Source: an uncultured Candidatus Saccharibacteria bacterium (GTDB lineage: Bacteria > Patescibacteriota > Saccharimonadia > Saccharimonadales > UBA4665). Taken from it: a DNA stretch of 64,000 nucleotides. Below the pieces are notes generated by a model that ran no database searches, was not told where the DNA came from, and saw only the letters and a program-made list of their open reading frames with translations. Within the stretch, counting starts at the first letter, position 1; each line of letters begins with the position of its first letter. The stretch is from contig CAYUNX010000001.1 in assembly GCA_964446255.1 (NCBI GenBank), positions 9,729 to 73,728 on the forward strand. Reading direction: 5' to 3'. The translations under genes and the position numbers were made by a program. Positions 1 to 64,000 of the stretch are shown one piece after another.

Positions 1-125
1 AACAGCTCACACTGTCATTCTGAGTGGAACGGAAAGAAGTCGAAGAATCTGCTTGGAGACATTCAAGATTCTAGAATCCAGTATCTAGATTCCAACCGGA
101 TAATCTATAATCGTGATTCGTCTGC
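1..125. repeat. Tail module of the composite intergenic repeat family (copy truncated by window edge)
   Basis: Has a GTCATTCTGAG..GAAGTCGAAGAATCT hairpin unit (14-50). Phased heptamers AAGATTC/TAGAATC/CAGTATC/TAGATTC ... ATAATCT/ATAATCG follow (65-119), nearly identical to 15090-15153 and 20751-20813. Ends about 10 nt before the stop codon at 130. Confidence 0.6.
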
Positions 126-129
126 GCCT

Positions 130-1170
130 TTAGCTGTTTTGGACGAGGCTGCGGAGAACAGTGTCACTGATAGCTCGCTCGCCATTCAGCTGGTACCAGG
201 TGCCATTTTTTACCCAAGTGGCATTGCCATTGTCGAGACGATACACTGTTTGGTCGCCGAATTGCACTGACTTGAAGTTGGCCCTACCGCTCGCGCTGAC
301 CGATGATATCTCTTCGATCATTTGCCCACCGGCCCAGTTGGTCGGCTGTTGTATGAGTTGGTACTGAGCTTCGTCTGTTTTTAGGCCAATAATGCGCTTA
401 TCTTGGTGGGTTGTGACACCGGTAAATGCAAAACCTGCAGCCGCAAAATCGGGGTTCATGGTGCTGACACCGGCTCGCACACCAGCAGCGCGTATCTGAA
501 GACTTGGTGTGTTCAGGTATGTTACAAAGCCAACAATAATGAAGAGTGCACTTGCGCCGATTGCCATACTGGCAAAATGTCGGCGAGCAGTTTTCTTGTA
601 GTTTCGCGTGTGATTTTTGATGTCGGCGTGATGATTTGCATTAGCTATTGCCCGCGTGAACATATCTTCCGGGCTGTTGGTAGGCTTTGGTTGGGGCGCA
701 CCGGCCCCCACATCATCACCTTCTGGTTTAGGAGGAGCACTACGTACGGGCACATGAGTCAATTGCACGGCTAGCTTCGCGGCGTTTTGGTCGTGATTGA
801 AACGGCTAACGTGCTCGCTGCGTACAGTCGTCTTCGCGCGTTCTAAACGTGCATGACCAACGGTAGTAATAGACGGTTTTGGTGCGATTGGAACGACGTG
901 AGATTGTCCTGTGAGTGGGTGTTGAACGCGAATCGGAGTGTTAGAAAGGCTAGGTTTTTTAACAGCACTACGCATAAGCGTTTGTGAAGGCTTGGTATGG
1001 TGAACGACAATCGATTGTGGCTTTGCATTTTTGGGGGTACTATTCGCGACTGTAATTTTGTGTGTGTTAGCTTGAGCATCATGGTCGTCCGGCGACACAA
1101 AACCTACGAGTAGCTCGCCGGTAATAGCATCGTAGTGCTTACCGTTGATTTTGATTGTTTGTCTGCTCAT
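130..1170 (-). CDS. Hypothetical membrane-anchored protein
   Basis: ORF track 130..1206. The internal ATG at 1170 is preceded by AAAGGAA. One hydrophobic helix (FASMAIGASALFIIVGFVTYL). No family recognised. Confidence 0.6.
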   Translation of the reverse strand: MSRQTIKINGKHYDAITGELLVGFVSPDDHDAQANTHKITVANSTPKNAKPQSIVVHHTKPSQTLMRSAVKKPSLSNTPIRVQHPLTGQSHVVPIAPKPSITTVGHARLERAKTTVRSEHVSRFNHDQNAAKLAVQLTHVPVRSAPPKPEGDDVGAGAPQPKPTNSPEDMFTRAIANANHHADIKNHTRNYKKTARRHFASMAIGASALFIIVGFVTYLNTPSLQIRAAGVRAGVSTMNPDFAAAGFAFTGVTTHQDKRIIGLKTDEAQYQLIQQPTNWAGGQMIEEISSVSASGRANFKSVQFGDQTVYRLDNGNATWVKNGTWYQLNGERAISDTVLRSLVQNS

Positions 1171-1336
1171 GCCGTTCCTTTTGTATCGTTGTAAATCGTT
1201 ATACAAATAATAGCGCTAATGTATACATAAACGCAAGTGAAATCGACCAAAAGTATGCATGCAGTCGCCATACTCTCTCCTCGGTTGATTGCAACCTGCT
1301 AATTCTGCTCGCCAGTGGTATACTACATGTCAGTCT

Positions 1337-2836
1337 ATGGAATTTCTTGATCCGCAAGCTGAACGTCGTCACCGCATACTATTGTTTATTGGTTATGGGT
1401 TAATAACTATTGCGATAGCTATCGCCAGCCTGGTGATGTTGTATTGGTCGTATGGCTATTCTTTGACCAATGACGGCGAAGTGCAACAGAGCGGACTTGT
1501 GTTTGTGTCGAGCCAACCCGAAGGCGCCACCATAACCCTCAATGGAAAAGCAGAAACATCAAAAACAAACGCACGTTTAACTCTGACTTCCGGCTCATAC
1601 GACATGCGTATTAACTTAGCAGGATACCGACAATGGTCTCACAACTTTAATGTTGAAGGTGGCGATGTCCAGCGAATCATTTACCCACGACTTTTCCCTT
1701 CCAAACTCACATCGACATCTATCAGAAATTTTGAAGCTGAACCTACCGTAGCCTCACAGAGCCCCAACCATCGATGGTTGCTCATTAAAAACGCGGCAAC
1801 CTCGAACACCTTTTTGCTGTATGATTTGCGGCAGCCCGAGGAACCAATTGCCGCCGATGTAACTATCCCACTGGAATCAATCACTGCAGGAGATGGAGCG
1901 CAGTCATGGACTGTTGTCGAATGGGCTGGCAATGACCAATACATATTATTAAGTCATAGTTACACCACTGGCGAGACTACGGGTCAAGAGTACATCTTAC
2001 TTGATCGTACTAGCGGGGAACGGACTCAGAACTTAACGCGCACACTTACATTAAGTGTCGATGACGAGCTCACGTTATTCGATAAAAAATTTGATCAATA
2101 TTATGCCTACAATAAGCAAACAAAAAGTTTGCGGTCATTTACGGCGAGCGGCAAGGCCTTAGTCGCCCAAATAGATCACGTCTTAGCATACAAAACGCAT
2201 GGTGATAGCTCGGTACTGTTTGTTACCGATGTGAACGAAGATGGCACCCAATCTGCTAGTACTGTAAACGTAGTTTTGCTTCAAAATTCTCGTCGCATGG
2301 TGCTACGACAATTGCCGGCCACGTCAGCGGGTTATGTACTTAATCTCGCACAGTATGACAATGCCTGGTATATTGCAGCAGGTGCAACGGATGGCGGCGG
2401 CGTGTATCTGTACCGGAATCCGTCCGAACAGGTTGTATTAAAGGGCAAGCCCTACCAAACGTGGCGGTACCTGCGAGTTCAAAACCCTTCAAACGTGTCA
2501 TTCTCGGCTAATTCACAGTTTGTACTCGCAGAAAACGGCCAAACATGTGTTATCTATGACGCAGAAAATATTGAAGTCAAACGCTTTATTTTGTCCCGTG
2601 CCTTAGACGCGCCACAAACCAAAGTTCAGTGGATGGATGGTCATCGTCTGACTTATGTCTCTGGTGGTAAGGTAATTGTTGTCGAGTACGATAACCAAAA
2701 TATGGTTGAGTTGCAGGATTCGCTTCCTCAGTTTGCAGCGTATTATTCGGGCAATTATGAGTATGCGTTTACGATTGCTAAGACCCAAAGCGCAACTACC
2801 CAGTTAACATCTACGCCACTTATTATCGTGAAATAA
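1337..2836 (+). CDS. PEGA-domain membrane protein
   Basis: ORF 1289..2836, with the likely start at ATG 1337 (MEFLDPQ). N-terminal TM helix followed by the VSSQPEGATITLNGK PEGA-type motif. Confidence 0.65.
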   Translation: MEFLDPQAERRHRILLFIGYGLITIAIAIASLVMLYWSYGYSLTNDGEVQQSGLVFVSSQPEGATITLNGKAETSKTNARLTLTSGSYDMRINLAGYRQWSHNFNVEGGDVQRIIYPRLFPSKLTSTSIRNFEAEPTVASQSPNHRWLLIKNAATSNTFLLYDLRQPEEPIAADVTIPLESITAGDGAQSWTVVEWAGNDQYILLSHSYTTGETTGQEYILLDRTSGERTQNLTRTLTLSVDDELTLFDKKFDQYYAYNKQTKSLRSFTASGKALVAQIDHVLAYKTHGDSSVLFVTDVNEDGTQSASTVNVVLLQNSRRMVLRQLPATSAGYVLNLAQYDNAWYIAAGATDGGGVYLYRNPSEQVVLKGKPYQTWRYLRVQNPSNVSFSANSQFVLAENGQTCVIYDAENIEVKRFILSRALDAPQTKVQWMDGHRLTYVSGGKVIVVEYDNQNMVELQDSLPQFAAYYSGNYEYAFTIAKTQSATTQLTSTPLIIVK

Positions 2837-2955
2837 ACGGTTACCTTAGCGTGGTATCAGCTATAGCTTACATAGAAATCGACGTTTTGAGGCTGCAATA
2901 ACACCCTGCTTACGAGCAATAAAACTACGGCTAAGCCTAGTTTTTACTGGCTAGT

Positions 2956-4245
2956 TTATTCTTCGGGCTTCCAGAATTGTAAGCTTCGCGTAAACCGTTC
3001 CCATGCACTCGGACCTTTGCTGGTCAGCTCGGCGGGTTGTTGGTTTTGGTCTGGTGAAGCCGCTGCAGTGTTCGTGACGGGGCTTGGGCTGATTTGCTCT
3101 CCCCACACGACGAGACGATTGGTACTGAGGCCAGGCGGATCACAGGTGATGAGAACGGCGGTTGCTTGCCTGCCTTTGGTGTCATTGAGTACGCTAACTT
3201 GTGTGGGCGGCACAATCTCTTTGGCAAAAACTTGGTAGACATAGCGTTTGCCTTGGTGCGTTATGTAGAATATATCTCCTGTCGTGACTTGATGCAGCAG
3301 TACAAAAGCAAATTTGTATTTGCCATTATTAAAGATGTTTTGACTACTATGTCCAAAGTAAGCACCGTTTCCATTCTGCCCAGGGAGTGCGGTTGACGGG
3401 TAATGCACCACGCCACCTTCAAGCGACGCTTGAACTGTTGCTTCCTGAATGTTCGGAACATTGAAATCAATCGGAATCTGGATGTTTATTTTGGGAACCA
3501 TAACCGTGGGGCCGGCATTTGCGTCAGCATTGTTCGTGACGATGATTGGAGCGGCGGTCACCTTGCGGCTCGGTTGTACGAACGGCGCGATTACGTACTC
3601 ATTAAAAAAGCCAAACATCATAACAAGCAGGACGACCGCACCCATACCGAGGCCAAAAAACAGTGATTGCCAATGGTGCTTAGCTTCTAGCTTGCCACCC
3701 GCTGTAACGGTATCAACAATTTGTTTTTTGATCTCCTCGGTGGGTTTTGGTCGCTTGGCTCGTTTGACTGACTGTAGCTTTGAAAGTGGGGTGAGCTCAA
3801 CGGTTGGCGTGTGCGTAGCCACGGTAACACCCGTGTTCGACGGAACTGGCATGGGCTGTTGAGTTTTTTCTAGTCCGCTCGGTACTTTTTGATCCTCTAC
3901 CTGACCACCATGCTCGAAGAATTTTTGGTAAGGTGTATTTTGGTTGGCAGCATAAAACTCATCCCATACAGCACGCTTTTCGTCGTCGGGCAACATGGTG
4001 TAGTAGCGATGCCACTCTGTTTGCACCTCGGCTAGGCTCTTGCCTGACTGGCTGAGCTCGCGCATAAAGACCTGATGCTTGCTTGGTACGCTGTTTACTG
4101 TTGATTGGGCTAGTTCGGCAGTAGCAATCGGCTCTTCGCCGAGCGCAGCGGCAACTTTACGGCGAACCATTTCGATAGCCGCTTGGTCTTGTGGGGCCGA
4201 ACGGGGCTTCATATCATCTGAGATTGGATCGATTCGCTTTGTCAT
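2956..4245 (-). CDS. Sortase-family transpeptidase with long N-terminal extension and TM helix
   Basis: The C-terminal domain carries FGHSS (His), VLITCDP (TLxTC-type Cys) and NRLVVWGE (Arg) in sortase order. TM helix LFFGLGMGAVVLLVMMFGFF. Confidence 0.7.
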   Translation of the reverse strand: MTKRIDPISDDMKPRSAPQDQAAIEMVRRKVAAALGEEPIATAELAQSTVNSVPSKHQVFMRELSQSGKSLAEVQTEWHRYYTMLPDDEKRAVWDEFYAANQNTPYQKFFEHGGQVEDQKVPSGLEKTQQPMPVPSNTGVTVATHTPTVELTPLSKLQSVKRAKRPKPTEEIKKQIVDTVTAGGKLEAKHHWQSLFFGLGMGAVVLLVMMFGFFNEYVIAPFVQPSRKVTAAPIIVTNNADANAGPTVMVPKINIQIPIDFNVPNIQEATVQASLEGGVVHYPSTALPGQNGNGAYFGHSSQNIFNNGKYKFAFVLLHQVTTGDIFYITHQGKRYVYQVFAKEIVPPTQVSVLNDTKGRQATAVLITCDPPGLSTNRLVVWGEQISPSPVTNTAAASPDQNQQPAELTSKGPSAWERFTRSLQFWKPEE

Positions 4246-4428
4246 GGTATGAACCGCATCGGGTTAGGTTTGTTACGGCCTAACTCTCGCATTTCTGATG
4301 ACAGTATAGTACAATACACCTCTGATAGCCATGGTTTTACTTATGGTTATTGCAACTAATATTTCTCGGAGTAAGCGTCAGAAACAACAGATATTCGCTT
4401 TCTTATCGTCAATAAAGTTTTTTCTAGT

Positions 4429-4757
4429 GCCGCAGCGTGCGGAATTGGTAGACAAATTGCAAGCAATTTAATACATTATATCTGTTGGGCGAGTGGTGGA
4501 ATGGTAGACACGCTAGACTCAAAATCTTGTGAGCTTTACGCTCGTGAGGGTTCAAGTCCCTCCTCGCCCACCAGATACAATGTATTACCCTAGACAATTC
4601 GCTTCGCTCATATTTCATCCAAAATCTTGTGTTTTTCAGGGACGTGCTGTGAGAACTGCCAGTGGCAGTTTGCAAGGAACCCTACTCTTCAAAACTTGTT
4701 TTGAATGATGTAGTTTCGGGCCTGCCGAAGGTAGGTCAAGTCCGGCCTGCGGCACCA
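4429..4757 (+). other. tRNA-like shell around tRNA-Leu: 5' acceptor/D-loop fragment and 3' acceptor-CCA fragment of a second Leu-type tRNA, plus internal hairpins
   Basis: GCCGCAG (4429-4435) is perfectly complementary to CTGCGGC (4747-4753), which is followed by A-CCA. TGCGGAATTGGTAGAC (4438-4453) is a Leu-type D-loop. No cloverleaf can be completed, so function is unknown. Confidence 0.35.
4487..4573 (+). tRNA. tRNA-Leu (anticodon CAA), CCA encoded
   Basis: The 87-nt class II cloverleaf was folded by hand. Acceptor GGGCGAG/CTCGCCC, D-arm GTG-GAATGGTAGA-CAC, anticodon arm CTAGA-CTCAAAA-TCTTG. Variable arm GAGC-TTTAC-GCTC, T-arm GAGGG-TTCAAGT-CCCTC, discriminator A, CCA. Confidence 0.9.
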
Positions 4758-4815
4758 GAAAAAACTTTAACCCACATCAACCGTCATACGAACCAACTAG
4801 CATAACCTTGTGATG

Positions 4816-5430
4816 CTATGTAATAAACCTAAACGAACCGAGTCGTAACTTTGAATCTGAGTTTGCGATTATCTGACGCGATGCCGCCAGTGCTACATTG
4901 GGGTTTTCTACCAGTAGCTCACCCATTACCACCGTGAAAAGCCGAGGTTCAACAGAGAGTACTCCATTTTTCCCTGCGGCTGTAAGCTCGCCAAACAACT
5001 TTCTGCGCAGGGCGTCGCATGATACCGAGCCGAGCCCTAACTCAACGCGCCACATCCCATTTGTGCATGCGTTAAAGTTTAAGGTTTGCGGTGTACCATC
5101 ATCGGTTTGAATGGGCGTGTCATCAACAAGTTTCTGCAAAATACTATCAAATTCATCAGAGCTTTGCCTGCTTTTATTTTTTGAACAAAAACTTTTGTAT
5201 GTTACTTTCATTTCTTCGTGGTTCACCACTGTAATAAACGGATTGTCAATAGGCAGGTAGATACTACCTTTTCCAGTTTGTTGGGAGCCCGTTGCATTTG
5301 TAATAGCGTTCGAAACTAATGTTGAAAAATCTGTATCAGTACCAAATATTGTCTCGATATCACGGTATATAAGCATCAGCCTATCAGGCACGAGGGCAAG
5401 TGAAGATTTTCGCTCATGGGGCAATATCAT
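4816..5430 (-). CDS. Hypothetical protein
   Basis: ORF 4816..5460, with the likely start at ATG 5430 (MILPHERK) placed 6 nt after a TATAAT. Lower GC than neighbours. No motif recognised. Confidence 0.5.
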   Translation of the reverse strand: MILPHERKSSLALVPDRLMLIYRDIETIFGTDTDFSTLVSNAITNATGSQQTGKGSIYLPIDNPFITVVNHEEMKVTYKSFCSKNKSRQSSDEFDSILQKLVDDTPIQTDDGTPQTLNFNACTNGMWRVELGLGSVSCDALRRKLFGELTAAGKNGVLSVEPRLFTVVMGELLVENPNVALAASRQIIANSDSKLRLGSFRFIT

Positions 5431-5436
5431 AGGTAT

Positions 5437-5442
5437 ATTATA
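5437..5442 (-). promoter_or_regulatory. Candidate -10 box (TATAAT), leaderless start
   Basis: The minus strand reads TATAAT-ATACCT-ATG, with the ATG at 5430. Confidence 0.4.
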
Positions 5443-5604
5443 ATACAATTTAGCAATCACGACAATAAAGCAAAATAGATATTAAGATTTTTTATCAGCC
5501 GTACGCGAGCTAAACGCAACCGAGTCCATCCGCTTTGCGACCAGTCAACCCTACTTAAAACCTAAAAGCTGAGGGTTACTAGTATTGCACTCTGGCACTC
5601 CAAC

Positions 5605-5634
5605 AAAAAAGTCTGTCGTTAGACAGACTTTTTT
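5605..5634. terminator. Rho-independent-type bidirectional hairpin
   Basis: AAAAAA-GTCTGTC-GTTA-GACAGAC-TTTTTT. Lies 23 nt downstream of the stop of the minus-strand gene at 5657. Confidence 0.6.
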
Positions 5635-5656
5635 AGTAGTCTTACCACTTTATTCT

Positions 5657-6619
5657 TTAGAGCTGTAATTCATCGTTGGTCGGCTCTGCTGCTGAGCTGG
5701 TGGGTTCAGATGCAGCTATGGCCTGGTCGACTTTGCCTTGCTCTTCGAGTATCGATTGATATTTATCACTTATATCAAACAGAGTTGCAAGGCGCCCTAG
5801 ATGTTCAAACACACCAAAAGCAGCCATTTCATGATTGCTTGGTCCGACCTCAAACGTAGCCCCACTTCCTGTGTCAACATTTCGCTCTTTTATTAATCGG
5901 GTTAATGCTCGGCCTCCTGGTCGGTTCATGAAGAACACATCATCATATGTATTGTAAGAAAAGGAGCCCTCAGAGTATTGTGTAACTTTGTAGGATCTTG
6001 TTTTTGGATCGTACATCTTTCTCATATCGCTTTCACTTGGCGCTGTCTGCAGAATACCTGCCATTGCATCTCGAAGCAGCGGGGTTAGCTTTTGCCGAAT
6101 TGTTACCGTTTTTATACGTGGCGCGAGGGTGCCCGTCCCACTTAGCAATAGTAACTCACTGCGTTGCTTTCTATTGTTCGCTGCTGTTTCGCCAATGATA
6201 TACCAAGGGCGACTATTATTGTTGAATGCTCTTTCTCCGACGCTACTTGTAGCCTGCCACAAAGTCGATGCTTGCAACCTGCGTACTGAAAATATGTCTT
6301 TAGCTAAGATATACTCATCATCCTCTGTGTGTGCCCATGAGCCACTTCTATAATTCATGTATGTTTTGACAGGTTCTTCACTACTATGTGGAAGCGCTGC
6401 ATAGAGACTAGAAATAACACTGAAATTTTTTAATCTTTCAGTATGTTCCTCGTCAAGTGATTTGGCTACGGTCTGACCATCTGAAGTTTCACCATTGAGT
6501 TTTGCGCGTAGGTCATCATAGACAGCGGCAAGTGATTGTTGCTGAAGATTGGCACCCTGCTGGGCGATACCATAGACATCCCATATCGGGGTTTGTTCGG
6601 GACTTAGTTCTTGCGACAT
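5657..6619 (-). CDS. Hypothetical protein
   Basis: ORF 5657..6655, with the likely start at ATG 6619 (MSQELSPEQ) placed 6 nt after a TATAAT. No family recognised. Confidence 0.5.
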   Translation of the reverse strand: MSQELSPEQTPIWDVYGIAQQGANLQQQSLAAVYDDLRAKLNGETSDGQTVAKSLDEEHTERLKNFSVISSLYAALPHSSEEPVKTYMNYRSGSWAHTEDDEYILAKDIFSVRRLQASTLWQATSSVGERAFNNNSRPWYIIGETAANNRKQRSELLLLSGTGTLAPRIKTVTIRQKLTPLLRDAMAGILQTAPSESDMRKMYDPKTRSYKVTQYSEGSFSYNTYDDVFFMNRPGGRALTRLIKERNVDTGSGATFEVGPSNHEMAAFGVFEHLGRLATLFDISDKYQSILEEQGKVDQAIAASEPTSSAAEPTNDELQL

Positions 6620-6625
6620 AAAGTT

Positions 6626-6631
6626 ATTATA
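6626..6631 (-). promoter_or_regulatory. Candidate -10 box (TATAAT), leaderless start
   Basis: The minus strand reads TATAAT-AACTTT-ATG, with the ATG at 6619. Confidence 0.4.
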
Positions 6632-6673
6632 GCATAACAATAGCCCATAAGTCAAGTATATTTATTGCGTCGA

Positions 6674-7510
6674 CTATTTAATTACGCTCGTGGTTAGGGC
6701 TTCGAAGGGTTTGGTGGGGTTTTGGAGCCACCAGGTGGCAGCGCGCGCGGCGAGCTGTGTCGTAGACTGGTCAGCTACCTGTGTGGTGCTGAGACGTCCA
6801 TTGACAGCCACGGCGACTGTTTGACCGTGTTGTACCACAAGATGGGCAGTATGAAGTTTGTTAAAATCAGTTAGTTTTTCGACAAGCTGTAACAACGACA
6901 TACTTGAAGTAAATGCTTCAGAATTATGGGCTGCGACTGCCAGTTTCTGGAGCTGGCCTATTGTGAGTACGAGTGTAGTATTTGGTCGGTCGAGGACAGT
7001 TAAGGGGTGTACGAAGAATGATTCGATGACATCGCCACAGAGCGTCAATGCTAAGTTATCAGACTGATCTTGGTTCGACATCCCCGTTGCATGTTCGGCG
7101 TATCCTGAAACGAGTTTATCGTGACGGGTAATAAACTGCTCAAAGAGTCTAGAAGTTTCACTGTTGTGGCCGGTATCGCCCGCGATAAGTACGCCGTCTG
7201 CCCAACGTGCGGCATCAAGTAGCTCGGCGAACGCGGTCATGCCAAAGCTACCGCTCAGGGTGCTCGGAGCAAACTCGGCGGGTGGAAAGAGCTTTTCGAC
7301 AGTTCGTCGGAGGCTTGCCGGGAGCATGACACGGGTAGTGCCGATACCGGCTTTTTCGGCGGCAGCATATGCCTCTGCGGCACCGGAAAAGCCCTGCCCG
7401 GTACCACCGATGATGAGCAGCTTACCAGCGTGCTGCTTGTTCTCGGGGCGAGACCACAAAAAATCAGGAAATAATGGGTCACTGCCCTGCTGTTGCCAGT
7501 GGCTATGCAT
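6674..7510 (-). CDS. YjeF C-terminal / carbohydrate-kinase-like protein (NAD(P)HX dehydratase family, tentative)
   Basis: LLIIGGTGQGFSGAAEAYAAAEKAGIG resembles the YjeF_C ribokinase-like N-terminal glycine motif. The rest is weakly diagnostic. Confidence 0.45.
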   Translation of the reverse strand: MHSHWQQQGSDPLFPDFLWSRPENKQHAGKLLIIGGTGQGFSGAAEAYAAAEKAGIGTTRVMLPASLRRTVEKLFPPAEFAPSTLSGSFGMTAFAELLDAARWADGVLIAGDTGHNSETSRLFEQFITRHDKLVSGYAEHATGMSNQDQSDNLALTLCGDVIESFFVHPLTVLDRPNTTLVLTIGQLQKLAVAAHNSEAFTSSMSLLQLVEKLTDFNKLHTAHLVVQHGQTVAVAVNGRLSTTQVADQSTTQLAARAATWWLQNPTKPFEALTTSVIK

Positions 7511-7546
7511 GGTTCACTGCCCTCTTCGTCTTACATTCATGACTCA

Positions 7547-8299
7547 TCACTCTTGCACCTTTGCTTTGTCCATTGTCGGAGTAGTCAGTATGTAGTTTCC
7601 TAGCTGCGCGGTTAACTCATAGATGACGTTTTTGCGTTCGACGATGATTAGCCACTGCTTTTTCTGTGCAATCTCAAACAGCCCTCGGTCGGGGTTAAAA
7701 GCAATGGGGTTTTCGACAAGTTCGAGCATGGCAGCATCGCTGGGGCTATCACCGACGGCGTAACTACCGCTATAGGTAGCGTTAAACTGCCGAACAAGGC
7801 GCTCGAGAGCCGCCTTTTTGTCATGAATCGGTGTGATTACTTCGCCGGTAAACACGCCGTCTCGTTGTACAAACTCTGCACCAATAGCCGCATCGAACCC
7901 ATGGTGTCGTGCGAGCCGTTCGATTATCTCGGCTTGCGATCCACTGACAGCGAAAAGCAAATAACCTTTTTCTTTGAGTGCGCGGACAAGATCGCGCGTG
8001 TAGGTAAACGTTTGATCTTTGTAGTCGTGAAAAACTTCATCGACAATGCGTAGGTAATCGCTCGGCTCGATACTGGTGAGCACCTGCAAATAGGCATCAA
8101 CCAGAACTTTTTCGTAGGCACTAAATCCTTCGTTGGTTTCGCGGTTTTTCCAGTTCATACGAGCGGCATTGATTTTCTCATGCGTACCGCGAAGGATGTA
8201 ACCTTGCTTGCCGAGCGAATGCACGATAGCGTGAAACAACTGCCAGCGGATAAGCGTGCCGTCAATATCAAAAACGGCAAATGGCCTCTGCGTTGTCAT
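7547..8299 (-). CDS. HAD-superfamily hydrolase (subfamily IB-like)
   Basis: Motif I FAVFDIDGTLIR and motif IV GDSPSD. 4-nt overlap with the upstream NUDIX gene. Confidence 0.65.
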   Translation of the reverse strand: MTTQRPFAVFDIDGTLIRWQLFHAIVHSLGKQGYILRGTHEKINAARMNWKNRETNEGFSAYEKVLVDAYLQVLTSIEPSDYLRIVDEVFHDYKDQTFTYTRDLVRALKEKGYLLFAVSGSQAEIIERLARHHGFDAAIGAEFVQRDGVFTGEVITPIHDKKAALERLVRQFNATYSGSYAVGDSPSDAAMLELVENPIAFNPDRGLFEIAQKKQWLIIVERKNVIYELTAQLGNYILTTPTMDKAKVQE

Positions 8300-8769
8300 A
8301 GTGTGTCTACCTCCGTTATTTCGTAATCTTCAACTTGTTCGTCTTTGGCCATAACGATGCGCGTACTGAGTAATTTGCCCTCAAGTACCTGGGGGAGCCA
8401 CAGAATGTCGTCTGGCCACATTTGGCTATAGGGTATGTCACTAAGGTGGAACCAGCGCGGTACCAACTCATCGCTCGCTGTTGGTTCACCCTGCCATTCG
8501 GTCGCTATATACGCATGTGTCCATTGATGCCAAGAAGCTGTTTCGTTTTGCAAGACAAAATCATGGTACGCAACTTTTCGGTACGTTGTTGGCGTGACGC
8601 TGATCTCTTCTTGGCACTCGCGCACCATTGCTTGTTCGATGGATTCGCCAGGGTCTACCTTGCCGCCAGGACCGTTCCAGTAACCTGCCCCAACACCACG
8701 TAGTTTCATGCCGAGAAGAATCTCATCGTCTCGCAGGAGAAAAACAATGGTGCAGGTAATGTCTTTCAT
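8296..8769 (-). CDS. NUDIX hydrolase (MutT-like)
   Basis: Complete Nudix box: GPGGKVDPGESIEQAMVRECQEEISV. Confidence 0.8.
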   Translation of the reverse strand: MKDITCTIVFLLRDDEILLGMKLRGVGAGYWNGPGGKVDPGESIEQAMVRECQEEISVTPTTYRKVAYHDFVLQNETASWHQWTHAYIATEWQGEPTASDELVPRWFHLSDIPYSQMWPDDILWLPQVLEGKLLSTRIVMAKDEQVEDYEITEVDTL

Positions 8770-9497
8770 ATAATTAAACTTTCGACTAAGGTTAAACAGT
8801 CTTCGGCAAATTGTCGAGCTTCGTCACTTTGCTGAGATTCACCAGCGAGTATTTTTTGTACAACTTTTAGAGCTTGCGCCGACTCGCCGTCACGGTTGAT
8901 AACCCACGCATGGTCGTCGGCTGTCTGTGCAAGCGACCATTTGATGCTAGAGGCTGCTTCTAGTAAACGTGCTTGGCGGTGTGGGTTATCCGCTGCAAAA
9001 CGCTCGTCAAAGCGTCTTTGCCAAGCTTGCGGCGTAGTTATGACCGATATAACGACAACTTTTTTAAAACCAATTTGGCGGAACCCGTCGATGCTACTCG
9101 CAAATATATCGCCGATGTTATAGCGGTGGGTGTAACCGGTCACTTCGCTGCCGTAAACATGCAAGTTGAATGGGTTGATATTGTACTGTAACACTTCTTG
9201 GCTGTCGATGCGTTCAAGCAGTGGGCGGAGGCCTTCATCGTCGTGGTTGTAGTAGGAGTATCGAGCCTGATTGTCTTCAGGCCGTGGCTGTCGCGACGTG
9301 AAAACGACGAATTCACCGTAGTCGACATCTTCAGCGACAAGCTGCTGCATCAGGGTCGTTTTACCCATACAGCTAGCCCCGACAAAACAAACGACTTCGA
9401 CGTCTGCGATCTGTTCAAGCACTGCGTCAGTTGGTCGGTAGGTCGGCTGTGCGGACAGCAATCTTCGTAGTTCCTTCTCTGTTGACTCGGCAATCAT
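8766..9497 (-). CDS. P-loop kinase, guanylate-kinase-like
   Basis: Walker A GASCMGKTT. FTSRQPRPEDNQARYSYY resembles the TTRxPRxxE..Y motif of guanylate kinases. Confidence 0.5.
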   Translation of the reverse strand: MIAESTEKELRRLLSAQPTYRPTDAVLEQIADVEVVCFVGASCMGKTTLMQQLVAEDVDYGEFVVFTSRQPRPEDNQARYSYYNHDDEGLRPLLERIDSQEVLQYNINPFNLHVYGSEVTGYTHRYNIGDIFASSIDGFRQIGFKKVVVISVITTPQAWQRRFDERFAADNPHRQARLLEAASSIKWSLAQTADDHAWVINRDGESAQALKVVQKILAGESQQSDEARQFAEDCLTLVESLII

Positions 9498-9540
9498 AGC
9501 ACTAGTGTAGCATTTTATTGACCGGTGTTGGCGCTTACGG

Positions 9541-10881
9541 CTAGAGCTTCATCTCATTGAACGCCAGCTGTAGCAGGTTGAGCATGGCTTGGTAGTGCGT
9601 GACGTCAGACGCGCTCTCGTCACTATAGAAGTAGATAACGTTGTCGACGACCTCGATGTTTACCTCAAATGGCGCCGCTTCAAGCTGCTCCATGTAGCGT
9701 GGGTTCAGGAGCTCAAAACTCGTTGCTTGCTCGGCACTTGCGGCGAAAACTTCGTATTTGTCATTGAACTGTTGCCATTCGGTCGAGACCTTTTCGAGCC
9801 CGCGGATGCCAAAGAACTGGAAGGCTTTTTTACGCCGCACGACGATGGAACCGTAACTTTTTGGCACATTAACTTGAGCGATAAGGTACGATTTTGTGTC
9901 ATCAGGGCTTGGTCGATAGGTGTAAATCTGCGTCAGCAATTGCTGCTTATAAAGGCCGATAACGTGGTTGTTGATGTCGGACTTGCCAAATTTAGCATTG
10001 CCAAAAAGCTGCCCTTGTGCCGGAATGAGCAGCCAACCCATATCGGCGCTGTAGCGGTAACCATTGGCCAGCGCAAACTCTTCAAGGGGCATGTTGTGTG
10101 TCCAAGTAGCCTCGGTTGCTTGCTGGATACCGTCGAGTAACCATTGGTTGTTCTGACGTTTAAAACGCCAAAACTCGGTGAATTCGCTAGTATCGGTGAA
10201 CAGCTCTTGGTCAGTTCGAACATCGACGAGTCGGTCCGTAGCACTGGCGGTGACGCCAACGGTGACGGTATCGAGCGAATTGTCGAGTGCGTCGTTCATA
10301 TCGACGACAACCATATCTGCTATCTGGGGGTTCTCGACGATGTTACGGCGCCTGCCCAGCTGCAGAGCATAAACCAGCAGCGCGGCATGGTGTTGATAGC
10401 CTGGGGTCATATAGGTCTTCATGGCCTCGGTGTTTTGCGTAGACCAATCTTGCTGGTACTTCGAAAAAACATCGGTCGCACGTGCTATCAGCGTTGGCTC
10501 GTCCCACGCCCCGTCAGCTTGGGCTGCCGACTTGAGCTTCGATTGGACGAGCTTGCTTTGCTTGATTTTACCAAACCAGTTGTACAGCCCAGCGCCGGTG
10601 CCAACGATGGCTGCAATGGCAATCAAAAAGCCGAAAAACCCCGGCCAGATAAATAACCAGAGTACCGCATAGACACCACCGATTACCCAGCCAGTTACCT
10701 GTTTGGGTACGGTCGTGAGTTTGTCGGGGCTGCTGCGTCGCAGTCGGCTACCGATGTAATGCATCGGCAAATAGCCCAGAACGATGATGATGCCATCACC
10801 ACCTCCACCGCCAGACCCCGAACCACCCCCACCGCTGCGGGCAAATGACTCAATCAACGGTACAAAATCGGCAAAAAGCAT
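9541..10881 (-). CDS. Hypothetical membrane protein (LemA-adjacent)
   Basis: Gly/Ser tract GGGGSGSGGGGGDG followed by hydrophobic helices and a large soluble C-terminal region. Family not confidently recognised. Confidence 0.5.
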   Translation of the reverse strand: MLFADFVPLIESFARSGGGGSGSGGGGGDGIIIVLGYLPMHYIGSRLRRSSPDKLTTVPKQVTGWVIGGVYAVLWLFIWPGFFGFLIAIAAIVGTGAGLYNWFGKIKQSKLVQSKLKSAAQADGAWDEPTLIARATDVFSKYQQDWSTQNTEAMKTYMTPGYQHHAALLVYALQLGRRRNIVENPQIADMVVVDMNDALDNSLDTVTVGVTASATDRLVDVRTDQELFTDTSEFTEFWRFKRQNNQWLLDGIQQATEATWTHNMPLEEFALANGYRYSADMGWLLIPAQGQLFGNAKFGKSDINNHVIGLYKQQLLTQIYTYRPSPDDTKSYLIAQVNVPKSYGSIVVRRKKAFQFFGIRGLEKVSTEWQQFNDKYEVFAASAEQATSFELLNPRYMEQLEAAPFEVNIEVVDNVIYFYSDESASDVTHYQAMLNLLQLAFNEMKL

Positions 10882-10913
10882 GGTTTTTAGGTGGTTTTTT
10901 TAATTTGTAAGTT

Positions 10914-11486
10914 TTAGAACTGTACGTCTACAGGTTTCTCGATAGCGGCAGCTTCTGCCTCGTCTACATCAAAGAACTCTTTGTCGGTGTTGAAACCAAG
11001 CATACCAGCGAGAATGTTGGCTGGGAACTGTTTGCGCCTCGTGTTAAAGCTGGTGACGTTGGCGTTGTAGAAGCGGCGTGATGCGCTGATTTTGTCTTCG
11101 GTGTCGGTAACCTGTGCTTGGAGATCGATAAAGTTTTGTGAGGCTTTGAGGTCTGGGTACGCCTCAGCGACGGCAAAGAGGCTCTTAAGGGCTGCATGGA
11201 ACTCACCTTCTGCTTTGCCGGCTGCGGCAGGACCAGCATCAGCGGCGTTAATGGTGGCGGCACGTGCGGCAGTTACAGCTTCGAACACACCTTTTTCGTG
11301 TGCGGCGTAGCCTTTGACAGTGTTCACGAGGTTCGGGATGAGGTCAGCGCGGCGCTTAAGCTGAACGGTGATGCCGCTCCAGGCTTCTTTGGCTTTGATG
11401 TCGAGCTGTACGAGGCTGTTGTAGAGAGCGACGAGAAACCCGCCGACCAGAACTACGATTCCGAGAATGATAAACAGTGTTGTCAT
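10914..11486 (-). CDS. lemA: LemA family protein
   Basis: Start at ATG 11486, preceded by AAAGGAG. N-terminal TM helix followed by YNSLVQLDIKAKEAWSGITVQLKRRADLIPNLV, typical of LemA. Confidence 0.8.
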   Translation of the reverse strand: MTTLFIILGIVVLVGGFLVALYNSLVQLDIKAKEAWSGITVQLKRRADLIPNLVNTVKGYAAHEKGVFEAVTAARAATINAADAGPAAAGKAEGEFHAALKSLFAVAEAYPDLKASQNFIDLQAQVTDTEDKISASRRFYNANVTSFNTRRKQFPANILAGMLGFNTDKEFFDVDEAEAAAIEKPVDVQF

Positions 11487-11553
11487 GAGTAATGCTCCTT
11501 TTAATACTACTGATTGCAGTATAGCGCACCGCTGCGTTCCTGCATATGTATAT

Positions 11554-12471
11554 TTATAAGGTAAGGTGGTGATAGATGAGGCTGAGCGCGGTCGTGGTTT
11601 CGTGCTCGGTGGCGTGACCACTCATTACCCAGGTCAGGTGCGCGTTTGGTGCGGACTTGCTGAGTTCGTACGCGGTCGCAGGTGGGCAGACGAAATCGTA
11701 GCGGCCTTGCACGATATAGACCGGCATGGTCAGCTTGTGAGCGTTTTTTAAGATATAACGGTCGGGCATGTAGCAACCATTATGCAAATACCGCATCTCA
11801 ATCAAAGACCCGTTCGGGTCATAGCCTGCGGCTGGTGTGGGAATGTGACGGTCGTCAAGAGATATTGCCGATGCCTCTAAGTCATCGTAAGCACGGGCAG
11901 AGTCGGCCGCAGCGTGAGCATCTTTGCCGAGGGCGCGCTCATAATGGTAAGAGCTTGGGTTGGCGCGGTGTTCTGTGGGCACGGTAGCAACATAGCGGTC
12001 CCAAGCGTCAGGAAAATGAGTTTGGAACATCCCATTATCTATCCAGTCAATTTCGGCTTGTGAGCCGGTAAAGACGCCGTGTATTACTACTGCCACGACT
12101 CTTCTTGGGTTCTCGAGCGCGTAATACAGGGCGAGCGTGCTACCCCACGAGCCTCCGGTGATGATGAACGTGTCGATACCGAGTTTGTCGGCGATGCGTG
12201 TGATATCCTCTGCGAGGTCCTGTGTTGTGTTGTGATGCCAACGCCCGAGTGGTGTGCTCTGCCCTGAGCCGCGTTGGTCGTGGAAGATGACGCGTTGGGT
12301 CGTGGGGTCAAATGCGAGTTTGTGCTTGTCTTTGCTCTGGCTACCGGGGCCACCGTGCAGGTGAAAAATTGGAGTTTTTGCAGCTTTATTGCCCCAGTCA
12401 TGTACGTATAGTGTGTGCCCATGCCCGACGTCGAGCATACATGTTTCGTTGGTGTAGTCGTCTTCTGTCAT
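11554..12471 (-). CDS. pip: Prolyl aminopeptidase / alpha-beta hydrolase
   Basis: HGGPGSQS oxyanion motif and GGSWGSTLAL nucleophile elbow. Start set at ATG 12471 (MTEDDY), 7 nt after TACAAT. Confidence 0.7.
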   Translation of the reverse strand: MTEDDYTNETCMLDVGHGHTLYVHDWGNKAAKTPIFHLHGGPGSQSKDKHKLAFDPTTQRVIFHDQRGSGQSTPLGRWHHNTTQDLAEDITRIADKLGIDTFIITGGSWGSTLALYYALENPRRVVAVVIHGVFTGSQAEIDWIDNGMFQTHFPDAWDRYVATVPTEHRANPSSYHYERALGKDAHAAADSARAYDDLEASAISLDDRHIPTPAAGYDPNGSLIEMRYLHNGCYMPDRYILKNAHKLTMPVYIVQGRYDFVCPPATAYELSKSAPNAHLTWVMSGHATEHETTTALSLIYHHLTL

Positions 12472-12478
12472 GAGCATC

Positions 12479-12484
12479 ATTGTA
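12479..12484 (-). promoter_or_regulatory. Candidate -10 box (TACAAT), leaderless start
   Basis: The minus strand reads TACAAT-GATGCTC-ATG, with the ATG at 12471. Confidence 0.4.
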
Positions 12485-12487
12485 GCA

Positions 12488-12515
12488 CTGTCATCCTGAA
12501 CTCATTTCAGGATTC
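12488..12515. repeat. Solitary GTCATYC...GRATTC hairpin unit
   Basis: CTGTCATCCTGAA-CTCA-TTTCAGGATTC. Same unit type as those in the composite repeats. Confidence 0.5.
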
Positions 12516-12655
12516 CGACGATTTTAATCTTGGCACTATCTATCCATCAAAAAGATTGCTTCTCTCGGCTTTGTTATAAAAGGAAGCAAAGAAAATAGCC
12601 TTAATCTACGTCACTCGGTCGCTCGCTGTACTGTTGGTGCCAGTTTAATGGTACC

Positions 12656-13339
12656 CTAAGCGGGCTTTGGATAATTGACCCAACTAAACGCTTGCTTCTT
12701 GGGCACGGGCACGGTATTGACAGAGACTAACTCCAGCGGTGGTTTATCTATTCTTACGGGGGTTAAAACTGTATCATCACTTTCGGAGTATGATGGGAAT
12801 AGGTTGATAGCTTTCGGGATGCCAAGAGGTTCAATCAAGCCCCTCCATTCCAGGTAGATGTCATCGGGCGATGTCTGGGCGCTCATAATAGTTTTTGGTG
12901 TGATTTCTTTGGCGGATGATATCCGTAGCTGGAATTGTTTTTTGGCTTCTGGGTGATAGGTTAGTATGCCTAGTCCTACACTTAAAAACCCTAGGAAAGA
13001 ACGTTCTTTTGCCATTAATTTATTGACGAAACTTTCTGCTAACTCTGGTGTGAAGTGTGCTTCAGCAGCTGCCGTTTCGACTAGTTGACCGCGTAGGTCA
13101 GTACTGAAAACTGGGCAATTTACCGTTATTTTACTTGATTCTGAGCCGAGCTTTGTATCGGTAAGTGGCCAGAAGACTGTAGGTCGCCAAACTGGATCGC
13201 CACTAGTAGATCGTGCGTCATTGACAAGGAGCAACCCCATAACCGCTTCTGATGGGTGTGCCACACGTGCGGCCGCTATGGCTTCGGTGTCCATAGCCCT
13301 CAGAACTTCATCGTATGTTTCGCGAACAGTTTCACTCAT
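12656..13339 (-). CDS. Hypothetical protein
   Basis: ORF 12656..13363, likely start at ATG 13339 (MSETVRETY). No motif recognised. Confidence 0.5.
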   Translation of the reverse strand: MSETVRETYDEVLRAMDTEAIAAARVAHPSEAVMGLLLVNDARSTSGDPVWRPTVFWPLTDTKLGSESSKITVNCPVFSTDLRGQLVETAAAEAHFTPELAESFVNKLMAKERSFLGFLSVGLGILTYHPEAKKQFQLRISSAKEITPKTIMSAQTSPDDIYLEWRGLIEPLGIPKAINLFPSYSESDDTVLTPVRIDKPPLELVSVNTVPVPKKQAFSWVNYPKPA

Positions 13340-13386
13340 ATTACTATATATTAGCACTAACATGTAAAAAAGTCAATTAGCACGAG

Positions 13387-14187
13387 CTACAGCTCGATAC
13401 TAACTGGACAGTGGTCAGAGCCAAGTACGTCGGGGTGAATCTGTGGGTTTTTGACTTTATCTGCGATGCCCTTGCTCGCAAGCCAGTAGTCGATGCGCCA
13501 GCCAAGGTTACGAGTACGGGCGTTTGCCCAGTGCGTCCACCAACTGTACGCCTCGGTCTTGTCTGGGAAGGCACTCCGGAAGGTGTCGACAAAGCCAGCG
13601 TCAACGAATGCCTGGAACCCTGCCCGTTCTTCGTCGGTAAAGCCGTGTTTGCCGATGTTTTGCTTGGGGTTGGCGAGGTCGATTTCACGGTGGGCGACAT
13701 TGAGGTCGCCGCAGAATAACACCGGTTTAGATTTCTCTAGTTGCATCATGTAAGCGAGGAAGGCTTGATCCCAATGTTTGTGCCGTAGTTCGAGGCGGCT
13801 CAGGTCGCCTTTGCTATTGGGCGTGTAGACGGTGACGACCCAAAAGTCAGCGAACTCGGCGGCGATGACGCGACCTTCGGCATTGGCATCGCCGTAACTG
13901 TCACCTGTGACATTGAACTGCTCGATAATCTCTGCCGGGAAGCCGTCGATGTAACGGAGGGCTGGAGTTTTGCTGAAGATTGCTGTGCCGCTGTAACCCT
14001 TTTTGACCGCACTAAAAAAGTGCTCGGTGTACTGGGGCATGTCGAGCTCTACCTGGCCACGTTGGGCTTTGGTCTCTTGCAGACACAAAATGTCGGGGTC
14101 ATGTTCGGCGACAAACGTCTGAAAAACACCCTTGTTTAACACCGCCCGCAGGCCGTTCACATTCCAACTGTATAAACGCATGGGCAT
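13387..14187 (-). CDS. xth: Exodeoxyribonuclease III
   Basis: N-terminal MRLYSWNVNGLRA and C-terminal GSDHCPV. Length (266 aa) is typical of the Xth/APE1 family. Confidence 0.85.
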   Translation of the reverse strand: MPMRLYSWNVNGLRAVLNKGVFQTFVAEHDPDILCLQETKAQRGQVELDMPQYTEHFFSAVKKGYSGTAIFSKTPALRYIDGFPAEIIEQFNVTGDSYGDANAEGRVIAAEFADFWVVTVYTPNSKGDLSRLELRHKHWDQAFLAYMMQLEKSKPVLFCGDLNVAHREIDLANPKQNIGKHGFTDEERAGFQAFVDAGFVDTFRSAFPDKTEAYSWWTHWANARTRNLGWRIDYWLASKGIADKVKNPQIHPDVLGSDHCPVSIEL

Positions 14188-14203
14188 AGTATACTATGGT
14201 CTA

Positions 14204-14623
14204 ATGAAAGCACGTGATTTTCGTGGTGACTATGTATCTCAGCGATTTATCGTTCGGATCATTGTGCTACTAGTCGTGATACTCGTTGGGTCTTTAAGTT
14301 ATTTGGCGGTCGTAAACTACTCGGCCGCTTCGTCAGCGCGTGGTACGCGCGATGTGTTGGCGCGGGTGCGGGTGGCTGATGGGGTGAGTGAGGACGAGTT
14401 GTTTATCGACCAGACTCGTCTCGAAAAACGCGTGACAAGAAGTGGTGTTTTCTCGAGTAAAGCTGAACTTTATGTTAAGAAGTTAGATGCGGGTAATGGC
14501 AACATGTTAACTTTTAATGGGTGTGTTTTAGTTGGTACGTATAAGCCAGTGCAATGTGTGGCTGACGATGGTAAGACGTACTGGGTGACGATTACTGAAG
14601 AAACTGACACTACTTCTTCTTGA
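14204..14623 (+). CDS. Hypothetical membrane-anchored protein
   Basis: ORF 14132..14623, likely start at ATG 14204 (MKARDF). One TM helix (IVRIIVLLVVILVGSLSYLAVV). Confidence 0.5.
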   Translation: MKARDFRGDYVSQRFIVRIIVLLVVILVGSLSYLAVVNYSAASSARGTRDVLARVRVADGVSEDELFIDQTRLEKRVTRSGVFSSKAELYVKKLDAGNGNMLTFNGCVLVGTYKPVQCVADDGKTYWVTITEETDTTSS

Positions 14624-14643
14624 TACTAACCAGGCTATAATTT

Positions 14644-15153
14644 GCAGTTCCCGAACTGCAGGCGGCTTATATTATTCCAACGCCTTAATCTGTGGTTCCC
14701 GCACCACCGGCGGCTTACTTTTTGGTTCGCCAAAAAGTAAGATAAAAAACTCGGCACGCTTTCACCCTCTTGGCGATCTGTTGTTTCTGATTACAACGGC
14801 CACACACTAAGCTACGTTACCACTTCGCTACGCATGTGTCCTGAAGTTGTAACAGACAACAACAGCTCAGCCAGGACGCCTCCAGAATGCCATTTAGCTA
14901 CAAACCCCCTTTGTCATTCCTGCGCAGGCAGGAATCTATATATTAAAAAAGGCACGAAGTGACATAGACAAGATTACTATGCGGTGGTGGCTGAGATTAT
15001 TCCTAAATCCTAAATCCTAAATCTTTAATCAATAATTAGCCCCTTTATCATTCTGAGCGGAATGGAATGAAGTCGAAGAATCTCCCATGAAGCATTCCAA
15101 ATTCTAGAATCCAGAATCTAGATTCAAAACCGATAATTGGCAATCGATAATCG
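14644..15153. repeat. Composite structured intergenic repeat, copy 1
   Basis: The modules, in order:
- Hairpins 14644-14659 and 14691-14707.
- Perfect 12-bp hairpin 14714-14741.
- Long irregular hairpin 14750-14891.
- GTCATTC..GAATCT units at 14913-14937 and 15047-15083.
- Heptamer arrays at 15002-15037 and 15090-15153.
Shares long near-identical blocks with 20357-20813 and 46187-46649. Confidence 0.8.
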
Positions 15154-15157
15154 TCTC

Positions 15158-16204
15158 TTACAAATATGCTTCGAGGCCGGGGCGTTCGATGTAGCTTGCA
15201 GCAAATGCCGTGTCAGTACAGATGCGGAGTTCGTCTTCGCTGAGGATGTTGTGCGAGCGCAGTAGCTGGTACTGGTGGCGCAGTCGCCCGCCCTCGATGG
15301 TTTCTGGCCAATCGGTGTTGATGCAAAACTTGACATCGTTCTCGATGAGCGTGCGGATTATCTGCCCCATCTCGTCGAGACCACTCACGGCCTTGGTGAC
15401 GATGTTCGACATTGGGCAAACTTCGAGTACGGTACCACGTGCGGCGAGCTCGTGCATGAGCTTTTTGTCATAGGCCGCCAAAATGCCATGGCCGATACGA
15501 GTTGGGTTGAGATAGCGTAATGCGTCCCAAAAATCGTCAGTTTCTCGCACTTCCCCGGTGTGTACGGTTACACCAAGGCCGGCGGCGCGCGCTTGATTGA
15601 AGGCGGCTTCGTAATCTTTCATCTTAAAATTGGGATCCGCTGGGCCAGCAACATCGATGCCAACGACGCCACGTTTGCGGTATTTGATAGCTTTCTCAAT
15701 TATAGAGGTGTTGCGCGCAACGTCGTATTCGCGGGCGATACAAAAGATTAGTCCGGCTGACAAGTTGGGGTGTTCGAGCAGGGCTTGTTCCATGCCGCGC
15801 AGCATCGCCATGATAAGGTGGTCGAGGTCGACCTCAGCGTTAAAATTGTGCTTCATGGGGTTAGTGCGGAGCTCGATAAGCTCAATACCGTTGCGGTATG
15901 CCCCGCTCATCGTGTTGTAGACGGCTGCCTCGACAGCGTGCGTGCCGCTACTGAGTTTGTCGAGTATGGGGTGATAGATTTTGCGGAAGTAATCGTTGAG
16001 CGCCATGGGACGGTCGGCGGCGAGCGTGATGTACTCTTTGAATTCGCGGTATTCGCTTTTGGGCAACTTGACGCCGAGCTTATGAGCTATTTGCCAGAGT
16101 ACGGCCGGTTCTATCGAAGTACCGAGATGCGCATGTAGCTCCGCGAGTGGGTAGTCGGGATAATCTGAGGGGGCTTGGAGTAGAGAGGAAACAATGTCTT
16201 TCAT
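15158..16204 (-). CDS. add: Adenosine deaminase
   Basis: Metal-binding ELHAHLGTS (HxH), HTGE and CINTDWP motifs in the canonical order. Confidence 0.8.
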   Translation of the reverse strand: MKDIVSSLLQAPSDYPDYPLAELHAHLGTSIEPAVLWQIAHKLGVKLPKSEYREFKEYITLAADRPMALNDYFRKIYHPILDKLSSGTHAVEAAVYNTMSGAYRNGIELIELRTNPMKHNFNAEVDLDHLIMAMLRGMEQALLEHPNLSAGLIFCIAREYDVARNTSIIEKAIKYRKRGVVGIDVAGPADPNFKMKDYEAAFNQARAAGLGVTVHTGEVRETDDFWDALRYLNPTRIGHGILAAYDKKLMHELAARGTVLEVCPMSNIVTKAVSGLDEMGQIIRTLIENDVKFCINTDWPETIEGGRLRHQYQLLRSHNILSEDELRICTDTAFAASYIERPGLEAYL

Positions 16205-16397
16205 AGACTAATTATAGGTGATGCATGGGTGTGATGGCAAACTGACGACGTCAATTTCTATAATTATTATCAGTAATTTGCCGCGTGCCATCTGTAGCAA
16301 AAAGTGTCAAACGCTTTCAATTTAAGTTTTTGCTGGGGTGTGGTTGCGATGAGACTAATTGCATGGGCAAATTGCTTGCGCTATTAAAATACGGTGG

Positions 16398-16403
16398 TAT
16401 TAT
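16398..16403 (+). promoter_or_regulatory. Candidate -10 box (TATTAT, overlapping TATAAT), leaderless start
   Basis: TATTAT-AATTGTA-ATG, with the ATG at 16411. Confidence 0.35.
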
Positions 16404-16410
16404 AATTGTA

Positions 16411-17076
16411 ATGGACAAAATCTTGGCGCTATTATCTCATACGGCTATTGCACATCACGTACGGAAGCACACCGTACTGCTCTGTCAAGGTGAGGTGCCT
16501 CAGGAAGTGCATATCGTGCGGTCAGGCTGCGTCAAAGTCTATAGGTTGAATAGTTCCGGCGATGAGCATATTGCGGGCTTTAAAACGGCCGGTGACATCT
16601 TTCCCGAATGTTGGGCGTTTGGCCACACTGCCAACACGATGTATTACTACGAGACGACTGAAGACACAGAGATAGCAACCGTGCTCCGCGAAGATTTTAT
16701 GGAAATGCTCGACAAAAACCCTGATGTACGAACAAAGCTGTTCGACTATATGGTCAAAAACTACACCGGTCTTATGGTACAAGTTTCGGCGCTCGAGCAG
16801 TCTCACGCCGTCGACAAACTCCTCATGATGCTCTATTACCTCATGATTCGTCATAGTGTCGAGAAAAAACCAGGTGAATTTTGGCTGAGCATGAAACTCC
16901 GGCATGCCACACTTGCCGGCCTGACCGGGTTAACACGTGAAACGGTTTCGACCGAGCTCGGTAAACTCAAGAAAAAAGGTGTCGTGCATTACTCACTACG
17001 TCGGTTTGTCATACACAGACAGGCGCTGCGGGAAATGATTGGCGAAGCAGCCTTTGCTGAGATTCAGCTGGATTGA
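16411..17076 (+). CDS. Crp/Fnr-family transcriptional regulator
   Basis: cNMP-binding-like beta-roll region followed by the C-terminal HTH TRETVSTELGKLKKKGVV. The ORF-track N-terminal extension was dropped. Confidence 0.75.
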   Translation: MDKILALLSHTAIAHHVRKHTVLLCQGEVPQEVHIVRSGCVKVYRLNSSGDEHIAGFKTAGDIFPECWAFGHTANTMYYYETTEDTEIATVLREDFMEMLDKNPDVRTKLFDYMVKNYTGLMVQVSALEQSHAVDKLLMMLYYLMIRHSVEKKPGEFWLSMKLRHATLAGLTGLTRETVSTELGKLKKKGVVHYSLRRFVIHRQALREMIGEAAFAEIQLD

Positions 17077-17254
17077 GGTTTTGTAGGCATAACCGTAACA
17101 GGTGTTTGCGTGAAATAATACACAAGGTTTTTGATAATATTTTCGTAGCAAATAGTGTTGACGGTGCGTAAAGTATTGTTTGGAAGCGTTTCCTTTCTTG
17201 GAGTTATCACTTAACAGTCACAATTGAGTGGCTAGAGATTTTGGGAGATTGTAT

Positions 17255-18127
17255 ATGGAACGCACACTAACTGTCGAAAAAAAATATATCTCGATTCAAA
17301 CAGTGGTTTCTACTTTTGTGGGTATGATGATGGCGTTACCGTTTGCCTTTGCAGCAGGAGCTCAACCAAGTGCATCCGCAGCAGATCAATCTTCATCCGC
17401 ACAAGTTAGCCTTGCCGACGCATTTAACCAAGGCTATCAAGCGAGCGCGTCAAGCACCAAAACAGCTGCCAACGGTACAACACAATGCTCTGAAGCGTCT
17501 GTGTCTACGGGTGGTGCAGTTATGGGCGAAAGCTCTGGCGGCGGTTCAGGTTGGGGCTCACAGGCAATGTCATGGGGCGGTGGAAGTGGCAGTGGTGGTG
17601 GAGGCGGAGGCAGTAAACTTGCTTCAAAACCTGCTTCACCTGTCGATAAGCTCGCATCGATGTTCCACACATATAATTCTTACACATCGATGATCTACAA
17701 TAGCTCAAGTGTTGCCAATACCAATAGCAACAATGTCGTTGGCTCAAATAACACAACGTCAACCGATCTAAAGATCGAAGATTCAAAGAACGTGACGGTT
17801 GGCGTCAGTAACGATTCGACGTCATCGCTCATCGCAACTGATGACAGCTTCAACAAGGATTCGTACAACACGAAGACTGAGACTGAGATCATCAACGATT
17901 CGTACAATACGACTGAGACGAAGACCGAGACCAAGATAGAGGACTCATACAACACTGAGACTAAAACTGAGACTGAAACCAAGATTGAAGACTCATACAA
18001 TTCAGAGACTGAAAATAAGGTTGAGGACTCGTACAATACCGAAAACAAGACCGAAGACTCAAACAACACATCTACCGTTACTAGCGAGACTAATCTCGAA
18101 GTCGGTGATGTCGAGGTAGAACTTTAG
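17255..18127 (+). CDS. Secreted Ser/Asn/Thr/Glu-rich repeat protein
   Basis: GGGAG lies 7 nt upstream of ATG 17255. Signal-peptide-like MMMALPFAFAAGAQP, a Gly tract, and imperfect tandem (K)IEDSYNTETKTETE repeats (about 17866-18070). Confidence 0.65.
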   Translation: MERTLTVEKKYISIQTVVSTFVGMMMALPFAFAAGAQPSASAADQSSSAQVSLADAFNQGYQASASSTKTAANGTTQCSEASVSTGGAVMGESSGGGSGWGSQAMSWGGGSGSGGGGGGSKLASKPASPVDKLASMFHTYNSYTSMIYNSSSVANTNSNNVVGSNNTTSTDLKIEDSKNVTVGVSNDSTSSLIATDDSFNKDSYNTKTETEIINDSYNTTETKTETKIEDSYNTETKTETETKIEDSYNSETENKVEDSYNTENKTEDSNNTSTVTSETNLEVGDVEVEL

Positions 18128-18180
18128 GAGTTAAACGTCACAAATAGACATTACATACACGTCTAAACTCAAAAGCACGA

Positions 18181-18214
18181 GCAGCCCCGTTCTCAGGAAC
18201 GCGGGCTGCTTTGA
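18181..18214 (+). terminator. Candidate intrinsic terminator
   Basis: GCAGCCCCG-loop-CGCGGGCTGC followed by TTTGATT. Lies downstream of the repeat-protein gene. Confidence 0.45.
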
Positions 18215-18329
18215 TTGCGGCGAAAGTCATTTACTCGAAACATCCCTGCACTGCACCTCTGCTACGAAAGATTTAAGTGTAAGCAACGGACATTGTGCTG
18301 TTGCCCTATCGCAGAGAAAATAGAACTGG

Positions 18330-18335
18330 TATGCT
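18330..18335 (+). promoter_or_regulatory. Candidate -10 box (TATGCT), leaderless start
   Basis: TATGCT-AGGTGC-ATG, with the ATG at 18342. Confidence 0.35.
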
Positions 18336-18341
18336 AGGTGC

Positions 18342-19049
18342 ATGACATATAAACGAATTCTTCTCAAACTATCAGGTGAACAATTAGCCGGCGAACATGA
18401 GTTCGGCGTCGACCCCAAAATAGCCAAGTATTTGGCACAAGAGATTAAACAAGTCGTTGATACGGGTGTGCAGATTGCCATCGTTGTCGGCGGTGGGAAC
18501 ATGGTGCGAGGTGCCGAGGTGGCTGGTCATGGCATTCGCCGGGTGACTGGCGACCAAATGGGAATGTTGAGTGGGCTTATCAATGCGATGGCTCTCACCG
18601 ACATCTTTGAACACGAAGGTTTGGCGACACGCTGTCTCAGTATCGTTTACGCCGAGCAACTTGCCGAACCATACTCGTACCGTTTAGCCGAAAAACACCT
18701 GCAGGGTGGCCGTGTGCTCATCATCGCTGGTGGGTTGGCGAGGCCATACTTTACGCACGACACCGCTGCTGTCAGTTTCGGACTTGAGCTTGACTGTGAA
18801 GTGGTGATTAAAGCCTCTAAGGTCGATGGTGTCTATGATCGCGATCCTGTAAAGTACCCAGACGCCACCCGACTTGAACATATGAGCTATGCTGATGCTG
18901 TAGGCAATGTTGATGTTATGGTGATGGACAAAGCGGCACTCGGTCTTGCACTTGAGCAAAAGCAACCACTTGTCGTGTTTGATGCGATGCAGCCAGGCAA
19001 TCTCGCCCGTCTCGTCGAAGGCCAATCTGTTGGTACGACTATAGGTTAG
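18342..19049 (+). CDS. pyrH: UMP kinase
   Basis: ILLKLSGE and VVGGGN motifs. 235 aa, amino-acid-kinase fold pattern. Confidence 0.9.
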   Translation: MTYKRILLKLSGEQLAGEHEFGVDPKIAKYLAQEIKQVVDTGVQIAIVVGGGNMVRGAEVAGHGIRRVTGDQMGMLSGLINAMALTDIFEHEGLATRCLSIVYAEQLAEPYSYRLAEKHLQGGRVLIIAGGLARPYFTHDTAAVSFGLELDCEVVIKASKVDGVYDRDPVKYPDATRLEHMSYADAVGNVDVMVMDKAALGLALEQKQPLVVFDAMQPGNLARLVEGQSVGTTIG

Positions 19050-19076
19050 TCAGTATTCGTTATAAATACTTACGTA

Positions 19077-19102
19077 GAAAGCCTCCCTTGACGGAGGCTT
19101 TC
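19077..19102. terminator. Bidirectional intrinsic terminator between convergent genes
   Basis: GAAAGCCTCC-CTTGAC-GGAGGCTTTC followed by a T-rich run. Lies between the pyrH stop (19049) and the minus-strand ORF stop (19114). Confidence 0.6.
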
Positions 19103-19113
19103 TCTTTCTCTAA

Positions 19114-19323
19114 CTAGGCGAATCTGGTTCTCTTACTGTGTGCCAGATAGCGGAAGTCTTGTCGCATAGATTCGCTGTTTTCAAACAACTCTAGCTCAAG
19201 ATCTGCAGACGAGGCGCTTGCTGTACGTTCGCACGGTTCGTTATTTGCAGAAAGGTATTGTTGAAAATGTACTTTTGGGTGCTTTTGGAGTTTGTTTGTT
19301 AGCTCTGAATATGTTCGTGACAT
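19114..19323 (-). CDS. Small hypothetical protein (69 aa)
   Basis: ATG 19323 is preceded by a strong TAAGGAGGG. No homology recognised. Confidence 0.4.
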   Translation of the reverse strand: MSRTYSELTNKLQKHPKVHFQQYLSANNEPCERTASASSADLELELFENSESMRQDFRYLAHSKRTRFA

Positions 19324-19449
19324 ATTGCCCTCCTTAATTAGCTTACAAAACAAAGCCTAGCATTCTCCGTAGCACCCCTTCCCTTTTTAGTGCTGTGAAT
19401 GAAACGATAGCTTACAATCACTAGCTTAGCTCACTTTTGCACAATAGTA

Positions 19450-19465
19450 TGTGTGTTACATCACC
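19450..19465. promoter_or_regulatory. Candidate Crp/Fnr-type operator
   Basis: TGTGT-GTTACA-TCACC compared with the CRP-type consensus TGTGA-N6-TCACA. 13/16 identical to the site at 19616-19631. Confidence 0.3.
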
Positions 19466-19615
19466 GGTCATTTAGTACAAAATCAAACGTAGTTCACTCG
19501 ATAATACAGAGACGGGCTCTGTAGGTGCTCTGAGTTAAGGTTTGATGTAGTCGACGGCGAATCTATGCATGAAAACAGATATAAGGTCACAACTCTGTAA
19601 TGCCAGTAAATGTTT

Positions 19616-19631
19616 TGTGCGCTACATCACG
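19616..19631. promoter_or_regulatory. Candidate Crp/Fnr-type operator at class-II position
   Basis: TGTGC-GCTACA-TCACG. The centre lies about 41.5 nt upstream of the predicted leaderless TSS/ATG at 19665. Confidence 0.35.
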
Positions 19632-19651
19632 TAACGAAAAATATATAAGAG

Positions 19652-19657
19652 TATAAT
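19652..19657 (+). promoter_or_regulatory. Candidate -10 box (TATAAT), leaderless start
   Basis: TATAAT-TAAGTGT-ATG, with the ATG at 19665. Confidence 0.45.
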
Positions 19658-19664
19658 TAAGTGT

Positions 19665-20342
19665 ATGATGACAGACCCACAGGCTGGTATGCCGAACGCT
19701 CAGACGACAGATAGAAGTATCATTGCGCACTTTAGCGACGGAAAACTCATGCAGTTTACAGACGGAGAAACTGTCATTAATGATTTTGACGAACCTAAAG
19801 GTGTGTACCTAATAAAATCAGGTTTTGTTAAGGCGTACTCCGTGTCTCAGGCTGGCCATAACAACTTGTTGTTTATCCATCAAGTCGGCGAATTTATACC
19901 GTTACCCTGGGCATTGGACGGTGCGCATGTCACTGGGCTATCCTATGAAGCTATCGCCGACGTGACAGTTCTGAGAGTTTCAAAAGACAATCTTCGTATA
20001 GCTATGGGGCACGATGCTTGGTTGTCTCAGGAAATCTTAAAACAAGCAGTCGAAGTGATCGCCGTCTACACTCAGAGGATACAAACTTTAGAGTTTCGGT
20101 CAGCGCGTGGGCGAATCATATCTGAGATTTTGAATCTTGCGCAACGTTTTGGTGAGAAAAACGACAAAGAGGTCACAATCAATGCGCCCATTACACACCA
20201 AGACTTGGCTGATTCTATCAATATGAACCGGGAGATGGCTAGCAGGGCTTTGGGATTACTTGTTGATGAAGGCTTAATTGGTCAGACAGATCACCACATT
20301 AGTATTTTAGATTTACCTAGGCTTCAAAAAGCACTCAGCTAA
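19665..20342 (+). CDS. Crp/Fnr-family transcriptional regulator (second paralogue)
   Basis: cNMP-binding-like N-terminal domain and HTH NREMASRALGLLVDEGLI. Confidence 0.75.
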   Translation: MMTDPQAGMPNAQTTDRSIIAHFSDGKLMQFTDGETVINDFDEPKGVYLIKSGFVKAYSVSQAGHNNLLFIHQVGEFIPLPWALDGAHVTGLSYEAIADVTVLRVSKDNLRIAMGHDAWLSQEILKQAVEVIAVYTQRIQTLEFRSARGRIISEILNLAQRFGEKNDKEVTINAPITHQDLADSINMNREMASRALGLLVDEGLIGQTDHHISILDLPRLQKALS

Positions 20343-20356
20343 TCTTAGCTCCCATC

Positions 20357-20813
20357 TGTCATTCTGAGCGTAACAAAATGAAGCTGAAGAATCTCTTCTA
20401 AGTCTTTTTCGTAGCAGTTCCCGAACTGCAGTCGGCCACCTTTTTGTACCGACAAAAAGCTGGGCAAAAAACTCGGCACGCTTCCACCCTCTTGGTGATC
20501 TGTTGTTGTCGCTTACAACGGCCACACACTAAGCTTCGCTTTGCTCAGACTACGCATGTGTCCTTATGTTGTAACAGACAACAACATCTCAGCCAGGACG
20601 CCTCCAGAGTGCCATGAGCTGCAAAAACCCGGCACTGTCATTCCGGACTTGATCCGGAATCTAGTTATTAAAGTCGCGTAGCGACAAAGCTACGGGGCCC
20701 ATTCGTAAATCGATAATCAATAATCGATAATCTACTGCGTTTAAACATTCAAGATTCTAAAATCCAGAATCTAGATTCCAACCCGATAATCGGTAATCTA
20801 TAATCGAAAATCG
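20357..20813. repeat. Composite structured intergenic repeat, copy 2
   Basis: Contains a GTCATTCTGAG unit, hairpin 20414-20429, 12-bp hairpin 20436-20463 and long hairpin 20472-20613. Also an ATTCCGGA..TCCGGAAT unit and heptamer arrays at 20706-20733 and 20751-20813. Confidence 0.8.
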
Positions 20814-20821
20814 TTTATCTA

Positions 20822-23221
20822 TTATGGTGCTAAATCAGGTACGTCGAGCGTGAGATGGTCGCCGGGACGAGCTTCGCCGCGGAGGATTTTCTGTGCAACA
20901 CTGTTTTCGACGGCTCGTTGCAAAGTTCGGCGCATCGGTCGGGCACCGAGACGTGGGTCATAGCCTGTCTCGACGATTTTCGCGGTTGCTGCCTCGGTGA
21001 GCTCGATAGAAATATTTTGTGGGGCAAGTGTGCGGTTCACTTCGGCAACCATGAGGCCGACAACCTGTGATAGCTCAGACGTGTTGAGCGGGCGGAACAA
21101 CACGATGTCATCAAAGCGGTTGAGGAGCTCTGGTTTGAATTGCCCACTGTCGATCAGCTGGTTAACGAGCGTGTCCTCGAATGTTTCGAGCGCTTCACCT
21201 CGGGCGATACGCTCGCGAATGGTGTCGGCGCCGGCATTGCTTGTGGCGATGATGATACAGTCTTTAAATGATGCGACGCGGCCAGTTGTGTCGGTCAGCT
21301 GACCTTCGTCGAGTAGTTGCAGCAGCAAATTTAGAATGTTGACATGTGCTTTCTCAAGCTCATCGAGCAATACGACACCGAACGGTTGCTGCCGGATGGA
21401 CATAATGAGGCTGGCACTGTCTTCACTGCCGTCACTAAGGAGCCGTGCAACATCATCTGCTCGCTGGTATTCACTCATATCGAGTCGTGTCATGTGCGCT
21501 TCGGCTCCAAAATAAGTTGCCGATATTGCCTTGGCGAGTTCGGTCTTACCAACACCTGTTGGTCCCAAAAAGAGGAAGCTACCGATTGGCCGTCTGGGGT
21601 TAGCTACCCCTGCCCTCGCGCGTCGAAGGGCGTTCGAGACGACACTGACCGCGCGAGTTTGGTTAATCATACGTTCATGGATCTTAGCTTCAAGGTTTAG
21701 GAGCGTGTCTGACTCATCCTTGTCAGCATGGGCGACGGTGACACCTCGACTTTGCTCGATGGCACGCTGGACTGACTTGGCCGTGATTATCTTGTCTTCG
21801 GCGTGGGCGAGCGATTGCTCGAGTAAGTTGATTGCCCTTCCCGGATAGGCCACGTCTTGGTCATAGCGCCCACTCAATCGGTACGCTTCACGGAGCGCTT
21901 CATAGGCGATAAGCACATTATGTCGATGCTCGAGACTGAGCGTGGTGTCTTCGAGGATACGCATGACCGTTGACTCGTCGGGCTCACGTAATATGACCGG
22001 TGTGAGTAGGCTGGCAAAACTCGAATTGCGTGCACGTAATGCTTGATAATCGTGCGGCGTAAATGCCAAAACTAGTTGCACGGCACGCGACTGCACAAAA
22101 GGCTGCAGTAGTCGCACGGCGTCAAAAGCGCCTGGCGCATTTGAGAAAAACAACTGCGCATCGTCGAGAAACAGCGTAATATGGCCGGCATTGGCTGCTT
22201 CGCCGAGCAGACGGTTCATGATGCGTTCAAGATGACCGGGTTGACTGGTCGTGGCGATGATATTCGCCGCGTTCAGACTTATAATCTGGCGATGTTCAAT
22301 GGCGGTGTCAGTACTGCTTTGTAAAAGTAACTGCGCGAGGGCGTAGACATGGCTCGTTTTGCCGATGCCCGTCTCGCCAACGAGCGCGATAGCAGAGGCA
22401 CCTTGTGAAAAAGCACCATGCATCGCTTTGACACCTTCAGACTGACTTAACCAGCCGTAATGGGCGCCATTGCGTTCGATGTCGAGACTGACATTGTAAC
22501 CAAGGCTATCGAGCGTTGGCGTGTACCCGTTAGTCCAGTCGCGTCCGATACCACCGTAATCTGGTTTATCTTCGCTCAGCATGCTAATACTACGGGTGAG
22601 CCACGCAATAGCGGCTTCGATGTCACTTGGTTGCAACCGTGCCTGGATAAAAACATTTTTAAGCTTTTCAGAGGTAAGCAAGAGTCCACCAACGACATGA
22701 CCAACCTCGACACTTTGGCTCTGCTGAGAGTCGGCAAGCGATAGAGCTTTTTGCCAGACGGTCTGCATGTTCGTCGCGTCGTCGTCAAGCATGCTTTCGA
22801 CATAATCGCTCGGCAAAAGAAAATGGTTCAAGATAAATTTACTTTGCCACTGCGGTTCGAGCATTCGCCAAACGCTGCGTGGGGTGAGTTGTGAGTTGGG
22901 GTCAAGTCGTGCGAGAACACTCCTTGTTAACCTATCGTCCAACGATAATGCGTCTTTGGAAACAGTCAGTGGATGCAAATCGCCCTTCCACCAAATCGCA
23001 TAGAGTAAACCAAGAAGCCCAACACCTCCAACTAGTCCAGGTATGTGAGATATGTCCACCGCAGCGGCGATAAGTGCCGCAACAAGAAGTAGTAGGCACA
23101 AAGTCAGAAGAAATCGTTGGCCGGACTTGGTGAGTTTTTGGGCTAAACGAGCCTTGCGGGCGCGTACACTGTAAAGATTGACTGATTCGACGGGGGCTGA
23201 CTGGGCGTCTATTTGACTCAT
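20822..23221 (-). CDS. Clp/Hsp100-like double AAA+ ATPase with N-terminal transmembrane region
   Basis: NBD1 has Walker A GETGIGKTS and Walker B LFLDDAQ. NBD2 has GPTGVGKTELAKA, VVLLDELEKAH and GARPMRR. Two N-terminal helices (LLTLCLLLLVAALIAAAV, LVGGVGLLGLLYAIWW). Start ATG 23221 overlaps the upstream stop (ATGA). Confidence 0.75.
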   Translation of the reverse strand: MSQIDAQSAPVESVNLYSVRARKARLAQKLTKSGQRFLLTLCLLLLVAALIAAAVDISHIPGLVGGVGLLGLLYAIWWKGDLHPLTVSKDALSLDDRLTRSVLARLDPNSQLTPRSVWRMLEPQWQSKFILNHFLLPSDYVESMLDDDATNMQTVWQKALSLADSQQSQSVEVGHVVGGLLLTSEKLKNVFIQARLQPSDIEAAIAWLTRSISMLSEDKPDYGGIGRDWTNGYTPTLDSLGYNVSLDIERNGAHYGWLSQSEGVKAMHGAFSQGASAIALVGETGIGKTSHVYALAQLLLQSSTDTAIEHRQIISLNAANIIATTSQPGHLERIMNRLLGEAANAGHITLFLDDAQLFFSNAPGAFDAVRLLQPFVQSRAVQLVLAFTPHDYQALRARNSSFASLLTPVILREPDESTVMRILEDTTLSLEHRHNVLIAYEALREAYRLSGRYDQDVAYPGRAINLLEQSLAHAEDKIITAKSVQRAIEQSRGVTVAHADKDESDTLLNLEAKIHERMINQTRAVSVVSNALRRARAGVANPRRPIGSFLFLGPTGVGKTELAKAISATYFGAEAHMTRLDMSEYQRADDVARLLSDGSEDSASLIMSIRQQPFGVVLLDELEKAHVNILNLLLQLLDEGQLTDTTGRVASFKDCIIIATSNAGADTIRERIARGEALETFEDTLVNQLIDSGQFKPELLNRFDDIVLFRPLNTSELSQVVGLMVAEVNRTLAPQNISIELTEAATAKIVETGYDPRLGARPMRRTLQRAVENSVAQKILRGEARPGDHLTLDVPDLAP

Positions 23222-23580
23222 GAGATGACCCCCCATATAAACAAAGCGATAACTAGGGGTGGAAGCACGGGCCATATAACTACCGTAACTATTCCCAGAC
23301 AAGCTGTCAGCACCATAACTACACTCGCCGCAAATAACACAGTAAAACGAACAAAAAAGCCCACAAAACGACCAACGAAGTTATCGAACCAAGCGTTAAG
23401 GTGTTCGTTGAAGCTGGCGCCAGGAGTGGTTACCACGCGCCGCCATGGGGCAAACAGCGTACGGAGTAGTCTGCTGACCGAAAACGCCCGACCAACACCG
23501 GCAATTTTGCGCAGTACGCTTGTGGCAGTTTTCTGCCAGCCCACACCGTACCACCATCTGAAAAAAGTCGCCATAAGCAT
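23218..23580 (-). CDS. Small membrane protein translationally coupled to the Clp-like ATPase
   Basis: 120-aa ORF with C-terminal hydrophobic helices. Its stop overlaps the downstream start by 4 nt. Confidence 0.55.
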   Translation of the reverse strand: MLMATFFRWWYGVGWQKTATSVLRKIAGVGRAFSVSRLLRTLFAPWRRVVTTPGASFNEHLNAWFDNFVGRFVGFFVRFTVLFAASVVMVLTACLGIVTVVIWPVLPPLVIALFIWGVIS

Positions 23581-23726
23581 TATTCTTTTATTGTACCAGT
23601 TTCTTTGATGATACCCATCTTCTTAAAATGCATCGTACATTTAAATCTATTGCAGTTAAGTATGTTACAGCGAAGTCTGAGGTGATTGGTATGATTATCA
23701 TTCAACCATTAAAGAAGGGGGGATTT

Positions 23727-23930
23727 ATGGGAGAAGTATATAGACCAAGTTCGCCGTGTCCCGATCGTTCTTTTGACGTTGATCATGGTTTCGTGAATGG
23801 GCCTTTCGCCGAACAGAGGTCAAAGGATTTTCTATCAGCCTTAGGGTATGGAGGAATAAAGTTATTTCAGGGTCGTAACACAGTAACCCCATGGGTAGTC
23901 ATGGATATTTCAGATGATGCTCATCGGTAA
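23727..23930 (+). CDS. Small hypothetical protein (67 aa)
   Basis: ATG 23727 is preceded by GAAGGGGGG. No homology recognised. Confidence 0.3.
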   Translation: MGEVYRPSSPCPDRSFDVDHGFVNGPFAEQRSKDFLSALGYGGIKLFQGRNTVTPWVVMDISDDAHR

Positions 23931-24003
23931 ACTGAAAAGTTGTCAGTCGTGCTTTAGGACAAGCCACCCATTTTCTGCATAAAAGCCTACCTAATTGCAG
24001 ATA

Positions 24004-24032
24004 CTTTAGCTTGGCGGAGGGAGAGGGATTCG
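24004..24032. repeat. 29-nt duplicate of the tRNA-Ser 3' end plus flank (att-like direct repeat)
   Basis: CTTTAGCTTGGCGGAGGGAGAGGGATTCG is identical at 24004-24032 and 24178-24206. The latter covers the 3' end of the intact tRNA-Ser. Confidence 0.7.
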
Positions 24033-24185
24033 CCTTGGTCACTTTGCACAAAATGTGCTAGTTAGACCAACCGATCTCCCAAGGTCGATCGGCTTCGGGT
24101 CGGCCAGTGCCACTGGCACTGGCGTTCGAATCCCCATCGCCTTCAACCAAGCTAAAAGCTCCACCTTTCGGCGAAGCCTTTAGCT

Positions 24186-24275
24186 TGGCGGAGGGAGAGG
24201 GATTCGAACCCTCGATACCCTTGCGAGTAAACCGCCTTTCCAAGGCGGCGCCATAGGCCACTAGGCGACCCCTCC
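24186..24275 (-). tRNA. tRNA-Ser (anticodon GGA), CCA encoded
   Basis: The reverse complement reads GGAGGGGTCGCCTAGTGGCC...CCTTGGAAAGG...GAGGGTTCGAATCCCTCTCCCTCCGCCA. 90-nt class II tRNA with a long variable arm. Confidence 0.9.
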
Positions 24276-24412
24276 GTAGGGCCTGTGCGCTACGCATAGT
24301 ATTGTAGCATCACTTATGTTTGGTTTGTGATGCTCTGTTGCGAAAAATACGTTACCAAAGCGCCATTATGCTGTTGCGGCTAGCCACCTCTGACGGTACA
24401 CTGTATACACGA

Positions 24413-25291
24413 ATGGCCTTAATCGAACTTAAAGACGTCAGCAAGCTGTACGGCTTCGGCGACGCTACCAGTGTAGCGCTCGAGGAAGTCGACCTTTCTA
24501 TTGAGCAAGGAGAGTGCGTGGCGGTGATGGGTCCAAGTGGTTGTGGCAAGAGTACACTTATGAATGTCATTGGGTTACTCGATCACCCAACGCATGGTCA
24601 GTACACCATCAATGGTCGTCGTGCTGAGCGGTTACGTCACGCTCAGCGTGCCAAGATTCGCCGCGATAAAATCGGCTTCATTTTCCAGTCATTTAACCTT
24701 TTACCTCGCCTTACCGCATTAGATAATGTTGCATTGCCCCTGCTCTACCGCGGTCTGTCGACTGGCAAGCGCAACACACGCGCTCGTGACATGTTGGAGC
24801 GCGTTGGTTTGCATGACCGTAGCTACTACTACCCTCGCCAGCTTTCGGGTGGACAGACGCAGTGTGTTGCCATCGCTCGGGCACTGGTGAACGACCCTGA
24901 GATTATCATTGCCGATGAACCAACCGGCAATCTCGATACCGAAAGCTCTCGAGTCGTCATGGAACTTCTCGCCGAGATTCATGCCGCTGGCAATACCATC
25001 ATTTTCGTGACACACAATCCAGAGCTAACCCGCTATGCGACGAGGGTCGTCTACATGCAAGATGGTCAGATCGTACATGATGAACGCAAACCGCTTGGTG
25101 TCGTTGGTCGCCACGCTCGTACGGCAACATATGGGCCCGAAGAAAGTGACGAAGATAGCGCCATCGCCGGCATCTCGGCACTCATGAAAGCACGTGACCT
25201 CGACAATGCTACTGATGAGAAGCCAAAAGCCAAACGTCGTAAGTCGACACGTCCACGTAAAACAACTTCCGAACGGGGGTTGAACCCATGA
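24413..25291 (+). CDS. ABC transporter ATP-binding protein (MacB/LolD-type) with basic C-terminal tail
   Basis: Walker [10 protein letters not shown], signature LSGGQTQ, Walker [13 protein letters not shown]. Lys/Arg-rich C-terminal tail of about 70 aa. Confidence 0.85.
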
Positions 25292-26499
25292 CCACGCTTC
25301 GCAAAGGAAACATCCGGCTCGCACTCCATAGTCTAGGAACTAACAAAGGTCGTAGTTTCTTGACGATGATTGGCATTATTATCGGGGTTGCTGCGGTCAT
25401 TATAGTCGTCAGTATTGGTGAAGGTGTAAAGCAGCAAGTCAGTGGCCAGACCGCACGCTTTGGGCGTGATGTTCTCGTTGTACGGTCGAGCCCGAACCGA
25501 CACACACCTTCTGTGGGAGGTATGATTGTTGGTGGTGCGCGTTCACTGTCTAGTAAAGATATTGACACGGTGCGAGGCACGGCTGACATTATTCAGACTG
25601 TGCCCTTAGGTACAGTCATCGGAGCAGTCCAGGCCGATCGCGTTGTCGACGATCCGCTCATTGTAGCCACGACACCAGATTTCTTTACTGTGGCGAAACA
25701 CCCAATCGAGTATGGTGGTTTTTTTGACGCTGAACCCGACAGCCGCACAGCAGTACTTGGTCCGAGCATCGCCCAGAAATTGTTTGAAGACAATGTGCCA
25801 TTAGGTCAAAGCTTTACGTACCGCGGAGAGAAGTTTATGGTAGCTGGAGTTTTCAAGCGTTTTGCTGCACCACCCCTTTCGGTTGAGGCAGACTACAACG
25901 AAGCCGTCTTTATCCCGTACACCAGTGCACGTAGTCTGCTCGGTACCGACCCCGAAACTTACCAGATTTTAGCAAAAGTCAAAACAGGTGTGTCGGTCGG
26001 TACAGTAGCAAAAGCGCTTGATGCTCGGCTCGTCGCTTCCCACGGCGGCACACATGACACAGCGGTTGAATCGGTCGAAACAGTGCATAATGCATCAGAC
26101 GATACGTTGCAACTTCTTACGCTCATGACTATTGGTGTCGCGGTAATTGCTTTTGTGGTTGGCGGCATTGGCATTATGAATGTTATGTTGGTGAGTGTAA
26201 CTGAACGTACCCAAGAGGTTGGACTGCGTAAAGCTATCGGTGCGACCAATCAGCAGATCTTACGACAATTCGTCACTGAGGCACTCGTACTCAGTGTCAT
26301 TGGTGCCGTAATTGGGGTCATACTTGCACTAATCGTGATTGGGCTCATGCGACTTTATACAACGCTTCAGCCTGTGCCGGTTTGGCCAGTTGTCGCTATT
26401 GTTCCACTCGTCGCGATTGCTAGTGGTGTACTATTTGGCACTTACCCCGCCGCCAAGGCTGCCGCCAAAGACCCCATCGAAGCCCTCCGCCACCAGTAG
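25288..26499 (+). CDS. ABC transporter permease (FtsX/MacB-type)
   Basis: 4-nt overlap with the ATPase gene. N-terminal TM helix, a large periplasmic-type domain, then three C-terminal TM helices typical of FtsX-like permeases. Confidence 0.8.
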   Translation: MTTLRKGNIRLALHSLGTNKGRSFLTMIGIIIGVAAVIIVVSIGEGVKQQVSGQTARFGRDVLVVRSSPNRHTPSVGGMIVGGARSLSSKDIDTVRGTADIIQTVPLGTVIGAVQADRVVDDPLIVATTPDFFTVAKHPIEYGGFFDAEPDSRTAVLGPSIAQKLFEDNVPLGQSFTYRGEKFMVAGVFKRFAAPPLSVEADYNEAVFIPYTSARSLLGTDPETYQILAKVKTGVSVGTVAKALDARLVASHGGTHDTAVESVETVHNASDDTLQLLTLMTIGVAVIAFVVGGIGIMNVMLVSVTERTQEVGLRKAIGATNQQILRQFVTEALVLSVIGAVIGVILALIVIGLMRLYTTLQPVPVWPVVAIVPLVAIASGVLFGTYPAAKAAAKDPIEALRHQ

Positions 26500-26540
26500 T
26501 AGTTCGCTATTTTTACAGAGTACCTAATTAGTATAAATTA

Positions 26541-27989
26541 CTAGAACAGTGACCAGATGGCAGATATGCCAGCGACTGTCATGAGGAGTGTTGTTGCCCA
26601 ACCAATCACCGTTGTGATAGGTTTGTTGACCCAACGACCCATGACTTGCTTGTTGCTGCTGATTTTGACGATGAAAAAGAGTATCAGTGGCGCGACAATG
26701 CCATTGCCAACGGCAGCATAGATGAGCGCTTTAATGGGGTCGAGCCCGACAAAGTTGAGCCCAAGCCCTACGAGCATGGAGATAATGATTACACCGTAAA
26801 AAGAGTAAGCTTGGTTTAGGTTTCTGTTCAGGCCGCTGTGCCAATTGAGGCTCTCGGCTATAGCATAGCTACTGCTACCGGCTAGAACCGGTATCGAGAG
26901 GAGCCCAGTGCCGATTATGCCAATCGCAAAGAGGAAATACGTTGCCTCTCCCGCAAATGGGCGCAGTGCCTCGGCGGCTTGCGCGGCGCTTGTAATCTCT
27001 GTTATGCCATTCGGGAAGAGTATGCCACCACAGGCAGCGATGATGAAAAACATGACGACATTGCTCAGCAGCATGCCGCTCCAGACATCAATGCGCATTC
27101 TTTTAATTGCGCTTGGTTCGGTAGCAGCGCTACGTGCCCGCTGAGTTGTTTTACCGGCTGCGATTTCTTCCTCGACTTCTTGCGAAGTCTGCCAAAAGAA
27201 CAGATACGGCGAGATGGTGGTGCCTAAGATAGCACAGACGATAAGTAAACTCTCTCGGCTGAACTCAATATTCGGAATAAGTGAGTTGTGCAGTGCACTG
27301 CTCCAATCGATATGCGCCAATGCGGCCGACACAATGTAACTGAGGAGCACAAGCGCAAGCCATTTGAGCCATTTGGCGTACTTGGCGTAGGGCGTAAAGA
27401 CTTGCATGAGCAGACTAATGAGGGCGAAGCCGACGACCAGCCACCAAAACTTGAGCCCCGGGTCGAGAAGTTGGGCAGCCTTGGCCATTGCACCTAAGTT
27501 GGCACCGATGTTGAAGGTGTTGGTAGCAAAAAGTAACAACGTAGCAACACGAAGGGCGCGGCGAGAGTAGTGGCGTCGAATGTTGCCGGCGAGTCCCCTA
27601 CCCGTCACGAGGCCGATGCGGGCGCACATTTCCTGCACAGTGCTCATGAGTGGGAACGTCCATAAACTGAGCCAAAGGTAGCTAAAGCCGTAGCGGGCAC
27701 CAGCTTGACTGTAGGTGGCGATACCCGAGGGGTCGTCATCGCTCGCACCAGTGGTTAGGCCGGGGCCTAGCGTGTGCCAAAATTGCTTAGCCTTGGTTGT
27801 TGCATATACCGGTGTGAGCTGTTCGGGGACGGCCGCGAGCATTTTGGTGCCAGCCAGCATTGTCCCATCGACCATTCGGGTACCCACTTTCACGCTACTT
27901 TCTAGCGCTCGTGCAGGTAGCTCGGCACCTCGTTCGAGCAGCATATCGGGGTCTAGTCTTGATCGGATTTTTTTATCTTCTGGTGGCAT
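26541..27989 (-). CDS. mntH: Nramp-family divalent metal transporter
   Basis: GASDDDPSGIATYSQAGARYGF motif and about 11 hydrophobic segments. Start set at ATG 27989. Confidence 0.8.
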   Translation of the reverse strand: MPPEDKKIRSRLDPDMLLERGAELPARALESSVKVGTRMVDGTMLAGTKMLAAVPEQLTPVYATTKAKQFWHTLGPGLTTGASDDDPSGIATYSQAGARYGFSYLWLSLWTFPLMSTVQEMCARIGLVTGRGLAGNIRRHYSRRALRVATLLLFATNTFNIGANLGAMAKAAQLLDPGLKFWWLVVGFALISLLMQVFTPYAKYAKWLKWLALVLLSYIVSAALAHIDWSSALHNSLIPNIEFSRESLLIVCAILGTTISPYLFFWQTSQEVEEEIAAGKTTQRARSAATEPSAIKRMRIDVWSGMLLSNVVMFFIIAACGGILFPNGITEITSAAQAAEALRPFAGEATYFLFAIGIIGTGLLSIPVLAGSSSYAIAESLNWHSGLNRNLNQAYSFYGVIIISMLVGLGLNFVGLDPIKALIYAAVGNGIVAPLILFFIVKISSNKQVMGRWVNKPITTVIGWATTLLMTVAGISAIWSLF

Positions 27990-28173
27990 AATTGCACTTA
28001 TTAACTTAAGCAGTATTGTACCACCACCGCTCAATTCCACGAAGCTCCACCACTGTCCACGATTCCTTTGTATCTCCCGTTCTATCTTTAACCATTAAAT
28101 AGATTACGCAGGTGTACAATCTATTTAACGATTTATGTCTATGAGACCGCGGTTTTTTGGGTATGGTTTGGTG

Positions 28174-29148
28174 TTAAATGAGAAAGTTTATCAGGTAGCC
28201 GATGGCGATTATGCCGAGGGTGACAGTACCGAAAAACCAAGCGAGCAATTTGGCGCTCATGATTTTTTTAAGTATTAATGCCTCGGGAAACGATAACCCG
28301 ATGGTCGCCATGAGAACAACCATAGCCGTTCCAATTGCAACCCCTTTTGCGACCAATGCCTCTACGATGGGCACTACACCAACAGCGTTTGCGTAGATGG
28401 GCACAGACAAAACCGCAGCCAGAGGTACGGACCACCATGAGCCACTGTCAAGGATGGTTTCTAGGTAACCTGCGGGTACGATGTTATGGATTGCGGCACC
28501 GACGGCAACTCCGATGAGCACATACGGGATAAGCTTTTTAGAGATAGACCAGCCTTCATGCCACCAATCCAACCATAGCTTTGACTGATACGTAGAAATT
28601 GGATTTGTTGTCGTCTTGACGTGTTTTGTTAGATTAAGGATGTCAGCATTAATGTGTTTAGCCGTATCGACTCGGCGTAGCAAGAACCCACCAAGCATAC
28701 TCACTACCATGCCAGCAACGATATAAATGACCATTACTTTTAAGCCAAAAATGCCACCGAGCATAACTATGGCGGTTTCACTCAATAGTGGTGAAGCGAT
28801 AAGAAAAGTCAGTGTGACGCCGAGTGGTATGCCCGCACCAAGAAAACCGACAAAGAGCGGGATTGATGAACATGAGCAAAACGGGGTGACGAGACCTAGC
28901 CCGGCTGCCAGAAAATAATCGAAGCCGTACCATTGGCGGCTTGCCAGGAAATTACGGATTCGTTCAATTGGCAAAAAGTGGCGTACGATAGCCATGATGT
29001 AATTGATTATCAGCAGAAGCGCGATAATTTTGAGACTATCATAAATAAAATGATTACTAGCTTCGGTCAGGTGGTTGCCCTTATCAAGTGAAAGCAATCC
29101 GTAGGTAAACCGGTCGGCAACCCACTGGGATGGGGCAAATATATCCAT
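28174..29148 (-). CDS. Permease (DUF318/ArsP-like, tentative)
   Basis: Polytopic membrane protein with TPFCSCSSIP Cys motif. In an operon with a thioredoxin-fold protein and ArsR. Confidence 0.55.
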   Translation of the reverse strand: MDIFAPSQWVADRFTYGLLSLDKGNHLTEASNHFIYDSLKIIALLLIINYIMAIVRHFLPIERIRNFLASRQWYGFDYFLAAGLGLVTPFCSCSSIPLFVGFLGAGIPLGVTLTFLIASPLLSETAIVMLGGIFGLKVMVIYIVAGMVVSMLGGFLLRRVDTAKHINADILNLTKHVKTTTNPISTYQSKLWLDWWHEGWSISKKLIPYVLIGVAVGAAIHNIVPAGYLETILDSGSWWSVPLAAVLSVPIYANAVGVVPIVEALVAKGVAIGTAMVVLMATIGLSFPEALILKKIMSAKLLAWFFGTVTLGIIAIGYLINFLI

Positions 29149-29149
29149 T

Positions 29150-29404
29150 TTAGTACTCTGCCACAGCGAGGATGCGGTCTTTTATAACTTCTATGCTCGG
29201 CTCGAAGCCTACAATCGCAACAGCCCCGTTGACAGTGATGGCTGGTGCGCGGACAAGTCCGAGCTCCATAATGCGCTGCATGCCTTCTTGTCCGACGACA
29301 TACTCAACGGTAGTTTCTGTACCAATCCGTTCAGCGGCGCGTTGTGTCAATGCGTAGAGCTGTTTACACGTAGCACATCCAGAGCCAATTACTTCGATAC
29401 GCAT
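29150..29404 (-). CDS. Small thioredoxin-fold redox protein
   Basis: 84 aa. N-terminal CATC (CxxC) motif directly after the first beta-strand (MRIEVIGSGCATCK). Confidence 0.65.
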   Translation of the reverse strand: MRIEVIGSGCATCKQLYALTQRAAERIGTETTVEYVVGQEGMQRIMELGLVRAPAITVNGAVAIVGFEPSIEVIKDRILAVAEY

Positions 29405-29742
29405 GGTGTTTTCTCACCTTCTTTGTGCTTTAAACTCAAGACTATTTGCAGCACTCGCTTGCCCTCGTCGGTTAGGCGGTAATAGACTCGAAGACCCTTT
29501 TTCTCGCCCTCGATGAGCGCGGCCTTACGGAGGTCGGCAAGATGGTGCGACAGTAGGCTCTGCGATATGGTTGGCATATGATCATTGAATTCGCAGACAC
29601 AATGCTCGCTTTCGTCGGCGAGTAAGCACAAAATACGCAAGCGATTTGGCTCGGCAACTAGTTTGAGTGTAGCTGAAAGTTCTGCGATGTCGGTCGCAGT
29701 AGCGGAAAGGTTGGCGCAACAACTACATGAATACATATTCAT
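29389..29742 (-). CDS. ArsR/SmtB-family metalloregulator
   Basis: LRILCLL..HCVCEFNDHMPTISQSLLSHHLADLRKAALI winged-HTH with CVC metal motif. Start at ATG 29742. Confidence 0.75.
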   Translation of the reverse strand: MNMYSCSCCANLSATATDIAELSATLKLVAEPNRLRILCLLADESEHCVCEFNDHMPTISQSLLSHHLADLRKAALIEGEKKGLRVYYRLTDEGKRVLQIVLSLKHKEGEKTPCVSK

Positions 29743-29760
29743 ATAGTATAGTACATGAAG
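29727..29760. promoter_or_regulatory. Candidate ArsR/SmtB operator (TGAA/TTCA half-sites)
   Basis: Half-sites ATGAAT (29727-32), ATTCAT (29737-42) and ATGAAG (29755-60). An imperfect 22-bp palindrome TTCATATAGTA|TAGTACATGAA spans the arsR start. Confidence 0.35.
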
Positions 29761-29799
29761 TTTGATTGCAAGTGGTATCATTGAAATGGAGAAACTACT

Positions 29800-30060
29800 A
29801 TGCAAACAATGATTATCGATGTCCGAGAACCACACGAATACGCCATGGGGCATGTGACAGGTGCGTTGAACCTACCGCCGGTTGCGCTCATGGCGGGCGC
29901 CAAGATGCTGGCTGGGATTCCTAAAGACACGCAGTTAGTGCTCTACTGCCGTACAGGCGCACGGTCTAATGCTAGTGCGCACTACCTCAAACAGATGGGA
30001 TTTACGAATATCGTGAACGGCATCAACCAAGCTCACGTCGAAAAAAATTACCTGAAATAG
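29800..30060 (+). CDS. Rhodanese-domain protein
   Basis: 86 aa. Active-site loop YCRTGARS. GGAG lies upstream of the ATG. Confidence 0.8.
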   Translation: MQTMIIDVREPHEYAMGHVTGALNLPPVALMAGAKMLAGIPKDTQLVLYCRTGARSNASAHYLKQMGFTNIVNGINQAHVEKNYLK

Positions 30061-30063
30061 ATG

Positions 30064-30690
30064 TTAAAGGCCTTGGGTGAAGAAATCCCAAAATCTCAGG
30101 AAAATGCTGGCTATGATGATGAGGAACATGGCGACAAGTATGTCGACGTGATGACGAACGGCGAAATCGCCTGGTTTTTTGAGAGATTTTGGCAACGTAA
30201 CGTTCCCCGTCTTGATGTTATAAACCGTCGTGTACCAAGCAGCCGTCAAGATAACAGTCCAAGTCAGCATGCAGTAAGGACAGAGGTGTCTAAGCACAAA
30301 TAAACTTTGGGCGAAGAACCACGAAATGAATAGTATGCCACCGAGCATGCCTACTTGCAGCCCTTGCCAGATCCAGCGTGGGAGCTTAACGCCTGAAAGT
30401 AGTAGCACTCCAAGAGTTGTGATGACAGCAAAGGCTGGTAGCCCAAGGAACTGATTGGGGATACCAAAGAAAACGTGGCCCTGCCATGTGTCGAGGATAC
30501 TGCCACATCCGATGAGTGGGTTGAGGTCGCAAGCTAGTTGTTGGGTCGGGTTTTTGATGTAATGGAACTCTTCTATACTTAGCATCAGTGATGCAAATAG
30601 ACCACCAGCGCCAGTGACCGTAAGCACCCAAGCTGTGAGGCGCTCAAAATTAGTTGGCTTCTTTTTAACATCTGGTTTTGTAGATTTCAT
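30064..30690 (-). CDS. Vitamin K epoxide reductase (VKOR) family protein
   Basis: Loop cysteines CDLNPLIGC and the CPYC redox motif, within a four-to-five-helix membrane protein. Confidence 0.75.
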   Translation of the reverse strand: MKSTKPDVKKKPTNFERLTAWVLTVTGAGGLFASLMLSIEEFHYIKNPTQQLACDLNPLIGCGSILDTWQGHVFFGIPNQFLGLPAFAVITTLGVLLLSGVKLPRWIWQGLQVGMLGGILFISWFFAQSLFVLRHLCPYCMLTWTVILTAAWYTTVYNIKTGNVTLPKSLKKPGDFAVRHHVDILVAMFLIIIASIFLRFWDFFTQGL

Positions 30691-30744
30691 AGAACTCCTT
30701 GGAATATTGTAAGTGAATAAAGTTTATGCAAAATGCTTGAGTGA

Positions 30745-31920
30745 TTATTCTGTACTACAAGCACCTGTTGATATGCTTCGGGTCGCTGATTTAGCGGCAT
30801 TTAGCTCATCGATGATTTGTGGCAAACTCAAACCGTAACCTACATTATTGTACGATGTAGAAGTACCAAAGACAACGCCAACCACTCTTCCCTGTTTGTC
30901 AAGAATAGGCCCGCCAGAATTACCAGGTATGACAGCCGTCTGCATGACATATACATTGCGTATAGTTTTGGATTGTCCGTAAATATCACGCCCAAGTGCA
31001 TTAATGCGATCGAGAATAATGGCAGTTTGCGCTTTGAGTTCACCGCCGCCCGGGTAACCAATTATTATAGCCGCAGCATCTATCTCAAGAGGCGGTGTAC
31101 TCAGCGGTAAGGGCTTTCCCGATAAACCATCTACCACCAGAACCGCAATGTCGTACTTTGCATCAAAAAGCACAACTCGGGCATCGTGCGTACCGTTGGC
31201 GTCATAGACTTTGGGGTTGGTGACGCCTGCTACAACATGGGCGTTGGTAACGACACGATTTTTTGTTAACACCCAACCGCTGCCATTGACGACGCCGCCA
31301 CAACCGAGTCCTTGGACGCGCACAACAGATGGCGAAACCTTGTCAATGATACTCGTATAGTCACTCAGTGGGGGCATCGTGCGGTTGGCGTCTGGAGAAG
31401 GCTCGCGGCCACTGAAAACAAGTGGTGTATCGTTAGGGTTGATGAGATGGTTTAAGCTCGCCAGCGCCTGAGAAGCCGGTGGTAAATTACGGTCGATAAG
31501 ATTAAAAGTGTATGATTGCCGTGCCAAAATTTGAATTGTACTCGGTGGCAGCAGTGATATGAAGGCTGTCGCTAACCACAATCCAACAATAAATGTAGCA
31601 AAAGCCATGACCGACCCAACTACGTTATCTATATGATCGACGAGCTTACCGACGGTCATATGTGTTTTAAGTCGGAGCCCAACAAATTCACCTAGCATCA
31701 TCATGCCAAAACTCAACACTATAAGCGTTAGTGTGCTGAGTAGCATTTTGAGTGATGCATCACTAGTAAAAGATGCAATCCACTGGCCAAGGGGCACACT
31801 CATGACGAGTCCAGTGATGAATCCTACCGTAGAGCCGAGCTGCCTAACCAGACCAATTTGCTGTCCACGAAGAATAGAACTTATGAGTGCGATAACAACG
31901 ATGACATCGAGTACGTTCAC
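30745..31920 (-). CDS. CvpA-like membrane domain fused to S1C (trypsin-like) serine protease (MarP-like)
   Basis: Four N-terminal TM helices. Protease motifs TNAHVV (His) and GNSGGP (Ser). Confidence 0.7.
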   Translation of the reverse strand: MNVLDVIVVIALISSILRGQQIGLVRQLGSTVGFITGLVMSVPLGQWIASFTSDASLKMLLSTLTLIVLSFGMMMLGEFVGLRLKTHMTVGKLVDHIDNVVGSVMAFATFIVGLWLATAFISLLPPSTIQILARQSYTFNLIDRNLPPASQALASLNHLINPNDTPLVFSGREPSPDANRTMPPLSDYTSIIDKVSPSVVRVQGLGCGGVVNGSGWVLTKNRVVTNAHVVAGVTNPKVYDANGTHDARVVLFDAKYDIAVLVVDGLSGKPLPLSTPPLEIDAAAIIIGYPGGGELKAQTAIILDRINALGRDIYGQSKTIRNVYVMQTAVIPGNSGGPILDKQGRVVGVVFGTSTSYNNVGYGLSLPQIIDELNAAKSATRSISTGACSTE

Positions 31921-31965
31921 GATTTACAGTATACCCTTCCCTGTCGGCTATGCGAAGGTTTGTGC

Positions 31966-33510
31966 TTACAGTCGTTCGTCAAAAATCGGCGTATCTTTGG
32001 GTGTGATATGCCAAAGAACGGACCGGACTGTGTTATTGGTTTGCATGGCATGTGGCCACATCCAGTTGTCTGCAGAGCGAATGACAAATGGCAGCCACCC
32101 TCCGCCCATAATTATCATACCGAGCAGCACAGTGACGACACCATAGACGATGTATCGCCCCCAACCACGAACGTACCTAACCACCACGGCTGCCGCCATG
32201 GCTGCAATAAGCGGTACGATGCAGATGATATATCGAGCGTGGATAGCAGCCGGTACGCCGAGTTGTACATAATCAGTGTAGTTACGATAAAACAGCACGC
32301 CGGTATAAAAGATGGCGGTTATGGCGAACAGTTGCCAGATTGGACTGCTGCGCCACAGCCATACCGCACCTAAGAGAATTATCAGAGATAAAATGGGTAG
32401 GATAATCTTCCCTGCCCTATAGGCGGTTTGCAACGGTTCACCTATAGGGTAATCAAATTGGCGTGGCCCGACTACAAAGAATGCTTCTTGCAGCATTTTT
32501 TTATACCAGTATTTGGGGTATTTTTGTTTGGTTTCGTGTGTCACCGATGCAGGGTAATTTCTCTGTTTATACTCTTCATTACGACCATACGGCGCGTTTG
32601 CCTTGCATGCTTCAACGCTCAGCACTACACCGCAGTCAGGCACCGGTGTGTGGTAGATTATGATATTGCCGCCGATGCGCTGCGCAAAAAGTAATCCAAC
32701 GAATAGGAACGCAAATAGTACCGCCAAACTTTTTGGACGTGATATATTCGCCTTAAACTCGGTGACCATGTCACGCCAATTGAGCTGTTTGCGAAGGAAA
32801 GCGATGATAAACCAAATGAACACATACCCACCTATGGCCAAAGCGAGTGGCAGGAAAGCATATTTGACGATACTTCCCGCCATCAGGATGGTGATAAGCA
32901 ATAAAATATGTGTCAGCGTGACAGTTTTGCGTTCTCGCAGAGCGATTACTAGATTGGTAGCAATGAGTAGCGCTGCACCTGCCATGAGAAACTTTAAATT
33001 GTCATACGTTAGTTGTGCGGCCATCATGACCACCGTTGGCACGAGAGTGAAAAAGAACAATATTATGTGCACTACGCGGCGGGAAAGTCCGGTACGGAGG
33101 AGTAGCTTGCGGTAGAGAACGAGCCCCCAGACAAAGAGAGCGATGTTGATTAGCCTCAGCGCGATAACTTGCGGCATGAGCGTATGCCAGATAGACGAAA
33201 TGATACGGTACGGAAAGCTCATAAGATAGTAGTACAAGAATGATGGGTCACGGGCGAGTGATCCAAGCTCAGCTGGTCCAGCTGGCTGATCTATAAATGG
33301 CGTCAGCCCCTTGGCATACTCTTGGATGATACCGAGATGGAAAAATTCATCATATGCCATCGAGTAAGCGCCAGACAATGCAATCCAGAGTGCTTGAGCA
33401 ACAAAGATGCCGAGCACAAGGTAAAAAAATGTTTTTGAGTCGAGAAAGTTCCCTGCAATCTGGAAGTACCTGCCCAAGCGGGTGCGTTGGCGATGATATT
33501 TTTTAGTCAT
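31966..33510 (-). CDS. GT-C fold glycosyltransferase (ArnT/PMT family-like)
   Basis: 514-aa polytopic membrane protein with an early-loop YDEFFH acidic motif. Confidence 0.55.
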   Translation of the reverse strand: MTKKYHRQRTRLGRYFQIAGNFLDSKTFFYLVLGIFVAQALWIALSGAYSMAYDEFFHLGIIQEYAKGLTPFIDQPAGPAELGSLARDPSFLYYYLMSFPYRIISSIWHTLMPQVIALRLINIALFVWGLVLYRKLLLRTGLSRRVVHIILFFFTLVPTVVMMAAQLTYDNLKFLMAGAALLIATNLVIALRERKTVTLTHILLLITILMAGSIVKYAFLPLALAIGGYVFIWFIIAFLRKQLNWRDMVTEFKANISRPKSLAVLFAFLFVGLLFAQRIGGNIIIYHTPVPDCGVVLSVEACKANAPYGRNEEYKQRNYPASVTHETKQKYPKYWYKKMLQEAFFVVGPRQFDYPIGEPLQTAYRAGKIILPILSLIILLGAVWLWRSSPIWQLFAITAIFYTGVLFYRNYTDYVQLGVPAAIHARYIICIVPLIAAMAAAVVVRYVRGWGRYIVYGVVTVLLGMIIMGGGWLPFVIRSADNWMWPHAMQTNNTVRSVLWHITPKDTPIFDERL

Positions 33511-33635
33511 ATGTCGGTATGTAGTATATCATCAAACAGCTTTTACTTCGGTGGGCTAGAAAGGAGTTGTATGAGATTGCCATCACACATAACGTCTGAT
33601 TTTGGCTCGTAAGTATTAGATGATACAGTGAGCGT

Positions 33636-34718
33636 ATGAAAATAGCAGTTGTAACATGTTATCACGACGCTGATTATGTACGGGCGCGCAGTTTGCGAGC
33701 AGCCGTAGCGGCACAACCGGGCGTAACACCGATTATTATCAAAAATAAAAGTAAGGGGTTTCTGCGCTATCCGCAGGTTTTTTGGCAGATGCTACGGGTC
33801 AAATGGCAACAGAAACCAGCTGCGTTCCTCATTACTTTTCGGGGGCAAGAGATTTTGCCGATTGCCCTTCTAATCGCAGGTCGAACGCCCGTCTGGTTCG
33901 ATGAGTTTATCGTGCCAAGTGCCTATGCTCGTGCCGAAAAACACAAAAAGTCGGTCGGTACGGTAGTGAAACACTCCCTAGCAAAGCTTGGTGGACCACT
34001 TTATAATTTTTGCTTGCGACGATGTAAGATAATTTTAGCCGATACTCAGGCGCATGCTGAGTTGAGTGCGCGTGTATCCGAGATAAACCTTAGTCGCTAC
34101 TTGCCTATACCTGTTGGAACAGATGAGAAATTGTTTAAACCAAGCGACAAGACTAAAAAAGTTGAGCCATTTCAGATTTTTTACTACACGACTGGGATGC
34201 AACCGCTACATGGAATCGATTTTGTACTAGAAGCAGCCGAGCGGTTGGCTGGGGATCGGCGTTTTCAATTCTTACTCGTCGGTGGTAAAAAACCAATGGA
34301 GCAAGCAGTGGCGAACTCAGTGGCCCGGGGTGCCCGGATTGAATATCGCTCATGGGTTCCATTCGATGAGCTGCCAAAAATCATGCGGGAATCTGGCCTG
34401 TGCCTTGGTGGACCATTTGGGGGCACGCAGCAAGCCCAACATGTTATCACCGGTAAAACCTATCAAAGCCTGGCATGTGAAGTTCCAACGGTCGTAGGTT
34501 TAAACATAGCGACGGAACTGTTTTTTAAAGATAAGGTCAATAGTCTGGTACTGCCGCAAAAAGATGTCAATGCACTCATAAGTGCATTTGTCTGGGCATA
34601 TGAAAACCCGCGCGATCTAGCGGGTATCGCCGAGCGAGGCCAAAAGCTGTATCAGCGTGAGTTCTCGAGCGAAGCACTGGCCCGGATCATTGCCCCGCTT
34701 GTCGATACTGTTCGATAG
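33636..34718 (+). CDS. GT-B fold glycosyltransferase (family 1/4-like)
   Basis: 360 aa. The C-terminal half resembles the Glycos_transf_1 pattern. Divergent from the GT-C gene. Confidence 0.6.
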   Translation: MKIAVVTCYHDADYVRARSLRAAVAAQPGVTPIIIKNKSKGFLRYPQVFWQMLRVKWQQKPAAFLITFRGQEILPIALLIAGRTPVWFDEFIVPSAYARAEKHKKSVGTVVKHSLAKLGGPLYNFCLRRCKIILADTQAHAELSARVSEINLSRYLPIPVGTDEKLFKPSDKTKKVEPFQIFYYTTGMQPLHGIDFVLEAAERLAGDRRFQFLLVGGKKPMEQAVANSVARGARIEYRSWVPFDELPKIMRESGLCLGGPFGGTQQAQHVITGKTYQSLACEVPTVVGLNIATELFFKDKVNSLVLPQKDVNALISAFVWAYENPRDLAGIAERGQKLYQREFSSEALARIIAPLVDTVR

Positions 34719-34799
34719 ATTCAATTGTAATTGTTTTTAATACGTTACAAAAAACTCCCGTCTGTGGACGGGAGTTTTTGACGTGTAAACGACGTTCGC

Positions 34800-35120
34800 T
34801 TAGTAGCGGCGATCGTTGTAGCCGCCGCGGTCACCGCCGCCGCCACCGAAGTCACGGCGTGGTGCGCGTGGTTCCTGTGGACGAGCTTCGTTGACAACGA
34901 TTGTGCGGCCTTGCACTTCGCTGTTGTTCAGCTTGTTGATAGCAGCTTTAGCTGCTTCATCATCGTCGAACTCGACAAAACCAAAGCCTTTTGAGCGGTT
35001 GGTCTCGCGGTCGATGATGACCTTAGCTGATGCTACTTGCCCGAACTCTGCAAAGAGCTCTTCTAGGGCGCGGTCGTCGACGCTCCATGGGAGCGATCCG
35101 ACGAAAAGTTTGGTTGCCAT
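34800..35120 (-). CDS. RRM-type RNA-binding protein with Gly/Arg-rich tail
   Basis: RNP2 LFVGSL, RNP1 KGFGFVEF. C-terminal tail RDFGGGGGDRGGY. Confidence 0.85.
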   Translation of the reverse strand: MATKLFVGSLPWSVDDRALEELFAEFGQVASAKVIIDRETNRSKGFGFVEFDDDEAAKAAINKLNNSEVQGRTIVVNEARPQEPRAPRRDFGGGGGDRGGYNDRRY

Positions 35121-35702
35121 GTTCTGGTAACTTCCTTCTTCTCGGTAGTCTACTGAGGTAATTGCCGAGAATCCGGAATTAGCTGCGCCTCTTCAAAAAC
35201 CAATAACTTATTAAACTTTCTAGAACCTGAATGTCCGAATTGCTTCGGCCACCCCTTTTTCGCAGCCTTCTAGTACCCGCATAGTAGCACAGCTACATCT
35301 ATAAAGCAATGATACTTTTCAAATTTAGGGTCGTTGTAAAAAGGTTTTTCAGTGATGTATTTCACAGCGCATCCTCAGCTAAGTAGCTTATGCTAGTAGT
35401 CATGAGCGTTTGACCAATTTGCCGAAACGCCTGACGTAAAAACAAACTAATCGTAGAAAGGGGTTTACACCATGAAACGATTATCACTAAAAAGATTAAA
35501 TGTACTCTCGCAACCGATGCGCGTCTCCGAGATTACTAGCATCGATACTGAAGAATTTGAAGACAAGTGGCTACTTGAGGCCGAGAAGCTTAAAACAAAG
35601 CGAATCCGCGCCTGGCGTCAGCAACTCGCGTCATAAAGTTGTCCTAAGGCATAAAGAGCGTCAGATTACTGGCGCTCTTTTAATTGCAAAGTCTAACATC
35701 TT

Positions 35703-37145
35703 CTAGGCGCGAAATGCGCGCACCTGTTTGGAGAGCCCATCAAGATCGCCCGCTTTGAGCAAAGTAAAGCCATTTCTTTTGTGCTCTACGCGAGCTTCGA
35801 AGTCCTGGAAGCGCTTTGGTCGTTTGGGTGTATAACCGAGAGATTCTCGCATGGTGGCTTCAAATTTTAGAGGCATGGCTGTTGACATACAAACCAGAGG
35901 TACGCCCTCTAGGCTATTCGTAGTACTGAGTTTGAGTGCTACCGTGACAGCGTCTGCAGTATGCGGGTCTATGAGCATTCCCTGGCTGGCTGCCCATTTG
36001 ATAGCATGTAAACGATCTGAATGAGTTGAAGCTCCACTCTTAAACCCTTTATCGATAAGTATGCCGTTTGTAATACCAAATTGATTGAACGAAACCGAGC
36101 CATCTCGCTTGAGAGTTTCCATATAATTACGTAGCAATTGAGGATCTTTGCCAAATATATCATATGCAAGTCGTTCAAAATTTGACGCTCGAGTTATATC
36201 CATAGAGGGGCTTGATGTTTCGAACGCAGTCTTTGTTGGTGCGTAAACACCTGTTTGGATGAGTTGGTGTATAACGTTATTTTCATTGGTTGCAACAATT
36301 AAATTTCGTATTGGTAAGCCCATTTCACGTGCAATATAGCCGGCGAGAATGTTACCGAAGTTGCCTGTAGGTACTACGAAATCTACGAACTTGCCGACGT
36401 CATCTTGAACCGCTTCGTTGTAACCGTGCACATAATAAGCAACCTGTGCAGCCACACGACCCCAGTTTATCGAATTAACTGCACCAAGGTCGGCAAACTC
36501 GGGAATTTTCTTTAGCTCTTTTACCATGTCTTGGCAGTCATCGAAGCGGCCATCGACGCTAATATTTAAAATGTTGCCACCAGACAAGTCGGCCATTTGT
36601 GCTTTTTGGAAGGGGCTCATACCTTTCTCTGGACTCAGCATGATTAAGCTCACTCGATCCAAATCCTTCATGGCGGCCTCGGCTGCTGACCCGGTATCGC
36701 CAGATGTGGCGCCAAGCATCGTGAGCTTTTCGTCGCGAAGACTGAGCACATATTGCATGTGCTGTCCAAGCGGTTGCATTGCCATGTCTTTGAATGCTGC
36801 GGTTGGGCCCAGTGATAGTTGCTGTATTGCAATGGTCGGAGTTAACCATGTTACTGGGGTGATATTGCCATCAGTCGCATCGGGGAATTTGTCTGTGCTG
36901 AACGCTGCGGCTGCCATTTCTCGCTGAGTAGCTAGGGGGATGTCTCCGGCAATGAATTTTGAATTGATGTGCGCAAACACTTCTACGTAAGGTTTTCGAG
37001 ATAATTGTCTTAGCTCATTATGGCTAATATTCGGATAAGCGTTGGGGACATATAAGCCACCGTCTGGGGCAAGACCCTCTAATAATACCTCCGAGTAGGT
37101 TTTCTCCGTTTGTTCAAAGTCCCGAGTGCTCATATATCCAATCAT
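35703..37145 (-). CDS. thrC: Threonine synthase
   Basis: N-terminal STRD..GLAPDGGLYVP, PLP-lysine motif PTAAFKD, and SGDTGSAA. The start is ambiguous (37151 GTG, 37145 ATG or 37133 ATG). Confidence 0.85.
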   Translation of the reverse strand: MIGYMSTRDFEQTEKTYSEVLLEGLAPDGGLYVPNAYPNISHNELRQLSRKPYVEVFAHINSKFIAGDIPLATQREMAAAAFSTDKFPDATDGNITPVTWLTPTIAIQQLSLGPTAAFKDMAMQPLGQHMQYVLSLRDEKLTMLGATSGDTGSAAEAAMKDLDRVSLIMLSPEKGMSPFQKAQMADLSGGNILNISVDGRFDDCQDMVKELKKIPEFADLGAVNSINWGRVAAQVAYYVHGYNEAVQDDVGKFVDFVVPTGNFGNILAGYIAREMGLPIRNLIVATNENNVIHQLIQTGVYAPTKTAFETSSPSMDITRASNFERLAYDIFGKDPQLLRNYMETLKRDGSVSFNQFGITNGILIDKGFKSGASTHSDRLHAIKWAASQGMLIDPHTADAVTVALKLSTTNSLEGVPLVCMSTAMPLKFEATMRESLGYTPKRPKRFQDFEARVEHKRNGFTLLKAGDLDGLSKQVRAFRA

Positions 37146-37191
37146 CTGCACATAATTATAACAGCCCCGTTACGGGTGCAAGCATATGCGG

Positions 37192-37197
37192 TACAAT
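37192..37197 (+). promoter_or_regulatory. Candidate -10 box (TACAAT), leaderless start
   Basis: TACAAT-GGTGAGG-ATG, with the ATG at 37205. Confidence 0.4.
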
Positions 37198-37204
37198 GGT
37201 GAGG

Positions 37205-37873
37205 ATGAAACGTCCAAAAAGCATACTTCGCGACAAGCACATAAGTGTGCGGTTGTTATTTGCACTGACTGTATTTATTGGCGCTGTATTAGTGTTTGCA
37301 AGTTTGGCGTGGGATGTCCGCGAGCATGAAACCTTGGCTATCGACGAGGCGATACTCAATTGGGTGCATGGGTTGTCAGCACCCTGGCTCGATAGTCTAT
37401 GTGTGGTTGTCACGCAGCTTGGCGGACAGGTCTTTGTGCCGATTGTAACTGCACTGCTCGCAGGTTTTCTGTGGCTGAAACGCTATCGTAATCATGCCTT
37501 ATTACTCGCGGTGAGTGTCGGTGGTGCCTCGCTCATGAGTCTTGCGCTTAAAGTCTTTTTTGGTCGACTTCGACCGGATCTTTGGGAACATCTCGTTTTG
37601 GAAACTACGTTTTCTTTCCCGAGTGGCCATGCCATAGCAAGCACTGCGCTCGCTGCAAGTATTGTCGCAGCACTCTGGTTTACACGCTGGCGCGTGCAAG
37701 CAGTGTGGCTTGGTGTGCTCTACGTGCTCGTGATAGGGTTTACCCGGCTTTATTTGGGCGTGCACTACCCTTCTGACATTATCGCTGGCTGGCTCGTGGG
37801 TATCGGTTGGGTCGCCGCCGTATCGCTCATTTTTCTCAGTTCCCCGCTGAGTCTTAGGCGCGAAAATAAATAG
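37205..37873 (+). CDS. PAP2-family phosphatase
   Basis: KVFFGRLRPD, PSGH and TRLYLGVHYPSD tripartite acid-phosphatase motifs. Confidence 0.8.
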   Translation: MKRPKSILRDKHISVRLLFALTVFIGAVLVFASLAWDVREHETLAIDEAILNWVHGLSAPWLDSLCVVVTQLGGQVFVPIVTALLAGFLWLKRYRNHALLLAVSVGGASLMSLALKVFFGRLRPDLWEHLVLETTFSFPSGHAIASTALAASIVAALWFTRWRVQAVWLGVLYVLVIGFTRLYLGVHYPSDIIAGWLVGIGWVAAVSLIFLSSPLSLRRENK

Positions 37874-37940
37874 TTTGTTTCTGAGCGATGGGGGGGTTAT
37901 CTTACATGCACGTTTTCGCTATACTAGTAGATAGAACGAA

Positions 37941-39368
37941 ATGAATAGAGTCAGTCAACAAACATCGACAAAACATGTCGAAAAAATCGGACGAGAATTG
38001 TCGTCAAACATGCGTGCGCTACGTTTAACGTTGAAGTTATCGAGTGCGCTTCTTTCGCGTGGTGTCTCGGCTCGGAATGTCGTCATTACGGCGCTCGACA
38101 TCACTGAAACGTACTGTGCAAGACTGGTTCATATAGATATAAGCGCGCTGACAATAGTAGTAAGCCAAGACCGTGGGATTGACTATGAGCCAATTACACT
38201 CGTGCAAACAGTTATCGAAAAAGAACAAAATAATATGCTCGTCCAAGAGCTTGAGGAGCTCGCTCGAAAAATTGTCCAAGGCATGCCACTGCGAGACGCA
38301 GAGCAAAAATATGAACAAATCATCGAAAGCGAAAAAAAGTATCCTGCGTGGCTCAAAACTCTAGGAAATGCAGGGGTAGCAGCTGGTGTGACGTTGCTTT
38401 TTACAAGCTCACCTTTAATTGTAGCAATCACGTTTGTCATCGGGTGTATTATCGACAAACTCATACACATTCTTGAAAAACGTTTGACGCCACCATTTTT
38501 CATACAGGCAGCGGCGTCTGCGATGATTACACTGATTGCTATTAGCATCGCTAGTCTTGGTAGGAACGGCTTTGGCTTGTTCGCCGGCATAAACCCAACG
38601 CTCATTGTTGTCGGTGTGGTCGTTATGCTTGTGGCTGGTTTGACCATATATGCAACCGCTGAAGATGCTATAGACCAGTTTTACATAACGGCGAGCGCGC
38701 GGCTGGTGAAAACTTTCGTGATGACGGCAGGTATCGTGATGGGTATCATGATTGGGCTTGGGATAGCTCGTGCCCTGGGAGAGTCTATCGTTATTTCCCC
38801 AGACCCAATCCCGCTAAACAGTGATTTTCCGGTTATAATCGCAGGTGTCTCCGTTTCTCTTATTTCGGTGCTCGGTGCCATCATCACCTCAGCTGCATGG
38901 ACGATTTACACGCAGTCTTCTCGGGCGGCAATAATTTGGGCTGGACTCATTGGCGGGACTGGTTGGACGGTATATCTTATGGCTGCTTCTATTGGTGAAG
39001 CAACTGCCAACGGTCTAGGTGCAATCGCGGTTGGTTTTATCGCGGCGATAGTGGCTCGATTATGGAAAACACCGTCGATTGCAATTGTCGATGCAGCCGT
39101 GGTTCCGCTCGTGCCTGGCCTAGCCTTGTATAACGGGCTGATGCAATTTACTGGACCGAATATCTCGGCAAACGTCAATGAGGGTTCGGGGTACTTGCTG
39201 ACAGCCATTTCAGTCGCACTCGCAATCGCTGCCGGCGCAACGTTTGGTAGTTTTCTCGGGAGGCCGGTTCGTTCTCAGATACTTCGGGTACGCAAATTTA
39301 TCCCACAAGGTGTGTCGAAAGTCAGACAACTTCCTGTCCCGCTAGACAGTGTCCAAAAACTTCCATAA
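37941..39368 (+). CDS. Threonine/serine exporter (ThrE) family membrane protein
   Basis: 475 aa. Cytoplasmic N-terminal region followed by about 10 TM helices in two blocks. Adjacent to thrC. Confidence 0.6.
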   Translation: MNRVSQQTSTKHVEKIGRELSSNMRALRLTLKLSSALLSRGVSARNVVITALDITETYCARLVHIDISALTIVVSQDRGIDYEPITLVQTVIEKEQNNMLVQELEELARKIVQGMPLRDAEQKYEQIIESEKKYPAWLKTLGNAGVAAGVTLLFTSSPLIVAITFVIGCIIDKLIHILEKRLTPPFFIQAAASAMITLIAISIASLGRNGFGLFAGINPTLIVVGVVVMLVAGLTIYATAEDAIDQFYITASARLVKTFVMTAGIVMGIMIGLGIARALGESIVISPDPIPLNSDFPVIIAGVSVSLISVLGAIITSAAWTIYTQSSRAAIIWAGLIGGTGWTVYLMAASIGEATANGLGAIAVGFIAAIVARLWKTPSIAIVDAAVVPLVPGLALYNGLMQFTGPNISANVNEGSGYLLTAISVALAIAAGATFGSFLGRPVRSQILRVRKFIPQGVSKVRQLPVPLDSVQKLP

Positions 39369-39634
39369 AAGCGATTCGTTTAACGAATAAGACCTTAGTT
39401 AAGTCACGGAATTTATCGCATATGAGCATCGCACTCTTAAATTATTTCAAGCGAGCTAGACCAGGAGTATGCCTGAGTCCGGGTAAATAAACTACATTTT
39501 ATTTTCCAATTTCACAAACATTGACTAACGCTAAGAACAAACTAATTTGAAGTCCATTTTTAACTGTTGTTAATTTGATTAGTTTTTGTATTAATAATAA
39601 AAATCTATATAATGTCAAAATTGTGACATATAGT

Positions 39635-40903
39635 ATGCGTGAACAAATTGAAAGCGCTGCGGCTGGTTTTGACATTTACAGTGCAAGGAATCCTGACTAT
39701 GAGACTGGTCAGGCTATCCCTTTTAGGGTATCACCTAGTCCTCTTATTTTGTCTCAAAATCAACGCAATCAACTCGATAGAATAGGTGAAGACGTAACCT
39801 CTTATATGTTTGCCGTCGATCAACTTTATAGAGCGGACGAGCGGGTAAAAACTTTATTGGATACGGGCAAGCCAGATATTTTCAAAGAAACAACAACGCC
39901 AAGTAGCTCATATCTATTTATCAGACCAGATATAATCATGACTTCAGCAGGATTTTCGATTTGTGAAATTGAAACATCGCCATTTGGCCTAGCACTTGCC
40001 GAAATACTTAATCGAGGCTATCGTTCAAGCGGTTTTGAAACTTTAGTTAGCGACGATGTATTACTACGACATGTTGCGCAAAGTACAAGAAGTAGCGGCG
40101 ATATCGTATACAGCGCTAAGACCGCTAGCTATGCTGGGCAGCTGGGATTCCTGGCGGCTAATATTTTCTCAGGTCAAAATCGTAATTGGCAAGCAAAGTG
40201 TATTGAAGATAACAACACGGCAACAAATAGAGATATATACCGAGCATTCTATTTGTCAGAATACCTAATAGACGGCAAGGTAGGAGGTTTGCTTACATCG
40301 GTTCAAAAATCTCACATGAGCATATCACCGTCGTCAACCCCACATATGGAAGAAAAGGCATTGATGGCACTTATTTGGGATAAGCAATTTAAAGATTATT
40401 TCGTGAATGAACTTGGGTTGCCCTCAGTGTCCCATCTTAGAGAACTGATACCGCCAACTTGGGTTATTGGACGTGAAGCCGACTTTGAACCTGGCTTGCC
40501 TGGAAACATAACAAACTCTTTAGGGGTCGCTGCATTATCAACGTCGCGCAGAAAATATGTACTTAAACAATCGGGATTTCATTCACAGGCGTCATGGAGT
40601 GAGGGGGTTAAACTGCTTCACAAAATGTCGCGAGCGAAAGTCGAGGAAGCTTTAAAAAATGCAATAGACGATAAGGACTCGTTATATGTAATCCAAGAGT
40701 TTAAAAAAGCTACAGAAATACCTATGTTCTGGGATGATTCTGATGGTATTCGTAAGCTCATGAATGCACGCATTAGGTTAACACCTTATTATGGTATGGT
40801 TGGGGAGATGGTGGGTAAATTGATTGCCGCTAAGGCAACAGGATGCGAGAATACAGATTATATCCACGCAGGATCTGGTAGTATTAATACAGCCGTATGC
40901 TAA
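39635..40903 (+). CDS. ATP-grasp-like ligase (pre-ATP-grasp / glutathionylspermidine-synthase-like pattern)
   Basis: FIRPDIIMTSAGFSICEIETSPFG, VLKQSGFHSQASWSEGV, YVIQEFKK and RIRLTPYYG resemble ATP-grasp landmarks by eye. Start set at ATG 39635 rather than TTG 39575. Confidence 0.45.
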   Translation: MREQIESAAAGFDIYSARNPDYETGQAIPFRVSPSPLILSQNQRNQLDRIGEDVTSYMFAVDQLYRADERVKTLLDTGKPDIFKETTTPSSSYLFIRPDIIMTSAGFSICEIETSPFGLALAEILNRGYRSSGFETLVSDDVLLRHVAQSTRSSGDIVYSAKTASYAGQLGFLAANIFSGQNRNWQAKCIEDNNTATNRDIYRAFYLSEYLIDGKVGGLLTSVQKSHMSISPSSTPHMEEKALMALIWDKQFKDYFVNELGLPSVSHLRELIPPTWVIGREADFEPGLPGNITNSLGVAALSTSRRKYVLKQSGFHSQASWSEGVKLLHKMSRAKVEEALKNAIDDKDSLYVIQEFKKATEIPMFWDDSDGIRKLMNARIRLTPYYGMVGEMVGKLIAAKATGCENTDYIHAGSGSINTAVC

Positions 40904-40923
40904 AGTACGCTAGGAAACGAAAA

Positions 40924-41361
40924 ATGAGTATTTATATTTTAGACTGGAAACGAACGTTATATAACCCTGACACTACAGAGCTAATCGATGGTGCTGTCGA
41001 CCTACTTAAGCATTTGAGTCAACAGATTGATAGTAGCTTAATTCTTGTCGGTAAAGGATCTGATGAAATGCACAGCGAAGTCAAGCGACTTGGCGTTGAA
41101 GATTATTTTGAAGCTATTAGATTCCAAGAAGGTGATAAAGATTCGTCACTTTTTATTGACTTAGTAGATAAAAATAACCCTAAAAAATCGATTTTCATTG
41201 GTGACCGTGTTCGCTCTGAGCTTGCCATTGGTAACAGTTTAGGAGCAACAACAATATGGGTTAAACAGGGCAAATTTAGTGACGAACTGCCCATTAATCC
41301 AGTGTATGTACCAACCTACACCGTAAGATCGCTATATGAGATTTTAAATATTATTGTATAA
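40924..41361 (+). CDS. HAD-like protein with non-canonical motif I
   Basis: ILDWKRTLY replaces DxDxT (second Asp becomes Lys). GDRVRSE resembles motif IV. AGGAAA lies upstream of ATG 40924. Confidence 0.5.
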   Translation: MSIYILDWKRTLYNPDTTELIDGAVDLLKHLSQQIDSSLILVGKGSDEMHSEVKRLGVEDYFEAIRFQEGDKDSSLFIDLVDKNNPKKSIFIGDRVRSELAIGNSLGATTIWVKQGKFSDELPINPVYVPTYTVRSLYEILNIIV

Positions 41362-41369
41362 TACACTTA

Positions 41370-41750
41370 ATGTCTGAAACTGAATTCCCAAATGAAAAAT
41401 TTACATTCAAAAAGGATCGTTATTCAAAGGCACGTGGAGGTGCATCAAAGTTTCTTTTTGTGGCATGTGGTGCTTGCACTACTCCACTTTTTATTTATCA
41501 AAAAGATGGTCCTGGAGCATTGATTCGATATTATGCTGATCGTATCGTATGGCCGCCAGACCTAATTGATTATAGCCCCGATACTGCCAAAATAGGAGAG
41601 ATTGGTGCACTTGCCTGTGGATCGTGCGATAATTTAATAGCTGTTCCAATGATTTACAAGCCAGAAAATCGGCTTGCATTTCGTGCAATAACAGGCGCTG
41701 CGCACAACTTTAGGAGTGCAGCAAGGGCTGCTGCACGACTCGAGGAATAG
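41370..41750 (+). CDS. CxxC..CxxC zinc-ribbon-like hypothetical protein
   Basis: CGAC at the N-terminus and CGSC about 45 aa later. TATAAT-N7-ATG lies upstream. No family recognised. Confidence 0.45.
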   Translation: MSETEFPNEKFTFKKDRYSKARGGASKFLFVACGACTTPLFIYQKDGPGALIRYYADRIVWPPDLIDYSPDTAKIGEIGALACGSCDNLIAVPMIYKPENRLAFRAITGAAHNFRSAARAAARLEE

Positions 41751-41757
41751 TTGCAAG

Positions 41758-42396
41758 CTACGAAGTTAATTTTTTAATTGCATCGATTATAGAATTCGCG
41801 GATGTAGTTGGGTCACCATCCGAATTCACTATACTTAAATCAATAAAGGGGTGGGACATCCCGCATTCTGCTAAAGCTTCCAGTTCGGTTAAGCCCGTTG
41901 CGAGACGGTTGTTAGTGTTTCTGCCTGTCTGTTTAACTCGATCCATCCAGCTCTCGATTGAAGATGGATAAATATACACCCCTAGTAAGTTATAATCTGG
42001 TCGAATTAATGTTTGGACTCTTTGTAAGGGGTAGTCTAGGACAGGTACCTTATTTTGCGAAAGTGGCCCGAGTATACCTGATAGCGGAGTGCCATAGCGT
42101 ACACCATAGAGGTCATTCACCGCAACAAATTCCTTACGACGTTCATGATCTGCAAATTGATTTTCGCTCACACTTATCTTATCCGATTCATCAGGTCTAT
42201 TTTGACGAGTCATAAAGGGTTTTACGTAGTTAAAGTGTATAACTCCGTCACCAATTAACTTTTGTATTATCGTCGATTTCCCAACGGCTGAAGGCCCTAA
42301 TAATAGAATGAATAGGCTATTTCGCGCCAGCTTTCTTTGGGATAGATTTGCCGCTTCGGTTTCACGAAGTTTTATTGAAACACTAAATTCAGTCAC
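41758..42396 (-). CDS. Guanylate-kinase-fold nucleoside monophosphate kinase-like protein
   Basis: Walker A GPSAVGKST. MTRQNRPDESD resembles the TTRxPRxxE motif. 8-nt overlap with the upstream gene. Confidence 0.6.
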   Translation of the reverse strand: MTEFSVSIKLRETEAANLSQRKLARNSLFILLLGPSAVGKSTIIQKLIGDGVIHFNYVKPFMTRQNRPDESDKISVSENQFADHERRKEFVAVNDLYGVRYGTPLSGILGPLSQNKVPVLDYPLQRVQTLIRPDYNLLGVYIYPSSIESWMDRVKQTGRNTNNRLATGLTELEALAECGMSHPFIDLSIVNSDGDPTTSANSIIDAIKKLTS

Positions 42397-43285
42397 GAGA
42401 GTAAAGCTTAGCTTTATTGATACTGTCTTTTAATATTTTAATATGTTTCCGCATAGCTGCTTCAAGAGTCTCACCTTCATGCCGTTCAGGGTAAATTATA
42501 CTGCGTGATGCACTCACCATTAGACCGTATCCTTGGGAATCGAGGCACATGGGTATACTTGAATTAATATCTCCTCCTTGCGTCCCAATCCCAGCAAGAA
42601 CAATTGGTGTATCGCCAATTGTATTTCGTATACCTTTCAAATTCTCTTGGTGAGTTGCGCTGAGGACAGGTATGATGTTTTGGTTTTCGTTCCATTCATT
42701 TAGACTTTTTTCTAATATGAATCTCCAGAGTGGAACTCCACCTTTCATTTCAGCATTTTGGATTGTGTCCGCCGAACTATTAGATGTATTCACGCAGACC
42801 ATAATAAGTTTATCTTTCCATTTGGCAAAGGGGGCAATTGCATCCAAGCCAAGGTATGGGTTAAGCAATACCGCGTCAGCATCAAGCTCTCCGAAAACAA
42901 AATCGGCAATACGTTCAGCAGTATGACCTACCTCTCCAAATTTTCCATCACAAATTCGAAGAACGTTTGGTTGCGTGTCTTTAAGATATTGAAAAATATT
43001 TAATAATGCACGTTGACCAGAATCCCCCATAAAGTAATTTGAATTAATTTTGAAATCAACCGCATGGTCTGCAGTGGCATCAATAATACGTTGGCCAAAC
43101 AACGTAAAGCCATCAGCGATTTGTTGTTTGCCTCCGACTTCATCCCAAATCTCTTGAGGTATAAGTGCAGGGTTAGGGTCAATGCCGACGCCAGCCATAG
43201 AATCAATATCCAGCCATCGCTGGTGCAACTTTTCAATAATAGCATTACCCGAACTATAACTCTGATCAATTTTCCCTGTCTTCAT
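42389..43285 (-). CDS. Orotidine-5'-phosphate decarboxylase family protein (type-2-like)
   Basis: VDFKINSNYF, CDGKFGEVGHT (variant of DxKxxDIxxT) and LAGIGTQGGD (type-2 PyrF GIGAQGG motif). Confidence 0.6.
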   Translation of the reverse strand: MKTGKIDQSYSSGNAIIEKLHQRWLDIDSMAGVGIDPNPALIPQEIWDEVGGKQQIADGFTLFGQRIIDATADHAVDFKINSNYFMGDSGQRALLNIFQYLKDTQPNVLRICDGKFGEVGHTAERIADFVFGELDADAVLLNPYLGLDAIAPFAKWKDKLIMVCVNTSNSSADTIQNAEMKGGVPLWRFILEKSLNEWNENQNIIPVLSATHQENLKGIRNTIGDTPIVLAGIGTQGGDINSSIPMCLDSQGYGLMVSASRSIIYPERHEGETLEAAMRKHIKILKDSINKAKLYSRD

Positions 43286-43291
43286 CTCGAT

Positions 43292-44506
43292 TTACCCAAC
43301 TTGCTCATGGCTATTAAAATATATTTCTGGATATTTGTGCTTTGCGAGCACATGGTCGATCGAACCATTGGCACCTGTAGTACCAGTCTTTTTCCGTGTA
43401 ACATTGATACCTGCCTGTTCAATACCACTTATCTTCTTCTTATTATCTGTCTGTAGAGTTACGGATTCTACACCCAATGCCCCAAGGATGCGACCTGCTC
43501 CACCGTAAGTGCGGATATCAAATCGGGTACCTATTACTCGTAATGCAGCTTCAATTGTGTCAACGGCTGTTGGGTCGTGTAGATTTTTAACCACTGGAAT
43601 GCCTCGTTTATGACCCTCCGTTTCCATTTTAGTCGCCGCACCATACCCCCGGCCATCTTGTGCGGGTATATGAATAATTGCGCCATCTGCTTTGAGGATA
43701 ATATCTTCTAGTGCGGTGTGTAATTGCTCTCTACAATCACAACCTCTGTCATCAAATACTTGACCAATATCGCAGCCTGAGTCAACACGAACTAGCATGT
43801 TTTTTGTTGCCATTGTTCCGAGCGAATTCGGCGAGAAAATCTCATAATATTTCCAGGGGTCATCAGGAATGGTAACACCGTAAGAAAAAATCTCACCTCC
43901 GCGGAAAAAACTTTTTCTTGCGTGTAGAATCGTCATTCCATTTACTGCTATTGATGTTTCGTCCACTCTATTATTTTCACCGAGAGTCATGTATTTCTTG
44001 GGTTCTCGAAGCCCAAGCATAGAAACGACCTTCTCGTAATCAGTCGTTGAACGATGATTTGTCTGATCTGGTGATGCTACCTGAGGGTAGTAGGCCATGC
44101 CTTCATTGCACCTGCGTATAATTACTCTTTTACCGTTAGCTGATAACTCGTTATCTAAGGATATAAAATCTGGGTGGTTTGACTCTGTTAATTTAAAATC
44201 GGCCTCATTGATATCCAGGATAGTGACAGGTACCTTAGGGTTATGTATTAATTCCTCCGGTCGACCGTTTATGAACAAAGCTTGAAGATATGACGGGTAC
44301 GAGCCACTGGTGACCTCAACAGGACTCAACCATACATCGTTATCACCTGGTAGATCAAGTGGACCACCGTAAAAAACAGTTACATCGTCGTTTTGTAAGT
44401 ATATGAGCTGTTGAAGTGTTTCGTGGTAGCTAGCTTCAGTTAGCGGGGTGTTATTAGCATTGAATTGGTGTTGTTCATGCGTCCACTGGCTTGTAAGTAT
44501 TGACAT
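43292..44506 (-). CDS. GTP cyclohydrolase II-like enzyme with unrecognised N-terminal domain of about 220 aa
   Basis: VDSGCDIGQVF..RGCDCREQL has three Cys at the RibA zinc positions. QDGRGYG matches RibA QEGRGIG. Confidence 0.6.
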   Translation of the reverse strand: MSILTSQWTHEQHQFNANNTPLTEASYHETLQQLIYLQNDDVTVFYGGPLDLPGDNDVWLSPVEVTSGSYPSYLQALFINGRPEELIHNPKVPVTILDINEADFKLTESNHPDFISLDNELSANGKRVIIRRCNEGMAYYPQVASPDQTNHRSTTDYEKVVSMLGLREPKKYMTLGENNRVDETSIAVNGMTILHARKSFFRGGEIFSYGVTIPDDPWKYYEIFSPNSLGTMATKNMLVRVDSGCDIGQVFDDRGCDCREQLHTALEDIILKADGAIIHIPAQDGRGYGAATKMETEGHKRGIPVVKNLHDPTAVDTIEAALRVIGTRFDIRTYGGAGRILGALGVESVTLQTDNKKKISGIEQAGINVTRKKTGTTGANGSIDHVLAKHKYPEIYFNSHEQVG

Positions 44507-44532
44507 AGTAAGTAATTATAACAAATAATTGA

Positions 44533-45165
44533 TTATAAATCAATAGAATTATATAAGGTATTGATATTTTCTGAGTCTTTTTCGTGAAGATGGCACGAAT
44601 CGATAAAATGATAATAATTTCCTGTTTCAATACCAATACGATTGGCAATATATTTCTGCACTGCAATAAATTCTAATAAATTCATAAGGAGTTTTTTGTA
44701 CGCATCCGAAGAGTGCGCATGAACATGGAGCTCCAATTTCCCATGTTTTATTCGCGCCCAAACAATTTGGGTGCACGGTGAAAATTTTTGAGATTGGTCA
44801 ATGTTCTTATCCCACATGGAGATCTGTGATTCGCCAGAGGGTGTTTCCGCACTGAGAGATTGTATTAGAAACTCAATCTGTGAATTGGGGTTATCAAACA
44901 TACGATGGTGATATATTTTAGTCCATTCATGAGACACTTTACTTTCATTGTTCCCGGTGACAATATACTCGTTGATAACATCTATATCATGCTGCAACAT
45001 CGGAAACCGACTATCCGCTAACTCTAACTTAGGATATTTAATATGAATAAGCGTTGGCTCGTCTCGCATATACTTAGAATTACCAGTGTTTTCCCCGTTT
45101 CTAATTAGGTTTTTAAAAACCTCTAACCACGCTGCGTTTGCAGTGTCTGCGTTTATTGAAATCAT
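44533..45165 (-). CDS. Thymidylate-synthase-superfamily (ThyA-fold) protein, short form
   Basis: SPC nucleophile motif. HAHSSD..MN compared with YQRSCD..FN, and DSCHLH compared with GDTHLY. Start at ATG 45165; the ORF-track extension overlaps the next gene. Confidence 0.55.
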   Translation of the reverse strand: MISINADTANAAWLEVFKNLIRNGENTGNSKYMRDEPTLIHIKYPKLELADSRFPMLQHDIDVINEYIVTGNNESKVSHEWTKIYHHRMFDNPNSQIEFLIQSLSAETPSGESQISMWDKNIDQSQKFSPCTQIVWARIKHGKLELHVHAHSSDAYKKLLMNLLEFIAVQKYIANRIGIETGNYYHFIDSCHLHEKDSENINTLYNSIDL

Positions 45166-45172
45166 AGTGAAA

Positions 45173-45178
45173 ATTATA
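45173..45178 (-). promoter_or_regulatory. Candidate -10 box (TATAAT), leaderless start of the island's minus-strand operon
   Basis: The minus strand reads TATAAT-TTTCACT-ATG, with the ATG at 45165. Confidence 0.45.
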
Positions 45179-45229
45179 CACCACAGTTTCGCGAAGTTAT
45201 CACAAAACCCCAAAACATTCTTACTTACT

Positions 45230-46099
45230 CTAGATGATGCAGTGGAGAGCGCGGGGTACGATGGTGACGGTGATAGTTTCGCCCTTGTGTAGTTGCTTGC
45301 GCTCACCGTCCATTTGCAGCCCCATGTCATGCTCGCAAGTAAACTCATAGGTTTTAACTTGTTTTGCGTCGTTGACACCGACAGTTATTGCACGGAAAAA
45401 GTAGCTTGCAAGGTCCAGAATTGCGCCAGCTTTGATTTCCATTAGCTCAAATTTACCATCACTGATTGAAGCCCGTCCGGTCATTTTGATCATTTTGGAC
45501 ATGCGTCCGGCGTTGAGGAATAACAGATTGTCGAGCCGTTTTGTCTTGCCGGCTACTTTGACCCTGACTGGTTTGATATTGAGCGCTTTCCAAAAAGCGA
45601 GCCGAAACTCGCGGATGGGGTGATAATCGTGTTGTTTGAGTAAGTCGTTTATTTGGCTGGTAAGGCCGACGCCGGCGTACGAATGTGCGTAACGTGTCCA
45701 GCCGGTGCTTGATGTTATTTGCAGGACGTCGATGTGCTCGGCGCGGCTCGATGTGATACGGCGGATTACATCGCCGTGATGCATGTAATTGTAATGGTCG
45801 TTCGCGTTGCCGGCAGGCAGCAAACCAGTGGTAGTGTCGGGGTTTTTTGACTGTAAAATACCATTGATGACTTCGTGGTAACCACCGTCGCCACTTGCGC
45901 TTATGATCATGGTGTGGCGGTCACGCTGGGCAGCTTTACGGGCTAGGTCTTCGCCGTGTCCGGGGCGTTTTGTAGCCATTAGCTCGACCGGTAATCCTAT
46001 GCGTCGGTGTACGCGAGCCACAAACCGTTCGGCGGTTTGCTTACTCTTGCCTGTGCTGGCAGGGTTGTAAATAACAACCAACCGTTTGACCTCACTCAT
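45230..46099 (-). CDS. Diacylglycerol/lipid kinase family protein (YegS/BmrU-like)
   Basis: VVIYNPASTGK, ISASGDGGYHEVINGIL and LPAGNANDH. Start at ATG 46099. Confidence 0.75.
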   Translation of the reverse strand: MSEVKRLVVIYNPASTGKSKQTAERFVARVHRRIGLPVELMATKRPGHGEDLARKAAQRDRHTMIISASGDGGYHEVINGILQSKNPDTTTGLLPAGNANDHYNYMHHGDVIRRITSSRAEHIDVLQITSSTGWTRYAHSYAGVGLTSQINDLLKQHDYHPIREFRLAFWKALNIKPVRVKVAGKTKRLDNLLFLNAGRMSKMIKMTGRASISDGKFELMEIKAGAILDLASYFFRAITVGVNDAKQVKTYEFTCEHDMGLQMDGERKQLHKGETITVTIVPRALHCII

Positions 46100-46105
46100 A
46101 GTGGT

Positions 46106-46111
46106 AGTATA
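46106..46111 (-). promoter_or_regulatory. Candidate -10 box (TATACT), leaderless start
   Basis: The minus strand reads TATACT-ACCACT-ATG, with the ATG at 46099. Confidence 0.4.
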
Positions 46112-46186
46112 ACACCGAACAGCATGCATGTTTTGACTGTCTTAACAAATGATATAGTCTTTCTAGTGATTCGACATTAGATATTT

Positions 46187-46649
46187 CAAGTTCCCGAACT
46201 GCGGTCGGCTCTTTTTCCCTTCATCGTTTTTAAGTGTGGTTCCCGCACCACAGGCGGCTTACTTTTTGGTTCGCCAAAAAGTAAGATAAAAAACTCGGCA
46301 CGCTTCCACCCTCTTGGTGATCTGTTGTTGCTGATTACAACGGCCACACACTAAGCTCCACATTCGTTACGCTACGCATGTGTCCTGAAGTTGTAACAGA
46401 CAACAACATTTCAGCCAGGATGGTTCTAGAGTGCCATGAGCTACAATTCCGTCTCTCCGTCATTCCGGACTTGATCCGGAATCTAGTTATAAAAGTCGTG
46501 TAGCGACGAAGCTACAGGGCTCATTCGTTAATCTTTAATCAATAATCAGACCCTCCGCTATTCCATGCGGAATATAGTGGAGTCGAAGAATCACTTTTAA
46601 GATTTTCCAGATTCCAATTCGTAAATCGTTAATCTTTAATCGTAATTCG
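46187..46649. repeat. Composite structured intergenic repeat, copy 3
   Basis: Same module order as copy 1: two TTCCCG-loop hairpins, a 12-bp hairpin CTTACTTTTTGG-TTCG-CCAAAAAGTAAG, a long hairpin, an ATTCCGGA..TCCGGAAT unit and heptamer arrays. Ends 2 nt before the purL stop. Confidence 0.8.
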
Positions 46650-46650
46650 A

Positions 46651-49600
46651 CTATTTTCTCGTTGTCCAGTTGTAGGCATTTTGGAACATGGTAAGCCACG
46701 GTGAGTCGGCTGGCCAGTCGGCGGGGTGCCACGAAAGCTGACGAGTTTGAAAAGCGCGCTCGGGGTGCGGCATCATGATGGTGGCGCGACCATCGGGTGT
46801 CGTCAGCGCGGTGATGCCTTGCGGAGAACCATTCGGGTTCGCGGGGTATGTTACGGTTGGTTCGTGTCGATTGTCGACGTATTGAGCTACGACTAGGCCG
46901 GCTTTTAGTGCGGCAGCTTGCTGCTCGGCGCTTTCGAACTGGGCGAAACCCTCACCGTGCGCTACAGGGATTGGTAGTACAGAACCATCGAGGTTTTTGA
47001 AAAAGATTGACGGCGATTGGTTTATCCGGACAAGTGGCAGTCGTGCCTCGAATTGCTCTGAAACATTATGTGCAAATTTTGGCCAATCCGCAGTTCCAGG
47101 GATGAGCTCTTTAAGACCAGACAGCATCTGGCAGCCGTTACACACACCGAGCGTAAACGTATCTGGTCGAGCAAAATAATCACTGAATTGTTGCCGTAGG
47201 TTAGAGTCGAGCAATATGGTTTTAGCCCAGCCTCCCCCTGCCCCAAGCACGTCACCGTATGAGAACCCGCCGCATGCGACTAAGCCAGTAAAATCGGTAA
47301 GACTGACGCGACCAGCAATGATGTCACTCAGATGCACATCTACAGCCGTAAACCCTGCAGCAGTAAAGGCTGCGGCCATCTCTATTTGCCCGTTGACACC
47401 CTGCTCACGGAATATGGCCACCTTCGGCTTGTGGTTTGAATTGTCAACGCTTAATTCTTGACTCTTTACTCTCGAACTTACCGAATTTAACCCTAGGTCA
47501 TTGTCGTCAGAAATCGCCTCGAACTCTTGGTCTGCGCAATCGGGGTTATCGCGTAGCTTTTGGACTTGGTAGCTGGTGTCGGACCACCAGGATTCTAATT
47601 GTGCCCGAGTATTTTGATAGACGATTTCACCAGCATCTTTAAACACAATGTTTTGCTCTTTAGTCGGTTTACCGAGGGCATACACGTGGTTGCCGATTGC
47701 ACCTGACAACACTTGGGATACAGTTTTTTCATCTGTTGCTTTTACCTGGATGACAACTCCGAGCTCTTCGTTGAATAGGCGCTCGAGGTTGCTGCCAGGC
47801 AAACCTGCGAGGTCAATATCGAGCCCATAGCGGCTTGCAAACGCCATTTCGACCAAGGTCGTTAGCAATCCGCCGTCAGAACGATCGTGGTAAGCAAGAA
47901 TTTTGCCCTGTCGTTTCAAGTCCGTTATAGTCTCAAAGAATTTTTTCAGCACTGCCGCGTCAGCGTCGGGTGTTTCATCGCCAAATTGGTTATACACTTG
48001 GGCGAGTGCCGAACCGCCTAGTCGGGTTTTGCCGCCCGATAAGTCAACAAACAACAGGCTTGATTCTACTGACACGTCAAGTTGAGGAGTTAGTGTTTTG
48101 GTGACGTCGCGAACTGGCGAAAACCCAGTGATGATTAACGATAACGGCGAAGTGACGCTTTTTTGCTCGCCATCGTCTTGCCAAACGGTACGCATACTAA
48201 GAGAATCTTTGCCAACCGGAATGGTAAGGCCAAGCGCTGGGCAGAATGATTCACCGACGGTGCGGACCGTATCGTAGAGGTGCTGGTCTTCGTGTGCATA
48301 ACCGGCAGCAGCCATCCAGTTGGCAGACAGTTTAATATCTGACAGCTTACTGACATCTGAAGCGAGCATATTGGTGAGTGTCTCGGCAATAGCCATACGA
48401 GCCGAAGCAGGAGCATCGATAACGGCCAGTGGCATTCGTTCGCCCATGGTCATCGCTTCGCCGTAGTTGGAGTCGAATGAAACGGCTGTTATGGCGACGT
48501 CGCTGACTGGCACTTGCCACGGCCCGACCATTTGGTCGCGGGTGACGAGGCCAGTGATGCTCCGGTCGCCGATGGTGATGAGAAACTTTTTACTACCGAC
48601 CGAGGGCAGATGGAGTACACGTTTTACGGCATCTTGGAGCGTAATTTTTGCGAAGTTAAGTGCATCGTTTTTAACTTCGGTGCGCTCAAATGACCGAGTC
48701 ATCTTGGGTGGTTTACCGAACAGTGTCGTCATCGGCAGATTAACGGTATCGTTCTTCTGCAAGCTGTCGTGCACGATGAGCTGCTCATCGGCGGTGGTAA
48801 TGCCTACCACGGCATAGGGGCATCGCTCGCGCTCACAAAGCTCTTTGAATCGTGCGACATCTTCTTCGCTCACGCCAAGCACGTAGCGCTCCTGGGCTTC
48901 ATTGCACCATATTTCGAGTGGTGACAGACCTGGCTCGGCACTTGGGAGGTCGCGTAGCTGGAATATTGCACCGACGCCTGAATCATGTACCAGCTCGGGT
49001 AGTGCGTTGCTGTAGCCACCAGCACCAATGTCGTGGATGGAGATGATAGGATTGTTTTCGCCTAGCGCCCAACATGCGTCGATAACTTCTTGGCAGCGGC
49101 GTTCCATTTCGGCATTGCCACGTTGAACTGAAGCAAAATCAAGACTCGCGGCACTCGTACCGGTTTGCATGCTCGAGGCAGCACCACCACCGAGACCGAT
49201 GAGCATTGCGGGGCCACCGAGGACGATAATTCGAGCACCTGGCTGGATGGTGTTCTTTTGGACATGCACGTCACGTATGTTGCCGAGTCCACCCGCTATC
49301 ATGATAGGTTTGTGGTAGCCGTAGACTTCGTTGTCTACTGCTTGCTCATAGGTCCGGAAAAATCCAGCGAGGTTTGGGCGGCCAAACTCATTGGCAAATG
49401 CTGCCCCACCGAGTGGTGCATCTATCATAATGCCGAGCGGCGAGGTGATGCGGTCGGGTTTGCCATACGGCTTTTCCCAAGGTCTCGGCGCGTCAGGTAG
49501 ATTCAAGTTTGAAACTGTAAAGCCAGCCAGCCCCATTTTGGGCTTGGCGCCGCGACCTGTCGCACCTTCGTCACGGATTTCGCCACCGGTTCCGGTTGCG

Positions 49601-50520
49601 GCACCGGGGAACGGCGCAATGGCGGTCGGGTGATTATGTGTCTCAACTTTTATAACGGTGTGAATTGGCTCTTTGTGGTAGTCGTATGTGTGGGTGATAG
49701 GGTCTGGGAAAAATCGACCAGCAGTTGGCCCCGCGAGCACAGCCGCATTGTCAGAGTAGGCCGATAAAACATCCTCGCCACCTTTTTCGTAGGTGTTTTT
49801 AATCATTTTAAATAAGCTTTTGGGCTGCTTTTCGCCGTCGATTACCCAGTCGGCATTGAAAATCTTGTGGCGGCAATGCTCGCTGTTTACGGCGCCGAAC
49901 ATCATGAGTTCGGCATCGGTCGGGTTACGACCGAGCTCTGTGTAGGCATCGACGAGGTAGTCAATCTCATCATCGGCGAGCGCAAGTCCGAACTCACTAT
50001 TAGCGCGCCGCAGCTCGTCGCTTCCGCCCGACAAAATATCAACTATGATAAGTGGTTTAGGTTGAGCGTGGCTAAACAGTGTGTCAGTTTCTTTTTCGCT
50101 CGTGAGAACAGCGTCGGTCATGCGGTCATGCAAAGCGGGAGCTACCAAGTTGCGGTCAAGTGTTTTCGGTGCCGTGATGTGGTAGGCGATGCCCCGCTCG
50201 ATGCGACGTATTTGGGTAAGGCCGGCATTGTGTGCGATGTCTGTCGCCTTGGATGACCAGGGTGAAATGGTGCCTGGCCGCGGCACAACGAGGAATAATT
50301 CTCCACTTGGTTGCACCTCACTTGGTGTGTCGTAGGTCAGAAGAAGCTCAAGTTGCTTTACTTGATCGGCACTAAGGTCTTTTTCGGTCTCGACTATATG
50401 CACATAGCTGCCGTTCACATTGGTTACACTTGGTTCAACCGCTTGTAGCTTGCTTAAAAGTTTTTGACGGCGAAAGTCTGACAGCGCGTTGGCTCCCGTG
50501 TAGAGTTGCAAGGTGCTCAT
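46651..50520 (-). CDS. purL: Phosphoribosylformylglycinamidine synthase, single-chain large form
   Basis: 1289 aa. Has an FGAM-synthase core and a C-terminal glutaminase domain (GVCNGCQML...VAHGEG). Confidence 0.9.
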
Positions 50521-51629
50521 GAGCGTACCTCCAGCGTGTCCTCGCTAAACGTGATGTTTTTGGGCTTAATGACGACTTGTTTAGCGCCAGCCTCGACGTG
50601 CCCTGCTCTTGTGGCTCGCAAGTTGTGTTTCTTGGCCTGCGCAAGCACCGCTTCGGTGTCTCTTGGAGATACATAGATGGCAAAACCTACACCCATATTG
50701 AAATTGCCGTACATCTCAGTGTCATCTACACCTGCCACCTTTTGCATGTGCAAAAATTCTGGTTGCGGCTCGAGAATCGTGTCGATGACATAGCTAAAGT
50801 CTGCGCTGGCTCGCATGAGTTTGCGCCAACCATGACCGGTGACATTTACCATATAATGTGGCACGACGCCTGCATCTAAAATGTCCCGAACGAGTGGTAT
50901 GTACAGATGTGTTGGTGTGAGGATAGCCTCACCAAAAAGTCGCCCATCAGACAGCTCTGTTTCATACAGTTTTGAGTCTTGCTCGTACAAATGCCTGACA
51001 AATGAAATGCCATTGGCATGGATGCCGCTGCTCTCGATGAAAATGATTTCGTCACCGTCCGCGAGTTTGTCGCCGAGCACAAGCCGACTCTTTGGGTTAA
51101 TGATGCCGACGGCTGAGCCACCCAAGTCGATGGTCTCGGGGTTAATGATACCCTTGAGTGCTGGTGTTTCACCACCGCCCCAGACAGCGCCGATAGTATT
51201 GCAGGCGGCGGCCCAACCATTGACGAGGTCAGTGGCGCGTTCGCGGTCATTCATCCAAGCTCCGTCGCCGAGAGCAAAGTAAGCGTTGACGACTTGTGGC
51301 ATAGCACCAACCACGACGAGGTCATTGACTATCATGGCAACAGTGTCCTGCGCGAGATTGTCGTAGTACGTTTTGCCCGTAATGTTTCTGACGACATCGG
51401 CAACGAGGTTTTTAGTGCCAAGCCCTTCGACGACAAGTGCGCGGTATGCGTTGGGCTCTTCCCAGACATAGGCCGATTCGCCGCGGCTCGCACCAACTTC
51501 GCTCATACCAAATGCGCCCAAGTTACCGCTTGTCGTTTGCGCCTGTTTTTGCGCTAAAACTTTTATGGGGTCCAATGCGGTATAGTCTACTCCCGATGCC
51601 GCGTAGGTTTGGGTTGATGGTTTGCTCAT
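50517..51629 (-). CDS. purM: Phosphoribosylformylglycinamidine cyclo-ligase (AIR synthase)-like
   Basis: [11 protein letters not shown] and [12 protein letters not shown] resemble the PurM motifs DGVGTK and VNDI..GA.P. 4-nt overlaps on both sides. Confidence 0.75.
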
Positions 51630-52174
51630 AGCGGGGCTCCTTCTTGTTTGACTTGATGCAAAATAAAATTCGTACGACTCTCTACATTGAGCGCTGGTAC
51701 CGTTACTACTTCAATGCCGTACTCTGAGTATGCATCGATAAGCAAATCGTGGAGTTGGTTAGTGAAAGCTGCATCTTCTGTGCGTGCATAATCTTTTTCA
51801 AATTTACCAAGTGGCTCAAGGAGGAATACTTTTTTATAAGTAGCACTCTGAATAAGTTTTTTAGCCCATGGCTCGATAGTGTAGTCATATGCTTTCAAAT
51901 ATGCGGTGGTATCATGCATTCCACGATCAAAAAATGTAGTTTTTTTGGGGTTAAGAGTTGACTCGATATCAGATTTTCTTTGGAGTACATCTTCTTGAAA
52001 TTTTTTCTCATCACGGCGAAGTTCTTCGATGGATATACCATTACCTAAACTTTCGTCTATTACAGAACGCGCTGCCTCGGGCACAACTAAGTAGCCAAGC
52101 ATTTCTAATTGCGTCAGTAACGTCGTTTTACCTGTGGATGGTCCACCGGTGATTACATACCAATTATTGTTCAT
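51626..52174 (-). CDS. P-loop ATPase/kinase (AAA_28 / NadR-kinase-like pattern)
   Basis: Walker A ITGGPSTGKTTL. 182 aa, lower GC. Embedded in the pur operon by 4-nt overlaps. Confidence 0.5.
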   Translation of the reverse strand: MNNNWYVITGGPSTGKTTLLTQLEMLGYLVVPEAARSVIDESLGNGISIEELRRDEKKFQEDVLQRKSDIESTLNPKKTTFFDRGMHDTTAYLKAYDYTIEPWAKKLIQSATYKKVFLLEPLGKFEKDYARTEDAAFTNQLHDLLIDAYSEYGIEVVTVPALNVESRTNFILHQVKQEGAPL

Positions 52175-52977
52175 TTAACGTTCGCCCCGCCGACAACAAT
52201 TGCTCCGACCGCATTTGCCAAACGCGCCCAGGTAGCATGCGAATTCTCTGGATTAAGCAGGTGGAATTTGACGCCAGCAGTTACAGCCATTACGCCGTCT
52301 TTTATCCGATCGTCACCCACATACGCCATACGAGCAACATCCTCAGCGGGAAGATGTAACATGGGCGGTAGGTTGAACTGATTTCGCCAGGCAGTGTGTG
52401 CATAACGCATGATAATTGCAGATGGTTTAGTCGGAGTATCACGTTTCTCAGACGCAGCCATACCAGTAATGGCCTCTTGCGCAAGCAGTATGGTGGGTTG
52501 TTGCACTCCCCATACATCATATGTCTTAGCAATAAATGGCTCGTGCCCAGACGATACTATCCCATCGGTTACTGAGGCACCTTTCTCGCGGGCTTCTTGT
52601 AGTCTAATCGCAAAATCAAGATAACCCTCAGTTGGTTTCGGCCATTGCGGTGTAATCTCATCAAGCAAAACCGAAAGTTTGACAGCGTCGAGTTGTTCGA
52701 GTAGGGCCATCTGTTCTGAGCGCTTTGCATCTGGTGCAAGTTGTTTGACGATTTCTATTGGCGCGCGGTTACACAGACCGCCATTTGCATGGAATTTTGC
52801 GAGTACTCGAGTGCCGAATACTTGGTCAATAGCTGAATCGTAGGCTGATCCAACACTTATGTTATGGGGAGAAGGGTCGAAGGTGCGCGCAACTGTCCCG
52901 TCAAAATCGTAACCGACAAAAGTATCACCGGCAAAAGCTACGAGTTTTTCCTGGGGGGCAGTTGGCACTGTAATCAC
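52171..52977 (-). CDS. HAD-like hydrolase
   Basis: Motif I GYDFDGTV, Lys in TKPS, motif IV GDDRIKD. Confidence 0.5.
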   Translation of the reverse strand: MITVPTAPQEKLVAFAGDTFVGYDFDGTVARTFDPSPHNISVGSAYDSAIDQVFGTRVLAKFHANGGLCNRAPIEIVKQLAPDAKRSEQMALLEQLDAVKLSVLLDEITPQWPKPTEGYLDFAIRLQEAREKGASVTDGIVSSGHEPFIAKTYDVWGVQQPTILLAQEAITGMAASEKRDTPTKPSAIIMRYAHTAWRNQFNLPPMLHLPAEDVARMAYVGDDRIKDGVMAVTAGVKFHLLNPENSHATWARLANAVGAIVVGGANVK

Positions 52978-53468
52978 GCAGTTTCACCTTGGAGTTTGGT
53001 GTCGGCGGTGATAACGGCGTCATGCTGGGCTTGGCGGAAACTCGCATATTTGTGAGCGAGCTCAGAGTCGTTCAGCGCCAAGATCTCAACTGCTAAAAGC
53101 GCTGCATTGCGAGCGCCATTCTCGGGTAGCGTAGCCAGTGGCACGCCAGGAGGCATCTTGATACTCGACCAAAGCGCCTCGTGGTCGTGGTTATCACGCT
53201 TGACCGGTACAGCGATGACTGGCAGAGGTGTATGCGAAGCGGTCATACCAGGCAGGTGTGCTGAACCGCCTGCGCCTGCGATAATAATCTTGAGTCCCCT
53301 CTCGGCCGCACTGGCAGCGTATTCTGCCATAACATCTGGTGTACGATGTGCAGAGATGATGCGGACTTCGTGCGCAACACCGAACTCAGCAAGCGTATCA
53401 GCGGCTGCTTGCATAACGTCGAGGTCGCTCTCTGACCCCATAATAACTCCAACTACTATGTCACTCAT
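52974..53468 (-). CDS. purE: N5-carboxyaminoimidazole ribonucleotide mutase
   Basis: VGVIMGSESDLDVM and AGGSAHLPGM motifs. 164 aa. Confidence 0.9.
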   Translation of the reverse strand: MSDIVVGVIMGSESDLDVMQAAADTLAEFGVAHEVRIISAHRTPDVMAEYAASAAERGLKIIIAGAGGSAHLPGMTASHTPLPVIAVPVKRDNHDHEALWSSIKMPPGVPLATLPENGARNAALLAVEILALNDSELAHKYASFRQAQHDAVITADTKLQGETA

Positions 53469-54130
53469 GATAGTTCCTCCATTAGGTCGTTTAGTTCAGA
53501 AACGGTGTGTATGATAGCAGTCGGTTGTGCGTCCTGTAAGCGCTTTTCGGAGTTGTTGCCCCCAGTAATCGATATGGTGCGGAGCCCCAGGTTATGGCCG
53601 ATGCGGATTTCCTCTACGGTGTCGCCTACGATAATTGTTTCAGATGGACTGATGTTGTTCTCCTCGAGGTGTGTTTCGAGACGATGCTGCTTGCTCGTAT
53701 GATGCATCTCCTCGGTTCCGCCGTTTGCGAGTACCGCATCAAATAGGTCTACCAGCTTCAGGCGTGAAAGTTGCAGATAGATGCCTTCGACAGTGTGGTT
53801 ACTCAGTATCACGCATGAAATACCCTGTTTCCGTAACGCTTCCAGGGTTTTTTTGGTACCTGGTCGAGTACGTGCGTGGGCAGCGAGGGGCTCATAGATT
53901 GGGTGAAACTTCGCAGCAATTTCAGCAGACTTTGCGTCGAATGCTTCGCGGCTGATGCCAAGATTTTCGTAAAAACGGTATAGTGGCGCATCGTATGTGT
54001 CGCGGTACCGCTCAAGACTAAGTGGTGGTATCCCTAAGACTTTGACCTGGCTGGCGTTGACCGCCTCGAGCACAATCTTGGTGTCATCAAAAAGCGTGCC
54101 GTTCCAATCGAATACTACGAGCTTAATCAT
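53465..54130 (-). CDS. HAD-superfamily hydrolase (phosphoglycolate-phosphatase-like)
   Basis: Motif I VVFDWNGTLFDD, motif II ILSNH, motif IV VGDTVEE. Confidence 0.6.
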   Translation of the reverse strand: MIKLVVFDWNGTLFDDTKIVLEAVNASQVKVLGIPPLSLERYRDTYDAPLYRFYENLGISREAFDAKSAEIAAKFHPIYEPLAAHARTRPGTKKTLEALRKQGISCVILSNHTVEGIYLQLSRLKLVDLFDAVLANGGTEEMHHTSKQHRLETHLEENNISPSETIIVGDTVEEIRIGHNLGLRTISITGGNNSEKRLQDAQPTAIIHTVSELNDLMEELS

Positions 54131-55263
54131 ACGCTCAAAAGTCTCTCAGCTTTTTCAGCATTCTGACGGGCTTCGGCGATGGTCGTTGCTGTGGCGGTGA
54201 TGTGGCCCATTTTGCGGTCGATTTTGGTGGGAGATTTGCCGTACAGATGCAAGCTAACACCGGGGATGGCGAGAATGTCAGCGACACCTTTTACTTCTGT
54301 CGGGCCGTCGCGTTTACCAAGTATGTTGACCATGACGGCAGCTGGTACGACCATATCGACATTGCCGAGTGGTAAGCCGGCGATGGCGCGGATATGCTGC
54401 TCGAACTGCGATGTCCGAGTAGCTTCTGTGGTGTAATGCCCGCTGTTGTGGACGCGTGGTGCAATCTCGTTGACCAGTATTTGACCACCCTGGGTCAAGA
54501 ACATCTCGATGCCAAATGTCCCCGCCCCTTCGAGGAGTCCAGCCACATTTTGCGCAACTGCTTTGGCTTGCTCAAGTTTGTCGGTTGCAACTGGTGCGGG
54601 CGTAAGTGTCTCGACACAGATGTTGCGCTCGTGAATCGTCTGAGTAATGGGGTAGACAACCACATCACCGGCAGTGCTACGGGCGACCATGGTGGCAAGC
54701 TCTAGCTCAAAATCGACAAGTGCTTCAGCGTACAATTCCCGCCCGTCAAATGTTGATAACGCTTTTTCGACTTCGATTACAGAGCGAACGACCATGTTAC
54801 CGCGGCCGTCATAGGCGCCGTGACGAGTCTTGATTATCATGCTGCCACCATAACTCTCGAGGGCTTTGAGTGCAGAAGCAGGGTCGGTAATCTCGCAGAA
54901 TGGAGCCACGGGTACGCCTGCACTCGCTAGGAACTCTTTCTGGGCAAACTTGTCCTGTATGAGGCGAATGGTACTCGGTGCGGGGTTAATGTGCGCTCCA
55001 CTGGCCGCTAGCTCTTCGAGTACTTTCGTATCGAGGTGCTCAATCTCGACTGTTATAAAATCGGCTTTTTTGGCTAAAAGTTTCAATGCATCGGCGTCGT
55101 AGAGGTTGGCGACGATTTGCTCAGCGCCAACTTGCGCAGCTGGGCAGTTTGCGCCTGGGTCTACCACGACGACGCGGAACCCGAGTGGCAGAGCGGCGAG
55201 CGTCAGCATGCGCCCTAACTGACCGCCGCCCACAATACCAATGGTCTGCTGCTCACCTTCCAT
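54127..55263 (-). CDS. purK: N5-carboxyaminoimidazole ribonucleotide synthase
   Basis: IGIVGGGQLGRML N-terminus and ATP-grasp body. ATG 55263 is preferred over TTG 55269. Confidence 0.85.
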   Translation of the reverse strand: MEGEQQTIGIVGGGQLGRMLTLAALPLGFRVVVVDPGANCPAAQVGAEQIVANLYDADALKLLAKKADFITVEIEHLDTKVLEELAASGAHINPAPSTIRLIQDKFAQKEFLASAGVPVAPFCEITDPASALKALESYGGSMIIKTRHGAYDGRGNMVVRSVIEVEKALSTFDGRELYAEALVDFELELATMVARSTAGDVVVYPITQTIHERNICVETLTPAPVATDKLEQAKAVAQNVAGLLEGAGTFGIEMFLTQGGQILVNEIAPRVHNSGHYTTEATRTSQFEQHIRAIAGLPLGNVDMVVPAAVMVNILGKRDGPTEVKGVADILAIPGVSLHLYGKSPTKIDRKMGHITATATTIAEARQNAEKAERLLSV

Positions 55264-55341
55264 ATACAATCATCATACCGTATCTGATAAAAACTCGCCA
55301 CGCCATTTGTCTCTTTGGAACGATTAAGTGGTTGTGTGACA

Positions 55342-56031
55342 TTATTTTCGCTTCCAGGCAGCAAGGAGCAGCGGAAGTGCAAATAACATTAGAACAAAGT
55401 AAAGGCCGATGTACGCCACATGCCCTGGGACAGTACCGCCGTTGTTGGCTATAATCGTAGGGAGACTACCAAGAGCATAATTAAGGAATATCGCGCCCCA
55501 AAAAATTATGAAAAAACCAATTTTGTAGCTAGTTTCAAACACCGCTCGTCTTTCGTGCAATTGCCGTTCATCAAGAGCAATGGTCTTTTTTCGAGAAACC
55601 CAGTACAAATCTTTTTGGATAGCGCTCAATATTGTCGTTAGTACCAAACACGCGAGCCAAAAACCAGCCGAGATGTTCTCATAGATGAACCTATCACTAA
55701 AATTGCTATCTGCTGGGTCAAACAACAGGCTTTTAACTGTGGCGTAAAAGCCAAATACTATTGTTGCAAGCGTGAGTGCTCCAATTGTTTTCGCAACTCG
55801 GCCATGTGTGTAGTCGTCGTTTGTTGGGTTTCGCCTTGAAAGATTTTGGATGAACAGGATTGCCACAATTAATGTAAGTATAACTGCGGCTAAAAACGTC
55901 AGTGGCAAAAATACCATGAACATGCTCGCGCTACCGTCTAGTAATGATCCCCCGTAAGCTATAGCCGACAATACCCAAAAAACTGCACAAGGGACCAAGA
56001 TCCACTTTGGAATTATTTTTACACTGTTCAT
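55342..56031 (-). CDS. Hypothetical polytopic membrane protein
   Basis: 229 aa with about 6 hydrophobic helices. 4-nt overlap with the upstream HTH gene. Confidence 0.5.
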   Translation of the reverse strand: MNSVKIIPKWILVPCAVFWVLSAIAYGGSLLDGSASMFMVFLPLTFLAAVILTLIVAILFIQNLSRRNPTNDDYTHGRVAKTIGALTLATIVFGFYATVKSLLFDPADSNFSDRFIYENISAGFWLACLVLTTILSAIQKDLYWVSRKKTIALDERQLHERRAVFETSYKIGFFIIFWGAIFLNYALGSLPTIIANNGGTVPGHVAYIGLYFVLMLFALPLLLAAWKRK

Positions 56032-56261
56032 ATACCCTCCTTATTTTTAGTGAATAGCGGCCCAAATGGCTTGTCAGAAAAGATGGTCGTTATATCAACC
56101 TTAAAAGTTTCGGCGATTTTGAAAGCAAGCTCAAGGCTTGGTGAGTAATCGCCGCGTTCTATAAAACCGATGGTCTGGTAGTTTACGCCGATTTTCTCGG
56201 CCAGCTCCTGGCGGGATATGCCCTGTTCAGTGCGAAGTAATGCGATGCGGTTGTATACCAT
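56028..56261 (-). CDS. XRE-family HTH transcriptional regulator
   Basis: QELAEKIGVNYQTIGFIERG helix-turn-helix. Start at ATG 56261. Confidence 0.75.
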   Translation of the reverse strand: MVYNRIALLRTEQGISRQELAEKIGVNYQTIGFIERGDYSPSLELAFKIAETFKVDITTIFSDKPFGPLFTKNKEGI

Positions 56262-56355
56262 AACACAATAAATTATTGCACGAACACAACAAAATGTAAA
56301 TAACAATAACAAAGATTCTGTAATTTCTGGTAACTAAACAATACAAATACGGCTT

Positions 56356-57135
56356 TTATTGGTTGTTTAAAAGCACAGATCTCACCTGTTTTTGCAGTGA
56401 GGAGCCATTGGTGGCGAGTAGTGAACCGTCGAATTCCCCGGTAGCTTGTAAGTTATTGCAGATTCCGCCTGCTTCCTCAACGATGAGCTGCGGCGCTGCA
56501 ACGTCCCAGATGCTCAGGCCCGTTGGCTCGACGACGATATCAACTGCGCCTTCGGCGAGTAGCATGAGGTTATAAAAATCCCCAAAAGCTCGTTGTCTGC
56601 CGCAGCTTTCGTATAACTTAAGAAAACCATCGAGCATACCAGTTTTTCGCCAATTTCCAAGGCTGCTAAATGTGAGATAGGCTGATGATAAATCTTGGAC
56701 GTCTGAGACATGAATCTGCCGCTCGTCTTGCCATGCACCACCTCCAAACGTTGCCCACCAGCGGTGCTGTAGCATTGGTGCTGAGACGACCGCAACGATG
56801 GTTTGCGTACCTTTACGGAGTGCGATAAGGGACGCATAAAATGGGTTGCCCCGCATATAGTTCTTGGTGCCATCTATGGGGTCGATTATCCACATACGTT
56901 CTGTCTGGGTACCGCCGCCGTATTCTTCGCCAAGAATAGCGTCGGTCGGCCGATGATGTGCTAACAGTTCACGTAGTGCGCGCTCAACAGCGGTATCTAC
57001 TTCAGTAACGGGCGTCATGTCAGTCTTGATAGCAACCTTTTGTGCTATCCCAAAGTCACTACGCGTGATCTCATCCGCACGATCGGCAAGTTTTAAAGCG
57101 AGTGCGAGATCGGCTGCATAGACTTGAGTTGTCAT
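56356..57135 (-). CDS. Inositol monophosphatase family protein (possibly histidinol-phosphatase type)
   Basis: WIIDPIDGTKNY and EE..G motifs of the IMPase/FIG superfamily. Confidence 0.75.
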   Translation of the reverse strand: MTTQVYAADLALALKLADRADEITRSDFGIAQKVAIKTDMTPVTEVDTAVERALRELLAHHRPTDAILGEEYGGGTQTERMWIIDPIDGTKNYMRGNPFYASLIALRKGTQTIVAVVSAPMLQHRWWATFGGGAWQDERQIHVSDVQDLSSAYLTFSSLGNWRKTGMLDGFLKLYESCGRQRAFGDFYNLMLLAEGAVDIVVEPTGLSIWDVAAPQLIVEEAGGICNNLQATGEFDGSLLATNGSSLQKQVRSVLLNNQ

Positions 57136-57219
57136 ATACGTATCATATCATTGAACTCAGAACATCGATTAGTGTTCTCATTTTCATTTTGGCGCTCAAC
57201 GGTCGAATCGCCTCCGTGG

Positions 57220-57225
57220 TACAAT
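57220..57225 (+). promoter_or_regulatory. Candidate -10 box (TACAAT), leaderless start
   Basis: TACAAT-AGTTGT-ATG, with the ATG at 57232. Confidence 0.4.
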
Positions 57226-57231
57226 AGTTGT

Positions 57232-58182
57232 ATGACACATATTCTTGAGGGGACAGATTTTACACTACCAGGCCAACAGGCCGTATACCACGGCAAGGTG
57301 CGCGAAGTGTATGACATGGGCGATAGCTTGCTACTCGTTGCGAGCGACCGTTACTCGGCGTTTGACCGCATCTTAGCAGTCGTGCCGCACAAAGGTGAAC
57401 TGCTGACTGCAACGAGTAAGTGGTGGTTCGAGCAGACGAGTCACATCGTGCCCAATCACATCATCAGCTACCCTGACCCTAACGTCGCGTGGGTGAAAAA
57501 GTACAAAGTCATACCTATCGAGATGATTGTGCGCGGCTACATTACTGGCGTGACAAACACCTCGCTCTGGCACACCTACAGCGCTGGTCAGCGCGATTAT
57601 GGCACGTTTACCCTGCCCGACGGGCTTAAGAAGAACGATAAACTACCCGAACCCGTGCTCACACCAACAACCAAGTTTGAAGTACATGACCGCAACCTAA
57701 CACCTGATGAAGCGGTTGCAGAAGGCTTGCTCAGTGCCGAGACGTGGGCAAAACTCAGCAAAACGGCGCTGGAACTTTTTGCATTTGGCCAAAAAACAGC
57801 CGCTACCAAAGGTTTGCTACTCGTTGACACGAAATATGAGTTCGGGATAGATGACAACGGCGAGATTGTACTAATTGACGAAATTCATACGCAAGACTCA
57901 TCGCGCTACTGGTACGGTGAAACCTATGCAGAGCGGATCGCGGCTGGCGACGAGCCCGATAACTATGACAAAGAGTACATGAGGCTATGGTTCAAAACGC
58001 AGTTCGACCCCTATGCCGAAACTGAACCGCCCACCGCACCCGATGATGTTATCGCCGAGCTTGTGCGTCGCTACACTTACGTCTACGAGCAACTAACTGG
58101 GCAAAAATTTGTCCCTACAAATGACACTGACGCGGCAAGCCGCATTGAAGCTAATTTATTAAAAGCTCTAGCAGCTAAGTAA
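57232..58182 (+). CDS. purC: Phosphoribosylaminoimidazole-succinocarboxamide synthase (long form)
   Basis: GKVREVY and SDRYSAFD motifs. 316 aa. Confidence 0.85.
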   Translation: MTHILEGTDFTLPGQQAVYHGKVREVYDMGDSLLLVASDRYSAFDRILAVVPHKGELLTATSKWWFEQTSHIVPNHIISYPDPNVAWVKKYKVIPIEMIVRGYITGVTNTSLWHTYSAGQRDYGTFTLPDGLKKNDKLPEPVLTPTTKFEVHDRNLTPDEAVAEGLLSAETWAKLSKTALELFAFGQKTAATKGLLLVDTKYEFGIDDNGEIVLIDEIHTQDSSRYWYGETYAERIAAGDEPDNYDKEYMRLWFKTQFDPYAETEPPTAPDDVIAELVRRYTYVYEQLTGQKFVPTNDTDAASRIEANLLKALAAK

Positions 58183-58325
58183 TACTTGTTTGTGTTATCT
58201 CGACCGCAGTGGAGAGATCCTCTCAAAACAGGTATACTATTTGCATACAAATTGAGAAGATTTCTCCGCATCACTTTGTTTGAAGTCGAAATGATAGTGA
58301 CCGTGGGGAAAATGAGGAGCTACAT

Positions 58326-59723
58326 ATGAGTTTGCAACCAATACAATTGCCTGTACCTACAGATGAGGGGCGATTTAATGCTATCGACCCGCTCGATGGG
58401 CGCTATTTTGATGCTGAGATTGCTCGCTACCTCTCAGAGCGAACGCGTATCACCTTTCAAGCACATATTGAGGCGGCGCTGGCGTATGCCCTAGCCGATG
58501 CCGGTGTATGTAGCCAAGAAATCGCCAAGCAAATTGACGATGCACGGTTTAAGATTCGTGTCGAGGACGTAGCCGAAGAGGAAAAGACCACCAAGCACGA
58601 CATCAAAGCCATCGTAAACTGCATCAAACGCGAATTGCCCGAGACGGCGCAACCATATGTTCATTTTGGCGCAACATCGTATGATATCGTAAGCACTGCC
58701 ATGAGTTTACAACTGCGTACCGCCGTGCGCGAACTCGTACTGCCCCGTCTACGGGCTTTACAAAATACACTGCTTGATTTGACCGACCGTTACGCCGACA
58801 CGGTGCAAATCGGCCGCACGCATGGCCAGCACGCCGTGCCTATCACTTTTGGCTTTATGCTTTCAGGTTATGTCAGCCGTCTCGGTGAAAGTACGCAGGC
58901 ACTCGACGACCTCGCCGGTTCACTCAAAGGCAAATTTTCAGGTGCAGTTGGTGCCTACAACGCACTGAGTGTCTTTGTCGATGACCCAATCGCCTTTGAA
59001 AAGACGGTCCTCGGCTATGTTGAGCTCGAGCCGGCTCCCGCCTCGACTCAAATCGTACCGGCCGAAGGCTTCATACGCCTGCTCGATGAGCTAGCTATTA
59101 CCGCTGGGATTATGGCGAATTTGTCGCATGACATGCGCAACCTACAGCGGAGCGAGATTGCCGAAGTGCGCGAGCGTTTCGAACCGGGTCAAACCGGCTC
59201 GAGCACGATGGCACACAAGCGTAATCCATGGAACTTTGAAAACATCATTGGCATGTGGAAACAAGTCACCGCCCAGCTTATCAATGCCAACCTCAACATC
59301 AGCAGCGAACACCAGCGCGACTTGACCGATAGTTCGTCAGCGCGGTTTTACACCATCCCACTCGCGAGCGTAGCCTCGATGGCAGCACGTTTGCAGAGTG
59401 TCATGAGTAAAATCGAGGTCGACACCGAAGCGATGGAGCGTAACCTACACCTCACCCAAGGAGCGATTGCCGCCGAGCCCCTCTACCTTTTACTCGAAAA
59501 GTATGGCCACACAACGGCACACGAAGTCTCAAAAGAGCTGGCCCACGAAGCACTTGAGCGCAAAGTTTCACTGTACGAAGCCGCTGCCGCTAGCAAGTCT
59601 ATTGCAGTGTATTGGGCAAAGTTTAGCGACCGTGAAAAAGACCTCATCAAAAACCCCGAAACGTCCTACACCGGCCTTGCCGCTAAAAAAGCTCGCATGA
59701 TTCACACCGCCTGGGCAAAATAA
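58326..59723 (+). CDS. purB: Adenylosuccinate lyase
   Basis: Fumarate-lyase signature GSSTMAHKRNP. GAGGAG lies upstream of the ATG. Confidence 0.85.
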   Translation: MSLQPIQLPVPTDEGRFNAIDPLDGRYFDAEIARYLSERTRITFQAHIEAALAYALADAGVCSQEIAKQIDDARFKIRVEDVAEEEKTTKHDIKAIVNCIKRELPETAQPYVHFGATSYDIVSTAMSLQLRTAVRELVLPRLRALQNTLLDLTDRYADTVQIGRTHGQHAVPITFGFMLSGYVSRLGESTQALDDLAGSLKGKFSGAVGAYNALSVFVDDPIAFEKTVLGYVELEPAPASTQIVPAEGFIRLLDELAITAGIMANLSHDMRNLQRSEIAEVRERFEPGQTGSSTMAHKRNPWNFENIIGMWKQVTAQLINANLNISSEHQRDLTDSSSARFYTIPLASVASMAARLQSVMSKIEVDTEAMERNLHLTQGAIAAEPLYLLLEKYGHTTAHEVSKELAHEALERKVSLYEAAAASKSIAVYWAKFSDREKDLIKNPETSYTGLAAKKARMIHTAWAK

Positions 59724-59938
59724 CGCAACAAAAAATAGAAAAATTTGATCTTTTATCTTTGATCATTGAGCATTAGTTTTTCATTTGTCGTTGATACATT
59801 TGTGATTCAAATGATACATGGTATCTGATCAATTAATGTTCAACGTTCAATGCTAAATTGTGATAAACAAATGCAATCTGCTTGTGACCACCGTGCATCT
59901 TGTAGTACGATGAGCATAGATAAGCGGAGGTTTTGAAT

Positions 59939-60997
59939 ATGGCGGATTTGATACGATTGCCGGGGTTGGTCGATGTGCATGTGCACCTCCGCGACCCAGG
60001 TCAGACTGACAAAGAAGATTTCGCTACCGGCACCCGAGCCGCTGTGGCGGGTGGTTTCTCTACCGTTTTTGACATGCCAAATAATGCCGAACCAGTTGTA
60101 ACGATCGAGCGGTTGAAGGCAAAGATTGAGCTCGCCAAAACCAAAACCTACTGTGATATTGGTTTTCACTACGGTACACTTGGTGACAACCTCGAGAGTT
60201 TTACCGAGGCAGCCGAGTATGCGGTCGGGCTCAAAGTGTACCTCAACAACACGACTGGTGGTTACAAACTCGATGTAACACGGCTCCGTGATATCTACGA
60301 GGCGTGGCCAGCGCACCGTCCTGTGCTGCTTCACACCGAGGAAGACACTATTGCTACGGCGATGGAATCGCTCAAAGGTTTGAAACGACATGTGCACATC
60401 TGTCACCTGCCCAGTCGCGCCGTGCTCGAGGAAGTCGTCAAGATGAAGCGAGCTGGCTACCCTGTGTCATGCGGCGTGACACCACATCACCTGTTCTTAA
60501 CCGAGAAAGATGTGGAACGGCTTGGCGTCTACGGCATGATGAAGCCGCCACTCAAGAGCCAGGCTGACGTTGACTACTTGTGGGAGCACATTGATGACAT
60601 TGACCTCATAGAGTCCGACCATGCGCCGCACACCCATGCCGACAAGCAAGCAGGAGCGTTTGGCGTGCCGGGGCTCGAGACGACTCTGCCACTTTTGTTA
60701 CAGGCTGAACGCGAGGGTAAAATCAGCCGAGGACAAATCATCGACAAACTACATACTGTACCAGCCAAACTTTTCGGTCTCGACATCGGCGGCGACACAT
60801 ACATCGAACTCGAACCAACCGAATTCATCATCAGCAATGACGGCCTCGAGACTAAATGTGGCTGGACCCCGTATGCGGGCATGACCGGTTTCGGCAAGCT
60901 AAAAACCAGCACCCTCCGCGGTCATCATATCTTTGAAAACAATGCTATTAGCTCGCAAGATGGCAGCGTCGTGTTTGGGCTAAAACAAAAACACTGA
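59939..60997 (+). CDS. pyrC: Dihydroorotase-like amidohydrolase
   Basis: VDVHVHLRDPG (HxH) and downstream His/Asp metal ligands. GGAGG lies 8 nt upstream of ATG 59939. Confidence 0.7.
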   Translation: MADLIRLPGLVDVHVHLRDPGQTDKEDFATGTRAAVAGGFSTVFDMPNNAEPVVTIERLKAKIELAKTKTYCDIGFHYGTLGDNLESFTEAAEYAVGLKVYLNNTTGGYKLDVTRLRDIYEAWPAHRPVLLHTEEDTIATAMESLKGLKRHVHICHLPSRAVLEEVVKMKRAGYPVSCGVTPHHLFLTEKDVERLGVYGMMKPPLKSQADVDYLWEHIDDIDLIESDHAPHTHADKQAGAFGVPGLETTLPLLLQAEREGKISRGQIIDKLHTVPAKLFGLDIGGDTYIELEPTEFIISNDGLETKCGWTPYAGMTGFGKLKTSTLRGHHIFENNAISSQDGSVVFGLKQKH

Positions 60998-61026
60998 TTT
61001 TTATCTTGGTTTACACAAGTACTAGA

Positions 61027-62661
61027 TTATCTGTCTATGCTCGATGAGGTTATCGTAGCCTTGTGACCGACCGCAGAAGCATTGGCATTCCGAACTTGTG
61101 CGCGTAAGTCCTTGCCGCGACGCTTTGTTATTTTTTTGACATCATCGGCAAGCAAAAAGCCCTTTTGTGCATTAATCATCCTAAGTTCTTTTGGCGAAAT
61201 GTTAGGCTCTCCCGCGTTATTCTCAGTTTTAAATGAAAGGTGCGAGGCTCTTCCGAGCAGTGATTTTCTATGCATTTTCTTTGTTTGAACCTGTATTTCA
61301 ACAGGAAGTTTTCGTTCGACGTCACCATCCATTATTGTGTAGAAAAATGTCAGCTTCGCGACTTTGAAACAACCCTTATTTTCTTTTGGTTCCGACTGAA
61401 CGATTTTGTTATAACGGGCTTCGCTCATACCAGACATTTTTCGAACAGTGTCAATTAACTCGGGGCTGCCCTCAACATAGAACGGTAACGTTTTGCCTGA
61501 TGCTTTATTTGGTGCAACTGGCCCACTAAGCTTCTGTTGGCTATCAGCTTCTTCGATTAATCTTTTGTACACATCGGCGAGTTGTGTTTTGTTATCGGTG
61601 ATGATAGTAATTCCGATAACGTCCATCGATTCTTTACCAAGACTATATTTTAAGGCTAATGACCCTACCGATTTTCGTCGCCACAATGCGACATATGTCT
61701 TATCGTTTTCACTGTCGTGAATAACCGACTGGCCTACTACAATATCATGCTCAGAGTTGTTTTCGATTGTGTGTTGCTGCAAACTTTTTGCACCTAAAAG
61801 ATCTTCGATGATAAAACCGATTGCTCTCGCTACAAATTCTCGGTTACCGGTATCTTTAATGGTATTTTTAGCACGGGTAATATGTTGTTTTTCTCCAGCA
61901 TATCCAAGTCGTACCAATGATGCTTCACTTCGTAGGGCCATAGAAATGCCCCGTGCTTCTTCGGCTTCTAAGATTGGAGCGAAAAGTGCGTCTGCGACAT
62001 AGGCATCTTTTAAGGCTTGAATTTTGTTCGGGCTGCGAGACTTCAATGAGCGGAGCATGTTCACGGCTGCAATAAGCACTGATGCAGGATTGACCTGATT
62101 GATTAATTCGATTATTTCTCTTGTCGGCAAATGGCTTTTTATTTTCCATGCGTCGGCAGGGATTGGTATGTCTACTTTTGCCGCAAGAAACGGTTTTAGC
62201 TTTGCATTAGCTCCCGGTGATACCAGTGTGTCATTTGCGACTTTTTCTATTACCGGAAGATCACCAATCATTGAAGAGACAAACTGCCAGGTTTCTGGTT
62301 CGATAATCTTTGAATAATGATTGAGTGCTCTTAAGGCATTAATTCTCCTCGGGTGTTGCGTGCCGGCACGCTGACCTATTAGCGACATGAGTGCAACGTA
62401 ATCGGTTAGCGTGTTTACTTTACGTGCGGCCGTAGCTTCGTCACTCTCGACCGGTGATGGAATTTGCGTAAAATCCTGAAAAGTCACTAGCGTATTGATA
62501 CTTGCATCAATCACACCTCCTGGGCCATTGTCGTGTGTTGTATTTGCATACAAATCGAGAGTGTCATAAGCCTTAGGAAACTGAAGTGCAGTATCATGCC
62601 GGGCGATAGATAGGTGCATCTCCCGATGAGATAGGACGGGTACTATTTGACGTTGTGCCAT
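61027..62661 (-). CDS. Divergent RelA/SpoT-homologue (RSH) synthetase-like protein
   Basis: RRKSVGSLALKY, MDVIGITII and PVEIQVQTKKMH..GRASHLSFK follow the RxKxxxSxxxK / DxxGxR / EIQxRT order. ALFAPILEAEEARGI resembles the hydrolase-synthetase linker. No TGS/ACT region. Confidence 0.5.
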   Translation of the reverse strand: MAQRQIVPVLSHREMHLSIARHDTALQFPKAYDTLDLYANTTHDNGPGGVIDASINTLVTFQDFTQIPSPVESDEATAARKVNTLTDYVALMSLIGQRAGTQHPRRINALRALNHYSKIIEPETWQFVSSMIGDLPVIEKVANDTLVSPGANAKLKPFLAAKVDIPIPADAWKIKSHLPTREIIELINQVNPASVLIAAVNMLRSLKSRSPNKIQALKDAYVADALFAPILEAEEARGISMALRSEASLVRLGYAGEKQHITRAKNTIKDTGNREFVARAIGFIIEDLLGAKSLQQHTIENNSEHDIVVGQSVIHDSENDKTYVALWRRKSVGSLALKYSLGKESMDVIGITIITDNKTQLADVYKRLIEEADSQQKLSGPVAPNKASGKTLPFYVEGSPELIDTVRKMSGMSEARYNKIVQSEPKENKGCFKVAKLTFFYTIMDGDVERKLPVEIQVQTKKMHRKSLLGRASHLSFKTENNAGEPNISPKELRMINAQKGFLLADDVKKITKRRGKDLRAQVRNANASAVGHKATITSSSIDR

Positions 62662-62880
62662 TATTGTTTAATTATAACATATAAATGTCAATATAACAAT
62701 ATACGTCACACAAAATCAGCGACAGACGCAGTATATAAGCGAAAATCAGTAGTAAGTGTATGGTGCGTATTTCAAAGATTATTGTGATGATAAATTTTTA
62801 GGGTGGATGGTCATGAGAAAATCCTATAAACTTACAGTAAGTTACTGAGGTAGTAAAAACGAGCATAACGGAGGTAAACC

Positions 62881-63519
62881 ATGGATGTTTTAGCAGAACT
62901 AGAAAAAATCGGGGCAGTTTTTACTGGCAAACACTTTGTTTATGCAAGCGGCAAACATGGCTCTGGTTACATCAATATGGACATTATGTTCCCGCAAGTA
63001 TCACTTGTCGCAGAGCTTTGTCACGACCTCGTTGCATCTTTTGAAGGTGAGTTTGATGCTATTGCTGCGCCTGCAACTGGTGGAATTGAATTAGGTGTCC
63101 TTTCTGCGTTAGCTGCAGGCACCCCCGGAGTTTGGGCCGATAAAGATGGAGCTGGTGGTTTTGTTTTTGAGCGCGCAGGGTTCATTGATGCAATCAACGG
63201 TAAGCGAGTGCTTGTAGTTGAAGATTTGCTAACAACGGGCGGTTCTGTCGAGAAAGTTTGCCGCGAAATAGAAAAATCTGGTGGTATTGTTGTAGGTGTT
63301 AGCGTTGTCTGTAATAGAGGTGGAGTAACAGCCAAGCAACTAGGTGCACCACGCCTCGAGTCATTGGCAGATGTTACCTTCGAGGCGCTTGAGGCTTCGG
63401 AATGCAAGTTATGTAGTGACGGGGTGCCAATTGCCGAAGACATGGGGCATGGGGACGATTATAAAAAAGAACATCCAGACTATGCCGGTGGCTATGTGAA
63501 ACTGCAAGAGGAGCTGTAG
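62881..63519 (+). CDS. pyrE: Orotate phosphoribosyltransferase
   Basis: PRPP-binding motif VLVVEDLLTTGGS. GGAGG lies upstream of the ATG. Confidence 0.8.
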   Translation: MDVLAELEKIGAVFTGKHFVYASGKHGSGYINMDIMFPQVSLVAELCHDLVASFEGEFDAIAAPATGGIELGVLSALAAGTPGVWADKDGAGGFVFERAGFIDAINGKRVLVVEDLLTTGGSVEKVCREIEKSGGIVVGVSVVCNRGGVTAKQLGAPRLESLADVTFEALEASECKLCSDGVPIAEDMGHGDDYKKEHPDYAGGYVKLQEEL

Positions 63520-63523
63520 AGCG

Positions 63524-64000
63524 ATGCAGACTTTTTATGACCCGACTAAGACGTTTGATGAAAATGTTGCCGAAGGTCCGTTTGAGCTGGATGGTATAGA
63601 TTTGCGAGAGAAAAACCCAGAGCCAAAGTACACTTTTCTCGGGCACCCTATCAACTTCCCGTTTGGTATCGCAGCGGGGTCGTTGCCGAGCTCACGTCAT
63701 ACTAGCGCGGCTTTTCGGCTTAGCTACGACGTCGTCGTTTACAAAACTCAGCGCTCGACTGTTTTCCCTTGCAACCCCTTCCCTAATGTATTGCCCGTAC
63801 AGATTGACGGCGACTTGACGCTCGAGAAAATGCAGGGTTCATTAACTGTCGCCCCCGACTATTCCAAAGATCTTTCTAAGCTTTCGATTACCAACTCGTT
63901 TGGCGTGCCCTCGCCCGACCCGAGTGTCTGGACGGCCGATTTGCCTGCAGCTCTAGCTGGAGCTGGCAAAGGTCAACTGCTCATCATGAGTGTCGTCGGT
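63524..64000 (+). CDS. pyrD: Dihydroorotate dehydrogenase-like protein (5' part, runs off window)
   Basis: Open frame from ATG 63524 to the window end (159 codons). INFPFGIAAGS and VVYKTQ resemble N-terminal class-1 DHODH motifs. Follows pyrE by 4 nt. Confidence 0.5.
   Translation, partial: MQTFYDPTKTFDENVAEGPFELDGIDLREKNPEPKYTFLGHPINFPFGIAAGSLPSSRHTSAAFRLSYDVVVYKTQRSTVFPCNPFPNVLPVQIDGDLTLEKMQGSLTVAPDYSKDLSKLSITNSFGVPSPDPSVWTADLPAALAGAGKGQLLIMSVVG

Follow-up and report, generated by a model that had tools for sequence, protein, structure and literature searches.

A conserved multi-hairpin core within mosaic intergenic repeats of a narrow Saccharibacteria lineage

Genomes of Saccharibacteria and the CPR are very small and little non-coding DNA is expected in them, yet four repeat arrays are present in the 64-kb stretch of DNA analysed here (the window), where they take up ~1.7 kb. 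The question raised by this locus is what kind of element lies at the centre of these arrays, which the initial annotation suspected to be either an ncRNA family or a MITE/BIME-like repeat. We use the name X for the core element and speak of a family when referring to the intergenic repeats that bear it. The window is assigned to the Saccharimonadales MAG CAYUUR01; a cyanobacterial origin, first considered on account of the heptamer repeats, was rejected because relatives of ClpC and SHMT, like the matching MAGs, belong to Saccharimonadales.

Exactly three full copies of X are present in the window, all on the + strand, as judged by direct reading, a three-way alignment and pattern searches, in which CTCGGCACGCTTCCACCCTCTTGG gave three matches at no more than one mismatch against 0.00 expected. 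The cores originally placed at 14644-14891, 20414-20613 and 46187-46433 were recovered by alignment, by pattern search and by a covariance model built in this analysis, and the model itself delimits them at 14691-14901, 20413-20622 and 46235-46444. When the extra 5' fragments described below are included, the copies span 14644-14901 (A), 20413-20622 (B) and 46187-46444 (C), and X measures ~210-260 bases. The three-part layout proposed at the outset (small TTCCCG hairpins, a 12-bp hairpin and a hairpin of ~140 nt) is present: X consists of a small hairpin (P1), a 12-bp hairpin (P2), an A-tract and an irregular hairpin of ~140 nt (P3). The small hairpins carry the loop TTCCCG(A/C) on one of two stem types, GCAGTT/AACTGC or TGTGGT/ACCACA. 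The description of the cores as near-identical is appropriate for P3, whose arms are 91-92% identical among the window copies, but not for P1, P2 and the apical loop, and whole-core identity is 79-90%.

Each core belongs to a composite of ~480-530 bp that fills an entire intergenic region, a larger unit that the initial annotation had not recognized. In copy A, the core (14691-14901; 237.8 bits with the covariance model) comprises P1 at 14692-14707, P2 at 14714-14741, the A-tract at 14744-14750 and P3 at 14753-14891, with an apical loop of type A (ACGTTACCACTTCG) at 14813-14831. Upstream of it, at 14644-14667, is a GCAG-type P1 hairpin (GCAGTTCCCGAACTGC plus AGGCGGCT) that is a leftover of the 5' end of a second element. 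The tail (14902-15157) runs to the stop codon of a convergent adenosine deaminase gene and contains a dRS3-like hairpin (14916-14935), arrays of an NNNAATC heptad (14996-15037, 15091-15125 and 15132-15152) and a module, ATTCTGAGCG..GAAGAAT, at 15040-15084. Copy B has this hairpin module upstream (20351-20395). Its core (20413-20622; 240.5 bits) is made of P1 of the GCAG type (20414-20429), P2 of the CCACC type (20436-20463), the A-tract (20466-20472) and P3 (20475-20613), the apical loop being of type B (TCGCTTTGCTCAGA; 20535-20553), and its tail (20623-20821) carries a dRS3-like hairpin (20640-20660), a GTAGC hairpin and heptad arrays (20698-20732, 20744-20778 and 20785-20812) before the stop codon of a convergent ClpC gene. 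Copy C begins with an extra P1-type fragment at 46187-46210 (CAAGTTCCCGAACTGC GGTCGGCT), followed by a decayed 5' strand of P2 and then by the core (46235-46444; 247.9 bits), with P1 at 46236-46251, P2 at 46258-46285, the A-tract at 46288-46294, P3 at 46297-46435 and an apical loop of type C (CCACATTCGTTACG) at 46357-46375. Its tail (46445-46650) ends at the stop codon of a convergent purL gene and holds a dRS3-like hairpin within 46446-46482, a GTAGC hairpin, heptads (46520-46547 and 46614-46648) and the module (46550-46594). All of these features are on the + strand, as is the tail of a fourth copy at the left edge of the window (1-129; module ATTCTGAGTG..GAAGAAT at 7-51, heptads at 58-78 and 99-119). 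This copy, whose core lies just to the left of the window, had also gone unnoticed, and the orthologous locus L005 carries a core at the matching place. X occurs about once per 16 kb, and a genome of ~1 Mb is estimated to hold 40-60 copies.

The family is mosaic in its construction. Heptad arrays and dRS3-like hairpins are confined to the intergenic regions that bear X, the order and strand polarity of the modules are fixed across arrays, and copies combine their P1, P2 and loop types independently of one another. Truncated or chimeric copies also occur (L004b, L008b and the extra P1 fragments). A dRS3-like hairpin is found 3' of all three cores and 5' only of copy B (also of L003 and L006), and the 3' hairpin is absent from the copies in CAYZFT01, a sister MAG. 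The outer ends of the composite form no inverted repeat, and P1 and P2 lie outside the inverted repeat formed by the P3 arms. Several contigs end inside repeats of this family, which break MAG assemblies.

The structural evidence differs between the small hairpins and P3. Copy A folds as RNA at -83.5 kcal/mol (z = -5.5). Compensatory changes are present at 2 of the 5 pairs of P1 and 7 of the 12 pairs of P2, whereas none was found in P3 among the aligned copies. Overall, 97.6% of cells are paired; shuffles give 93.2%, and sliding the partners lowers the figure to 34-49%. P3 is instead marked by constraint: minor alleles account for 1.6% of cells in its paired columns versus 15.1% in its internal loops (Fisher p = 4e-23), its arms are 84-92% identical across all pairs of copies, and variation clusters in three internal loops and the apical loop of an otherwise invariant scaffold. 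The helical segments of X are 98.4% conserved, compared with 87-94% at second codon positions of neighbouring genes. Apical loops fall into three types, of which B and C are common to different genomes, and their length ranges from 3 nt (in L019) to 16 nt. P1 has a conserved loop on a variable stem, and the A-tract 5' of P3 is (almost) invariant in all 11 copies that include the region. A candidate pseudoknot between the P1 loop (CCGC/CCGA) and a downstream GCGG/TCGG partner shows compensatory change in 12 of the 13 P1 units listed; we do not count it as evidence because the change tracks the two P1 stem types without exception and the partner is only 2 nt from the stem. Because the pairing of P1 and P2 survives by compensatory change, and the helices of P3 are kept while its internal loops drift, we infer that X works as a folded single-stranded nucleic acid rather than as a protein-coding sequence or a signal read only in double-stranded form.

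X is non-coding. A small protein gene was considered and rejected, as the short ORFs are disrupted by indels in relatives: the frame from the ATG in P3 has a 1-nt insertion in L001, L006 and L019 and an 11-nt deletion in L002. On the - strand, an ORF of 35 aa or more is open in 6 of 10 full copies but misses the conserved 3' arm, and a pseudo-ORF query from X gave no match in a protein collection and no further copies. The original view that neither coding capacity nor a transposase accompanies any copy therefore holds, since no transposase, integrase or reverse transcriptase was found among the 28 window ORFs tested, all flanking ORFs included. Likewise, the Pfam results for genes across ~257 kb of the window and related loci revealed neither a transposase nor a RAYT, and no recombinase was seen near copies of X.

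How old, and how widespread, is this element? By exact-pattern scans, X was found only in CAYUUR01 and CAYZFT01, two MAG species in the collection of genomes searched, and in two metagenome contigs, and the covariance model detected none in ~130 kb from the next relatives; one further metagenome match (L010) was discarded as a chance similarity in GC-rich DNA. The failure to match a known class is also borne out, as the core has no counterpart among the 4227 models of Rfam release 15 even at E <= 10, and none among plasmids, phages or E. coli genomes. At the Rfam gathering score, the window yields two tRNAs and nothing else, and a search of seven related loci gave no match at E <= 0.1. Judged by these sequence searches, X is a previously undescribed repeat of one narrow lineage of Saccharibacteria (Saccharimonadales). 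Four-fold degenerate sites are 33-45% identical between CAYUUR and CAYZFT, and thus saturated, and X is nevertheless kept at all four comparable sites (wB/L011; wC/L006, the latter being the copy in CAYZFT01 at the site of copy C; the left edge/L005; and the SHMT site, L019/L001). Given that X has stayed in place at common positions while synonymous sites became saturated, it is not the product of recent duplication; it is old and kept by purifying selection. With covariation present in P1 and P2 and copies this old, the data do not show the pattern that the initial annotation named as refuting its proposal, namely an absence of covariation beyond that left by recent duplication. The sites are not static. 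The SHMT site is filled with different subtypes in the two genomes (L001 and L019) and is empty in L017, where neither a boundary nor a target-site duplication can be read because the whole intergenic content has been swapped. Furthermore, extra genes relative to more distant relatives lie exactly at X sites.

This combination of stability and turnover invites comparison with the NIME arrays of Neisseria, which occupy syntenic positions with variable content and were stated in 2007 not to have been seen outside that genus (PMC1797815). Their repeat units are flanked by dRS3, a 20-bp inverted repeat (ATTCCCN8GGGAAT) at which a phage-encoded transposase or recombinase integrates the neisserial prophage (PMC1797815). 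The arrays around X likewise alternate inverted repeats of the 20-bp class and of nearly the same consensus (10 of 12 fixed positions; ATTCCTGCGCAGGCAGGAAT at 14916-14935) with units of 50-200 bp, and they too are syntenic with contents that change between genomes. However, they belong to a different phylum and are built around one highly conserved structured unit rather than >100 loosely defined RS families, flanking by dRS3-like hairpins on both sides is seen in the window only for copy B, and heptad arrays are not a feature of NIME. One alternative reading is an array of double-stranded sites for chromosome organization or recombination, in which the heptads and the dRS3-like and P3 inverted repeats would be bound by proteins such as a site-specific recombinase, nucleoid proteins or an RHH-type heptad binder. 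On the model put forward for NIME arrays, they would favour the exchange of genes next to them. The fixed order and polarity of the modules, the fit to the dRS3 consensus, the extra genes at X sites and the syntenic yet dynamic nature of NIME arrays (PMC1797815) are all in keeping with such a role. Nevertheless, we regard it as very unlikely, given that compensation in P1 and P2 within one genome points to single-strand hairpins rather than sequence-specific dimer sites and that no recombinase is nearby.

The orientation of X provides a further line of evidence. All copies lie on the G-rich strand in 10 of 10 contigs; with repeats masked, every one of these shows positive GC skew on the X strand, by at least 2 sd in 8, and the skew is of the replication type rather than the coding type. 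At 7 of 9 sites (L008 and L009 being the exceptions), the gene downstream is convergent and would be transcribed into P3 on the strand that carries a U-tract. This tract (U4-6) follows the base of P3 by 3 nt on the - strand in all 11 copies that include the region, and P3 is more stable on that strand in 12 of 12 copies. The distance from P3 to the stop codons of the convergent genes is 200-260 nt. The window shows no enrichment of consensus terminators. On the + strand, two invariant U.G pairs occur in P3 and two G.U pairs in P2, and most copies have a T-rich, TAnnnT-like box upstream of P1.

If the + strand were the relevant one, the copies might be stand-alone sRNA genes, each with a promoter of its own and a transcript of ~270-290 nt that would extend from P1 past P2 and P3 as far as the dRS3-like hairpin. 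Such an RNA would work in trans, for instance as a scaffold for protein binding in which variable internal and apical loops provide paralogue-specific recognition. The compensatory changes in P1 and P2, the invariant U.G pairs of P3 and the G.U pairs of P2, the conservation of P3 stems around varying loops, the recurrence of loop types B and C in different genomes, the upstream box, the terminator-like dRS3 hairpin after copies A and B, and conservation above that of neighbouring second codon positions all speak for this arrangement. Yet the -10-like box ends 0-4 nt before P1, such that a transcript started from it would miss the 5' strand of P1, and we rejected it as a promoter for this proximity and for its lack of a -35 element; the scan called no promoter and found no -35 element for the window copies. 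In addition, CAYZFT copies lack the 3' hairpin, the apical loop of L019 is reduced to 3 nt, no target complementary to the loops occurs in 76 kb of the genome to which the window belongs, and P3 folds better on the other strand. The estimated 40-60 copies per ~1-Mb genome, together with truncated and chimeric forms, would also be unusual for sRNA genes. On balance, we consider such genes an unlikely explanation.

Strict co-orientation with the G-rich strand, the lagging-strand template, could also reflect a mobile element that is non-autonomous and travels as single-stranded DNA through the action of a HUH/Y1 enzyme (RAYT- or IS200/IS605-like) encoded in trans. P1 through P3 would then serve as recognition and cleavage structures, and P3 would be an inverted doublet similar to a REPIN. 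REPINs are hairpin doublets whose arm conservation is attributed to proposed recognition by RAYT, and REP families are lineage specific with long vertical persistence (PMC3116915). X shares with REP sequences and BIME-REPINs the formation of extragenic palindromic hairpins in ssDNA or mRNA, restriction to a lineage with long vertical persistence and, in P3, what may be an inverted doublet with both arms conserved. Both P3 arms are conserved in sequence without compensation, as proposed for REPINs (PMC3116915); they form a 73% inverted repeat with a small GTTGT..ACAAC palindrome in each, and the TGTTGTTGnnnnTTACAAC unit occurs once per arm in inverted orientation, with no singlets elsewhere in the window. 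The conserved loop and variable stem of P1 resemble a nicking-site hairpin, and lineage-specific spread, site turnover and the truncated or chimeric copies are as might be anticipated from mobility. X also differs from these repeats. REPs are ~20-40 nt and REPINs ~100 nt and symmetric, whereas X is 210-260 nt with two additional hairpins; its arm palindromes are weak, no RAYT was seen in ~257 kb and no 5' tetranucleotide of the GTAG type was identified. Folded singly, neither P3 arm does better than shuffled sequence (z about -0.1 to -0.4), which makes a 'clover' form like that proposed for REPINs weak. No Y1/HUH gene is present among the Pfam-annotated genes of the window and the fetched loci, no excision footprint or target motif was found, and retention at 4 of 4 shared sites despite saturated synonymous sites argues for stability over activity. 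For these reasons, we are doubtful that X is a mobile element of this kind.

A guide-type RNA (such as an omega RNA, bridge RNA or seekRNA-like molecule) can also be envisioned, since the scaffold is invariant while three internal loops and the apical loop vary, and the small hairpins flanking X resemble dRS3, the integration site of neisserial prophage. The variable loops would be programmable guides, and the copies seen here would be orphans. The idea, which arose from an apparently 'exactly 14-nt variable loop', was abandoned as a working model and is extremely unlikely: the loops are of three types and 3-16 nt long, they have no complementary targets in 76 kb, none of ~15 copies adjoins a TnpB, IscB or IS110 gene, and no Rfam model matches, including those of the HEARO type.

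Other repeats with a similar appearance can be distinguished from X. ERIC (or IRU) sequences are imperfect palindromes of ~127 bp that are intergenic, multi-copy and non-coding; they are conserved across species beyond neutral sites and lack an adjacent transposase, and their function is debated. X likewise is a long, imperfect, intergenic palindrome that is multi-copy, non-coding and without an adjacent transposase, but it is larger, asymmetric (P1 and P2 are on one side only), strand-polar and set within arrays of heptads and dRS3-like hairpins. The X core has no match in 5,426 complete E. coli genomes (blastn, word 11) and thus no similarity to ERIC. MITEs such as Correia elements (CREE) resemble X in being short, non-coding and multi-copy and in lying often near gene ends; their own ends are inverted repeats that form RNA hairpins. 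For X, however, no target-site duplication was seen and no cognate transposase is known, and its copies are ancient and common to species rather than recently amplified. Retron msr-msd RNAs and the sso of rolling-circle plasmids place small hairpins before a long irregular hairpin and function as single strands in an orientation-specific manner. Unlike these, X occurs in dozens of chromosomal copies with no reverse transcriptase or Rep gene near it, and, as read by eye from the flanks, its copies do not keep a retron-type a1/a2 end pairing. Integron attC sites were rejected because TTACAAC/GTTGTAA misfits the R''/R' boxes (RYYYAAC ... GTTRRRY) and lies in the middle of the stem rather than at the hairpin base, because copies are 6 and 26 kb apart, and because no integrase is present in the ORFs tested. 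Retrons, 6S RNA, a tRNA-like T-arm and self-cleaving ribozymes were set aside as candidates for want of consensus features, partner genes or an Rfam match.

Our best reading is that X forms the conserved centre of a mosaic intergenic repeat of ~0.5 kb, a counterpart of BIME/REP-REPIN, ERIC and NIME repeats without sequence kinship to them. Of the two identities first suggested, the BIME-like one is better supported, by mosaic arrays, reassortment of modules, truncated and chimeric copies, and turnover of subtypes and empty sites. A simple, recently amplified MITE is not supported, as the shared sites are old and neither a target-site duplication nor, in the ~257 kb covered, a partner transposase was seen, and the ncRNA proposal receives a divided answer, as P1 and P2 compensate and P3 does not. 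More specifically, we tentatively favour, at somewhat short of an even chance, a mosaic-repeat core that acts as a folded single-stranded nucleic acid with a role in cis at the ends of transcription units. Such a cis role would be the most likely one given the arrangement of genes and hairpins: on the - strand, P3 and its U-tract have the layout of an intrinsic terminator or of a hairpin that might protect 3' ends. The U-tract, the stability of P3 and gene orientation favour the - strand, and the U.G pairs of P3 and G.U pairs of P2 favour the + strand. The terminator reading leaves the pairing of P1 and P2 unexplained, because on the - strand these hairpins are beyond the U-tract, and a plain terminator would neither need 98% conservation of a 140-nt rod nor usually be so long. 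Either recombination or gene conversion among copies, or else a trans-acting single-strand enzyme (HUH/RAYT-type) encoded outside the DNA examined, probably keeps the family uniform and spreads it. Spread by either route would account for the conservation of P3 arms without compensation and for the orientation by replication strand.

It is also conceivable, although improbable, that X represents a new class of structured nucleic acid of ~230-290 nt, either a gene or an ssDNA-active family, restricted to a single lineage of Saccharibacteria, with an unnamed protein partner, variable loops that confer copy-specific recognition, and dozens of fixed sites. If true, the class would be more than a passive repeat, being part of an RNA-protein or ssDNA-protein system, and it would be under selection as strong as that at the second codon positions of proteins.

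The findings bear on the biology of intergenic repeats more generally. Mosaic arrays with dRS3-like elements were formerly regarded as a peculiarity of Neisseria, yet those described here, from a distant phylum, look closely similar. X is unusual in that its helices are held more strictly than second codon positions, across synonymous saturation, and in that its orientation follows the replication strand. Because genetic drift should remove anything useless in these genomes, X offers a clean test case for the old question of whether repeats of the ERIC, REP and NIME type are selfish or useful to the cell.

The initial annotation had described a multi-hairpin core present three times in the window, and direct reading and alignment agree that all three copies are real and accurately described, with a common architecture on the + strand. 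This structured intergenic repeat, X, comprises one or two small hairpins (P1, loop TTCCCG(A/C)), a 12-bp hairpin (P2), an A-rich linker and an irregular hairpin of ~140 nt (P3). A covariance model built in this analysis places the + strand cores at 14691-14901 (copy A), 20413-20622 (copy B) and 46235-46444 (copy C), and the reported 'one or two' small hairpins are accounted for by an extra truncated 5' P1 unit in copies A (14644-14667, +) and C (46187-46210, +). The cores had also been called near-identical, which holds for the P3 arms (91-92% identity among window copies) but not for the whole core (79-90%). A 24-nt stretch of the P3 5' arm has three matches in the window at one mismatch or fewer (0.00 expected), the P1 motif GTTCCCGNAC has five (0.25 expected), and the RNA fold of copy A reaches -83.5 kcal/mol (z = -5.5).

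With a fixed structure imposed on an alignment of 12 X copies, pairs changed on both sides number 2/5 in P1, which has two stem types, 7/12 in P2, with several pair types per position, and 0/35 in P3, where departures are single broken pairs. Paired cells amount to 97.6% overall; shuffles reach 93.2%, and sliding the 3' partners lowers the figure to 34-49%. Despite its zero compensatory pairs, P3 is clearly constrained as a helix; minor-allele cells make up 1.6% of its paired columns, 15.1% of its internal loops and 20.9% of the apical loop (paired versus loop, Fisher p = 4e-23 by cells and 5e-7 by columns). The apical loop has three types, A, B and C, with lengths between 3 nt (in L019, a contig of the window's own genome) and 16 nt. 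Types B (TCGCT..GCTCAGA) and C (CCAC....GTTACG) each occur in more than one genome, while the full form of type A (ACGTTACCACTTCG) is found only in copy A. The covariation in P1 and P2 and the stem-versus-loop conservation would suit a stand-alone family of sRNAs made from the + strand. However, the dispensable apical loop, the copy number and the lack of a usable promoter make this account unlikely. A TAnnnT-like T-rich box before P1 was rejected as a promoter because it ends 0-4 nt before P1 and has no -35 partner.

P1, P2 and loop types assort independently among copies, and partial copies occur, including the extra P1 fragments of copies A and C and L004b, whose 5' arm has decayed. Furthermore, metagenome contig L008 carries a chimera in which the P1-P2 leader of X is fused to a different repeat, family Y, which makes the leader a module common to both families. 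Family Y is a second structured repeat; about 290 nt long, it contains several hairpins and has TGCGGAACTCGCTTCGCTCAGACAGTCCTCC as its core. It lies on the - strand at L002 3215-3500, L004 100-300 and, with the X leader, L008 715-1040, and on the + strand at L019 11400-11640; it shares its genomes with X but is absent from the window and has no Rfam match.

The X core belongs to a larger unit. Within the window, heptad arrays (NNNAATC)n and 20-32-bp ATTCY..RGAAT hairpins are confined to the four intergenic regions that carry X, which the modules fill completely (479-534 bp) in a fixed order ending at the next gene's stop codon. Heptad arrays with the near-palindromic block CATTCAAGATTCTAGAATCCAGAATCTAGATTC lie at 1-129, 14892-15157, 20614-20821 and 46436-46650. 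Their runs hold three to six contiguous NNNAATC units (e.g. GATAATC AATAATC GATAATC) directly beside the stop codons of convergent genes, and related heptads are seen in L001, L003 and L006 and at an X-free site of L017. The hairpin ATTCCTGCGCAGGCAGGAAT fits 10/12 fixed positions of the neisserial dRS3 consensus ATTCCCN8GGGAAT. Small dRS3-like hairpins GTCATTCC..GGAATC (10/12 dRS3 positions) are at 14916-14935, 20640-20660 and 46462-46482, and a longer variant, ATTCTGAGCG..GAAGAAT, is at 7-51, 15040-15084, 20351-20395 and 46550-46594. Given the dRS3 fit, and a weak Rfam match to Francisella FtrB that falls on the dRS3-like hairpin, one and the same small inverted repeat is shared by Neisseria, Francisella and this Saccharibacterium. 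That X serves as a double-stranded DNA array for protein binding or recombination seems to us improbable.

X always lies on the strand of positive GC skew (10/10 contigs with repeats masked, at least 2 sd in eight), and all seven sites with significant local skew are co-oriented (two-sided p ~0.016). The skew in the window does not change sign with gene orientation and is therefore a replication-type skew. The + strand of the window is G-rich, and the C-rich - strand carries 37 of the 54 large ORFs, a gene-strand bias that runs opposite to the usual, at least locally. Replication-strand polarity, together with P3 arms conserved without covariation, would fit an element mobilised as single-stranded DNA by an HUH/RAYT-type enzyme, an explanation that we doubt given the stable shared sites, the weak arm palindromes and the failure to find an enzyme gene in the DNA examined. 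The initial observation that no transposase accompanies the copies is borne out, as mobile-element genes number 0/28 among the window ORFs tested, and the gene content includes sortase and nucleotide-metabolism genes. A guide-type RNA of a nuclease or recombinase is a highly improbable identity for X.

Evidence on which strand is the functional fold points both ways. The + strand is favoured by two U.G pairs of P3 that never vary, by two G.U pairs of P2 and by the terminator-like dRS3 hairpin that follows copies A and B. In favour of the - strand, 12/12 copies have a more stable P3 there (by 1.6-13 kcal/mol), the near-invariant A-tract 5' of P3 reads as a U-tract right after the hairpin, and most neighbouring genes are transcribed into X from that side.

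The gene downstream of X is convergent at 7/9 independent sites and the upstream gene co-oriented at five of nine; neighbours are housekeeping genes, namely adenosine deaminase, Crp-type regulators, ClpC, purL, SHMT, enolase and two-component systems. When window 13387-20821 is set beside L012/L013 (67% ClpC identity), the ClpC, amino-acid kinase and exo/endonuclease-phosphatase genes are adjacent in the relatives, and the window has extra genes exactly at copies A and B (ORF163, adenosine deaminase, two Crp-type regulators and ORF299). Elsewhere, a long convergent intergenic stretch of 984 bp (34719-35702), with no significant Rfam match, contains a 106-aa ORF for a glycine-rich RRM-type RNA-binding protein (34800-35120, -). 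Within it, block 35350-35635 is 86% identical to L006, exceeding neighbouring coding DNA; candidates for its identity are a 54-aa ORF (35472-35636, +) and a conserved non-coding element.

When one genome for each species was scanned by exact pattern, X was recovered only from the sister MAGs CAYZFT01 and CAYUUR01 (GCA_964448075.1), both labelled Candidatus Saccharibacteria; the best-matching relatives of the window ClpC, and of the SHMT beside the L001 copy, are Saccharimonadales proteins. One sequencing run contains both a contig identical to the window and a protein identical to the SHMT of CAYUUR01, and the window is accordingly assigned to CAYUUR01. Metagenomes yielded two further true copies (L008, L009), and a match in L010 was dismissed as a chance hit. 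No match came from viral contigs, plasmids, phages or E. coli genomes, nor from the covariance model run on ~130 kb of next relatives (ClpC 67%, SHMT 89-94% identical). As initially suspected, X fits no known class in Rfam, where the core is unmatched even at E <= 10. CAYUUR01 holds at least seven copies (A, B and C, the one at the left edge of the window, a pair in L004 and another in L019) and CAYZFT01 at least six (L001, L002, L003, L005, L006 and L011). The window density of ~1 per 16 kb extrapolates to roughly 40-60 copies per ~1-Mb genome. Several MAG and Logan contigs (L004, L005, L007, L011, L019) end inside or just past the core, indicating that the family breaks short-read assemblies of these genomes. 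X is new to the databases searched and, for a repeat of a reduced genome, its conservation is unusually high.

Across four orthologous genes of CAYUUR01 and CAYZFT01, four-fold degenerate sites are only 33-45% identical and hence saturated, with second codon positions 87-94% identical. Even so, X is present in both genomes at 4/4 comparable sites: adjoining ClpC (copy B and L011), a diacylglycerol-kinase gene (copy C and L006) and ORF 130-1206 (window left edge and L005), and after SHMT (L019 and L001). These old shared sites, together with the compensatory changes in P1 and P2, show that X is not the product of recent duplication, a possibility that the initial annotation had raised. The P3 arms are 84-92% identical in all pairings, within or between genomes. 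Such persistence requires that the copies be under purifying selection or be constantly renewed from a template that is; under neutrality they would have been erased. At the same time, the arrays are dynamic: the SHMT site has different X subtypes and surroundings in the two genomes, and a third lineage (L017, SHMT 94% identical to that of CAYZFT01) has small modules only and no core there.

X is multi-copy, intergenic, non-coding, hairpin-forming, lineage-specific and modular, and it is syntenic yet dynamic, conserved beyond neutral DNA and without an adjacent enzyme gene. This profile is that of the interspersed structured repeats of other bacteria, and we therefore file X among them, tentatively and at the level of class, outside any named family. 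ERIC elements are long imperfect palindromes conserved across genera. NIME arrays, in which 20-bp dRS3 inverted repeats flank repeat units of 19-214 bp, are syntenic between strains with variable content and are said to be absent outside Neisseria (PMC1797815). A REPIN consists of two REP units in inverted orientation, which fold into a hairpin in ssDNA or mRNA; both of its arms are conserved, with recognition by RAYT the proposed cause (PMC3116915). However, X has no sequence in common with NIME, REPIN or ERIC elements and differs in its size, asymmetric three-hairpin build and strand polarity.

The kind of element is familiar. We infer that X acts as a folded single-stranded nucleic acid, whose copies are probably kept uniform by recombining with one another or through a single-strand enzyme acting in trans. 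Its cellular effect would most probably lie where transcription units end, with P3 and the U-tract of the - strand serving as a terminator or a hairpin protecting 3' ends, a role that we propose with even more reserve than the class assignment.

Follow-up and report, generated by a model that had tools for sequence, protein, structure and literature searches.

The described system closest to the locus analysed here is the yeast URC pathway of pyrimidine degradation, in which, according to PMC7530994, the base is raised to a nucleotide before it is opened by URC1. This enzyme is a UTP cyclohydrolase of the GTP cyclohydrolase II (GCH-II) family with known structures (7EEV and 7EJ3; Zhang, Wei et al., ACS Catal 2021, as cited in PMC12507026). 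The original prediction made from this DNA had named URC1 only in passing and proposed a seven-gene island dedicated to a modified, probably C5-substituted, uracil nucleotide. The window, i.e. the whole 64-kb stretch of DNA that was analysed, does contain the seven ORFs proposed, all intact and with unchanged boundaries:

A: 39635-40903, plus strand, 422 aa, protein found across the candidate phyla radiation (CPR), resident neighbour
B: 40897/40924-41361, plus strand, minimal HAD-fold protein
C: 41370-41750, plus strand, 126-aa Zn-binding protein
D: 41758-42396, minus strand, Gmk-fold P-loop NMP kinase
E: 42389-43285, minus strand, type-2 OMP decarboxylase (OMPDC) paralogue
F: 43292-44506, minus strand, 404-aa two-domain GCH-II-family enzyme
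G: 44533-45165, minus strand, 210-aa ThyA-fold protein
Five-gene indel segment: 41362..45229, strand not applicable, carries C, D, E, F, G and the promoter of G
Promoter region of the G-F-E-D operon: 45166..45229, minus strand, TATAAT at 45178-45173 and ATG at 45165 (read from the sequence)

The stop codons of C and D are separated by 7 nt, and D overlaps E by 8 nt. The TATAAT lies only 7 nt before the ATG of G, suggesting that the mRNA may be leaderless. This TATAAT-N7-ATG signal had been thought to be common to the operon and resident genes, and it is present at G but absent at A, where the closest TATAAT lies about 22 nt 5' of the ATG. The lower GC first noticed in spot counts was recovered systematically: the island has the minimum GC among 5.8-kb windows of the 64 kb (0.402; mean 0.482, sd 0.025) and is its strongest tetranucleotide outlier (z = 4.3). 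The segment 41362-45229 has a GC of 0.41-0.43 against 0.49 in the remaining window, and GC3 is 0.26-0.37 in the island versus 0.44-0.64 in most flanking genes measured; low GC3 is also found in pyrE and in a 544-aa ORF at 61-63.5 kb. The deviation exceeds chance, and the 3.9-kb block is compositionally foreign to this Saccharibacteria-like genome.

A close relative (L120) is collinear with the window, with the order A-B-DAGK-purL and 66-73% nucleotide identity. The alignment covers A-B (window 39608-41326) and passes directly to DAGK (45230-46119) and purL (46662-48348), the stops of B and DAGK being 5 nt apart. C, D, E, F and G are all absent at this locus, so that 41362-45229 represents a discrete five-gene indel (3.9 kb) and A-B a resident pair; the supposed single island is thus a composite of two units. 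The pair also occurs without the C-G cassette in L036/37, L121/122 and L123/124 as in L120, while L079 and L112 have a (GCH-II-like)-A-B operon divergent from C. A tRNA, flanking repeats and an integrase were looked for at the segment without result; rve transposases lie 2-3 kb from the cassette in L004 and L005.

The ATP-grasp assignment of A could not be confirmed: it has no Pfam or NCBIfam match, no PDB match even with a 23-sequence profile, and no match by hhalign to the PurK of the window itself, and its relatives, which number over 233 and are about 420 aa long, likewise carry no Pfam domain. It is a resident neighbour and possibly has a functional link to the cassette. B, its constant partner, belongs to the HAD family Hydrolase_like of Pfam (E = 3e-8), with weak matches to YjjG-type pyrimidine nucleotidases, and has DWKRT as motif I in place of DxDxT as first read, which is kept in a CPR homologue.

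The cassette was found in about 24 CPR species representatives (24/185,579) and in many metagenome contigs, all of its occurrences being in CPR/Patescibacteria. F, E, D and C remain co-localised in both Saccharimonadales and Parcubacteria, with differing flanks and two arrangements of the operon, and form the core, G being optional (13/27 loci of the first set, 6/80 metagenome loci). E adjoins F in 26/27 loci and C is co-located with F/E/D in 20/27; in Parcubacteria C is co-directional, in the order C-F-E-D. Moreover, C is fused to F (GCH-II), to D (Gmk) and to NTPase_1, a gene for the latter also lying beside the cassette in 7 loci, and E is fused to D in L049 and L113, as would be expected of consecutive steps. 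D is substituted by a Cmk-like kinase in L062 and L068. These fusions and this replacement link the components to one another and speak for a pyrimidine nucleotide. The original claim that these are not scattered housekeeping genes is therefore upheld, whereas C, which had been placed in a plus-strand trio with A and B, belongs by conservation and fusion with the minus-strand cassette, probably as a partner subunit.

Pfam agrees with the folds first proposed for the minus-strand proteins. E (OMPdecase) scores 147 bits against the type-2 PyrF model TIGR02127 (cut-off 110.6) and keeps all OMPDC catalytic and ligand motifs (the FKIN Lys, DGKFGE, TSN, QGG and SR). The cassette-bearing genomes L004 and L007 also encode a canonical pyrF (229 and 251 bits), indicating that E is a paralogue. 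E proteins form a separate clade (130-181 bits versus 229-251 for canonical copies of the same lineages) with CDGKF(G/A)(D/E)VGHTA in place of LDAKRGDIG, and unlike PyrF they adjoin the GCH-II-like gene and are sometimes fused to the kinase.

D (Guanylate_kin, 62 bits) reaches 65 bits against the NCBIfam guanyl_kin cut-off of 160. It shares the P-loop, the arginines that bind the NMP phosphate and the YG(T) motif with guanylate kinase and other Gmk-fold kinases (e.g. PhnN), and retains R41, R44 and Y81 of mouse GMK, whereas the equivalents of four residues that bind the GMP base (S37, Y53, E72 and D103) are replaced. D thus appears to be a Gmk-fold P-loop NMP kinase devoid of guanine-specific residues and, unlike guanylate kinase, is interchangeable with a Cmk-like kinase in related cassettes, which suggests a pyrimidine NMP. 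Ordinary UMP phosphorylation does not need D, since the window encodes a bona fide PyrH.

F combines a divergent catalytic domain of the Zn-dependent GCH-II family (the 'DSGC' clade) with about 190 additional residues at its N-terminus; GTP_cyclohydro2 matches residues 232-371 only, and the NCBIfam score is 70 bits versus a GCH-II cut-off of 206. An AF2 model (pLDDT 88) matched GCH-II (4rl4, 2bz0) and UTP cyclohydrolase (7eev, 7ej3) in Foldseek. The three Zn cysteines (C54, C65, C67) are retained, as are four residues lining the triphosphate of RibA (R49, R94, R128 and K154), while H51D, E53G and Y105E are substituted. As these three positions differ from both RibA and UTP cyclohydrolase, the substrate or chemistry may be that of neither.

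C belongs to a family of 554 representatives and has two CxxC pairs, recognised at the outset, that are invariant in 25 relatives, as well as the motifs YQKDGPG and DRI. Its fold is probably a beta-tent, judging from weak but recurrent matches to three Pfam families (Yippee-Mis18, At4g08330 beta-tent and RIG-I_C-RD), none significant or at gathering score, and from the top Foldseek ranks (MsrB, cereblon CULT and YPEL5; 0 significant). It resembles these Zn domains in size (about 110-125 aa) and in having two CxxC pairs about 50 residues apart, but lacks the CULT tryptophan cage and the MsrB catalytic motif and has its own invariant motifs (KDRYxxxRGG, YQKDGxG, DRI) and fusion partners. Of the long loci that contain C, about half lack F/E/D in the vicinity, which implies a wider role for this protein.

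Finally, G (Thymidylat_synt) is closest in NCBIfam to the methanogen-type thymidylate synthase TIGR03283 (75 bits against a cut-off of 174.55), with which it shares a short length of about 200 aa, and matches the C5-hydroxymethylase MilA (5b6d) at E ~1e-4. It retains R21, W83, Y94, the catalytic C146, S167, D169, N177 (the uracil-specifying residue) and H207, whereas R126 is replaced by G, R127 by E, R166 by H or N and Y209 by H. The 59-79 insert, the W80 helix, the C-terminal 55 aa and the folate-closing tail are missing. Of the four arginines that bind phosphate, the Saccharimonadales clade has lost three that a Parcubacteria homologue retains.

The five-gene set is conserved and, like the original prediction, we found no described pathway of such composition in the searched literature. 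Our tentative reading, to which we give a probability of roughly 35%, is that C-D-E-F-G (41370-45165) is the functional unit, a dedicated pyrimidine-nucleotide line ending in hydrolytic opening of the base, as a bacterial counterpart to the URC route of yeast. The fold families, the retained and lost catalytic residues, the co-conservation, the fusions and the indel are observed; we infer from them which substrate is used, in what order the steps follow, that the ring is opened and what C does. The cassette would have been acquired as a block. E would yield a UMP-type mononucleotide, D would convert it to the diphosphate and a general NDP kinase to the triphosphate; F, with C, would then cut the alpha-beta phosphoanhydride, and a Zn-activated water would attack the base to give a ring-opened ribotide. 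Where present, G might act as a side entry, through C5/C6 modification or exchange on a uracil-type substrate. Several points speak against this: F is closer to RibA than to UTP cyclohydrolase in sequence; no URC4, UPRT or urea amidolyase homologues occur in any neighbourhood listing; OMP feeding catabolism would be odd; the order F-E-D is equally compatible with a different order of steps; G of this clade lacks three phosphate-binding arginines; and C has a wider role.

A pathway making a modified pyrimidine nucleotide or a nucleotide antimetabolite, essentially the earlier idea, is in our view unlikely. Here G would install a C5 substituent, D would activate the product, the base would be tailored or rearranged by F and C, and A and B would ligate and dephosphorylate; E would either decarboxylate a 6-carboxy precursor during biosynthesis or be an extra, resistant copy of the target enzyme. 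The intact nucleophile and N177 of G agree with a C5-substituted uracil, while its optional presence, about half of cassettes lacking it, and its lost arginines do not. The coexistence of E with a canonical pyrF recalls a common self-resistance pattern, duplication of the target gene, and the rarity, patchiness and mobile look of the cassette, with the indel and the nearby transposases, would also fit, as would the adjacency of A-B to C and a GCH-II-like gene in two lineages. However, the A-B pair is mostly found where the cassette is missing, the neighbourhoods show no recurrent exporter, glycosyltransferase, methyltransferase or other tailoring gene, and CPR genomes are not known as nucleoside-antibiotic producers.

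A purine line is improbable. In this case D would be a guanylate kinase that has diverged, and F, as a GTP cyclohydrolase of type II/III, would provide a diamino- or formamido-pyrimidine ribotide as precursor of a product resembling a flavin, a pterin or another cofactor, with E acting on a later intermediate. The best matches of the F catalytic domain (RibA/RibBA) and of D (guanylate kinase) favor it, as does the loss of Tyr105 in F: in a Streptomyces RibA paralogue said to have been described by Spoonamore et al. in 2006, loss of the equivalent residue reportedly halts the reaction at the formylated product. Against it stand the missing GMP-binding residues of D and its Cmk-like replacement, the constant OMPDC partner with intact uracil/orotate-binding motifs, and the absence of ribD, ribH and ribE from all listed neighbourhoods.

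Still less probable is a control of nucleotide pools. Here F would destroy a non-canonical or surplus (pyrimidine) NTP, with C as its subunit for sensing nucleotides or triphosphates and with the kinase and NTPase_1 channeling substrates; the purpose would be house-cleaning, growth arrest or anti-phage depletion. C is fused to three enzymes acting on phosphate tails (kinase, NTPase and cyclohydrolase) and weakly resembles the C-terminal domain of RIG-I, a triphosphate binder; NTPase_1 recurs beside the cassette, and RibA itself releases 7-10% GMP (PMC13151069). This would leave the tight OMPDC linkage unaccounted for, and in the window, L004 and L007 the cassette lies amid pur/pyr biosynthetic genes. 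The island gave no signal of defence, phage or plasmid origin, PADLOC models matched 0/7 proteins, and no relatives were found on viral contigs. Least probable are housekeeping pyrF, gmk, thyA and ribA, divergent as CPR proteins often are and clustered by chance: E does exceed the PyrF cut-off, the window has pyrE-pyrD without the adjoining pyrF seen in L004, and resident PurM (185/236) and PyrE (109/150) also fall below NCBIfam cut-offs, but D, F and G, at 0.34-0.43 of theirs, lack defining residues, the fusions and conserved linkage join enzymes of no common housekeeping pathway, a canonical pyrF coexists with E, the family is in just 24 species representatives and a close relative lacks the whole block.

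Among known systems, RibA shares the catalytic fold, Zn cysteines and triphosphate-lining Arg/Lys with F and gives its best sequence scores (at matching positions, RibBA 68 bits against 19.6 bits for UTP cyclohydrolase), but lacks the N-terminal region; F, moreover, has no riboflavin genes nearby and is linked instead to pyrimidine enzymes. URC1 is like F in its length of about 400 aa, two domains, N-terminal extension and position of the catalytic domain, and both it and part of the F family, including F of the window, have an insertion behind the GRG loop. The structural alignment, however, gives only about 14% identity; in place of the H-x-E-C of URC1 and RibA, F reads D-S-G-C, and its family has Glu/Leu at the position of Tyr105 in both. 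The nucleotide-first logic of the URC route, followed by opening, matches that proposed for the cassette, whereas the partners are entirely different: UPRT, URC4, urea amidolyase and URC8 in yeast, an OMPDC paralogue, a Gmk-fold kinase, a putative beta-tent protein and a ThyA-like protein here. If our reading is true, CPR would have a pathway that makes, phosphorylates and then ring-opens a pyrimidine nucleotide.

The seven tightly packed ORFs originally predicted in the region 39400-45229 of the window, here named A to G, are all intact at the predicted coordinates, and the folds proposed for G, F, E, D and B are matched by Pfam and NCBIfam.

Genes of the region 39400-45229 (window coordinates)
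A, 39635-40903, plus strand: intact ORF coding for a protein of ~420 aa
B, 40897/40924-41361, plus strand: intact ORF, HAD-like (HAD Hydrolase_like)
C, 41370-41750, plus strand: intact ORF, small Zn protein with two CxxC pairs
D, 42396-41758, minus strand: intact ORF, guanylate kinase (Gmk)-fold kinase (Guanylate_kin)
E, 43285-42389, minus strand: intact ORF, OMP decarboxylase (OMPDC) paralogue (OMPdecase)
F, 44506-43292, minus strand: intact ORF, GTP cyclohydrolase II (GCH-II) family (GTP_cyclohydro2 at residues 232-371 only)
G, 45165-44533, minus strand: intact ORF, ThyA-fold protein (Thymidylat_synt)

D and E overlap by 8 nt, and the stop codons of C and D are separated by 7 nt. The DWKRT motif noticed in B is genuine and conserved in relatives, as are the two CxxC pairs of C. 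The TATAAT-N7-ATG signal described for the region is found upstream of G but not of A. It lies at 45178-45163, with TATAAT exactly 7 nt 5' of the G start codon and no Shine-Dalgarno sequence, an arrangement consistent with leaderless transcription; according to the original prediction, resident genes share the signal. Promoter and terminator scans gave signals at or near background.

The low GC content suspected from spot counts is borne out by a windowed computation: its GC of 0.402 is below that of any other 5.8-kb stretch of the 64 kb (mean 0.482, sd 0.025), and the tetranucleotide distance is also largest there (z = 4.3). GC3 of its genes ranges from 0.26 to 0.37; most of the flanking genes that were measured lie at 0.44-0.64. 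Low GC3 is also present outside the region, at 61-63.5 kb, where a second low-GC patch (61027-63519, GC 0.42) comprises a minus-strand 544-aa ORF with no NCBIfam match (GC3 0.385) and pyrE (GC3 0.366). This patch may be another acquired segment.

The seven genes do not form the single island that had been proposed: the structure is composite, with a separable C-G block (the cassette) and A-B as a pair of its own. The locus carrying the closest relative of A (L120, 65% amino-acid identity) aligns collinearly with the window, sharing 66-73% of its nucleotides. Its A-B pair matches 39608-41326 and runs straight into a DAGK-like gene (window 45230-46119), with 5 nt from the B stop to the DAGK stop, and then into purL (46662-48348). 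Because L120 is collinear without it, the segment 41362-45229 holding C, D, E, F and G represents a discrete 3.9-kb indel, and its deviant composition makes insertion likelier than loss. The segment thus shows both compositional deviation and presence/absence with respect to a close relative, the marks of a horizontally acquired island. The flanks of the cassette are unrelated from genome to genome. No integrase, tRNA target, or direct or inverted repeats of note were detected at its borders in the window. In two unrelated genomes an rve-family transposase/integrase lies 2-3 kb upstream of the cassette (L004, 6978-8021; L005, 5296-6141 / L006, 671-1516).

No match to A was found in Pfam, NCBIfam or PDB. 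The ATP-grasp fold suggested for it failed in single-sequence and profile searches of PDB and in Pfam searches of 23 family members, and the hhalign probability for PurK was 0.2%. The unannotated family to which A belongs is uniform in length (~420 aa) and has more than 233 members. By eye, A shows the motifs VLKxSG, VIQEF and CENTD. B, a minimal HAD protein of ~150 aa, shares its fold with HAD phosphatases (Hydrolase_like, E = 3e-8) but has DWKRT, kept in its homologue, instead of DxDxT as motif I, and so lacks the Asp+2 general acid/base. A and B together are a widespread unannotated two-gene module of the candidate phyla radiation (CPR, or Patescibacteria), found at 39635-41361 of the window and in L036, L037, L079, L112 and L120-L124. 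The two are constantly paired in many CPR genomes that lack the cassette at this place, namely L036/37, L120, L121/122 and L123/124. In L079 and L112, a GCH-II-like gene of another subtype forms an operon with A and B, divergent from C. Here A-B has come to lie next to C and a GCH-II-like gene a second time, independently, so a functional link between the pair and the cassette is possible but not the rule.

The neighbourhood is conserved elsewhere as far as F, E, D and C are concerned, whereas A-B mostly occurs without them. In a phmmer census of 32 loci retrieved through F, with all seven proteins as queries, F, E and D occur with a convergent C in almost every Saccharimonadales locus; an upstream G is confined to the closest clade, and more distant loci retain only F and E, with or without C. 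In Parcubacteria the layout is co-directional, in the order C, F (~270 aa), E, D. A metagenome scan with a C profile returned 545 relatives, from which 80 loci were retained: a GCH-II-like gene adjoins C in 23, E and/or D are present in about 21, and 10 have the C-F-E-D operon as in Parcubacteria. About half of the long metagenome loci carry C without F, E or D, which makes C a more general module. Fusions join E to D (L049, L113), C to a GCH-II domain (P0235), a Gmk domain to C (P0240, P0265, P0267, P0324) and NTPase_1 to C (P0345). A cytidylate-kinase-like (Cmk-like) enzyme, assigned by eye, takes the place of the Gmk-fold kinase in L062 and L068. The cassette family is rare (24/185,579 species representatives), and in the literature searched we found neither a paper joining these genes or describing the cassette nor a description of its restriction to CPR.

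Several loci show further variation. A gene with the same NTPase_1 domain as that fused to C in P0345 lies beside the cassette in seven loci (L009, L011, L014, L015, L016 at 1180-2001, L019 and L026), divergent from the ThyA-like gene, and also in L062 (5598-6296). It codes for ~270 aa, with an NTPase_1 (THEP1-type) domain and a TPR segment (weak Pfam matches) and a SWIM-like Cys/His tail seen by eye. Two copies of C are present as tandem paralogues in L024 (4511-5237), L049 (4595-5336), L066 and L067, and bracket F-E-D in L051 and L052. L068 carries a tandem pair of GCH-II-like paralogues (4263-5084, 5094-6002). Two cassette genes of the complete genome CP064992 (L004), the ThyA-like and the Gmk-like one, are both broken into two ORFs (9479-9948, 12064-12809), F, E and C being intact; the splits are either frameshifts reflecting decay or assembly errors.

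F gives a confident AF2 model (pLDDT 88), for which Foldseek retrieves GCH-II (4rl4, 2bz0) and the solved 'UTP cyclohydrolase' (7eev, 7ej3), the latter with E ~1e-8 over 324-355 columns and a TM of only 0.38. Its profile scores 68 bits against RibBA, 63 against RibA and 19.6 (E = 0.004) against UTP cyclohydrolase, with residues 241-376 aligned to 244-377 of the last, exactly corresponding positions. F shares with RibA the Zn-ligand cysteines C245, C256 and C258 (RibA C54, C65, C67), invariant in 21 homologues, and the invariant triphosphate/alpha-phosphate residues R240, R286, R332 and K358 (RibA R49, R94, R128, K154), and also retains the equivalents of Q70 and K101. In contrast, D242 and G244 stand in for H51 and E53, D58 is replaced by Q, and the Tyr105 position is occupied by E297 (Leu in Parcubacteria homologues). 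Scores against the curated RibA families fall far below their cut-offs (TIGR00505, 70.2 against 205.85; PRK00393, 72.8 against 148). UTP cyclohydrolase, the present name of the GCH-II homologue URC1 of the yeast pyrimidine-degradation route (URC), resembles F in being a two-domain protein of ~400 aa whose GCH-II domain is C-terminal, but keeps H, E and Y at the altered positions, and F lacks this H-D-E-C/Tyr105 signature. Since H51, E53, D58 and Y105 are replaced in F while UTP cyclohydrolase retains H, E and Y, F is a third clade of the GCH-II family ('DSGC'), beside those of UTP cyclohydrolase and RibA. As the older mechanism proposed for RibA, with a covalent arginine, has lost its support (PMC13151069), conservation of the R128 equivalent indicates only that the alpha-phosphate site is retained. 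The URC partners UPRT, URC4/DUF1688 and urea amidolyase were found neither in the Pfam listings of the cassette neighbourhoods nor among recurrent neighbour families.

E retains every OMPDC motif, namely FKIN with the catalytic Lys, DGKFGE, NTSN, GTQGG and SASR; most relatives have the third Asp of DxKxxD, for which the window has Glu. It thus resembles type-2 OMP decarboxylase (PyrF) in catalytic and ligand motifs and exceeds the TIGR02127 cut-off (147 against 110.6 bits), but its clade is separate, scoring 130-181 bits against 229 and 251 for the canonical pyrF of cassette-bearing genomes; L004 and L007 have such a pyrF alongside E. A more distant OMPDC-like partner clade (L008, L028, L007 at 9487-10344, L023, L032) has DxKxxE, DSN for TSN and PWFG for PYxG. 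Its Asp at the residue reading base O4/N3 hints at a different base, possibly with a 4-amino group.

D shares with guanylate kinase the P-loop (GPSAVGKST) and the NMP-phosphate-binding Arg/Tyr residues (TRQNR, RYGT), but in an alignment to 1lvg the positions of mouse S37, Y53, E72 and D103, the residues holding GMP, are P, gap/I, A and P, and its guanyl_kin score is 65.3 against a cut-off of 160.45. A role for D as a missing UMP kinase was rejected, a bona fide PyrH being coded in the window. A second Gmk-fold protein (243 aa, 8766-9497, minus strand) scores 40 bits against the cut-off of 160; neither gene resembles canonical guanylate kinase.

The best NCBIfam match of G is the methanogen-type TIGR03283 (75 bits, under cut-off). 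G has the ThyA residues Cys146, N177, D169, Y94 and R21, all conserved in 12 relatives, but at the dUMP-phosphate arginines R126', R127' and R166 it has G, E/D and H/N, and the folate-binding 59-79 segment (W80 helix) and last 55 residues (C-terminal tail) are missing. At these arginine positions the basic residues are retained (K, R and R) in a homologue from Parcubacteria (L054).

C belongs to no Pfam or NCBIfam family. C33, C36, C83 and C86, invariant in 25 sequences, form two CxxC knuckles ~50 residues apart. Weak matches below gathering scores point to Yippee-Mis18 (9/25 members, best E = 0.002), the At4g08330 beta-tent (7/25, 1.6e-4) and RIG-I_C-RD (6/25), and Foldseek of the model (pLDDT 77) ranks MsrB, cereblon CULT and YPEL5 on top, all with E > 0.1. 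The CxxC spacing and the size of ~110-125 aa are common to beta-tent Zn domains (Yippee/CULT/MsrB), and although these matches are sub-significant, C is likely, but unproven, to be such a domain. A role as a CULT-type uridine binder was rejected, as the tryptophan cage and any significant match are absent, even though the beta-tent fold is plausible. The family of this partner domain has 554 representatives and no annotation.

Homologues of F at ~50% identity come nearly all from Candidatus Saccharibacteria/Saccharimonadales and other Patescibacteria MAGs. A nucleotide-biosynthesis supercluster occupies 46651-64000 of the window, with purL, purM, a NadR-like kinase gene, a 268-aa ORF, purE, a HAD phosphatase gene, purK, purC, purB, pyrC, pyrE and pyrD.

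Further genes of the supercluster (window coordinates)
NadR-like kinase, 51626-52174
HAD phosphatase, 53465-54130
pyrC (dihydroorotase-like), 59933-60997
pyrE (pyrE-like PRTase), 62881-63519
pyrD (probable), 63524 to the window end

The three pyr genes are under curated cut-offs or were identified by eye. Together with the purL-purM-purE-purK-purC-purB block, pyrH and an adenosine deaminase gene, they indicate that the host is one of the larger, biosynthetically competent Saccharimonadales. No pyrF adjoins pyrE-pyrD in the 64-kb window, whereas L004 has pyrF-pyrE-pyrD, and E may therefore double as the OMPDC of this genome.

The reading we prefer, with a probability of about 0.35, is that the cassette codes for a URC-like nucleotide line ending in an attack on the base. 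E would deliver a UMP-type mononucleotide, which D or the Cmk-like kinase would convert to the diphosphate and a general NDP kinase to the triphosphate; F, with C, would then cleave the alpha-beta bond, and a Zn-activated water would attack the base. We infer the substrate, the order of the steps and the ring opening. A pyrimidine is favoured over guanine by the PyrH in the window, the lost guanine pocket of D and its exchange for a Cmk-like kinase. In the yeast URC route, too, uracil is made into a nucleotide before the ring is cleaved by the URC1/URC6 gene products (PMC7530994); the URC references cite a UTP cyclohydrolase paper (Zhang et al. 2021).

There is real room for other chemistry, as F departs from both RibA and UTP cyclohydrolase, the cassette has no URC4, UPRT or urea-amidolyase gene as a neighbour and the gene order is F-E-D. 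It is conceivable, though less probable, that the DSGC-type F, in complex with the putative beta-tent protein C, turns an NTP into a ring-opened or rearranged carboxylated ribotide, which E would decarboxylate and the adjacent or fused kinase re-phosphorylate, the steps following the gene order. The product would be a new nucleotide-like metabolite or cofactor, made by a CPR-specific chemistry, and no product of degradation. Just as tentative is the original prediction of a modified-nucleotide or antimetabolite pathway, which is weakened by the optional presence of G and the lack of export or tailoring genes. A phage origin or a role in DNA hypermodification was rejected: PHROGs matches were limited to generic TS and Gmk families, and a search of IMG/VR contigs found no relatives of F or C. 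A GTP-based cofactor line is unlikely, given the residues of D, its Cmk-like replacement and the OMPDC partner. Slightly less credit still goes to control of the NTP pool or defence: none of the proteins A-G has a PADLOC match, for which anti-phage defence was rejected, no F or C relatives were found on viral contigs, and phage and plasmid collections match only the RibA-like C-terminal domain. Plain housekeeping, the least probable reading, conflicts with the fusions, with a canonical pyrF alongside E, with the rarity of the family and with the block missing from the close relative L120.

CPR bacteria account for a large part of bacterial diversity; their metabolism is drastically reduced, and they rely heavily on host-derived nucleotides. 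An operon that is conserved, moves horizontally and joins an OMPDC paralogue, a re-specified NMP kinase, a new clade of the GTP/UTP-cyclohydrolase family and a new Zn-binding partner domain would be an addition to what their nucleotide metabolism comprises. It would include a third functional GCH-II clade, directly testable, and the unannotated partner domain C would be a concrete lead; the natural fusions offer a straightforward in-vitro reconstitution. Automatic annotation would miscall four of the genes as pyrF, gmk, thyA and ribA. The enzymes all belong to known superfamilies, and among known systems the URC pathway with its UTP cyclohydrolase comes closest. The cassette differs from it in composition, combining a putative DSGC cyclohydrolase, an OMPDC paralogue, an apparently re-specified kinase, a probable beta-tent partner and, in some loci, a short ThyA.
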